DNA of 55,907 nt from NCBI RefSeq assembly GCF_001186125.1, contig NW_014040262.1, forward strand, positions 14,567 to 70,473, in the 5' to 3' direction. Below, in pieces: positions 1 to 55,907 of the stretch. Source of the DNA: Sphaeroforma arctica JP610 (lineage: Eukaryota). The notes below the pieces were generated by a model. The model was not told the origin of the DNA. It saw only the letters and a list, made by a program, of their open reading frames with translations, and searched no databases. Made by a program: the position numbers and the translations under genes. Within the stretch, counting starts at the first letter, position 1. Every line of letters starts with the position of its first letter.

Positions 1-1077
1 GTTTTGGATTGCAAACTTGCACAGTATTCATCTCTATTATACTTACTTCGTGAAGGTTTCGTGTTTAGGCTGATTCATATCTAGAGACGTTTTTGTCCGA
101 TCCGGTATGAGAATTCTTCATTGACCACCATTTACCTAAATACATATGTATTTTACAAATACGCAGCTCAGATTTCTATGCCCAAAATTGTGGTGAGCAG
201 CGGTGTCTGCAAAGAATGTTTTTGACTCTATTATTATGTATTTAGCGTTGAACCACACAATTTTGAGGGTAATTCAGAAATTTTAGAGGTAATCTTAAAA
301 ACTTTTGTTACCCTCAAGCGGTCAAGCCCCCAACAACTATTTAACAAAAAGGGGCCTGGCCGCCTCTGGGGCCAAGGGCCAAGAAGTGTGAGAAGGTTGA
401 TTAGAGATTACAGTACATATTATATATATGCTTTTTGTTTTAAAAAAACCCCCCAGTTGAACCGATAGTCCGAATCACTGAATCACTCTGAATCTCAGAA
501 TCCTGAATCTCAGAATCAGAGGGAATGAGAGATCCTCAGACCTCAAGTCCTCAGGCTCAGAATAATCAATAAATATATACTTAAATATATACTTTGTTCC
601 AATCTATTAACTCTCATATAGCCTAATTTAGTATTGATACATGGATAAATATATGACAAAAATATCACTCACTCAGAGACTCTAAGTCTCAAGAAGTCGC
701 AAGCTTTTTCTAAATACATGCATGATGCTTTTTTCTTCTTCAAAAGTGTCATTGATGACTAGAGTATGAAGTATCGAGTGTCTACTGTCGAGTCTCGACT
801 TATTTCTGCCATCCTCCCATTTCCATGAGGGTACGTACGACATATGACCAAATCGTTATTATGCATATAGACGCTGTACCGTTAACCGTGTACTATTGCG
901 AAGTTCTACAATGTCAGACAAGTCGAATACAATAATATACTTCTGTAGATATATACGTTGTCTTAGATACCGTCAAATACATTTATATTTATATGAATGT
1001 CTACTTCTTGTACAACATCTATATATGAATATCACAGTATTGTATCTTCATATGTATCTAGATGGGCACAAAAGCAT

Positions 1078-1308
1078 AAATATATATATATATATATATA
1101 TATAATATACTATATACAATACAATATAACAATATAGTAATATAATACGAAGAAAAAAATTATATATATATAAATATATATATACTAAAAGTGATCATAT
1201 GTACAACCGTATAGCTTTTCTTAATGCATACACGCACTACGTATACACGCACTACGTATACACCTACATATATACACACATATACACATGTGCATACACA
1301 CACACATT

Positions 1309-1352
<44 letters not shown>

Positions 1353-1470
1353 AATATATATGTGTGTGTGTGTGAGTGTGTGAATATATAAATATTCATA
1401 TAATTACATAAATATATATATATATAAATATATAATATGTGTGAATATATAAAAATACACGTGTATATAC
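1078..1470. repeat. (TA)n / (TG)n / (CA)n microsatellite-rich low-complexity tract
   Basis: Runs of tatatata, tgtgtgtg and cacacaca visible directly; edges approximate. Confidence 0.9.
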
Positions 1471-3205
1471 GCGTGTTTGAAAATATGTGAAACAAACATT
1501 AACACACATCCTTATCTTTGCAGAAAAATACACATAATATAGAGGATTTCACACAACCATACGATATTTGGTGAAAACATGCTTGCAATGATACCCACTC
1601 GTCCACCTTCTTTTATTTTACATTCGACAGAGGAATATTAACATCGCATGAAACAGACACAAATTCGTCCACATTTTATCCTACATCCTATACCGGGTTG
1701 TATTTGTTCGCAAAAGAACGAAATCACATCCATTACAGACGGAAAACGATAGGTATGCATATAAATATTTACGTGTTACAAAATTGCGTGAATATGTGCA
1801 CACCACACACACAATACATAAATATATATATAAATATACGTGCACACGTACGTATCTAGGGTAATAGACTCCTAAAATAGTTTGGAGGCTATGAACGTGT
1901 ATACGTGTATATATGTGCGTGTGTATAATATTTGAGCGCGTGAGAAATTTGTGTTTACAGATGTGTATAGATACAATTATGGAAATAAAGCGCTCATACA
2001 TCTCATAGGATTTCTCATCACATTAATTTCGTGAAAGCATCCACCGATGTAAAACTTTAAACATCCACCTGCCAAGATGTTTTATTAAATTCGTACAGTT
2101 GATAGAATGGAATTCAACAGTTGGTTTGTACCACGTATTCTCCCGGATTTTCTAAGGTTTCATCTATGTGTAGCTATGAATCTGTGACTCAAGGACAAGA
2201 CGAAAGATTTAATAGCCCTCTGTGGTATAAAAAAAATAGCAATCGACGTGTGAGTGTGACTTCATTATAGACGTCAGAAGAGACCCCTTTTTATTTTTAA
2301 AGCGGTAGAACATACACCGGGGGGGGTCACAGGCACAGCCGCACGGCGCACAGGGAGGGCACAGGCCAAAAGACTCACAGACCACAGAGGCACAGACCCT
2401 CAAACTCACCAGCTCACCACACCACTCCCCGCGAGTTTAATGTCTACGGGAAGACTTGAGAGTTGAGAGTTGAGACTGAAGAGAGTCTGATTAATTTCAC
2501 TGATGTTTTTTTTATTTCTGTTTTTTTACCAAAAGAGGTTTATAAATAAACGTTCGATTATTTATTTATAGACACGACAAATTTGTTCCAACCTTCGGCA
2601 GCACAGCAGCACGTGCGCTCGTTGCCCCAAAAATCGTACACAAAACGGTCGTCCGTCGATTTGGGTCACAGCTGCGTCAAAAATTAAATATAATGAAAAC
2701 ACACTACCTACAAACGAGAAAAAAAATATCACACTACCTACTGTAATCTTTATCTACTAATATTGTAAATTCAGTTCCGAAAGTTGCTTTGGAACATCTC
2801 AGGCATCTGGGTGAGCTTTGGCTGACGTCCTGTGTGACCTGTGGTTTGTGTTGCCAACTGATCTTGGCGATTACGACAGTTGCTTGACAGCGAAGGAGGC
2901 TGGTGCCTGGTGGTGCCCGTTTGGGGTGGTGACTGTGTGTCCTCACGCGATTGTAGTGGGAAGCGTGTGGCGTTGTGGTGTGTGCACCGGTGCATCTACA
3001 TCGACATTGGCCGTGTCTTGACTTTCACTCGACCACCCTGTCTTTGTGTAGACTGTAGAGTGTTGTTGCTTTAGACGTGACGATTCGTCTTTACTCTTTG
3101 CCTTGGCCCGAACACCAACCTTCTTGATTGCGCAACCCGCAGTGCAAACATTTCGAATCGTTCCATGTCTGTTCAAGCTCTCAATGCAAACACCACACAT
3201 ACATT

Positions 3206-6200
3206 ATGAACGAACTAGAAAGTCACTATCCGTTGGATCAGAATGTCAACGTTGACGAAGTCATGGGGCACGACCATCCCTTACAGTCACATCAGCAGCA
3301 CGAAGATGATGGGACAGGTCCACATCACCCGGGTGTGGTGGCCCTTTACCAGGAGCATCATCCGCAATACGAGCACGAACTAGGCTATGGGCGCTCGTAA
3401 GTACTACTACAACTGCTTGTTTTCTGGTTTTTAAGCGCATCAGCTTGTTGCTAATATGTCTCACAAATCCAGCAATATTGTATCTTTATATTTTGGGCTT
3501 GTTATCGATTCAATTGGTATCATCCGAATCTAGTCGCACGCAATCCTGTATGCGTTCTGGCGGATCCGCGTCTCTTTCAAGTGCTGTGGATTATTCTTTG
3601 CATGAACGCGGTCACAGACTATTGCTAGTATCTTTATATTCATAATTGTGTGTTTTTGTTATTTGTTAACCATGCTTGTCCAAGTTGTACAGTATTTGTG
3701 AGTTTTGGTTTGCGGTCGAGCTGTGTGTCTCTGCTATATATAGTTTGTAGATTGGTGTCGTCTGTTGTCTGGGTCTATCTTATTACGCAAGCAGTTTTCT
3801 GGGCGGAGTTAGTAAGTACAAGCCTCTGGCACCTTGTTTTGCCTATTCCTGTCTCACTGGTATACTTGTGCTCGCTGCTATTAAAGTTTAAACTCGCTAG
3901 CTACATTTGTGGCTGGCCTACATCTCAAGGTGCAGACCGTTCAATAGACCAGTGTTTGCAGCTGGTGCAAGGAAGGCATTGGTGTAGCAGTATTTTGCAC
4001 AAACACACTGTTGTGTTTCCGTCTCTCTAAGTAGCTATCGTGTTTACTACACGCTCTTAGAATTGATGTTAGCGACACAGAAACCTTTCATACTCTTTAT
4101 CAAGATTATCAGCCGTTATGAGGTGTATCCTGAGTGCTTTAAGCTTCTTTAATGCGCTGCTGCTGGTACAACCTCATCTGTCACATTTATACTGCATTCA
4201 AATTCAAAGTCACTATTCGTTTCTGTACGCAAACTAAACTTAGACAATGCGGCTCAAGCCAACTCTATACGGAGCCACATATCTCATCACAATCGGTTTT
4301 CGCTGACTTCACTTTTCTGCACGCTTTGAACAGTGATCTGGTTCATGACGAGGTCGGTGCCAGTCCGTTGCTTCTCGAAGCACTAGACAATGAGCCCATG
4401 CAGTTTAACGGGCAACTGGCGCCACCCCTCAGTGTGTCGTTAGGCGATCAAGGTCAAAACTACATTGCCTCGCAGATGAGTTCGGAACTGGACGGGAACC
4501 TGGAGCAGCTCAATGAGGAGATCCACTTCGAGTTCTCGGGGCAGGCGCCGCTGAATCTAGACCATAACCAGGAGTTTGATAGCCACCTGAGTAGCACACT
4601 CAACCATCCCTTAGATAGCATGGATGGCGAGTTGGGTGGCGTGGGCCAAGATATGGATGTGCAGCCGATGGACCAGTCACGCCCGCTGTCGAAGGTGCAG
4701 GACTTTGGGGCGGACTACCCTCCGCTCAGCGCTGAGGCGGATGGCGATCAACAACACCACCACGCCCAGTACCAAGACGAGTTCAGGCAGCACTCCCAGC
4801 AGCAGCACGAGGCTCATGCACACGGGCCAGACCAGGGCTACCAACACAGCCCCCAGACCCAAGACGGCTACAGGCAGGAGCCATCGCAGATGTCTGAGGG
4901 ATACGACGTGCAGGGCCAGCAGTTGGAGCAGCCGAATTACACTCATGACCCGTACAACCAACACCAGGCACACCAGGCCTACAGGCAGCAGGAAGAGTTT
5001 CAGTCGTATAGCCAACTGCAGGACCAGCAACCGTATATGCAAGAGCAGGACCCGCCACCCTATAGTCAGCAACAGGAACCTTATAGTCAGCAACAGGACC
5101 AACAGCCCTATAGTCATCAACAGGACCAGCAGTCCTTTAACCAGCAACAGGACCAACAGCCCTATAGTCATCAACAGGACCAACAGCCCTATAATCAGCA
5201 ACAGGACCAACAGCCCTATAATCAGCAACAGGACCAACAGCCCTATAATCAACAACAGGACCAGCAGTCATACAACCAGCAGCACGATCAAATAACCTAT
5301 GGCCAAGAACATGAGGAGTATAGGCAGCACGCACAGCAGCTGCCACAGAACCAGCACCAGATACAGCAGGGTATGGGGGATCACCACGCCTCTAAACAAG
5401 ACTTAGACCAGTACGAACAGCCACACCACCCGCCTTTGATGGCGCATCAGATAGAGCAGGCCACCGAAATGCCTCCATTGACCAGTGACAGCCAACACCG
5501 GCCGCTGGGCGAAGAAGATCGAGATCATATGATGTTGCAGGTGGGAGAGCTGAACGAGCAGAATGACCTGCAGCAGTTGCATGCTCAGCAGGTATCGGAG
5601 GGTGTCCCACGCGCTGATGACATGAGCATGCAGCTGGACGACCAGGACATGCACTACAAGCATCTCCAAGCACAGGAGCCAAGTTATGACCACCAGGAAC
5701 CACACCAGCAACCGCATCAGCATCAGCATCAACAACAACAGCAGCAACCAGATGCACCACCGCAACAGCAACAGCAAACACACCAGCAGAGTCACAACGA
5801 ACAGCACGCGCACGAGGGTGCGGCACAGGGCCACCCGCAGACATATGCGCAAGTGGGACCTCACAAACGCCAACTGCTCAGCACACAAGGGTCGGCTACC
5901 AACTCGCCTGCACCTCAGGCGATAGACCTACAGAACCCCACTATGGGCCAGCAGTACCCCCTCACGGGACTACAGGACCCACCGCAGGCGCACGACCCAG
6001 CCAACCCCCAGACAACCATCCCCCCACCCCCACAGTCAGACGCACCCGCGCCACCACTGGGCGACATGGACGCACAGACGTTCAGGTCTATGCAGCTAGC
6101 ACAGGAAACCTACCGACAAGCACTGCTGCTGCAGGACAGTAACAGTGGCGGCGGACAACTCGCGCTGACGGAATACGCACCTGTCGCGTATGTGGACACA

Positions 6201-8933
6201 CAAGCCAATGGGATGGGCGGCAGTCATCAAAAACAGCAGCAGCAACAACAACCACAACAGCAGCCACAACCACAGACAGCCCAGCGATCGTCCCAGGTGT
6301 CGCTGGTGCAGCAGCAGTACCCCCACGCTAGTCGAGGCAACTCACACCCAAACGGCGTGCAAGCGAGCCCAGCGCAACCACAGGCGCAGGCACCAAGCAA
6401 TCACCAGCCATTGACACAGTCGTTTCAAGTGCAGCTGCAGGGGCCTAAGCACCTGGGTGCAGACTCGTCCAGCAGTCACCAGCAATCACAGGCACAGCAC
6501 CGCCCCCTGCAGCATGCCGAAGCACAGGGCCAGTCCCAAGCTCTGGTACTCTCGCAGCAGAACTCGATGATGCTCACCCAGCAGAACTCGTTACCTACCA
6601 AGCTGAAAAAGAAGAGCCGGGGCTATCGCACAGGCGCGGTGGTGTGCTACCAGGACTGGTTGCACGATGCCTCGCCAGATATAACACTGTGTTGTATCAA
6701 GTGTGGGGCTGACTGGAGGTTCCTGGAGGGTGTGGTCAAGAAGCAACACAAAGTGAAGATGGCCACCTTAGCCAACGGACAGGTGGTGGTGCGGCAGGAA
6801 CGACACCGCAAGTGTCTGGCGATGTGCAAGCCGCCCCCTGAGCACAAAAGCATGCAGGATTCACAGCTGCGGCATGCCTTCCAGAAGTGGTCGGATGCCA
6901 TGGCCACTCACCAGGCGCAAATGTATGTATCACGTACGTGGGAACATTTGCATGTGTGTGTGTCTCACTTACATGAGTATTTGTATGTACCACTTGCATG
7001 TTTATATGTATATGGATGTATCACTTGTATATGTGTGTGGAGGTATTGATTGAGAATGTCGGCGAGTGAGTCAGGGGTATGTGTTTTCGTTTGGTTGCCC
7101 TACGTCTGGTTTCTCCAGTTTCTATCGGAATCAAGACGTGCCTCACTATCTATCCCCTTTATTTTCATTCGAGAGCGCTCATTCATGCTCGGTTGCATAC
7201 TTTGGTAGGTGACAGTTATCCGTTAAGGTGTGGTTTTTGCATGTTTAATTCGGGAATTTATACGAAGATTAGTGTGTGGGGGGGGGGGTACTTCTGCGAA
7301 TTGGATTCACTCACACTGTGAAGTAGCTCCTAACTTTAGAAACCCTTCACTCACCCGTACTGACCCTCTCTTCATCTGTAGGTCCCAGGAACAGAAACAC
7401 ATCACTACGGTCCACGGGCATCAACAACACAAACAGAAAGCAACACCTCAGTCACAGATATCAGCACAGGCCCAGTTGCACCAATCGCAATCGCAGCAAA
7501 TGCAGCCGCTACACCTTCTCTCGAGCTCGGTCATCAGCCACGTCCAGACACCAATGTCAGTTCAGCCAGTCAACCACCTGGCACAGAACACGCGTGTGCC
7601 GTTGCAGCAACAGCAAACGCAACCGCAACCGCAACAACAGGAGCTGAAGCATCACCAGACCCAAACATACACGTTTACGCCAACGTACACACCACCGCAG
7701 CCCTATACACTACCACAAATAAGCGCTCAATCACAGGTACAAGCACAAGCACAGCCCGCAATTCAATATCAGCAACCACCGCAGCCCCAATACCAGAATC
7801 AACCGGCACAGCTGCAGGCTACTCGATTCCCAAGCCAACCGACTGTTCAAACGAAGGCAAACATGCCAGCAGTGACGCAGACCCCCGGCCCAATCCCACC
7901 AGTAACCCAGACGTATGCTACATCCCACACACAGCTCAACCAATCCCAGCAACCACAGGCAACATCGAAGCCACAGAATCAATATTCTGTCAAGAAGCAA
8001 CAAGCATCGCCACAAATCAGTCGGGTGGTACCTACACCGCAATATCCGCAGGTACACCCTCAATCACAGACGTATGCACAGCCGCTACAACAACAAGCAC
8101 CCCTACCACCACCGAATCAAGCGCCCACGCTTGTCAATGGGCAGCAACCTTTGTCACATATACTCGACCAAGGCAAGGCAGATCCGAGCTCAAACGCACC
8201 GCCCCAAACCCATGTGGTTTTTCCTCAGTCCGAAGTATCTACTCAGCAGAACGTGATTACTCCGTCTGAGCTACACAATACCGTATACACTCAGTCGATG
8301 CCATCAGCCACGCATAATGAGCAGATACTGACAGAGAAAGTGCAGGATAATCACATGCCGCAGCATACAGGGACGGCGTCGGTGCAGGAATCCAAAATGG
8401 CGAAGGGTGTATCACCGGAATCTTCACAGGCCACAAAACAGCAAGCAACAGTGCCGCTTAGTAAAATAGAGAGTTCTGCGCCTGAAAGACAACAGGAGGC
8501 ACAGTACCCTATACCACAAGCACCAGCAGCTTCCAACAATATACAGAGTCCGGTCCAGCAGCCAGGGACACATCAGCCAAGTGCTGCACCCCAGGTATTG
8601 GGTCTGCGGGCGCAAGCAGTTCCCCATCAAGCAGGGGTCAAAACTCAACGAACACAGACACCCTCCCAGCAAACCCAAGCACCTACACAGCAACCAATAG
8701 CACCCACCAAGCAACCAGTACTAGCTGCTCAACAGACACAGGTACCTGCTCAGCACACCCACGCAGCTAACCACTCCGCTAATCAGCAGATACCAACAGC
8801 TACTCAACATACACAGCCACTCGCTGTGCAGACCCAAGCGCCCTCCGCGCAAGTCGCTATAGGGACTCCGCCATTGCAACAGCAGGTACAAGCACAGTCT
8901 CACGTCCTAGTAGACTCTCCTGTGCAGGTATAG
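3206..8933 (+). CDS. Gln/Pro/His-rich low-complexity protein (~1443 aa, 3 exons: 3206-3396, 4334-6922, 7382-8933) with one small Cys/His-rich domain; function unknown
   Basis: ATG at 3206 (MNELESHYPLDQ). Donor GTAAGT at 3397 joins acceptor CAG at 4333 in phase (TC|T). Donor GTATGT at 6923 joins acceptor TAG at 7381 in phase (AT|G). CTGAC branch motifs precede both acceptors. Matches long ORFs 4152-7049 and 7230-8933; stop TAG at 8931-8933. Confidence 0.85.
5019..5290 (+). repeat. Coding 27-bp tandem repeat (QDQQPY[S/N][H/Q]Q), about 10 imperfect copies
   Basis: Unit caggaccaacagccctataatcagcaa repeated in frame within exon 2. Confidence 0.9.
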
Positions 8934-9941
8934 TACGCCTGAGAATGGCCTTGAGTGTGAACAGTGTTGATTGATCACCTTTTCTGGTTTGATGGAAGAA
9001 TAGTTAGTACCGTAACCTACCGTCTACGCCGTAGTAGAAGTTTATCAACAGCCCGAGTATTGTGCGCACAGCACATGACCTGGGGCCCACTTCGCAGTCT
9101 ATGGCACCGTAGGAAATGTCTCGCGAATTTAGTTAGCGCCCAATATATTGGTGCAATAAAAAACCTCAGCGGCCTCAGGTCTCTGACGTCTCATTGATAA
9201 AGTAGTAAAATAGTTCAAATAAAGTGCTATTTCAAAAGCTAACGCTAAAGGTGTTGCTGAGACTCTTCTCCATTTTGACTGCAAAGCTGGCTAAACCGTC
9301 TGTGAAATAGCTGCCCCGAGCTTATATATATATAGGATGAAATCATGACTTGACGGTGAGAAAGAAGAATCCATAATCCGCAATTAAGTTACCAAGTACG
9401 GTTACCATACAAATTTATAGTATCGCATTGATGTTCTCATGCCGGTGTCAGAGTTGGCATACATGAGTGAGCACTCGGGTCTTAAGGCATCCAAAATGTC
9501 ACTTGTGTACATAAATATATACCGATTTCAGCAAACACCCTATGGCACAATTTTATCCGAATCTCGTCTGAAAGGTATTTGGTAAATTTTGAGTTAGGAG
9601 ACAGGTTTCCCACTCTATATACATGGGTTCTTTTGCATAATAGACCACCAAACAGATGCAACGAACAGAGAATAGCCAATAACGAAGCATACAAGGAAAA
9701 TTCGTGTAAGTAGCGACTCAATGTAAAAGAAAGGTACTGATCATGTAATTTATGTCTGCATTCCTCATATTTTAAAAATCCAGTTCTCGACTAATTCAGC
9801 AATTTCTAGGGCCCTCCCCTTATCTTTGTGTTATGAAGCGACGTCGGCGGAATAGTTAGTAGTTAGAAATGTTTAATACTCTAATTTTATAGTCCGTCCG
9901 TCATTCTGCAGCTCAAAAATATCGAGCGCTAGACATTCCGA

Positions 9942-12900
9942 TTAGCTCCCACTTCTCCTTCTATGCCTGTAATCGCTATCTCCGTCCAATGATCCTCCAC
10001 CGTCCCTTGATTCACGACACTCTTCTACAGTCTGTGTCCTACGTCTATTGGTATCGTAGGCATAATCTCGGCTGCTCCGATCCACTCTGCTTGTGCGACC
10101 ATTTTCGTTTCTCAGCTCTTCGTTATAGTGACCCTTCGAGTCCTGCACGATTGTTTTGTCTCTCCGCAAGTCTCGACTCCTAGTTTCAGAAAAACCCCTG
10201 TAGCCCTCACCACCACGAGACGCCGTTCGGCCAATTCGACTGTCTCTGCTCGGCCTCCTCTCTTTACTTCCTCTGCTCTCGCGCCCATTGCTGTCCTCCC
10301 ATCTCTCCATGTCTCTAGAACTCCTCTGTCGTTTGGGCGATCGTGTGCACTCAGATTTCTTCCTCACAGGACCTCGGTGGTGCTCCCCATCAATCTCTCC
10401 CTCCTCAACTCTCGCTTGTGCTGCATCTTTAGGCAAATGAATAATTGTTCCGTCTGTCGAATTTCGAGTCTCAATTGAATGCCGCGGTGCATTTCTACTG
10501 CAATCTTTATCCCGATTTTCAATCGAGGTCCGTTTTGTGCGTTTCCGATCATGGGTGTTATCAGCCACCTCAGTGCCTGGGCGTTTAGTTGAGCGTATCC
10601 TGTTCTCAGAGGAGCTCTCTCTGGCTTCACGGCTGCTAGAACCTCCACTGTTTCCTCTCCTAGACGTCTCACGGTTATCCAGAGGACGCGCATCTCTCAC
10701 CTCAGGGGAAGGTGTGCTGTCACGGCTACTGCACCCTCCTCCGCTACTCCTCGAGTGTCTGTTTCTCGTACCAGGAAGGTGTGTGTCTCGCACTGCGGAC
10801 AGACTCTTGTTTGAACCCCCAGACGATAACGCTCTGTAGCCTGCGATTGCGGCCTGAGCCTTAAGGTCGATTTCTGAGTCTTCCAGCATTGCGTTGGAAG
10901 GTGCAGGGTGTTTTCTAGAGTATTCGGACCAGGGCCGGCCATTTTTCATCAATACACGGTCACGAGCATCGTCCGCTAAATCCTGTTCAGAATGATCATA
11001 AGATAAACTGGAGGTGATTGTCTGGCATATAAAAGCTCTTCAGGGTGGGCGAATCTTGTTATGAAATTTAAATGTACTCATTGTAATCAATGACGAAGTG
11101 AGTGGCACTTACAATACCGTCTCGTCGAATTCCAAACAACAACTCCGGAGGCAGCAGGTATCTATTCTATTTGAGTATCAAGCCTCCATGTAGTGTCTAG
11201 AATTGATCCATGTGTGAACATTCGAGACGGAGTCAGCCTCACAAGAACTATACGAACGGGCAACCCAGCTTTGTATATTGCATACCTTGAATATCGATTT
11301 CTCCTTGTCTTTTGAAAGCAGCTCAGCATTGCCGAGCACCCACATGCAATGCTTCGCCCGAGTGAGCGCAACGTTCAGCCGCCGCACGTCTACATGATCA
11401 TAAGGAGTCGATTATATATGTTCATTAACAAGTGAGCTGTATTTGCGTGTGGGTACATATAGCATATTCCTTGGTAGTGCGTCTACTTCCGCCACTTCTT
11501 CCACTTCGCAAAAAGCTTCAAGTACGCCACATATAACTATTTTGAATATGAGGCATTTGAAGGGAGCACGCTCCGATGTTTTTTTCGGCATTGATTTACA
11601 GCGATTACGTGTCGAAAGAATTTTAGCAGAGGGCAATACATTCGCATGCAACATAAACTGACCGTTCAGAAATCCGATATTTCCGCTGTGGTTGGCACGC
11701 ACGCACGAGAAGATGATAATATCCTTTTCCCGGCCCTAAAAAAGTGATCGATTTGTAGGCTAAGCGGTTAGTGGCCAAGCCAGCAAAAAAAGCATTTAAG
11801 TAAGAGCGGAAAAGATTTTAATCGTGAGCAGCAATAGATGTCACATTCTCTTAGAAACCGAGTGCTCGCTTATACGCGATTCCTTTGAGAGCACGCGGTC
11901 CTGCACACTGAGACAGATACGTGAAAAGCATCTAAATGGGCCTCCCATATACACTCGCCATATCTTCACGATGCGCCAAAACCCAGATATGCAGCACATG
12001 CACGAGAGTTGAAACTCTCGCATACCTGGTACGAATCTACAGAGTCAATTTCCACATGACTCAATATAGCTTCACCGCCGAAGAAGTCGCAGAATAGTCT
12101 CCTGATGAGATGTTTTTGAGCTGAATACGGCGTCACAATACCCACCCTGCCAGAGAATCCCGTCCCTCTGCAGCTCCTACGTTATGAATTGGGTGGGGTG
12201 GAGTGGGAGTGATGAGAATTGCATAATGCGATGAGCGCATTCTTATCCTAAAGTGCTATAGTTGTCAGTGTACACAACATGGGATGATATCAATCAATGC
12301 GGTTAAATTGGAACCCACGAGTTTCAGTTATGAGCGCGTAATAGTGCGTGTGCTGATTACAACAGATGCTGTGAAGGTGCTATGTGATGTATATGATCGG
12401 GTGGATGGAGGGATGGGTGGTAGACAGGAACAATGAACTGGGTGCTACAACTGCGATCGGAATAGTGCGTAATATGAAAGTGTGTTATTTAGGGCGTCTG
12501 TGATGACTGGGGTAGGTAACAGCAAACTATTGCAGATCGCGTAGTTAGAATTGTAGAAAAATCGCTGGAATGTGATAAATGCCTTGCACTTCCAGATTTG
12601 CACTCATTCCATTGCGTTTGATAAACTAAACATGTGTTGTCGTCGCTGCTGATATATGAAAATGATTCCTAAGTACCCCAACAAACAAAGAGAGTAAAGA
12701 TATACACCCACCCCTAGCACAGATACTGGTATTAACGAGAAAATTAATTCAACACGAGTTCACGGACAAAAACGCCCGCACAATATAGCAAGCTACTTTC
12801 AGCAACAAAAACGATCTTCCATTTTTGTGATCTCAGTAACCGAACATGCATAAAGCATGACCAACTATACTGACACATAGAAACGATCACTTACATGCAG

Positions 12901-15900
12901 ACCCACACGAAGAGGGCCAGAGTATCATTCGCCTCCTCTTCATTGATATAACTGCCGTGCACATTTTGTTCTATGCCATCCACATTGGCAAACATGTACG
13001 GCCCAAACACTTTCTGGTACACCGGCCTCCCGGTGTGCGTAGAGGAGTGGTTTGTTAGCTGCCCTTCATAGAACTGCTTCGATGGAAAGGAGGCGATCTC
13101 CGGGTGCATGCGATACTGCACCGTCAGTAGCTCCACGGGACTGTGGCAGGTGATTGAGCATTGGGTTTAGCTCTTACGATATATGAATTATGCATGAACG
13201 TATTGATAGAAACGCATTGTTCCATGACGTGAACGACCATTGTTGAGATGCATATTTAATTAGAAGTAGAGGAAGTTCATGCCGACAGGAATTTGAGGTT
13301 GTATCTCTGGACACAGTTTGTGTAATGAAGTGTGATCAGCAGGGACTGACATAAGCCACCAGAGAAGAGAACACATCAGTATTCAAATGTTTGTGATACT
13401 TACCTGTGCTTATTCTCTGACTGCTGAAGGAAATACACCTGCATCCTTCTGAACATGCTGCGCTCGTATCCTAACTCCCTGCATCGCAATCAAATGACTC
13501 ATGATTGAGCGGTCGACAACTCCATGGTGTAAGCAGCCTTTGGTAGACCTTGAAACACATGTATGTGTATATCATACTCAAATGTGCAAACAAGACACCA
13601 AACCGAAGAACGATACCAACGTGATATGTGAGAAATCGTATATTTCACATAATTATGTGAGCTTCACATACTTGGAGATCTTGGATTGGACTGTGGCTGG
13701 CAGCTGATTGGGGTCGCCCACCATGACGCATTTGCGTCCGTTATGCTGCAGTGCAATTAGCACATCCAGTTCTGTAGACTGCGCTGCCTCATCAATGACC
13801 GTAAACCTGTGCGCGAGTGTTGATATCATGAGTGTATGAGCGCAAGCAATTGAGCGGACATAGACGTTAAACGATTTCTGAAGGAGCAAAGATGGGGTCG
13901 AATAGAGCTATGGTAGTAACGTCAGGGCGTGCACAGGGACATTTTGATTGAACTTCACACGCCAGCATTAAGTATATACATTGTGACCATTTTGGGGTAG
14001 ATTCAGTAGCACGTTAGTATCGTGATGGACAGTGAAATCACACTTTATACGTTACATCCTGTATGAAAGCAAATAAGCAAACTTCCCAAACAGTGCGAGA
14101 GAGGAAATTTCTACCAACAGAATGCAACAATTATATCTTGGCAGAAATCATACCCGATATCGATGTGCGCCCTTACATACGCATCATTCCCGGACCCTAT
14201 GTCATGCAGTAGAAGAGTGTGTCACGGTTATGTGCGTGTGAAATACTGGCAGAGAAAACGGTGCACAGGACCTAATGGCGGGCGCTGAAAACAAACACCG
14301 ACAGCGTCCATTGTTTGTAGTTCATGTACGACACTCCAGAACCTTGGGCCCAACTTGGAAAAGAATAGCTCAGGATTATTGTGAAGTTGGAACTTCGCAG
14401 ATTGATATTTGACACGCAGACAGATGGGATATTAAAGTATAGCGGATACGAGCCACAAGGTACTGTACAAAATTGACACACCACGCACCGTTCAATGTGG
14501 TTGCTATGATCTCTGCACCCTCCAGTATGGTAACTTTCTCTTGTTCGCGTAGCCTACCCATATTTCTGTACATTTTCTCCCGCGCTGTCTTCGCTGTTAT
14601 ATATGTGGTTTTCGCGCTGCAATATATGTCAAAAGTCAAAAGCCAAAAGAGTCAAAAGATGAGCGCGTGTCCAGTATATGTGACCTGCCGGAGATTGGCA
14701 TAGATCAGTCTACAGCTAGCAATTAGAATGCGTGCAATAGCAAACTTCTTGAACAAGAGCATGGTCTGCCATAAATAGAGGCGCTAGAGGTACATAACAA
14801 ACTACAAGACACATCATATGGTTTTAAGGAGCAATGTACCAGGTTGCGCGAGTACTATGCATCTTGTAGGAGGACTAAGCAGGTACTGGGAAAACCTATA
14901 CAAGTACACTGAAGTACCCCAAAACTACGACGACAACGTCTACAATGACAATCGAAACAATCCATGCCTTGGCCTTTTCTGACATAGGTATTATACTACA
15001 CTGCGTAGCTATCAGTTTAAAACTATACACATATCTAATAGTTTCATAATATTGGTCGACTTTGAATAGCCTACAAATTCAATAAAAATAATGGGTATCC
15101 AACTTGACACAATGATGACGGAAACCTACATACAAATGCGAGTATTTTCCCTTTTTTTTCAAATCACCTTCCATACCCCACACAAGCGAAACGCAGCGCG
15201 ATAAATCATGACGCAGACCATAACTCCCTTCTTCCTTGAAGCCAGAAGATAGTTTACTTAAATTGACAGCAACAAGGGCTCACACACCCGATTATGAACC
15301 ATGCAATGCAGGTACAGTAGACAATAATTGTTTAGAGATCACCCACTTACTCTTGCTGTGCTTTGCTAAGCGCGATCCATTGAGTGTCACTCTGATGACC
15401 GGAAGTACTGCATGGAGCACACAAAGTGATAATTTGAGGCACGGCATAAGTTGAAGCAGTAGAAGAAAGACAAAGTTATGAAGGCGTACTTGCTAGAGTA
15501 CACAAATACTTGCGTGTCCCACGCACGTTTGTACATCTCATAGATTATCTGTTGCACCCCCAGAATCCCGTGCCAAAATTTGAAAAGCATTTACTGAAAC
15601 CAACGACAGCTAACAAGGTATAAACAACACGAACAACCTCAAGGGTCTGTACATGCGTATGCAATATGCGCATCTTAAATATGATATGGGTGTCATCAGC
15701 TCGTTATAACATCCAAATATAGTTCTTTTGAACGGACTTGCCCATTCTCCTTGAGGTAGGAAAGTCGTTCGTTGGTGAGGCGTTTCGCATCACTGTGTAG
15801 TTTCCCTTTTTCCTTCTGTAGCTCATTGAGGGCTTCCAACTTCTTTTTCAGCGCGTCGAGCGGTACCTTTGCCTGTGCGGAATATTTTAAAAATGTGTCA

Positions 15901-18900
15901 ATATGCCTATGCAAATATGCATTTCTGAAAATGTGTGCTTGTGTAACAAAGCAGATTAGCGTGAAGGCATGGTGGATTGTGAATTGACCAGCCCCATTTC
16001 TTGTTTATCAGACATACCAGTGTATTCCAGGATCTTGACATTACCCGTTCATCCATCTTCCTCTCATCGCCGACTCTCACGATGACTGGATGCTTTATAT
16101 CTGTACCCATGTCAAGGCCCTGATATGGTTTGGATACCCAGGAATATGCAACTCAGATTGACCTCAATAAGAACAGCAGTTCGTCGATGGCAATTCACGA
16201 CATATCACACATATATACGCACACTACCGACATGTAACACACATACACGCATGCTCATAAACAACCAAGCGCTCATCCTACCGATTTTATACCCAAACAC
16301 GTGACACTGAGACACACCCCTATAAATACGCGGAAAACATACCTACCAAGGGATAGAAACATACAAATACTATGTAAATACTCAATTACATAGTCGTACC
16401 ACATCAAGGATACGCCGGACGACCTCATCCACAGCTGCATTCGATGGCGCACACAGCAGCACACGCGGCTTGTGAGGTAGATACGGCTGTTTGAAAAACG
16501 CGGCCAGTAAACCTAGGATGGTGCGCGTTTTGCCTGTGCCCGGAGGTCCCTGCGATAAGGATAGCATGTAGACGTTTGCTCAAGGGATGGAGTGTGGCTT
16601 TATATCACTTTGAACATTGCTTGGATGATAGAAACGGAGGCTCACAACACTGAGAAAAACAGATCAATTAAAGAGTATGCCATATATGGCTTTGGTTATG
16701 TCTCGCCCACTTCTTGTTGTATCAGATGACTACACCTCGAAACAGCTAACAGGCGCATGGGGTACCCATGGAGCTGGGCACATCTACGTCACATCAGCTA
16801 TTTGCCCAAACATACACGGAACAACTGTACTAGTGCATATCACTACATACGACAGATACGTGGAGCGACTATTACGTGGATGTGATTACTAGTGTGAGAC
16901 ATGTTCACATATGCGCACGTGCACACGCTAGAACAATTTGTCTACTCACACATTCAAAAAAGCATTTATCTCTCTCTCCCCTCTCTCGCCAATTATATTC
17001 ATACCTGAATCATAGTAATGCCATCGTATGCAATCGAATTGCGGATGGCTTGTAACTGTGGTCTGTTATACTGCTGGTGGCGGCGGTTGGCGAGATGGCT
17101 TGTCGCCTCGTGTGCGATAGCATCCCCTCGAAGAGCCATCGCCGGCAGTTTTGGTTTGATCACACAGTTTATCAAAGGTGAGTTACCTGCAAATATATAT
17201 ACCACCAATATAAAGGTGTCAAACGAAGGCAGCGACATAATTTTACGATGGGTAAAAGAGAGCGCACAAGTTCTAATCAAAGTGCTTGCTGCCTGAGAGG
17301 ACAGTAATACCTGAGGTGATGAATGAGATATACCTCTGTCCACAAATACGAGAGTTGCATTCACCGGGAAATACCGACAATATAATTCAAACATTATGTT
17401 GGCACGTACCACCAAACAAAACACACACTATAAAGCAATAATTGGCTCTGCATAAATTGCCAAAAACGCAGACAAACACATTCAGTGACATATCAGCCCA
17501 AGTCCAAGGAGCATCACCGGCGCAAGTACCGCAGTTGACCAGTGCCTGGTATTGCCGGATGATTGGTCTGATGTTCGCCAGTTTGGACACATGATAGTCC
17601 TGATTTATCCGGAAGTTTCCGGTCAGGGTGCCCACACGAAACGTCTTCTCCATCTCGGCATCTGTGTGCACCGAGGATTTAAAGGAGTATAGAAAGATAT
17701 GATATGTTCATGTCCCCATCGGGAGGCGATAGTGGATGAATACGTTTTCAACCCATCGGTCAGGACATACAAATCAATGACAATGTGATATAAACCATTG
17801 ACCTACTTTGAGTAATATGCTTGTATATGGTATAACGTGCACTGCTGTCGGCAACCCTCGTCATTGACATCATCTATGCAAGCGCTGTCAAATAACGTCG
17901 TCTACATGTATATCTTAATACAATTAATATATACAATCGATTCGCCACGACAAAATTACCCTAATGAGCAGCTCACAATGGATGTATCACATTAGAATGT
18001 CCAAATTTTGTTGCGTAATTTAAGCTTGCCATTCGCGTAGGTAAACACACGCACAAATATAGGGTACACACTGTAATGCAGTTTGATAACAAGGAACTTG
18101 TCTTTGTCGCTTTTCCATCTGGGAGTTTCTTGCACTAATCCAAGAAGGTGTGGAGGCACTCCAGATGTTCGATCTATCTCGGGTGAGGCAGCAGTTCCGC
18201 TGTATTTGTTTATGAACAACGGTGTGATGTTAGTGCGTACGAGATCACAAAATATATGAGATAAAAATAGCAGAGCGCACATACACGCTTTAAAAGCAAA
18301 TTTGGATAACTTACATGCAATGATAGTGGACCATTTATTTAATTTGTAGATGAGGAACAAGAGTGTACAATCAATAGCAGATAAGGGTCAGATACTTTGG
18401 CGCTTTGAAAATACCATTGTTGATCGAGTTCGTTCTTGTCACGAACACATTCGATAATGTTGCTACACCTGCCTAAGCGTGTATAAATGTAATAACTGTG
18501 AGCCCATGAAACACGTGCTGATGTCCTCTGTTAGTGAGTAGACACACTTGCTACTTTTTTGACTGCCCGTCCCAATATACCGGACTGATCTCAGTCATAT
18601 ACCGGAATGCGAGACAAAAACACTGCACTTGATAAGACTTCCGACAGAAATATACTTAGGGTCTGCAACTATAAAATATTCCAGAAATCAGCATGTGCTG
18701 ATCCCCACACGCGCATACTCTCCAAAATAAATGGCGTATTTACTTCCCAAAACTTTCACATACTCTGCATTCGTCTTGGGTGGTCTGCTGATTACCACCA
18801 CATCATCGACCCCATACTCACAGTCGATTATGGCCTGGCTAGGCGCAAAGCGGAGAAGCCAGAACTCGCCGTCTTTTCTGATGTCTGTGAAACAATATAA

Positions 18901-21900
18901 ATTACTTAATTTATTCCTCATACGTTGTGCAAGTTCGCTTTCTGTTCAATAGAGATAAGCAGCAAGAGTACCATGTAAAAATTCCAGAAAAAAAATTGTA
19001 CGCTGTTTCTATGCACATATCTGGGGCGAATGTTCAATTTTGACCTCAAGGCTATCTTAGAATCGAGACTAGATCCGATAAAATATTATCTATTAGAATA
19101 CATAAAAAGCTACAAAGGGGAAAGGCCGATCATACCTCCAAGACAGAAGCCATCGTTACCAAATATTCGCTCACTCCCGAAGTCAGATTCATTTCTAAGT
19201 GAATCGGCAAACTCGACCTGCAAAGCAACACATTGCGGACACAATTGAAATGTGAGTGACGTAACGGGCGAACCATTGAATCGTCCGATAATTAACTGAT
19301 TATATTCTGACATGAAATTATTAAATCAATGAGAACTATTTACTGACAGATTGCTAAACGGTGAGTGTACTCGATTGTCTTCTCTAATCGGGATGCAAGA
19401 GTTACGCAGATAAGCAGAACCTCAATATCTAAGGGCTTCTTTTATGAGCCCATACGAAACTACAAAACAGGCACATGGAGATTTTTGTGATCGACTTAGT
19501 CAATATATTTAGGGTTTTTGGCTAAGGTAAAATATGTATATCTAATAGAATCACTAGCGCTGGCGATGATAAAGGTATATCAAGGGTTACCGCAACACTT
19601 CAGTCGATGACCGACTTATATCGAAATGAACATAATACAAATCCAGGGTCACAGCCAGGCGAAATATTCCAATACTCGGGAAGAGCATACACAGCTCGTG
19701 GATTATACTTAAAAGAGCCGAGGAAAAGATATGACACCACAATTAAACAAAAACAGAACAGGAAACGATACTTCAATTTTCAAATACGCTTACGATTAGA
19801 AATGGAGTGAAGATCCTCCTGTAGTGCGCGTAGTCGTCGAAGGCCAAAGGGATAACATCCTTCGGCTTGTCGTCTTTGACTACCAACTGAGTCAAACTGT
19901 CGTCCTTGTCTGCCTTCCGCAAATGCCACATCAGCACTGTATGTCAAGGCAGCAGTACTATCGGGTGAGATCTTTAGTACGCTGCTATACACCAGCTATA
20001 ACTATGGTATAAACATAGCTATAACTATGGTATATGTGTAGCTATCACTATATTATATACTTAGCTATAACTATAGTATATACATAGCTGTAACTGTGGT
20101 ATATACTTAACTATAAATGTGATATACACATAGCCATAACTATGATGTATACATAGCTATAACTATGGTATATACATAGCTATCACTATGGTATATTGAT
20201 CATCCTCTTTTGCTTTCCGCAGGTGCCACATCAGTACTGAATATAGGTAGAAACAAACTCCGCTGGAGCACAGTAGTTCAACATCCTACCAAGATTGGTA
20301 TTCATACTTAACGGTTGTTATTACAAGGGCTATCTCCCATACTTTGCGTAAAATTCACGCAATCCACAATAAGATCAAACCAACGAAACACCAACACGCG
20401 GTATCACCCACGTCTCACCTTGTTTGAAAAGATCAACAATGACCAACGTAGATTCAGGTTTAGTAACCATCGCTGGCCTCTCTTTCTGAACGAATTTGGG
20501 CGTTGAAGGCAGCTCAACCACAGTAACCTTTGCACCTTTTCGACTCCAAGTCGCAAGAGCTTTGGCTAATCTGTCCTCCTGGGGTTTACCGGAGAAACTG
20601 CCCCCGAATGATCCCAACTATAGCAGAGAATGCAACGCTTAAAAGTGAGCGGGCATCAAGTGTCTATAAAAAAATCTTGTGAATACATCTAGTGCACAAA
20701 CTCAATAAACTAACTTTCAAGCTCAAATGCAAAGCGTTCTACGCCATACGACACCCATATATCGTAAGGCCACACTCCAAACCTTTGTAGGAGCCCCTTT
20801 AGAGAATGTAAGATCAGGGATTGTAGGGGGTGTTGGAGCGGTGACAGTTGGTTGCTTGAGCCCTTGCTCCTTCAGTCGGGCAGAGGCTGAGGTCGCTTTG
20901 GGCATTTTATTACTGTATTAAGCGATGATTTTTCAAGTCAATCCATTACTGTTTCAAGTGATAATTCGTACAGGTCAAGCAAAGGGCCAGGATCCGTGAG
21001 GAAATCGTGTCGTACATTACACTGAAATGAATCACCCAGAATCTCGAATACTGTCCAACGAGCAGACAAGAACATAGCAACGCGTCAAACCGTTGTTGGC
21101 AACGAAACACCGCTAGTTTATACATACAAAACCAGTGTGCACAATTCATATTCACACTTTCTCGTTCGAATCACTTACTCTTCCGATTCTCCGAAGTCCG
21201 CGAATCTCGAAAGCAGAGAGGGCTGGGCATGTTTGGTAGACCGCCTGGCAGCTGCTTGAAACCCAGAAGTTCCGAACATCCTGTGCACAGGTAGCAGAAC
21301 AGATGAGACTCTCAGCTGACTTTTCAAGAATTGATTTATCAGACGTGTGTCCAACAACAGGCTGAGATGCAGATTAAAGCATTCAATGCCAATCAATTCC
21401 AAAACAATTCATGTGTTAAGTACATATATATGATTTGTTGGCTCACCTGTGCGAGCCCAGGGCATCCCTAGCGTTAGTGGTTCCGAGTGCGCTGTTTTTG
21501 TTTTTGGCATTGGACTTTTTTCTTAGCACGTCTAAAAAGTTTTTGTTTTTCTTCTTAGCAGGCGCCTTTCTAGTTGCCGTCGACCCGTTACTTGTTTTGT
21601 ACACATCATATTTACCTGCGCGTGTTCAAACGACGCGTTAGTTTGTTTATTGATATCGAACTGGTGCATTTGGGTTGGGCACTCGACGGAAACATGTGTT
21701 TATTCAACCTCAGAATGAATCAACGTGTATTTATTTTGAGTCTCATAGACGCTTGTGTGCATAAAACCAACAAATAAAATGTCGAGTGTGCCCTCACGGT
21801 GACCTACATATGTGCACCATTCAGCTGACACAAGATGCTGCGCCAATGGCAACGCTATCTGCTAGACCATAAACATTTTTGCGATGGTCAACATTATATA

Positions 21901-24900
21901 CCTGGCATATTGGTAGCAACCTTCTCTCACATGTCGGTTATACAAACAATTGTACTAGATAATCACAGCAGCTAGGAGCACTTGACGTACACCGGTAACT
22001 TGGCGGGAAAACATGTGTAGTGAATACATTTACCTTCATTACTACCATTCAACCTTGTCTTGCCTCAATACTATTGCATGCCCGTATTAGTACCCTTTTC
22101 TAGACTTGTGCTTTTGCTTGCAGCTTGGCAAATTTCTAGAATGTCGTGGATCGGGTTGCGCCCAAAAAGTGCACTGAATATGTATAACTGACTTTCTTAC
22201 TATATATTTTTTATACTCTCAAACACACCCACATAAACATATAGTGTCATATTTGTCTGCATAGAAACACATACTGATTTTTTTGGTCTTTAGTATTTTA
22301 GGTAATGTGATTGGAGCTGGCAGTGGGGCCACATCACTCGCTGAGGTGGTTGTAGGTGACGACGAACCAGACCGTACAGTATAGGCCTTGGCACGTTGTC
22401 GCGTACCTGCGTCACACACAGTGAGTTCAAGTTACAGCATGAGTGGATGTGCGCCTGAGTTAAAAACATGCCGGTACGAGAATGTAAGCCCCCCTGGGGA
22501 TCTAAGGATATACAAAAGAAAACACGCGCATGGATGTACCGCATTGCAGCAGACTCACAAGATCGAATTCGTTTCCAGCATGTAGGAAAGGCTTGTACCA
22601 GACCGTGTCGTAGAAATTGTACCATGTTATAATTGAAATTGATGCTTACAGAAGTATTCTATCATTTATTCAGGCGGTTTATGCATGCTGTCGTCAACAA
22701 ACAGGTCTATGATGACGAAAACTTCCTATAAAGAATTACGAGACCAAATTGTCCCATAAATATGATTACCAAGGAAGACACGCACGAGTTCTGCTCGCCG
22801 ATTTAAGATTGATCCCATGATAAGATTAAGTCGTTTTGGAAAACGTCCAGATGTAGGGCCGCGTACGTGTACGCATGTGTCTTCAACCATACTCCAAAAT
22901 ATCATAAAAATCTCACGGACTAACAAACAATTTAGCATCTGAAAACACGCGCCATGCAACAGGTACGACACAATACAACCACCAGGATCACACACCAGAT
23001 TCCCACGGGTCTGCATCTGTTTCTCCTTCCTCTTCCTCTTCCTCCTCTTCCTCCTCTTCGTCGTCATCCATCTTGATCAGCTGCGCTTTGACCTTCCTTT
23101 GCAGATTGAGCATCTGTCACCGAAATGAAATATACGGCAACATGTTTAAGTTTGATCAATATTGTAGCTATTCACGACACTGCCGGTTAATTCGTTTAGT
23201 GTAGTCAAAACAGAACATAACAAGCCATATATGATTACAGCTGGCTATGATACAGTAGCTTGTTCATTTCAACTTATATGCGCACACTTAGTGGAAAAAG
23301 ACTGTGTTCTCACAGACGCTCATACCTACACAATTCAGTACATGCATAACATAAACATCAATCGCAACCATGGCAACTATATGCAAGAGAGTCTTGAAAA
23401 ACCGATTTTCACTTACATCTAATTGGTTGCACAAGGCGGAGCGAATGGATATGCTCATATTTACATCCTGAGATGTAAATATACCTGGATACAAGTACAA
23501 GAAAGTACTCTAATGCTGAACGTATCACGATCAGGATGTTACATCAAAATATTAATTTGAAAACAATTGAGGAAAACCCCGTTTACTTCACTTACGCAAA
23601 CCTACACAACACGAAGTACGCTCACAACGTCCTGTTCAGGGGTGTATGAAGCCATACACATGTAGGAAGACCGACTCGATGATCAGTAGCGCAGATTACT
23701 TTATAATAAAGACTCTCTCCCACACAAGAATGCTTCACCGTGTAAGAAACTCATGTTTGTGCCCAACTTGCTTACATCGTCATCAAAATGATAGTCCAGC
23801 GTATTCAGTGTGTCGTACGTGCGGAATATCATGCCGAGTACTGACCGCCTCACGCTGTCATCTGTGATCATACCAAGTTCTCTGGAGGAAATGACGCTAA
23901 ATTATTGAGACGACATTCGGCTGAGGCCAACTTTTTGCGATACATAGCAATGGAATGACTGATATCTAGCTCTCATTCTATCCAGAACGCGAGAACATCT
24001 CGAAACACAGCCAGTTCACATATCTCGAGTAAAGTTTTAGTACGTCTCTCGATAAAGTACGGTATCGCGCCACGGTCCCGAGAAAATAAAACTACCAATT
24101 TTCTAGCTAAAGGCACGAGACTTACGCGATTATGTGGGGCATCCAAAGCGCATGCTGGTCCAAGTAAACTTTGGAGGCACCGTTAAAGAAGAATGTCTGG
24201 ATGTAGCCGTGTACGCTGCAGTAGCCAGAATAGTGCCAGAGTTGTCAATATTGCGGATGGTAAGGGAAAGATACAAAGGGAGGCATTGATGACAATTAGG
24301 TAGAGTATTCCATCGCAAGTATAGTCTAAAGAGAGGAGATTATCAGCCGTCAAGGAGTCACCTGTTTCAATGGCCGCTCAGCACTAACACTCGGCCTCTT
24401 GCTCACGCACATAGACAATCCGACTCTGAGCCTACTTATATGGAAAACACTTAAACCCACACACAAAATGTAATTCACCATCTGCATAGATATGTGCACG
24501 AACACAGTGCTACACTAAAGGGATGTTGAGATACTGGTACATACGTACGTGTGCGCAGACACCAGCAACAGGGCTCAGACATACTCGAGATAGCTGAATA
24601 CTTCACTGAAGCGAACAAAGCACTTCACAGCCAACGCTCGGATCTCTTTCGAGCCCCAGCAGAAATGTACTAAGATTGCATCCAACACGCTCTGCGTGTT
24701 GTATCCGCTGTTATTCTCGTCAATATTGCCAGTAGATCCCGTAAAGAGCTGGATATATGCATAAGATACCCGCGTTTAGACAAAAAAGTTGCGTTCGTGA
24801 GCTCAATTCAATATATATACATCTATCTAATGAGCAATTGTATCACAAGCGACATAAATGAGACTTATCAACCGGTAGCTTAAAAATACTGGCGACGAAA

Positions 24901-27791
24901 TTCATCAAGTAAACATCAAAGTAGGTACTCGTATATAACTTTACAACTAAATGGATGCAACACAATACAAAGAATGTTTATAAAAAAAACTAAGCTACAG
25001 ATCACAGTATATTCTTAACGTAAACAATTTCATTCTCACACTTGTGTAAACCACTACATGCACATATACCCATAGCAAAATGAAAAAGTACCAACTTGCA
25101 AATTTGATTGTGTGCACACACCTGTTTCATGCAGTCCCGATCAGTTTCGTCTGAGATTTTTGTCAGAACGGACTGAAGAGTTTTAGCTGTGCAGCCGAGG
25201 AGTCACGACGATTATTCATGAGGGAGCGAACAACTTATGTGGACATCGTTGTCAGGGTTTAGGGTTTTTCCTATCGAATATATTGGCTTCCAAAAAACAG
25301 TACAAACATCGTTGGTTCAAAATTCGAGAAAGGAATCACGCACAGTAGTAGAAACGATGCCACGGTGTAGGTTATACAACACATATACTTCTCACATACT
25401 GAAACAGTCGAGGGCTCGCTGTGCTCTTTGGTTGGGTGTGCTCTGATTGCGATCTACATTAGTCAGTTGCCCCCTGATAAAGATTCAAACCATAAACAAC
25501 AAGTCACTCAAGAGTATTGTCGAAAGACTCGGTTGTATACCGCATGGATAACAATGCAATGTTCATATGTACTGCTTGCCAAAAAACTTCTTGTTTTCCT
25601 GAGGCAAATAGACTTGCACAAAGGGACATTACTATATAGAATTTATGTACAAAATTGATTGCATTTCGCACACGAGCGTAGCTGTTTTTGTGTATAAGTT
25701 ACCTAATATTTTCATTATCCTATGACTAGTCATTTACTGACAGACAACCATTTAATGATACAGAGACTGAGATTAATCTTCGAACAGATCAAATAAAATG
25801 AATGCAAGATTAAAAATATAAATTATAGTTTATACTCCGCGAGTGTGCTTGGCTCTGTCCTGAATACGCGTACAGCGTTCCTGGTATGTCTTGCAAGTAC
25901 GCAACTGACAATACATGCAAATATAACATACATATCACACAAAGCATTACCGACATACCTAGATAGTGAGATGAGTATATATAGCATCACATCAGTCGGC
26001 AGATCCTCAAGCTGCAATGGATATGACATACATGAATGGGCAGACGAAAAAAAGCTCATGAATCACATACTTGGAAATTTATACATATGTATGAGTAAAA
26101 TTTGTGAGAATATTGTAAAAACCGAGGTTTTGAGTGGTTCTTAAATATCCCTCATAGCCCTGCGATTGGGTATGGCTAGGTGATTGCAGGCGAGAGATAC
26201 AGATATATGCGAGAAGAACAACCAAACAGCTTCACCACGCTTCTTGTACTTCATCGGTAATGAACGCACCTTTGATTCGGCTATAACAGACCAAAGTTTG
26301 CTACACACAACGTATCGGTCTTGGATGTCATTAGCAATGTAGTTCTCCATATCTTTCTCGAGAACATACAGCAGCACCGTCACACACTTGCGCCAGTACT
26401 GCTGAGACACCGTGTCTTTTTCCAGCCCTATAGTGATAAATCATATATGTCCTGGGAGTGAGCTCTCAAATCAAAGTGTGCTTTGTTCTTGCGTGTAAAC
26501 GGAGTTGAACTTTTCCGGTGTAGGCAGAGATATTCACATCCAAAGGCAAGAACGACTCAGAGGATATAACTCGGCACCATTTATGTACAATTTCTGTGTT
26601 GACTATGTGTGGCTTTCTTATGTCAAAGGCTAGATATAAATGCACACGATCCAGCTACGCTAGAGATATAAGCAGTATAATCAAGCCCGATGCGAGAACC
26701 ACTGGTCAACAGCTCACCTTCTTTTGACTGCGCGTTGTGCTGCTGCATGCCATGTACCATGCGAGCCACCCATATATCCGCAGCCGACAATATAAAATTC
26801 TGCTTATTGTCTGTGTAGAACACCTCCACTATACTGATCACCAGTTCGTTCATAAGCACTCGTACGTCGTCAGGGTACGTGGAATCGCTGTTCAATAGCA
26901 CGAGCCTATTGAAAAGCTTGCCGGTTGCTGGCTGTGTAAGGAATTAGCTTTCAGAATTGAGACAAGACTTGCAACGATTCAAAAGAGTACAATTGGAAAA
27001 ATGACTGGCAAATATAAGTTGTGATAATCAGCACAAGCCATATTGTCAGCAGATCTTGTCGCCAATGATAGATTTTCGAATCGAACGAACATATTCATAT
27101 ACTATGCATTAACACATCGTATTTTATCGATAGTTGTCTAGAATAATACATTCCCCGATAAATGTTGTAGAGCACCATCACATGCATAAATAATTTTATA
27201 TACGCAAATTCCTCGAATTCAAGTATACCATTCTGTGTCACACAATATGAGAAGCCAACCACAATATACAACCATGCGATGAGAATTGTATATTGTATGT
27301 CTCAACTTCTACTTGCATATACTCGCAGCGTAGAATGAAAGCAATATCTAGGTACGAGAATTCTGTACAGACCATGCATATGTGATAGTTTCTATCGTCA
27401 AACCATCGTTTCATATGTACACGAGTAGTATTGAGCGAGTAGTGACCAATACCTGAGACCGTGTATATAAAACTACACTCGAAACCTGCAGCTCAACTAC
27501 GAAGGCTTGCCTAACGAACGAAAGTTACGTGGATGCAGCATCATACTCCAAATTGTCAGAAGACCGACAATAGAAGATGCCTCAACCGCATCCCTGTCTT
27601 ACCGATATGCGGGCCATGAGCTCCACGAATTCCTGGCACACATTCTGGAGATAAGTACAGTACATGTGCGCATGCTGTGGCGTCCAGCCCAGTACAACGT
27701 CGAATTTTGCGCGCTCATGACTATCGGGTGTGAGACATCTGCCGGTTATTTACCAGTGAAGCCGTATTCCAATTAGGCTCCACACAATCGA

Positions 27792-27826
<35 letters not shown>

Positions 27827-30800
27827 CTCGCCACGCACTGAGTACACGCACTGAGTACACACACAAAGAAAGCAAGAAACACATGACGTGTTTCTCACAA
27901 ATCTATAGTGTGTGCTGTAATAAGAACTTCGAGCCAGAATGCCCAACAAAGTAGTATATTTTTGTACAACAAGGACCCACACATAATAAAAGTCAATACA
28001 ATATCATTGTATTAGCAATGTAACATACTGATATCTTGTTACTGAACTGTTTGAGCCATTGGCAGTACCACAAACACATGGGAACCATCCACTTGATTAC
28101 AAGCATCGGAGGACTCCTTCGCGCCAAAACAATCCATGTTTGGTAACATCCGTTTTCACCATAATCGTACGTTCCACAATCACACAGTGATATTTCCAAA
28201 TCGTGGTGGGGTGTCCGATCCAGTATGATTGGGTTCAAAAAGGTGTTTGTTTTGTGAGAAGTATGTTTTCCTAGTTTACATGACTATAAAGGAGCCGTTC
28301 GCGGTGTATTGTGGGTTGAGAGTGAGGTGCTAGATTTCACGTAAAATATCTATATGAATGGGTTCTATTATATAAAACTAAAATCTGTTTGATGCACACG
28401 AATGATGTCAGAGACAAAACAAAGCAAAAAACAATGATGTAGAGTACACTGCCCTAGGAGCGGAAATGTCATACGAAACGTGATAAAATTGAATACAACT
28501 ATAGTACAGTAGCAACAATTAATGCACAAGGGATGCAATAGTGACACAGACAACGAAACTCATGATTGATATCGCCAACAATTACAACCCCTGCATCGGG
28601 TCACAACAATACAGAAAAATGACACACAGAGCGAGCAACGAAGTAAAACAGTTAAATTGCACATGAGAAAAATGTCGTTGTGACGTCCATTGTCAAACGA
28701 TGACAACATTGTTCAAGGTAAGCCCACATACACCGAGAGTTCCACGAGCACCTCGTGAACATACTAACGTGAAATAACGGACGTATTCCCTAACCTGATC
28801 AGAATTTAGTATACAACAAGACACAAATATATTCCCAACACTTGACAGTAAAAATCAAACAGTTTATGTGGAATCACAGCTGCATACAATCACCTAGGGT
28901 TGCACGCGGGCTAATATCAGACCAAAACATTGCTCAAGCACTTGCTTACCCTCTTGTGCCCAGCGTTTTAAGCAGCTGCAGGTACGAACTATTCTGGAAG
29001 AGGCCGTCCAGAATGTCTCCAAGGGCAAGCGTAGAGTAGTACCAAACCTTGTGCTGCAGAAGATTGGTCAGTATGTGGAAGCAGTTGATCACCTGCACAC
29101 ACACGTGACAGAGAGTAAGTAAAGTGTATAATCAGGGTATTGAAAATTCATTGCACCCAATAGTTTGTTATTATAGTCGAGGTAACGTTGTTCGGACTGG
29201 CTTTAGTGGTTTGACTATGGAAGCTACGGAGTCGTACAGAAACAGATTCCCATCATAACTTAATCGGGCATAGAATTCAATTGAAACCACAAATCAAATG
29301 GTTTAAATACAAACTGAGTATAGATAAAACACATTCTGGACATAGTCATATACCTCGAGCAAGTACCCACAGTCCACAGCCAATTGCGAGATAATGTGGT
29401 CTACGAGTTCATGGGCGATGGAATCAAAGGCTCGGCATTGGGCAACGCCTTCATCAAATCCTTTCAACACCCTATGCATGGAGAGAAGGAATGGGTCACT
29501 TGCGGTGCTCAGCCCATAATATTTTTAAGCAAAAGAAACCTATTCTGTTATTTGGCAGGTGCCAATACTTGTCATATAATATAATGTCCGCATCAAATGT
29601 CAGGCCTGATCTAGGATAAAATCGTAGAAACGCTGGATGCACAATTGGATATCCACACCACTCATAGTTAACGATAGCAGGGACAGGTTGTGCTATGCTG
29701 AAACCTACATACTCTCTCAAGCCGCAGAAAAAGCGTCTGTTGTTTCGCCGGCGGTCATCGGTTTCAGGTTTCACACGGTTGTCATTGATCGCCTGGAGTT
29801 TTCCCTGTTGTACCACGTTAATGTCACAAGTTCTTGTTACATATACTATGTATTGGAATATGCTGTCACAACGGTTCTGCATAACGTTATCATGGTAGCG
29901 CCTGCAATGAGCAAAATACCACTGAGCACACAACAACGCACTGGACATTAACAGCGTACCAGATACACGCGTGAGAATACAGGCTCGAACGTCTCGAATT
30001 CCTCGGCTGTCATCTTGGATATTCGATACTGACTTCCCGCCTGCATTGGATTAAATCGATCAAATTTGAGTCGAAAACATCGATTAGAAGGATTTAATGC
30101 TGACACGTCTTGATACATGATAGCCTGAACAAGGATGATATCAGGTATCAGTTGAAGCGTTTGCTGGTAAAATCACCGTCACTATTTACTGCGAAAAGTC
30201 ATCTACCCAGTGCTATCAGTGATACTTCAAAACCAATAGCTTCTCTTGTGGTGGCAATAATTGTGATACCGAATAAGATGTTTATTGATGCCACTTCACT
30301 GCGCAGCATTAGTTGGTAGCGGCGTAGTTAAAGCAATCAAATAAATTACACGCGGCAAGCCGTTGACAAACGATGCTATACACAAAATTCTATCAAGAGT
30401 GCGTATATGCCACAGTAGAATATGTTGACACATACCCAGTTCCTGACGATGTCATTCTGGTGGATGAGCAGTATCCCTTTTCCAACTATATAACCGGGCA
30501 CATACAGCGTCACATTCTGCTCTTCGTACACTTGGATCATCTGTGTCAGATTTCGAGTATTTGTCTGTCACTTTATACATACATTGAGGTGCATGGGTAT
30601 ATGCACGAGAGAAGTCGACTTCGAAAGCACGTCAGAATTTGAAATCTAAACACGGAACAGCTCACGAGAACAACAGGATATCTGCGAATAGAATCACGCA
30701 GTGCACAGTCACAGTCTCTGAACGATTCAACATGTGGATGCCGGAAGACTATGTCATTGGTGTGTCCATTGAACGTGGCAGCTGCACGTATGCGTGTCAC

Positions 30801-33800
30801 ATAGTACCACCCAAGTGGGACAGTATAACTGTACACATGTACACAATACTACACACATAAATACTGGCATATGTACAATGCGGTGTCTTCCGTGTAGGGC
30901 ACAGTGTTGGACGCAATGTAAGTTTGTATCAGTGAAAGTGACAAGTCAATCACATAGATGCACGCTAAAACACATCTCTATACTGATATACTATTCGAAC
31001 ATACCGCAGCGAAAGAATCGTTAAGGAGATCGGAGGTATCTAGTAGCTCGGGATGGGCCAGCACTTCGTAAATGGGTACCCATTTACTGGTTTCTTTTAC
31101 TCTGACGTACTGCGGGGTATGAGTACGCAGCCGTAACATCAGATACATTTATCATATAGAACATCGTTTAAGTAAATGTATATATTTGGATTTATCACTA
31201 CAAGCGCAATTGGGTCATTAAACTTGCTATTACAAGTACATTTGCAATTTTAAATTTATTTCGGTATACTGATAGGTTGGCAATGGGACCTCGTAACGGA
31301 GAGACACACACGGTGAAATGTAATATTATCACATACAACTATGTATATGCTTCTATATCTCATCAATCACATATGACAGCAAATCTTATATGATTGCCGT
31401 GCAGAGTGCATAAATGCCTATTCGCGATCTATCAGACATGTTCTATTGGTGATTGAAAAATTGGGCATCTCAAGATTGAATAATATTAACTCGGGCTTCC
31501 CACGAAACTATACGAGCGTAGCAGATCCAGCATAATTATTAGTAAATCAGTGGGCTAAGCGCATCCAAGAGTCTCCATTTGCATCTAAACCACATGCTTA
31601 CCTCGTTGAAAGCACTACACAGCCGAGTGGTGTCCATCTGGTCGTATGTGTTCTTGAAGGAGATCGATGCGAGATTTTCAGATTTCCGGAATTCGTTGTA
31701 CCAGAACTCCTTGACGTTGGTTGCAAGTGTAGCAAAGTATTGGCATGAATGAAATCAGATAGTGTCGAATTCGAATATTGGAAGGCAACATAAATCCCAC
31801 TTATTCATTTTCAGTGTCGTATGTACCAGTAGAATATCGAAATTCATATCATAAACGGAGGCGATCTAACAAGCTCCCTATTCTATCTAATTGCTATAAA
31901 GTTTGTCGCCACTAATAATATACTGATTGCCAAATTGCCAATATACGATACCGTGAACAATCTGCTATTTGCTTCCTCTATGTTTTAATCCACAAACAGG
32001 TACGTGGTGTATATACAATAATCTTACGTTATTAATATATCCATACGCAAATTTGGCTCAAACTGAATGTATGTAAAAGGTTTTCAATGCATTCCTACAA
32101 TCACATTCAAAACATAGCCAACGCTCAACAATTTAACTGTAGCTGCATAGTTTAAAAGAATACTACACTTGTACGCCAATCATGGCATAAAATACGACAT
32201 GTATGTATGTATGTATGTATGTATGTGTGTGTGTGTCTGTGTGTGTGTATGTATGCATATATGTATGTTTGTATGTATGTATGTATATATGTATGTTTGT
32301 ACGTATATATGTATGTAGGTATGTATGTATGTATGTATGTATGTACGTATATATGTACGTATGTATGTATGTATACATGTATGTATGTATGCGTGTTAGT
32401 ATGTATGTATGTATCTATGTATCTATGTATCTATGTATCTATGTAGCTATGTATCTATTTACGTATATATACATGTATATATGTATGTATGTATGTAAGT
32501 ATGTATGTATGTATATATGTATATATGTATCTATGTATGTATCTATGTATGTTTGTATGTATGTATGTATGTATGTATGTATGTATGTATGTACGTACGC
32601 ATGTATGTATGTATGTATGTATGTATATGAGCATACCTACATCCAACACTATTGAATATACTAATATCGTGGATACATAGTATGAGCGCACAACTTACCT
32701 TGGAGTCATGGTATTCATCGCAGCAAGCCCTGCACACCGTGACGTCATTCTGCCAGATCTCTCCGAAAGTGTCCAAAAGTGTCGTGTTCTGTAGTGGCAC
32801 GCATCTGTGGGCGAGGAGTAGTTGGTGCATCATCTACATCCAAGCCAAACAACATGCAGCAGCATTAGCACCCAGTGATTCGAAAAATTATGGCGGGGGA
32901 TGAGAACAGAGGAATTGGCCTGAACTTCCACAAAACTGCCCTTAAATTTGCCAAGTTATTCTTCTATATCTCATACTGTACTAGGTATTAGTTCGGATTG
33001 CTTTTTCGTACTATAGCCCAATTCGAAAGTTACGCATCTACACATTCCGTGGAAATATGCACAACCTTGAAACCGGGCCAATGCAGCAACTGAATGCTTA
33101 CTACACTTGCGATCATGACATGTAGAAGCATTGGGAGTTGAGTAAACCACTCCAGTGAACAGAATTTTTGATAGATCTAAATATGTCGTCGGTAGTATAG
33201 GACATGGATATAAAATATATGTGTGCTCGGCTACATGAAATAATGTTATACAAATATCATGATGTCGTATAACCATGTTATTTACCTCTGGTTGTGTGTG
33301 CCAGAGATGGTAGTCCTTGTCACCGCTAGTTCCGGGAGTTCCCCCCAAACCGCGCACATATTGCAACGCCTGCGTAAGGAATGTATCCCTCTTCGACCGG
33401 TCCCGGAACAAGGACCTGTAAAAGCGTTAATGACCATTCGGATTTAGGTTGTAAGTCTACATGTATGTGAATATTCACACAGCACCTCGATCAAATACAA
33501 ATACGCACTATTCCCATAGCACCTCAATGTAATACAAATACGCAGCATTCACACAGCACCGCAAACAAAATGGGAGTTAACAATTGTCGAAAAGTGTCCC
33601 ATACTCTGGAGGTATGACAACCAGCTCTTGAAAATAACAAATATTAAATGGCGCATTCTACATACCATATATGAGGGGGCAACAACGAGTTGGGCTGTTG
33701 TGGTATGTCATAATCAATGGCATCGAACTCGTCTTCCTGAAACACAAAATCGGCCAGATCACTATCCTCAGCACTAAATTCCGCAGCATCTTCCTGTAAG

Positions 33801-33844
33801 GAGTCCTCGACCCCCGACGATATCACAATGTAATCAACAGTCAT
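9942..33844 (-). CDS. SEN1: Sen1/senataxin-like SF1 (Upf1-like) RNA/DNA helicase, multi-exon gene of about 24 kb
   Basis: Putative ATG at 33844 (MTVDYIVISS). N-terminal exons contain HLWHTQPE and VCRACCDEYHDSK (Sen1 N-terminal CxxC..YH..K motif). Pre-helicase DLFKQ|VLMW and VIPLAFDDYAHYRRIFTPFL follow, then a complete SF1 helicase motif set. Last exon 10982-9942 encodes an R/S/D/E-rich tail. Not every internal exon boundary was resolved, and continuity of the N-terminal and helicase halves is inferred from Sen1 architecture. Confidence 0.82.
11286..17186 (-). other. SEN1: Helicase core exons of the Sen1/senataxin gene
   Basis: In order: YNRPQLQAI..ITMIQ|GPPGTGKT (Walker A), RVLLCAPSNAAVDE, VIVRVG, AEIIATTL, VIDEAAQ (Walker B), MVGDPNQLPATV, YERSMF, LLTVQYRMHPEIASFPS, VGIVTPYSAQ, IDSVDSYQ|GREKDIIIFSCVRA, IGFL, DVRRLNVALTRAK. 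All lie in GT-AG bounded exons. Confidence 0.96.
19994..20196. repeat. 23-bp minisatellite, about 9 copies (agctataactatggtatatacat), intronic
   Basis: Tandem units read directly, with scattered substitutions. Confidence 0.92.
32199..32628. repeat. (TATG)n microsatellite in a SEN1 intron
   Basis: About 430 bp of imperfect tatg repeats; source of the MYVC/YIHT pseudo-ORFs. Confidence 0.97.
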
Positions 33845-35307
33845 AATTTTCGGACTGATTCGTTGTCAAAATATGCATTCTAGGCTTAACGGCCATCTTG
33901 CATTTGCGCACTGTGGTTGAGGTATGATATCTATCTTAGCGGTGTGACACCTATGATGTTGTTTCCGCTCGTCGATTTTTATGTATTATGCAATCATTCT
34001 AACAAAGCTAAACACATATATTCGCCCATACACTAACGTTAATAAGTGGCACGTAATGAATACTAAATACATATCCCACACGAAAGCAGAAACGAAAGTT
34101 ACGAAACCCAGGCCACAAACCATAGCCTTTTCAAAAAATAATACCCCCAAACCCACAATCAATATCACCCAAAAGCCCGCCAAAATTGCCGTAGTTGTCA
34201 TCAATTATATCCACAGGTGCCGGATCAGTGTTTTTTATTTTATTAATTTAGGTTTTTTTTTCTTCCTAAAAACCTCTATATCCCTTTTGGCGGTCTCGAG
34301 ACTCGACTCTCGAATCTCGACTCTTCGTTAAATATTACTATAGTTTTGTTTATTTTTATTATATAAAAAAACAAAATTAATTTAAAAAAATCAAAAACAA
34401 ACCAAAATCAAAATAGGGTGGCTGGTCACTGGTGGCAAGCTCGTATTAAACGTTATGGGGGTACGGGATAGACGTATAACGTAAACGCATATTTATTTTT
34501 TAATATTAAAACGTTATAACGGTTGTAATGTGATCAGAAGGGCCTACCTAAGTTCTTTTATAGGTCTTGTTCGTATCGTTAACATGGTACACACTTAAAT
34601 GTTTAGACCCGCAAGTTGCACCTATGAGCATACAAAGGACTGCAATCGAAATATAAGTTGAACGTAAACGTATCTTTATTCGATTTATAAAAGTTTTAAC
34701 GGAACCCTGTTTGAGGTTAGCGGCACAGTCACAGACTCACAGAAGTCAGAAGACAATATATACTGATGAGGACCCTGTTCGAGTATGGGCTGAACGCTGT
34801 TGTAAGCTACAGTCCAACACCAAAGACCAAAAACCCTAAAACATCACTTCTATTTTCACCAGAGGTCTCTCTCAAACTAATCAAGACCAAGACGCCGATA
34901 CTTGGTCACTATTGATGCAGCTACAACATACACTCTCACAATATGCGGACATCTGGACAAGTGTTGTAAATCATAATCGGATCAGAAGATGGCCATCACT
35001 CCATCTTGGTACGTACATGCCATGCTGTTTAAAGTTAGGAATGTATGTCTGTGGATACATCTTAACCACTTCGGGTCGCGTATTTGATGGTAAAATTGCT
35101 TCTGCATCAGCCTTATTTTTGTGTAAGCGTTTGCGAAACTTCCTATTAAAGCCTTTAGCCCATCCTGATCATCAAATGCTGATGGTGGAAGATCATAGTG
35201 CGCTCCATCTCGTCCGTAGTTTAATATGTCATACCCTTAAACTTGTAAGACATAGGAGGTGTAGTAGCTTTGCGTGTGCGACGAAGGATGATCTCTGTCG
35301 TAGGAAT

Positions 35308-36330
35308 TCAATGTGACCCGATATTTAAGGCAGTATAGCCGTCAACGCTGTTAACTTCATACGTTCCGCTCTTCTTGTCCGCCACGGAGATCATAAATGA
35401 TCCAATATGTTTAGCCGTAAGCACAGTTTTATCGGAGTTGCGAGCCAATGTTTTCACTAAATCGCATACCTCAAACTCAACTATTTTCTTGGTATCATTC
35501 CATCGCTTTTGTCTCTTCTTGAGAGCAATGTCCTTCATCTCTCTTAAGCAAGGATAGACCACATTTCTGGTCCGACGCATCTTCTCTAACCATGGTAACA
35601 CATGATCATCTTGAGACTCCTTGTTGAAGAGGATATGTAATTCACTATAACGGTCCCGGAAGTAGTAAGCGGGTAATGTACCAATGACTGAATCAGGGGA
35701 TTCGTTCATCTGTGTCTGTACCTCAATGTTTTTAGTGCTTCTCGCATGAACTCCTTCATCTTTCTGTGTCGTACCTCGTTCGCACCTTGTGTCTGAGGCT
35801 TTTAAGGTACCCCCATCTTATGGCATGATCCCGCAATGAGTAACAGCGTCGTCATGACATCTCCTGTAAACTCACTACCGTTGTCGGAACATAAAATAGC
35901 TGGCCAGCCGAAATCTGCGAAGTACTTATATATGCACTCATCCACAGTTTGTGTCGATTTATCTTTCAGCGGATACAATACATTATATCTTGATGCGACA
36001 TCAAACACGTGATATACATATTTATCCTTCGAGTGTCCGGACGTGGGTAGCTCAACCAAATCAATGATAACTCGGCGCCACGGCTCGTCTTCTGATACGC
36101 TGCGTAAAGGTGCGTATCCGTAGCGCTTGATCCGGTTAACTTCGCAGTTGTTACTTTTGTGATACACCTGAGATATATATTGCTTGAGGTTCAGCTGTAC
36201 GATTCCGTGCCTCTTACAATCTTTCTCAGTTCTAACCTTATACATGTGCTTAAGAGCATGATTTTGTCTTAACCACTTCAGAATCGCCTCCTGTGATTTA
36301 CTTGTTACATTGAAATCAGGAGGTGAGGAT
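35308..36330 (-). pseudogene. Retroviral-type DDE integrase (rve) with degenerate N-terminal zinc-binding region
   Basis: H..KH...NNCEVNRIKRYGYAPLRSVSEDEPWRRVIIDLVELP..YVYHVFDVASRYNVLYPLKDKS..FADFGWPAILCSDNGSEF..P*KPQTQGANE. Continues in ORF 35308-35709; stop at 35802-35804. Confidence 0.95.
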
Positions 36331-36649
36331 TCCACCGCGTCATCACCTGGACTCGAAGACTCGTCTTGTCCAATCTCGCCTAAAGTTTCTACATCGTGAA
36401 TCCGATTAATGTTTGATCTATTCATTAGTTGAGTTTTTGCTTGGTATGCAGTTTCCCTGTCAGACCGTATTTTGTTGTAGAAGTCTTTCGCTAGTGTTGC
36501 GCTCCTCTTTGATTCCTTTGAATTTGCTGTATCTCGGTAACACATACTGCAGGTGCTTGTGTTGTCCCAGTCTCTGATTGAGACTTAGGATTCAAGAGTG
36601 GAATCTTGGATCCCTCAACCTTCTGTTTGAAGGTCTCGGATGGTGTCCG

Positions 36650-36955
36650 CTAGATTGTTCCAACTGGACCTATTCGACATATTATAGTATGTCGCCAAGG
36701 TGTCTTTTGGACTGCACGGGTACCCTGGTAGAGAAAAGTATCTACCTTTCTATCCACATAGATCAGCTCATATTGTATCATTGAGATCAACTGTGGTAGC
36801 CATTTATCTGAGTGTCTTAGGGGACAACACAACGTGATGGTAGCATCTTGAATATGTACATAATTTAGCATCTGTGGTATTAATAGCCATGGAGGATTTG
36901 CCCAGGCATTCTCGTTCGACAAGTCTATCTGGAATCCGTCTCCTTTCGGATGCTT
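36650..36955 (-). pseudogene. C-terminal half of a DIRS-type N6-adenine DNA methyltransferase domain
   Basis: KHPKGDGFQIDLSNENAWANPPWLLIPQMLNYVHIQDATITLCCPLRHSDKWLPQLISM fits the DIRS MT pattern DAF..W....YANPPW.LI..VL.......TL..P.W....W.P.L. Catalytic NPPW at 36887-36898. Confidence 0.88.
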
Positions 36956-37714
36956 CTAGTACTCCACATTCACAACTAATAACCCACCTACACGGACAGA
37001 TTACTCCTACTACCTCAGTACCTTTATACGAATATACCGATTATCTCAGAGTCTAGGGAGCACCACTGAAAAAGTATTATTCTTACGAAAGTCGAGGCAG
37101 GCTTTGAACCCGCAGGTGCAGGCAAGCAAAGTTTACACCCTCTCAGACGAGTAGGAAATACTTACACTCAGGGTGTAAGATCGCATTATATGGTGAATGT
37201 AGTTAAAGCCGGTAGCACTACTGTGAAAATGAGATTATGATACGAATAATTTCTGGGAGCATGTGGTGATCCTTCTAGGACTACTCTTCTCTAGTGTATC
37301 TAAGACTTATTATATCCTCAAGGGACTGACCAGAGAGTTATACACCCTATCTTGGTGGGATGAGAGACCGTATTTTAGTTAACTATAGCTTCGCTCCTAC
37401 CTCGCTACGCATATAATTGTGATTTATAAAAGCCATCTGGATCTCTTGACCCCTCCGTAATATATAGATGTCTTAGGTAGCACAAAAAGGTAACAGAGAT
37501 AATGGCCAAATGGGTGACCGATTCATTATTTTGGTATAAACTAAGAAGCTCAAGTTTCGGTTATCCACTTGTCCTATGGTTTAAATAACCAAATGTTACA
37601 CCAAGTTTAACTTATTTGTACACAGAGGTCGACATACCTAGGGGGAGGGAAGGCTGTACCACTGAACTATAAATGTCCCACACAACTTTTTGATAGATTA
37701 AAAGAGGAATCGTA

Positions 37715-39354
37715 GATCCGCTAAGGGATCATCTTTTACATCCCTTCGGGATGGTAGATCTCGGAGAGATCGTACATCCCTCGGGATGTACCATTAACCC
37801 TTACCAATCAAATTAGAGTATCTCTGTATAATGGAAGGGGTCCCCCCTCTCATAGGNNNNNNNNNNNNNNNNNNNNNNNNNNNNNNNNNNNNNNNNNNNN
37901 NNNNNNNNNNNNNNNNNNNNNNNNNNNNNNNNNNNNNNNNNNNNNNNNNNNNNNNNNNNNNNNNNNNNNNNNNNNNNNNNNNNNNNNNNNNNNNNNNNNN
38001 NNNNNNNNNNNNNNNNNNNNNNNNNNNNNNNNNNNNNNNNNNNNNNNNNNNNNNNNNNNNNNNNNNNNNNNNNNNNNNNNNNNNNNNNNNNNNNNNNNNN
38101 NNNNNNNNNNNNNNNNNNNNNNNNNNNNNNNNNNNNNNNNNNNNNNNNNNNNNNNNNNNNNNNNNNNNNNNNNNNNNNNNNNNNNNNNNNNNNNNNNNNN
38201 NNNNNNNNNNNNNNNNNNNNNNNNNNNNNNNNNNNNNNNNNNNNNNNNNNNNNNNNNNNNNNNNNNNNNNNNNNNNNNNNNNNNNNNNNNNNNNNNNNNN
38301 NNNNNNNNNNNNNNNNNNNNNNNNNNNNNNNNNNNNNNNNNNNNNNNNNNNNNNNNNNNNNNNNNNNNNNNNNNNNNNNNNNNNNNNNNNNNNNNNNNNN
38401 NNNNNNNNNNNNNNNNNNNNNNNNNNNNNNNNNNNNNNNNNNNNNNNNNNNNNNNNNNNNNNNNNNNNNNNNNNNNNNNNNNNNNNNNNNNNNNNNNNNN
38501 NNNNNNNNNNNNNNNNNNNNNNNNNNNNNNNNNNNNNNNNNNNNNNNNNNNNNNNNNNNNNNNNNNNNNNNNNNNNNNNNNNNNNNNNNNNNNNNNNNNN
38601 NNNNNNNNNNNNNNNNNNNNNNNNNNNNNNNNNNNNNNNNNNNNNNNNNNNNNNNNNNNNNNNNNNNNNNNNNNNNNNNNNNNNNNNNNNNNNNNNNNNN
38701 NNNNNNNNNNNNNNNNNNNNNNNNNNNNNNGGGAGATCACTCGTAGAGTGATCGTACATCCCCCGGGATGGTGGAGGGTCCCTCCCCGGGTTCTGGGGAG
38801 GCGGCCCTTCGGGGTTCCGTAGTTTTAGGTGGGACACCCTTATAATATATCCTACACCTTCGGTACCTCGTCTCCTAGTAGGGGGTATTTTACTCATCTT
38901 GCTACCACTCTCCCTCTCTACCCCAATTTCATTTATGTTACCTATCTCTCGTAGGGATACCCCTGCGGGGTCATCTTTATATCTCGGCCACCACCCCTGC
39001 CTAAAAGGGAGGGTCTCCTGAATAAGCTCGCGGGGCTTACATTCGCAGGTGTTGGCTGTACTCCTTTCTCAACTATGATATCTCATGTAGCATATCTCTC
39101 TTGACTAACCCCCTTAACGTTTCCGGTTTAGCTGGACGCATAAACTATCGTCTCATGCCGTGTAAAGGAGTGGCCCCAGTATATCCTTATATCTCTAAGC
39201 AACACGATACTACCCCAATAAATTTAAATCCCGTGGGTACTCCGAAGGAGGGAGAGAGCGTGTACACATGCACACACACATAGGAGGGTCACCACCCCCC
39301 ACCATGTACGGACCATCCCCTCGGGAAGCTTGTGCACCCCGAGGGATGTACCAT
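37715..39354. repeat. Cluster of GC-rich mini-hairpins (many with C-GNA-G triloops) flanking the assembly gap
   Basis: catccc-ttc-gggatg 37739-37753, gatctc-gga-gagatc 37757-37771, gtacatccc-tc-gggatgtac 37772-37791, gatcactc-gta-gagtgatc 38735-38753, acccc-tgc-ggggt ~38959-38971, ctcc-gaa-ggag 39240-39250. Confidence 0.8.
37857..38730. other. Assembly gap (874 N)
   Basis: Run of N characters. Confidence 1.
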
Positions 39355-40664
39355 GGAATTGAACCTATATCTCTGTTTTTATAATCTCTTTTACTTATCT
39401 CTCTTCTTAGAATCTCATCTCAGTTTATTATTCGTACGGGGTTAGTAGACCTATAAATATGTGTCCCATGAAATACTCACTTATCCACACTCATACATAC
39501 ATCTAACTCATACCACCCACAGAGGATTGGATATCCTATCTCCACTTTTATGTATGGCAACATGTCTCTGTCCTATCGTCTTCCCCATCCAATCTACACC
39601 TCAATAGTTTGAAGGTATTTCTTTTTAGGTATGCTGTGAGGTAAGTTACGAGAGGTGTGTGGCCGGTAGTATGAGATTGACTGTACCTAGACAATTATTT
39701 CTTCTCTGTAATAAGAGTATATAGCCCCTTTATTCCTATATATTTTTCCCTCTATAACTACCATATGGTTATAATTGTACCCCTAGAGATTAGCTAAGAT
39801 ATCACCACTCACATATCATCCTGTACTGTAATATGGTATACCCTTGATACCAAGTAGGCTTGGAGAAGATTATCTAACCCAATTATTCAGGAGGGAGATT
39901 AGTCTCTTACTGCGCTGACTTCTGGTTGACACTTGACTCAACTACGTTAGTCTCTCATTCAACTACTTCACTTGATTGAAGAATGGTTGGGCAGGGTTAT
40001 TTCTTCCGTCGATAAGGATACATTGCTTTATAATAGTTATCCTCTTTATCAAATGGGACACACTTGTAGAGATATACCACAGACATCATTATACACTCCT
40101 ATTGAATACTACTTATATCCTTCACTACAGCTACCCACCCACACTAATTACAGTAATATCACTATGCTTTACCTAAGGTCTCCATACCTTTAGCCCCGTG
40201 TTAAGTTGATTAAAACATTATCGGACTTTATGGTCATTCTATATTCACCATTGGCAATAGCTATGGTTTGACTACTCCCTAACCTTCCCCTATGATATCA
40301 TCTCCCCACACCACTATGTACATAACCCCATTACCACCCTCTACCCCCTCTTCATAGTGTATCACTGACATACCAGGAGTATTTACTATCACCCATCATA
40401 CATAAGTTATCCCAAATGGCTACGAGAGTTAGGTGAGCATATAAGATTTATATACCACTATTCATAAGCTAATGTAGATACATTCACCCTGCCTAAAAAT
40501 GAAGGTGGCCTGGTAGTTATTTATCCCATCTCTCCACCACCGATATCTATTCTAGTAGCTTCCTTACATTATAAGCACATCTATTACCCCTGTTAGCCAC
40601 TGACCCATTCCCTTCCACTTTATCCTCTTAAAAATTTTCTACGAAGCTCATCCACTTATAAGGT

Positions 40665-40780
40665 TCCAGTGTCCAGTACCTCGGCAGTTGTGCATTATGA
40701 TGAGCGGCAAACATTTCTATGGTAAGTGGTCCATGTATGTTGTCTGCGATCTAAAACCACCTAGGATTGGCCATCCAATC
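40665..40780 (-). pseudogene. N-terminal half of the DIRS-type N6-adenine methyltransferase domain, in frame with RNase H
   Basis: Reading through the TAG at 40751-40753 gives DWMANPRWF*IADNIHGPLTIEMFAAHHNAQLPRYWTLE. This matches the DIRS MT pattern EW.L.P..F..I...WGP..IDLFAS..NAQLPRY. Confidence 0.88.
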
Positions 40781-40799
40781 CGTAGCTAGTAACTCCCTA

Positions 40800-41015
40800 A
40801 CCATCTTGTTTAAGTCTGGTCCGAAACGAGACAACATGTCGGGTAAGTGATTGTAAATACCCGGTATGTGTGTTATGCCGAAAGAAAATTTTGCGATCGT
40901 GTCATGCCACCGACTGACTAACTGTGAATTAGGTTTCTTGTCCTTTAGGTGTTGCAATGACTTCTGATCACATAGCACGTTAAATTGTGTGCTATATAGA
41001 TAGTCCGTAAAAATG
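40800..41015 (-). pseudogene. C-terminal part of Ty3/Gypsy RNase H
   Basis: FTDYLYSTQFNVLCDQKSLQHLKDKKPNSQLVSRWHDTIAKFSFGITHIPGIYNHLPDMLSR. The N-terminal part is missing (internal deletion near 41015-41030). Confidence 0.92.
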
Positions 41016-41029
41016 AGTGAGTGGGCTGA

Positions 41030-42216
41030 ATCTCGTTATCACCGAAGTGACATTTCTTACTGTTGACCTTAAAGTTGTGCTTGTTGAGTCTGTCTAGAAC
41101 CTCTCGCACAACCTTGTCGTGCTCCTCTTTGGTTTTGGTGAATACCACAATGTCATCAATGTATACTTGTACATTGTCCATGTCCCTAAACAAGTCTTGC
41201 ATAATTTGTTGAAAGAACGCAGGTAGCATGTGTAACCCAAAGGGGGCACCTTTGAACGAATATTGCTGACCCTCCCAGGTAAAGGTGAAATACTTCCGGT
41301 ATGGTTTGTAGATCTTCATCTGGTGGTAGCCCTGCTTCAGGTCGATAGTGGATAATATCTTAGCTCCCTCCATGCACCTGAGCAGTTCGTTTATCCTTGG
41401 TAAGTGGATATTGTGTGTCGGTATCAAAGTATTAATTGGGCTCATATCCAAACACACCCGAACTTTCTTCAGCGTCGCGTCAGAGTTGAATTGGTCGACG
41501 GCTAAAAGCGCTAGGTTGACGGGAGTCGGCTCATAGTTGACTGCGATCACTCCGTCATCTAACCATGCTTTAACCTGTTCTCGTACGACCTGCTCATGAC
41601 GCCATGGAACATAGTTACGTGTAGGACACTTCAGCTTCGAGAAATCTACTCTCATCAGGTCTAGACTAACGTATCCGTTATTGAATTTGAACTTAGCCCA
41701 GTCAGTGATCCGAATCTTGACATTCTCGAAAATCAAGTCCTTGACTTTCTCTGTAAAGTGAGGGATCATCTCCTTCACAGTCTTCGAAGGTTTATATACC
41801 GGTTTCAACAAGTTGTCGTCTGACTGATCCTTCTGTGGTTCAATGTTAGTAGGTAACCCTGTAATTGTGATACCTAATGACAATAAATCACCCATACCGA
41901 CTATGAGATCATAGTCTGGTGAAGTGTTACATATGACTGAATTAGTAACTGTAGTACGTTGGTCTGTCAATGTAAACCTAAGATCGATTGCCATTTCTCT
42001 GCAAGTGATCTCTCTTTCATCAGCCAGTTTCAACATAGTTGGCTCTGGCTTACGAGTTATGTCTGTCATTTTACAGAATCTAGAGGATATACATGAAATT
42101 TGCGAGCCCGGATCTAACAACGCTTTTATTTCATGTCCGTTAACTCGTATGTCAAGGATTATATGCTCGTCTTGAGGTGCGTCCTTTTGTCTTAGTGACA
42201 AGACCCGGTATGTTTG
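41030..42216 (-). pseudogene. pol: Aspartic protease + reverse transcriptase (Ty3/Gypsy type)
   Basis: IRVNGHEIKALLDPGSQISCIS..YDLIVGMGDL (retropepsin). VRVCLD..LPRINELL..GAKILSTIDLKQGYHQ..APFGL..PAFFQ..VYIDDIVVF..EEH..VLDRL..KKCHF (RT). ORF 40945-42201. Confidence 0.97.
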
Positions 42217-44944
42217 TCACTTAACTTCAACTTTTGGTTTCACCTTGCATGTATGCTTGTGGTAACCTCCAGTCCCGGTACAGTCGGCTCACTTCTCGAT
42301 AAAGTGCTTCCACTTTTCTTCGTGCCTTCCATTCCATCTGCCATTCGGCTCATGTTGGGTCATTCGCCAATTGCAATCAGTCTCACTACAGTTCTTGACC
42401 TCCCTATGCCTGGACTTAGGGTTGCCTGCCGGCGGTCCACTTCTGTTAGTCTGGTTATCCTTAGGGATGACATTGATCTTGTTGCCTTCAGAACCATTTA
42501 TATTTTTGTTCTTATTGCCACCCTTGTCAGCCCCTTTGTGTACCTTCTGACCTCCATTAGTGGACTGAGAGTCTCGACCATTGCTTGATCTTCCGGTAAG
42601 ATTGCCGCTGACCTTCTTCTGCGCATTAGTGACTTTCACCACGGAACTAGGGCGTTTGGTAAACGTCTGATCCGCTCTCGAGTAAAATTCAGCTCAGGTT
42701 AATTCCGCTAGCTTAGGTACCTCGATGGAGATCTCTCGTACCTTGTCCGGGTAAGATTGATGCATATCGGCGTACAGAATCTCTTGATCACTCCTATGTA
42801 GGTTTGACCAAAAGATTGTCTGTACCCATAGTACACACATGGATAGCTTGTCAGGTGACATCTCCTGAGTCTGGGCCCGTGACATGTGTGTGTCCAACTC
42901 TAATAAGTAGTGGGACACCGGCGTTCCTTCTTCCGGTGGTATCATGATCGATACAAGCAATTCTGGTCGAGGGTCCGTCGAAAATAAGTAGACGATCATC
43001 TCACTCTGCTCTTTCCACGTTTTCAGCTTAGTGATCGCTTGTTTCGCATTCTCTAACTTGTTATACTTGTAGCATAATCTGTCCAAACTCTTTCAAAGGC
43101 CTAGATAACAACGCCAGACTGCTAGTATCAATTGGATCCTTCCGGTCCTGTCGATCAGATCTGTATGTCGTTGGTAGTTTACCTATGTCCTTTACAAACT
43201 TCTTGCCTTCCACAGCCTTCTCGGTCTGAATCACTCTTAGTTTTGAATCAATCTTAGTCTGGAGGTGCGTAGCCATTGTCATATAAGGACTAGCGGCATC
43301 AATCCTACCTAGATCCATTGCCTCGAGTGAAGCTGCCTCAGCCTTGTTCATTTGAACAGTGAATTCAGCAATTTTTAGATCACTACTAGAGTGATCTGAT
43401 ACCTTCTTTTCTAACTGCATCTGACTATGCAGTCAGTTGTCTGCCTCATCCTTTGATCCATCACCTGTTCAATGTGAATGAACGCTTCTGATGGGACAAC
43501 ATCTTTTGTCGTCGTTGGGATAGTCGCTGGGGGCGAACTGCCTCCAGATGACGACAAAGATTTTCTAGCTTCCACCTGATCAGGTTTAGGCTCTTCGGTC
43601 GGTTTATCCTTCGGAAATACCTCTGGGGCACTCTGTGGATTTCTTCCGGTGGAGGATTTGGATTAGGCTCGCTCCTGTTCAGATGCCCTTCGCGACATCG
43701 CTGTTGCGTCCAATCCAGGAGAAGATTGAGCTTCGGATGAAGAAGATCGGATTCATTTGCCCCTCCATTGTCTGACAACATCTCAAACGCCAATATGGCT
43801 TGATAGAGTGCCAAATGGTTTGATATCAAGTCGGGAATGTCTCCAAGAAGATCCCGAATTGCGTACCAAATTAAGTGTGCAAAACTTCCATCGCCCCTAG
43901 TTCCGAATACCTTCGGTAGTATCTTTTGAAACTGACGGAAAAGTTTGCGTGCTTGCTTACCTTCGTCAGTTTTCATTGATATTAGCCGATTGTAGTATTT
44001 AGAATCCCTAAACAAATCATACCCAAACTTTCTTACCGCTGCATTCATCACATACCTCGGTGAGATGGTACCATCCGGTTTGGTCTTCATTACTTCTGGA
44101 AAGTACGTTCCATACGTATTTCAAAACACCCATGCCCTGTTGGCCCGCTGTCGGATTAACTCTCGTTGACCCTCCTCCTGGATACCAATTTGAGTCTGGT
44201 ATGGATGGCCCAGATCAAAGTTCTGTCGCCAAGCTGGTCGAAGTGGTGTTTTGGGTAAGCGCAGGAATTGTGAGTGCAACCTGGTTTCCGAATCGTCGTC
44301 CTGATGGTGAAGTGTATGGTCCACATCATCCGGACCTATATCCACGAAACGCAGTTGTTCTTCCGTTACGTTGATTTGCGATTGATCCAACAGTCTTTAT
44401 GCTATTGGCTCATCCTCCGAGTCATGCTCCTCTGATCCACCATGATATTGATCCTTCGCTGCGGCTTGCTTTTTCTTCCGCTGCTTAGTAGGTCTCAATT
44501 CATGTACCATTGGTTGGTAGCCCTTCAGGAAGGCTCTCCTATCCCTTGCTATCATATGATAAGTAGGATCTCTCCTACGTGCTGTACACGTGTCTACTGG
44601 TGGGGATGATACATCTGATTCCAGTGCATGTCGCACTTCCTCTGAAGTTAAATTGTCCGAGGATTGCGTTTTCTCGGCTTTACTCTTTCGAGATTTCGCC
44701 TTCTTCGCGAGTGGCTTCTGTGACAACGTAGTCACATTACCTCCGGATGCACCTACACCCGAGTCAACCAACTTCTTACGTTTCCGTTTAGTCAGAGTTG
44801 GTGCCGGTTGTACCGGCGTGATCTCAGTTGCTTCAGCTTCTACTGATGGTGCCGGGGTGTTTTTTGCTTTTCTCCGCCTACAGTAAACCTTTTCACGTTT
44901 GTAATTTTAGCTACATTCGCTGCCTTATTTTTTCTTTTCGTCAT
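42217..44944 (-). pseudogene. Fragmented ORF1 (gag-like, ~900 codons) of the Gypsy element
   Basis: Chain of minus-strand ORF pieces (44397-44771, 44121-44390, 43461-44090, 43061-43420, 42694-43086, 42289-42642) from ATG 44944. It ends in EK*ADCTGTGGYHKHTC (possible CCHC knuckle) in frame with pol. Confidence 0.7.
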
Positions 44945-45349
44945 AATATCGATAGCGTATTGTAAACATAAAAATACGTAAAACTCGGTCTCCTCTAGGC
45001 TGACTATACGATACCAAGACGTTTACGTTAATACTAAGTTTAGCTTCAGCCCTTGGTAATGAGCAAAAGATTAGGGGATTTTAGACTGAGACTATTGTCT
45101 ATATGCTCCGCTCTAATCACTCACTACTTCGGTCTAGATTTATTTATGTTTTAGTTACTAGGACAGGATATCATTTCATTGGACGCATAGTTTACATTTC
45201 ACGCCTCGAAACAATTACCTATTCAAACTAACCAACAAAATATCTCCAAGTCCAACTTAAGAAAATTAAAATTAAAATAAAAACACCAAATCGGTGCAGT
45301 ATACATCTGCACCTAAACCCCCACTTGGTACCTAGCTCTCCATCCCATT

Positions 45350-45720
45350 TAAGGCATAGACGGGCACATCTAGTTGGCTGGCTAGGAGGAATCAAAACCA
45401 TGTTGTCCTAAATTCTAACTACTCTGATTCTGTCCTTTATCTTGCTCTGATATTACTATCGAATTACACCATAGGCTTGTGCCAAAAACCATTTCATGCC
45501 TGAGACCCTCTCTCATGGTACTCCCGTTAATTAGAGATTCCCAAAGTGTCATTTTCAGATGTCAGATTGGTGTCGTTCCTATACTGTGTACAATTCTAAT
45601 TTCAGTGGAAGACCCAATCTATAGTTGGAAAACCACCTAATTATCCACAGTAGAGTCCCATACTCCACTGAGTACTATCACATGTTCAGAATCTTGAATA
45701 TCTCAGTTCTTGTTCATGTC
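45350..45720 (-). mobile_element. 3' fragment of a Penelope-like element (GIY-YIG relic + 3' region)
   Basis: 45355-45400 is a diverged inverted copy of 50025-50068 (gcacatct[a/g]gttggctg). Minus-strand relics include RF.EH, DSTV and PTIDW. Confidence 0.5.
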
Positions 45721-45839
45721 CAATTCGTTAAACGCATTCCTTTATTTTATAAATATAAACGTTATTACGTTATACATTTGTAATATACGTTAACTGTGCA
45801 ACTACTATTAGGGATAATAATATTTATTTCAAAAATGGC

Positions 45840-46870
45840 AAGTATGTATGATACAATGTATGAACATATGGTATGGCTCTCATAGTCGCTGTAGTGGTTC
45901 AGGAAAGATTGATGGGAAGAAGTGGTCAGTAAATTCCCGTTTGATGCTTAGGCCAAGTGAGTCGACAATGGAAGATATGTGCTGAGTCAATTCGGGCCGG
46001 TGTTGACAAAACACTGTTACTATCGAATGTTCCATATATTCGCTTGCTGACTTACTAAGTAGAGTACCCACCTCTGTGGTACGGATCGGGTCTGAGCCGT
46101 GTAGTGCCGCGGAATGGGTTAGTGCAGAGTACGAAATACCGAGAAGGACCAGGTTATCCGTCATAATCCGGTCGAGAAGGGAGGATGGGGGTAAGCCAAT
46201 GCCGCACCAGACCACGGATGAATTCGGTATTTGTTGGCTGGCCTGGATAGGAAGTATCATAGTCGGAACCAACAAGCACGATGATTTGGTTTGAACTGAT
46301 ATTTGGAAGTAGTACTTCAACAGCGTGATTAGCCGGGGTTTGGGGAACATCTGTTGATATGTCAGAGACGGGTGAGGGTACGGTGATTCTTCAACATGCT
46401 GGAGAAAAAATCCAAGGTGTTCGTGGAGGGTCCAGATACCGTGGAAGTCATGGCACTCATGTAATTGCTGAAGGAGGTCAGGGCCAATGGGCGGCAGTTT
46501 CGGGCCTACCAGGATGCGTCGAATCAATTGTTGGATGCAGGTAAAGTGGCTGGTAGTGAACTTGTGGCTACCGGGGCAGACAGGGCAGAGACAGCCATCG
46601 GTGCGGTAGTCGAACAATGTGAACATGTACGTATTCGTTACAATCATAGCACAGAGCCGGATTGGTGTAGGCTCGAGGTAGCGGTTGAAGCTGTCGTGTC
46701 TGGCCTTGTCACGGTTTGAGGTTAGCGGTTTACACATAACTAGTTGGTAGTAGTATTGGCGCCGGGCCATTGCCGCGATCTCCTTGTTGGACCATCGTTT
46801 TGTTGAGTTTGGTGGAGGGCTACATGGTCGGGTGTACGCCCGCCCGTGGTTTTGTGCACAGTTTTCAGGT
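45840..46870 (-). mobile_element. 5'-truncated non-LTR retrotransposon: ORF2 C-terminus with CCHC zinc finger plus extra ~200-aa domain
   Basis: Open 296-aa ORF 45880-46770 with CPVCPGSHKFTTSHFTC; CATA-rich tail after the stop. KARHDSFNRYLE resembles KFRLDSYNFSLQ (51622-51657) in the plus-strand LINE relic. Confidence 0.6.
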
Positions 46871-48752
46871 AAGCATAAATACTGTACGGGAAGCGCAGTT
46901 GATTCACCCTACAGTTTTCTACTTCTGAGAAGATATCTTACAATCTTACCCCTGGACAACAAATCAATACTACAGAATACAGCGAATGCACGATCGTTAT
47001 CACGATATCACGTCATTTACGAAAAATTATGTCACCTTTTGAATCTCTGCAAAATCGACCTTCACTCTTCGATAACGCAACCGTCCACAACGCTACAACC
47101 ACCGGACATACCTCATTGCCAATTGTATTCTCTCGACAACGTGCTCTTCCTGAATCTGCACCCCCATCCGTCTCCGTTACAGCTAGCCCAGATATGTTCG
47201 TTCAAGCACTTGTGCCATCAAACATTTACAAATCATAGCCACCGATTACACATACAGACATACGATGAATATCATGGACGGAATTGTTTTATCTCAACCG
47301 AACAATCACAATTTGTATGGCTGCTAAGGAATATCACTTACCTAAAAACTCACTTTCCGTTACTACTGAAGCGTAGCAACTCGACCCCGACGTTTGGTCC
47401 AAAGTTATGCAACATCTCAATTATAATAGCTCCACAACTGACTATTTTGCTTCATCAAAGAATACGCTACTCCTACGCCTCGCCGGCCCTGAAGGAGGTG
47501 AATTTCGCTGCTTTCGCCACAAAGGTTCTTTAATCTATTAAACGAGTGGGCTTATGGAAACCCTAGTTGATCCCTCAATTATGAGTGGAAAAAGATTGGC
47601 GTACAATGTGGAACAACTATCGCTATTATTGTTCCACTGCGCCCTTGCACAAAATGTTGCAACGTTTTTCTCTCGAATCTTCAACGTCAGCCGTACATCG
47701 TCCGCAACACAGCGAAAACGTTTCGTCAACATGGCACCACTAGTATGTTCAAACCTCCTTGGGCAAATTTATTATTTGCCCTCCGTGGACTTCTTCGCAC
47801 TGCTGTCACTTTGGGTTCGACACTTCAGACTGCATCACACTTGATAAGACTGACCCAGAATTAGCACACAAAGCGCTGCAATGTCTGTCCCGAGGTCAAG
47901 ATAGGCGAAAAGAATATAGTATCAGACTTCTGACAGCGTCACTGGACCTGCCGAACGTTTTCATATTGACATTCAGGTTCCTATGCCTTGGAACCAAACA
48001 TGGCCTCCATTTTAATTGGCAAGACCTCATTAACATACCCGGCTGTATACCCGAACTAGTACATTAAATTTCAGCCCACTATAAACCGTACACCAATATG
48101 GGTTTTTAGGTGAATGATTGGTGAATGGCTGAACCAACCAACCAATACTACAAAGCCACGCACATTATGAAAGCACTCCAGTTTACTACACAACCTACTC
48201 TATTAATTGAGCAGGATGTGAGCACAACCAACACTTTAATTACTACCCGGAGCATGACGGCCAACCAGACACAATATCTGATTTCCCTGAAATTCGAAAC
48301 TCGGGCAATATATCAAAACATCTGCTCAGATATAAGCATCTCTAAGGTGAGTATCCCAGGTGACGAAATAGTCATAGTACTTTCCGCACTTTCTACAACT
48401 TCCACATCTACTCATCCAGAGCAAATATCGCTTCTATAAAGTATGTTGACCAAAACGTGAACATAGTCAATACTCTAATTACTACTCGAATCATGGCTGC
48501 GCGCCAAGATACACCGCCTGAGATCCCCTCAGAAGTAGAGATCTCAGGATTTACAGCAACTGCCCAGTCACCAAAATAACTTCACAACAAGTATTATCAA
48601 GTGACGAAATGGACACTGCACTTTCCACACCTACACAATCAGAGTCAACACTGCTTACGCGCGTACCTATAACCTTACCATAGTGTTTTGTCAAGACCGT
48701 GTCCAATCAGGAAAATCGGCGTTTACCGTCTACTGACTCTCCAGGCAAAGCC

Positions 48753-49173
48753 AAATAGTCACAAGAGATGGCTATCACACACAAAATACACCCAAACTCA
48801 TGAATAATAAATAGTTCTGAGAGTGGTTTATGTCACGTTCTGACGCAAAATTTCCGTGGACTCAATGAACATAATGCACCAACACTCGAGCACGCTAAAG
48901 GAACCTATAACTTTATTATTATAGCGGAATGCTGGTACAACCCCTCAATCAACCGTAGACTCTAAATAGTTACAAGATATGGCTATCACACACAAAATAC
49001 ACCCAAACTCATTAGTAATAAATAGTTCTAAGAGTGGTTTATGTCACGTTCTGACGCAAAATTACCGTGGACTCAATGAACATAATGCACCAACACTCGA
49101 GGCACGCTAAAGGAACCTATATCTTTATTATTATAACGGAATGCTGGTACAACCCTTCAATCAACCGTAGACT
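48753..49173 (+). repeat. Tandem duplication of about 210 bp covering the APE start (48753-48961, 48964-49173)
   Basis: Two near-identical copies from aaatagt.acaaga to ccgtagact. The second copy has a 1-bp insertion (ctcgaggcac vs ctcgagcac). Confidence 0.95.
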
Positions 49174-49539
49174 GGAGAAAACGCAGGGGCTGAACATCAT
49201 CTGTCGATCACCGCCCATTTATTCACACCCAGACAGGGGTAGGGTTCTGATTTTGTCTAAACATGCGAAATCACAATTCTGGTGTAAAAGCCGGGCCTCC
49301 ACATTAGAATCTTGTATTATAAACGTACTCTTAATAGTACGTAAAACGTACTTTTAAAGGTACGTAAACTCTTAAATGGGTTTTATCGGTTTTTATTAAT
49401 TAAATACCTTTTCTTTTACATATTAGATATTTGGACAAGGCCATTAAAAGGCCGCGGTAAAAATACCAAATATAAGATTTGGTCTAGTTCTATTAATAGA
49501 ACTATATTAACCTTCCAAATCTATTTATATCTGAATACT

Positions 49540-50110
49540 TCGGTAGCGAGATGGCTCAACCGAACATAGGTTTCTAAGGACTATTAGCGTTGCTTAGTTT
49601 ATCTTGGTCGAAGAAGGGAGACCGGTTGTAGACAGGTAGTGACTATACTCTGCGGACAGATAGCTACTCTCCCCGGAGGGGTCAAGAGATCCAGATGGCG
49701 TTTATAAATCACACTTGATCTGCAGGGGTGTGAATAATGACCTTCATGTGGGGAAGACTAAGGTTATACCAGTAGTCTACTGGGTAAAATGTAAGGGGAT
49801 GCTGGCGGTAGCTGACTTATTGATCCCTCCAGCCATATGGATGACCATTTATCTATTCGTAGTGCTCCCTGAGTAGTATCTTTATAGATAGACCAGTCAT
49901 ATCTCAATTCACACGGTATCTGGGATTCAATTACCTACTCACAAGTGAGAGTAGAGAGATGAAATAATGAGTGGTGGCCTGGGCCCCGGAAATCTTAGGT
50001 TTCAAAGGACTATTAGCGTTGCTTTGTTTATCCTCCGTTCAGCCAACCAGATGTGCCAGTCTGATGAAGGCTAAGTCGGTAATTCTTGATAAGTGGCAAG
50101 CTATTGGTTA
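49540..50110 (+). mobile_element. Penelope-like element 3' end / pseudo-LTR (GIY-YIG relic, 37-bp direct repeat, hammerhead relic)
   Basis: DGVYKSHLICRGVNNDLHVGKTK (49694-49762; GVY...C...YVG.T) and YLNS..SGIQLP (~49900-49940). Direct repeat 49567-49603 / 49996-50032; CTGATGA core at 50061. Confidence 0.65.
50045..50109 (+). ncRNA. Degenerate type I hammerhead ribozyme (PLE-associated)
   Basis: Stem I tgccagt/agtggca plus aacca/tggtt, core CTGATGA, stem II ggc-taa-gtc. The GAAA box reads GGTAA, so it is probably inactive. Confidence 0.5.
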
Positions 50111-52754
50111 ATGCAATAACTATGGACATCAAGAGTATTTTTTTTTCTATTTTTTTTCTAAAGATAGGATTTTATGAGTTTCTCGGATTCGCCCCAATGA
50201 AACATACCATAGTTTCTAATAGAGCGACAACGAAACACTAAATAAAATCCCTTCGGCGGAAACAGTACTGAGAGGATTATATATAGGCAATGTATCAGCC
50301 TCACAATCCCTCAGAGTATTGCTGTTTTCACGAGGCATACCTAACTTACTAAAAGACTCATTTCGTTTATTTACTTCGAATTTGATTATACTTAGACTTA
50401 ACCTAAGCGGTTAATTACTCTAAGGCGTTAATATCGCCTTGATAGACCGAATATTACACTGGGATGTGCATTTTTACTTCCACTTCTTGATAATCTTCGA
50501 GATCCCCAACACGTTAGCGGGTGCTACGTATCTACCCCTACGCCGTTCTATCCATGAAGTATCGGACATTCTAATAGACATGAAATGAATATTCTCTGTA
50601 TATATATTGTTTTACAGTATTCGTTCAACAGATGAATGTGAGAGTGCTAGACTAAAGTATGGATAGACTTGTTAGATGAACAAAGTAGACTTTCCGCGAG
50701 GATCACCAACTATGTCTTTCCTGTTCATTGTCTACATTCACCCACTCGCTCAGCGATTAGAGAATATATATTAAAAACACTTCTCTCTTTCTCGCTGACA
50801 ACATTTGAGTACGCCACCACGACACAAGCACATTCCGAATACTCCAAAATTGCTGTAAAGGATGGGCTTGTAAAATTCAACAAAAGCGAGTGTGGATTTG
50901 TTCCTGGATCTCACGACGAGCTTTCACAGTGGACACATATAGATTGGGATTCTTGAAGGACTTCTATTTGGCTCTTTCTTGAAAACAGTAGCCGGCACGC
51001 TTACCAAAGCTGCACAAATGGCCTGTCTCATTACCTTTCATGCGGACCCCCAGCTACACCCCAGTTACACAAAATTGATGCTCTGCGCAATCCAAGATCG
51101 TATATAGTTTATATATCATCATAGTTCTCGTCACCTCAAAGCTTTCAGATATCCACAACATCATCTATTTGATGTAATAATGCTAAACTAAGTGAATCTA
51201 AAATGTGCAGCCATTGTCTGTATTAGAAAAACTGCCCCACCAGCCAATAAAACATCCAATTGATGAATTCTAATCGCATTCACTGGGTTTCTATTGGCTG
51301 ATTAACATTCTCTAAAATCGCTGGTTCTTGATCTCAATCATCTGGCATCGGGTGAGTGTTTTCGTGCCGTGCCTCGCTTATCATGGCCTCACCCATCAAA
51401 TCCATTTCTAAACGGCAATCAAGGCCAACGAATTTAAACCACAGAAACACAGTAGGTCACAAACAGGTCGAGCGCACAAAAAAAAGGGGGGGGGTTTACA
51501 TCTCCCTATATTCAGGTTTATCATTATCCAGCTCCTTTGGAACTTACAGGGTCATACAGACCTTCTGGTTTACTATGGCTTTCGATGGTGCTGAAGTACA
51601 TTGTGGGCAAATATGCTCGAAAAATTTAGACTCGACAGTTACAACTTTTCACTCCAACTTCTTAAATGACATGGCTGGCAAATAATGATGCGTGAATTCA
51701 GCTAGCAGTGATTCACTCCCATCTCAAATACTTCCTGGCATCTCAAAATGGACAACTTTTCAACTCCACTACGTCGAGGGCAAATATCACTGTACTCGCA
51801 CCTTTACTCTCCATCCTAGAACTTTTATACATCACCAGGGTATTTCACCCACACTCCCTCTAACCTACCCAACTCTTTACTCCAACACCCCTGCACAATA
51901 TGACCCACTTTGATGCTGTCTGGATCCCAAATGGCAGAATACGGTCCACAACTGGACTCTTAACTCCTCCAATTCACCGTCGTTGGTTTTATTGTAACGC
52001 CTCCACAGTACCAGCATCCCAACGCCATACTTATAACAATCCTACCCAATAAAATCTTTTCGCCGTTCACTCATAGTCGGCCGTTCAAATCTGCTACTGG
52101 AACACTCTACCTTATTGCTTTGGTTCCCAGCTGCCCCCATTCATGATTCACTACGAAATGGCGATCCCTCGACCCTTTATTCATCGAGATCACAAACTTT
52201 AGTCTTTTCGAATCACTACTCAGCCGGTAGTATGGTCAGATACGACCACAATCAAACCTGAAAATCAAAACGTACAATATTACTCACTCTCGTTAGTTGT
52301 CCTGTATACATTATATGATACTATGAATTACTGATCGATCCTCACTGTGGACGTATTAAATTCCAATTCACCCTAGAACCCAACTTTTTCGTGTTTTCCT
52401 ATGTCGAAACTACCTACTCTCGTGTTCATTTCTGCCAGCCAAATGTCGCATCTCATGAATAGTACCATCGTCTATCTTCAACATGAAATGACAATTGCAT
52501 ATGGTTTACAACTGTTATAGTGACGGTTGTGTAACGATAGAAGCGGGATTATTCACGAGCAGTTGACAATACATCTTTATACTGTCATGAATATAAATGG
52601 CCGTTTTTTCTCTTAATATATTGTAAGATCAGTCGAATTGTATATAGACACATTGGGTGGCAGATGCGACATATATTATCATTAGCTTTATTGAAGACCC
52701 CACCGCATCCATACAACGGCAGAATCACCTGTATACAATACAGAACCCAACCCT

Positions 52755-55700
52755 CTATTTGCACAGAGCGAGCATGATCTTTTCAAAATCGCCCCCGATC
52801 TCGCCTTTAATATCCTTTGCCAAATCCGTCTTGTACGCCTGTTTATAGCTGAGCTTAATGTCCTCCATATCGACCTCTGCGCGCGTGACCATGACACGGA
52901 TCAGTGTGGGCTCGGTGGTCCCTATGCCGTCCATTGACTTGTGCAGAACACTGGCGAAGAAGTACGGTCCATTCACGCCAAAGCGCACAATCGACTTCAG
53001 CAGCCTGTGGCAGAACAATACCGTATTTATAATTATGAGTGTTCTGTCTATATGGGTACATTTAGATGTACTTCAGCTATTTTCTATCTACAGTGTACTC
53101 ATTGACCATTCTACCTAGTCTAGCTTTACGGATGTAGAATCAAAATTGGTCTGTTTGTGAGAACTAAGCGCACTTCTTAGGCTCATCATCTAACCAGGCC
53201 ATTCATACATATAGTGACAGGCTGATTCTATTCGACAACCAAATTATGCAAAGCGAATAGGTTGCTATCACAAACAGCACAACACATTCAACTGAAGTCG
53301 TATCAAATAAACATACTTTCGGATATCACCGCTGAACTCGCGATCAATGCTGGCCTCCAGTGTGTACTTGGGACATAGTTTGAGGTATTCTTGCGCAATC
53401 AGAGTGATTTGCAGGGGACTCGCAAAGCACAAAACGTTGATGAACGTCTGCTCATCTGTGCCCGTTTTACCCTCTCCCGCCTTGAACAAGCGAGTAGCCT
53501 CGGCTAAGGCCGTTTGCTGGTCTGTGCGTATAGCATAAGCGATGGTTTAAGCATGGTGGCATCATACGATGGGTTGCCTAGCTGTCACTGTCAAAATGTA
53601 TTTCTACAAGAAATCAAGTACAACATAGAGCAGCATCAACCAATGGCATCTAGGAGACGAGTTGGCAGTTATCACTGTTAAAGTGCTTTGGATATGAATC
53701 AGAAGTTAAAAAAAAATGTGTTTTTCGTTGCTAGACATGATTTTTGTGTTGTATGCCGTATGAGTTCCGTAGGAAATGAACACATATGACTATCAATAGA
53801 TGGCATCTCAGAAGCAGCCGTTTCGTGATGAAAATTGTGTGTCGGGAACGAAGGAAATGCACGAGCATGTTCATCCTACGTCGAGGCTGCTATCAGGAGG
53901 AACAACGTTCGCCTGCTACTTCAGAGCGACTAATATCACTGACAACCGTTGTAGTACTTCCAAGGTCCACCCGACCGCTGACATGATAGTGCGTGATACA
54001 ACTGACTGTCTTTACGTCTTTACTTTAATCACACAGGTACGGATGAGATGCAAGGTGAACACTAAACTCACAAAAGGAAATCAGACATTGATACACAGGA
54101 ACGCAAACGATAAACACGTGATCGTGGTTACCATAAGGGTTTTAGGGTTTTATAAAACCCTAAGCGACCTGAAAGCACATGCAATGTATACATCAACAAA
54201 CGAAATCATGCCCGCATAAAAAGTATGAACATGACTTTTATGTGCGGCAAACGAACGGCACAGGGCTGCGAATTCTTGTACGATCGCACAACACAAACCA
54301 GACGATTATTGATCTATACCCATTTGAACACAACTCCGCACTCACACACATACACACACCTGCCGGTTTCGCGAAGGTGTGCTTGCGTTGATTTGTGTCC
54401 AGCAAAGCAACACACGCTTTCTCGAAGTGTCCAGAGGTGTCCTTTTTTATTTCCGAGTCCAAATTCTTCTTGTGCACTATATATACAAATACATGAAAGG
54501 TGTGAATTTTGTATAGTGCAAAATCTTCATACTGACCCTGCAATATGCAATATAAGCAGCTTGTGCATTTATAGAAGTGCTGGCAGTGTACGTGGAAGCT
54601 GCCAAACAGACTATAGAAGTTGAGGTTTTCCTAAACCCTAAACCCTAAAAGCATAGATTCTTTTCGAAGTTTTGTTCAGCACCTATCAGCCGCGATACAT
54701 GCCTCGATGCAGTATGTGGATTGGAATGTTCATTGTGACGTGTGGGCGGTGTGCGCTAGTATACTGTCAAACGTGATGAGTAGACATTGCACAAGGGTTT
54801 ACTGCCATCTGTGCAAGTTTGATAACATGTACGAATACGCCTGCTTGCTACAGGTGCCCCAGCTTATTATTCTCTAGTATTCTGCTGCGCTGTTGGCATA
54901 TGTACAGGGGATGCGAGCGTGTTGGTAATAGTCGAGAACAAGAGTAGATGGCTAATCTATCAACTAGACCGAGGCCAACATCCGGATACAATAGCTAGGC
55001 ATCCAAAAGAAAGAACTCGTACAAATGACAATGAGCACACCTCTTAGGTATTCGGCTTTGATCTTCTCCAGTTCAACTGGGCTGCGAGTGGCTAAGATTT
55101 CAATAATGTCCTCTTCTGCGGTACCCGCCCCCTGCATTGCATTTCGATATACACAATAGAATACAGTCATTGATGTGTCGTTCATGCCACTGACTAGTAC
55201 AGATAGTAGGTCGCTCGCAATCCTAACAAATGGTTTTGATCGTTTGAACTTCTCACGAAGAATGAGCTGACAGTATAGCTGAGCTACAGGGTAACCAGAG
55301 AAAGAGATATATACATACAATATTCTTTTTCAAATTCAAATGTACATATATCACTTGCGTCGTACGTATGCTTTGTGCCATATAAACATCGTGTGCTTGA
55401 CTCTTACACATACATCGATTGCTTTGTAGAGTGTTTTTGCATCGTATCCAGCCGGTGTCATCATCATGGCCTTGAGTGTCTCCCAAAACCCGCCGGAAGT
55501 TTCCGACCGCAAGTCCTTCTCAAGATTGCGCCCCACAACATTAGTGGCATATGTGGCCTTGATCTGCTGGCGTTGTGCGTTGGTGCGATTACATAGCACG
55601 TGGATAAGGGCCTTCTCGTCCGTACCTGGAAACAAAAGTACACATGAATAGGGATATAATACTTCGTGATTATAATGAGACGCACAGATGCTACTGACTA

Positions 55701-55879
55701 GGACAGAATAGCACCACTGCACAACTATTGGTGCACTTTCGATTGTGTGCTCAAATGGACAGAATGGGTACACCCCGGTAGAACAGGATAAACCTTGCAT
55801 CGCAGCCGTAAAATCAGATACAAAATATCCACAAATAGAAACTACACGGTCAGTGCTACCAAGACCCACAATTGAAGCC
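52755..55879 (-). CDS. Annexin (four annexin repeats), 5' end outside the window; exons 55860-55879 (tentative), 55414-55625, 55041-55131, 54360-54476, 53317-53521, 52755-53004
   Basis: GTDEKALIHVLCNRTNAQRQQIK..LRSETSGGF; GAGTAEEDIIEILATRS..IKKDTSGHFEK; AGEGKTGTDEQTFINVL..IDREFSGDI; SMDGIGTTEPTLIRVMVTRAEVDMEDIK..IKGEIGGDFEKIMLALC. All junctions are GT-AG and phase-compatible. Confidence 0.96.
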
Positions 55880-55907
55880 CTACTAGTGATTATGTAATAC
55901 GTATATA

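Follow-up and report, generated by a model that had tools for sequence, protein, structure and literature searches.

A Dam-like methyltransferase domain in the Pol of a dead Ty3/Gypsy copy from Sphaeroforma arctica

The locus analysed here raises the question of whether an adenine methyltransferase domain belongs to the Pol of a Ty3/Gypsy element and, if so, on what it would act. The window, that is, the whole stretch of 55,907 nucleotides from Sphaeroforma arctica JP610 (contig NW_014040262.1, positions 14,567 to 70,473), carries a broken Pol on its minus strand, where all the peptides quoted in an earlier note were found upon translation. That note had proposed a Ty3/Gypsy Pol with a Dam-like methyltransferase between RNase H and a DDE integrase, an order that was confirmed by Pfam, by tblastn and by intact relatives with a single open reading frame (ORF). 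Overall, the locus is very probably a dead copy of a repeated S. arctica Ty3/Gypsy family bearing a Dam-like domain in Pol.

All the parts of the element were placed on the minus strand. The aspartyl protease (41893..42153; Pfam Asp_protease_2, E 5e-6) is followed by a reverse transcriptase (RT) of the Ty3/Gypsy type (41026..41556; RVT_1, E 4e-27), typed also by its top PDB match and by the tree described below, and by a C-terminal remnant of RNase H (40820..41011; RT_RNaseH profile positions 64-105, E 3.7e-5, and tblastn). The methyltransferase appears in two halves, namely an N-half with the SAM-binding motif and one in-frame stop (40663..40789), corresponding to residues 583-622 of the intact relative P0002, and a C-half with the NPPW motif (36653..36951), assigned by alignment and by 74% identity to P0002. 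The integrase (35256..36320; rve E 1.6e-11, and tblastn) comprises a zinc-finger region, the DDE core and the C-terminal domain, with one stop and one frameshift. In terms of reading frames, protease and RVT_1 were detected by Pfam in 40948-42216 and rve in 35805-36584, and the C-terminal half of RNase H was recovered from 40631-41035 when one stop was read through. The Ty3/Gypsy order PR-RT-RH-IN with a DDE integrase is present, RNase H having lost a part in the window copy, and no tyrosine recombinase was matched in the window ORFs scanned, protease and rve being found instead. The C-half of the methyltransferase (36653-36955) had no Pfam or PHROG match by itself, and its search returned P0002 as the one match among 15 candidates.

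Upstream of Pol, a broken Gag-like region was assigned to 42217..43432 because of where it lies and of a cluster of Cys and His residues close to its end, and further broken reading frames at 43464..44906, with contig depth as high as over pol, may represent an accessory ORF or a long Gag N-terminus; neither region had a Pfam match. A probable 5′ LTR or leader would occupy 44970..45740, as the summed contig depth remained high until ~45740 and then dropped. In particular, contig depth was far above the flanks from ~35100-35150 to ~45740, and its sum over pol (~60,000-130,000, compared with ~170 in the flanks, in run X1) indicates a repeat, not a copy number. An LTR pair of the pol copy was not found, a low-stringency blastn against the 3′ flank giving a single 42-nt match of 81%, and the ApT and CpG ratios showed no clear difference between pol and flanks. 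Another, more abundant repeat lies at ~45870-46900, beyond the depth edge of the pol family, and an intron-split annexin gene is located at 52758-55671, one exon of which is 100% identical to a protein of Sphaeroforma arctica, an ichthyosporean protist.

The damage of this copy was mapped by tblastn with P0002, whose residues 4-351 were placed at 42069-41026, 509-622 at 41011-40670, 625-782 at 36952-36527 and 896-1327 at 36320-35088. Thus, at 41026/41011 a deletion has removed ~157 codons for the RT thumb/connection and for the N-terminal portion of RNase H. Moreover, an unclassified insertion of 3.7 kb (36952..40662) splits the methyltransferase, one stop and one frameshift occupy the junction between methyltransferase and integrase, and the integrase carries another of each. 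At the stop behind the methyltransferase, most of the contig depth in all four runs compared differs from the window copy, and the acidic residue of the SAM motif is E in the window copy vs. D in the 19 of 19 clade relatives spanning the site. With a deletion, a split domain, stops and frameshifts, the copy is dead, as the earlier note had stated; it is unable to function, and only intact copies could act. The insertion itself is a mixture of low-copy repeats and DNA at single-copy depth, in which neither an LTR pair nor a terminal inverted repeat was found and four ORFs tested by Pfam gave no match.

An N gap of 874 bases (37857-38730) lies inside the insertion, so that the methyltransferase halves sit on two scaffolded contigs. 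As the halves flank this gap, they might derive from a one-off nested DIRS fragment or from a scaffolding error joining two unrelated elements, a reading that is nonetheless highly improbable: the two match adjoining stretches of a single intact protein, P0002 (residues 622/625), and contigs from other copies join position 36951 to 40663 (two contigs in run X1 and one in run X4, both runs from one sample; the joint was not listed in runs X15 and X8). The view of the earlier note that the two halves belong together was upheld. Furthermore, intact PR-RT-RH-Dam-IN ORFs exist and the RT is not DIRS-like. For the family, nesting and mis-scaffolding are both refuted by the intact ORFs, the joined contigs and the non-DIRS RT.

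The intact relatives show the same architecture without interruption. P0002 is a 1376-aa polyprotein in which Pfam finds RT, RNase H, Dam (PF05869, E 7e-6), H2C2 and rve, while P0003 is an open close relative of 1400 aa, whose PF05869 match (E 8e-5) does not reach the gathering cut-off; among deeper relatives, E values for PF05869 go down to 4e-10. When the RNase H-Dam region of P0002 was used as a query, six proteins were retrieved among 656 candidates, and all five besides P0002 had RT, RNase H and Dam with the integrase behind. Of those, four matched rve, and for the fifth, P0007, the alignment extends across the integrase core. A methyltransferase linked to an integrase as well as to Gypsy RNase H, which the earlier note had set as a test, recurs in other copies and relatives. 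The assignment to the amino-methyltransferases, named there beforehand as a test, held too, given PF05869 in the intact relatives and PHROG_111 in six of the seven rows of the methyltransferase alignment. Searches with this alignment yielded no matches among PDB sequences, and none of the 56 pattern matches in metagenome contigs, nor of the 30 in viral contigs, was confirmed.

A wider set of relatives was obtained with a methyltransferase profile, which, at E<=0.001, matched 6,923 proteins out of 1.84 billion representatives; the top 150 of these were listed. The profile query was built from the window element's own clade, and the sample of relatives consequently leans towards that clade. The RT was matched in 76 rows, of which four short ones were dropped, and the resulting tree of 72 rows contains no named reference RTs. 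In this tree, the window RT groups with P0002 and P0003 (SH-aLRT 99), all within a clade of 15 rows (96) to which P0143 and P0144 of Abeoforma whisleri also belong, while 49 DIRS-like rows, labelled by architecture alone (RT-RH-MT at the protein end) and not by a recombinase gene, lie across a split supported at 99. In addition, Ty3 RT was the top PDB match of the window RT (E 7e-27) and also of P0003 (E 6e-63), and the RT falls outside the DIRS-like group, as the earlier note required. In a quick tree built from 95 methyltransferase domains, with deep forks that are without resolution, the same set as the RT clade was recovered (21 rows, support 96), and the A. whisleri proteins P0143-P0145 fall in the clade of the window element. 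Such agreement between the RT and methyltransferase trees is as expected from a single capture inherited with the RT.

Regarding what the domain does, we lean slightly towards a dead S. arctica Gypsy copy whose family's domain methylates adenines on its own new DNA, with insertions starting out under an active mark. The sequence conservation is relevant here, as identity between P0002 and four deep relatives was 44-46% in the methyltransferase, 40-45% in RT, 31-34% in RNase H, 28-30% in the integrase core and 8-16% in the linker. Of 20 clade members, 18 retain NPP, and the motif-I Asp is present in all 19 that cover it, which, across such deep divergence, is the picture given by a functional active site. 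The class I fold, the SAM-binding motif I and the (N/D/S)PP(Y/F/W) motif IV are all present in intact relatives, the window copy being split and having E for D. This conservation argues against a domain that is a non-catalytic SAM- or nucleic-acid-binding module of the same element, aiding reverse transcription, packaging or targeting. Such a module seems unlikely to us, even though open P0003 reads CPPW where P0002 has NPPW, inactivity has been proposed for DIRS1 copies (PMC4738411), and no 6mA was obtained from eukaryotic DAMs upon their expression in dam- E. coli (bioRxiv 10.64898/2026.05.21.726589).

An AlphaFold model of the domain of an intact relative (140 residues, seven sequences, pLDDT 77.6) matched class I adenine-N6 methyltransferases, with CAPAM/PCIF1 first both in Foldseek (E 7e-3) and in VIA (Z 7.6, rmsd 4.3 over 124 residues); in Foldseek, neither this model nor the model of the P0144 tail described below had any match at E<=0.001. 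A motif-I-like strand, DxFA, is conserved, and alignments of the 140-residue model with complete class I cores extend over 111-124 residues. These matches bear on the possibility, which we consider doubtful, that the domain of the same element would instead methylate RNA (its transcript, a cap-adjacent adenosine or the primer region) and thereby protect or license the genomic RNA. An RNA substrate would suit CAPAM as the top match in both structural searches, the match of the DIRS-like relative P0169 to PCIF1_WW (E 5e-4), the placement of the DIRS1 domains in the PCIF1 clade (PMC4738411), and the negative E. coli DNA assay, which it would explain. However, in VIA the Z of 7.6 of CAPAM is tied with other RNA methylases of class I, with M.TaqI (6.2) and T4 Dam (6.1) next; the sequence profiles PF05869 and PHROG_111 point to phage DNA methylases, and the DNA of DAM-LTRs is enriched in 6mA (bioRxiv 10.64898/2026.05.21.726589). 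The PCIF1-like fold of the model would nevertheless make RNA and RNA:DNA hybrids relevant candidate substrates.

In the slightly favoured reading, self-DNA methylation, the domain would be packaged with RT and integrase as a part of Pol and would reach the cDNA or RNA:DNA hybrid by proximity, an access suggested by its being part of a packaged Pol with no separate target-recognition domain. Adenines of the nascent cDNA or hybrid would then be methylated, seeding the host's active-chromatin mark, and host AMT1 would maintain 6mA after integration, as in the model of the preprint, in which the reverse-transcription intermediate is methylated and AMT1 takes over its maintenance (bioRxiv 10.64898/2026.05.21.726589). 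If true, an element writing the active adenine mark of its host on its own new copies would have a direct escape from silencing. The higher 6mA and expression of DAM-LTRs compared with other LTRs of S. arctica, reported in that preprint, are in line with this reading, but the enrichment is a correlation that host AMT1 alone could produce. The absence of 6mA in dam- E. coli, CPPW in P0003, RNA methylases as the top, weak structural matches and the likely inactivity of DIRS1 domains (PMC4738411) all weigh against methylation of the element's own DNA. P0002 (NPPW) and P0003 (CPPW) offer a natural difference in the catalytic motif between intact close relatives, suited to an assay.

The C-terminus of the element was also considered, as the main text of the preprint describes its Ichthyosporean DAM-LTR lineage as lacking chromodomains (bioRxiv 10.64898/2026.05.21.726589). 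Their absence is a matter of description, the lineage itself being delimited by its Dam tree. Pfam found no chromodomain in P0002, P0003 or P0144. From other Dam-Gypsy proteins, six chromodomains recognised by Pfam were combined into a profile, which matched the tails of 7 of the 11 full-length relatives in the clade (iE<2e-3), including that of A. whisleri P0144 (1.4e-6). The P0144 tail, modelled from clade-only rows (pLDDT 85), retrieved chromodomains in all Foldseek rows shown (HP1, MPP8, CBX and Rhino; probability 1.0, TM 0.6-0.8, E from 7e-3), and P0144 is thus predicted to end in a chromodomain fold. For the closest relatives, P0002 and P0003, the signal was fainter: their tails align at the same place as the chromodomains of relatives, with Phe instead of the central (cage) Trp and without the first aromatic residue, and they match Chromo clusters of the Atlas with a score of 0.91, a value of 0.9 being reached by 4-10 of 100 shuffles. 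Neither tail was detected in the first round of the profile; in the second, P0003 reached 6.7 bits (iE 0.044), compared with 5.2 for the highest of 200 shuffles, and P0002 again went undetected. These tails are probably degenerate chromodomains, the evidence being suggestive only, and group II chromodomains without a cage are described for retroelements of plants (PMC3350952). In the window, a frameshifted and partly deleted remnant collinear with them, a probable degenerate chromodomain with a basic tail, occupies 35088..35255. The chromodomain finding would amend the published description of the lineage.

Among 37 matches scanned by Pfam, chosen from the best 150 of the 6,923 mainly by length, three were Ty1/copia-type proteins carrying Dam: P0247, with the order gag, CCHC, Dam, protease and RVT_2, P0286, with the order gag, CCHC, protease, Dam and RVT_2, and the fragment P0225. 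The word 'copia' is absent from the main text of the preprint (bioRxiv 10.64898/2026.05.21.726589), whose supplements may cover such elements, and a literature search gave no related report of Dam in copia elements. These carriers widen the known range of Dam-bearing elements. Taken further, a wider single-capture clade may tentatively be imagined, though with rather low probability, that would include the ichthyosporean DAM-LTRs and was ancestrally both writer and reader. It would have combined a PCIF1-like methylase acting on RNA or an RNA:DNA intermediate in the particle with an overlooked short chromodomain, the cage having been lost and the targeting changed in the S. arctica family, and the same methylase would also have been captured by Ty1/copia.

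Concerning known systems, DAM domains of LTR elements other than DIRS were reported for the first time in May 2026, with five lineages defined, one of them being the 'Ichthyosporean DAM-LTR' lineage of Pirum gemmata, Abeoforma whisleri as well as Sphaeroforma arctica (bioRxiv 10.64898/2026.05.21.726589). The earlier note had assumed an undescribed architecture, which was mistaken, as that preprint had already described both the architecture and the active-mark idea in S. arctica; the dead copy of the window consequently adds little to them. What is added here is a correction on the chromodomain, the question of the substrate and a side finding on copia. Compared with the DIRS1 group, the window element shares a homologous Dam/PCIF1-like domain after RNase H, but it has a protease and a DDE integrase in place of a tyrosine recombinase, the domain is internal to Pol, and its RT is separated from the DIRS-like rows by the well-supported split mentioned above. 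Most full-length members of its clade resemble chromoviruses in a chromodomain-like module at the integrase C-terminus, a likeness judged from the tail and not from RT, whereas the tails of P0002 and P0003 lack the central Trp (Phe instead) and the first aromatic residue. PCIF1/CAPAM is the top structural match of the modelled domain, yet identity is 11-14% and the element domain has neither the WW nor the helical cap-binding domain. By host, architecture and grouping with the A. whisleri elements, the window copy belongs to the Ichthyosporean DAM-LTR lineage, with which it shares the S. arctica host, a Ty3/Gypsy RT, Dam in Pol and the NPP motif. It differs from the lineage as published in the predicted chromodomain of P0144 and the probable degenerate one of its family's intact relatives, and, while the preprint, from an alignment with prokaryotic DAMs, describes eukaryotic DAMs as devoid of the first catalytic segment, the window clade keeps the DxFA motif-I-like strand.

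The methyltransferase of the Gypsy copy in the window is split by an unclassified insertion at 36952-40662, which carried internal repeats of 25-35 nt on either side of its N gap and an inverted match of 43 nt (95% identity) to positions 49674-49716. Upstream of gag, at 43464-44906, broken reading frames of basic, low-complexity character were found, belonging to the same repeat family as the Gypsy element and without any match in a Pfam search. Moreover, a highly abundant repeat was observed at 45870-46900, with a summed depth about 10 times that of the Gypsy pol, whose stop-free frame on the minus strand (342 codons, His/Cys-rich) had no match in Pfam either.

As for the rest of the window, an intron-containing annexin gene, by which the host is identified as Sphaeroforma arctica, was present on the minus strand (52758-55671). 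Two long, Q-rich stop-free frames of 968 and 568 codons, with no match in a Pfam search, were located on the plus strand at 4143-8933, and this region harbours tandem repeats of 27 nt at about 4940-5310. Furthermore, a 23-nt minisatellite (19971-20246), a GTAT microsatellite array (32138-32650) and a tandem duplication of 210 nt with 95% identity (48753-49173) were present.

Among the database proteins related through the Dam domain, the DAM-LTR Pol of Abeoforma whisleri (P0144) had a short C-terminal chromodomain at residues about 1345-1398, supported by a custom HMM and a fold search, for which Pfam gave no match. Other combinations involving Dam were also seen: the polyproteins P0155 and P0184, together with the members P0297-P0299, combined protease-like, Exo_endo_phos, Dam, RT, RNase H and H2C2 domains, their RT forming a long branch of its own in the RT tree, while P0236 and P0268 were RNase H-Dam-Tudor fusions and P0193 was a dUTPase-Dam fusion.

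Finally, Ty1/copia-type polyproteins bearing a Dam domain with the NPP motif were observed outside the window, namely P0247, P0286 (with its member P0294) and P0225. Such polyproteins are not mentioned in the main text of the preprint describing the Ichthyosporean DAM-LTR lineage (bioRxiv 10.64898/2026.05.21.726589), nor were they found in literature searches. Their other domains were gag_2, CCHC, Pol_BBD, SH3 and RVT_2, and the position of Dam differed between them, preceding the protease in P0247 and following it in P0286.
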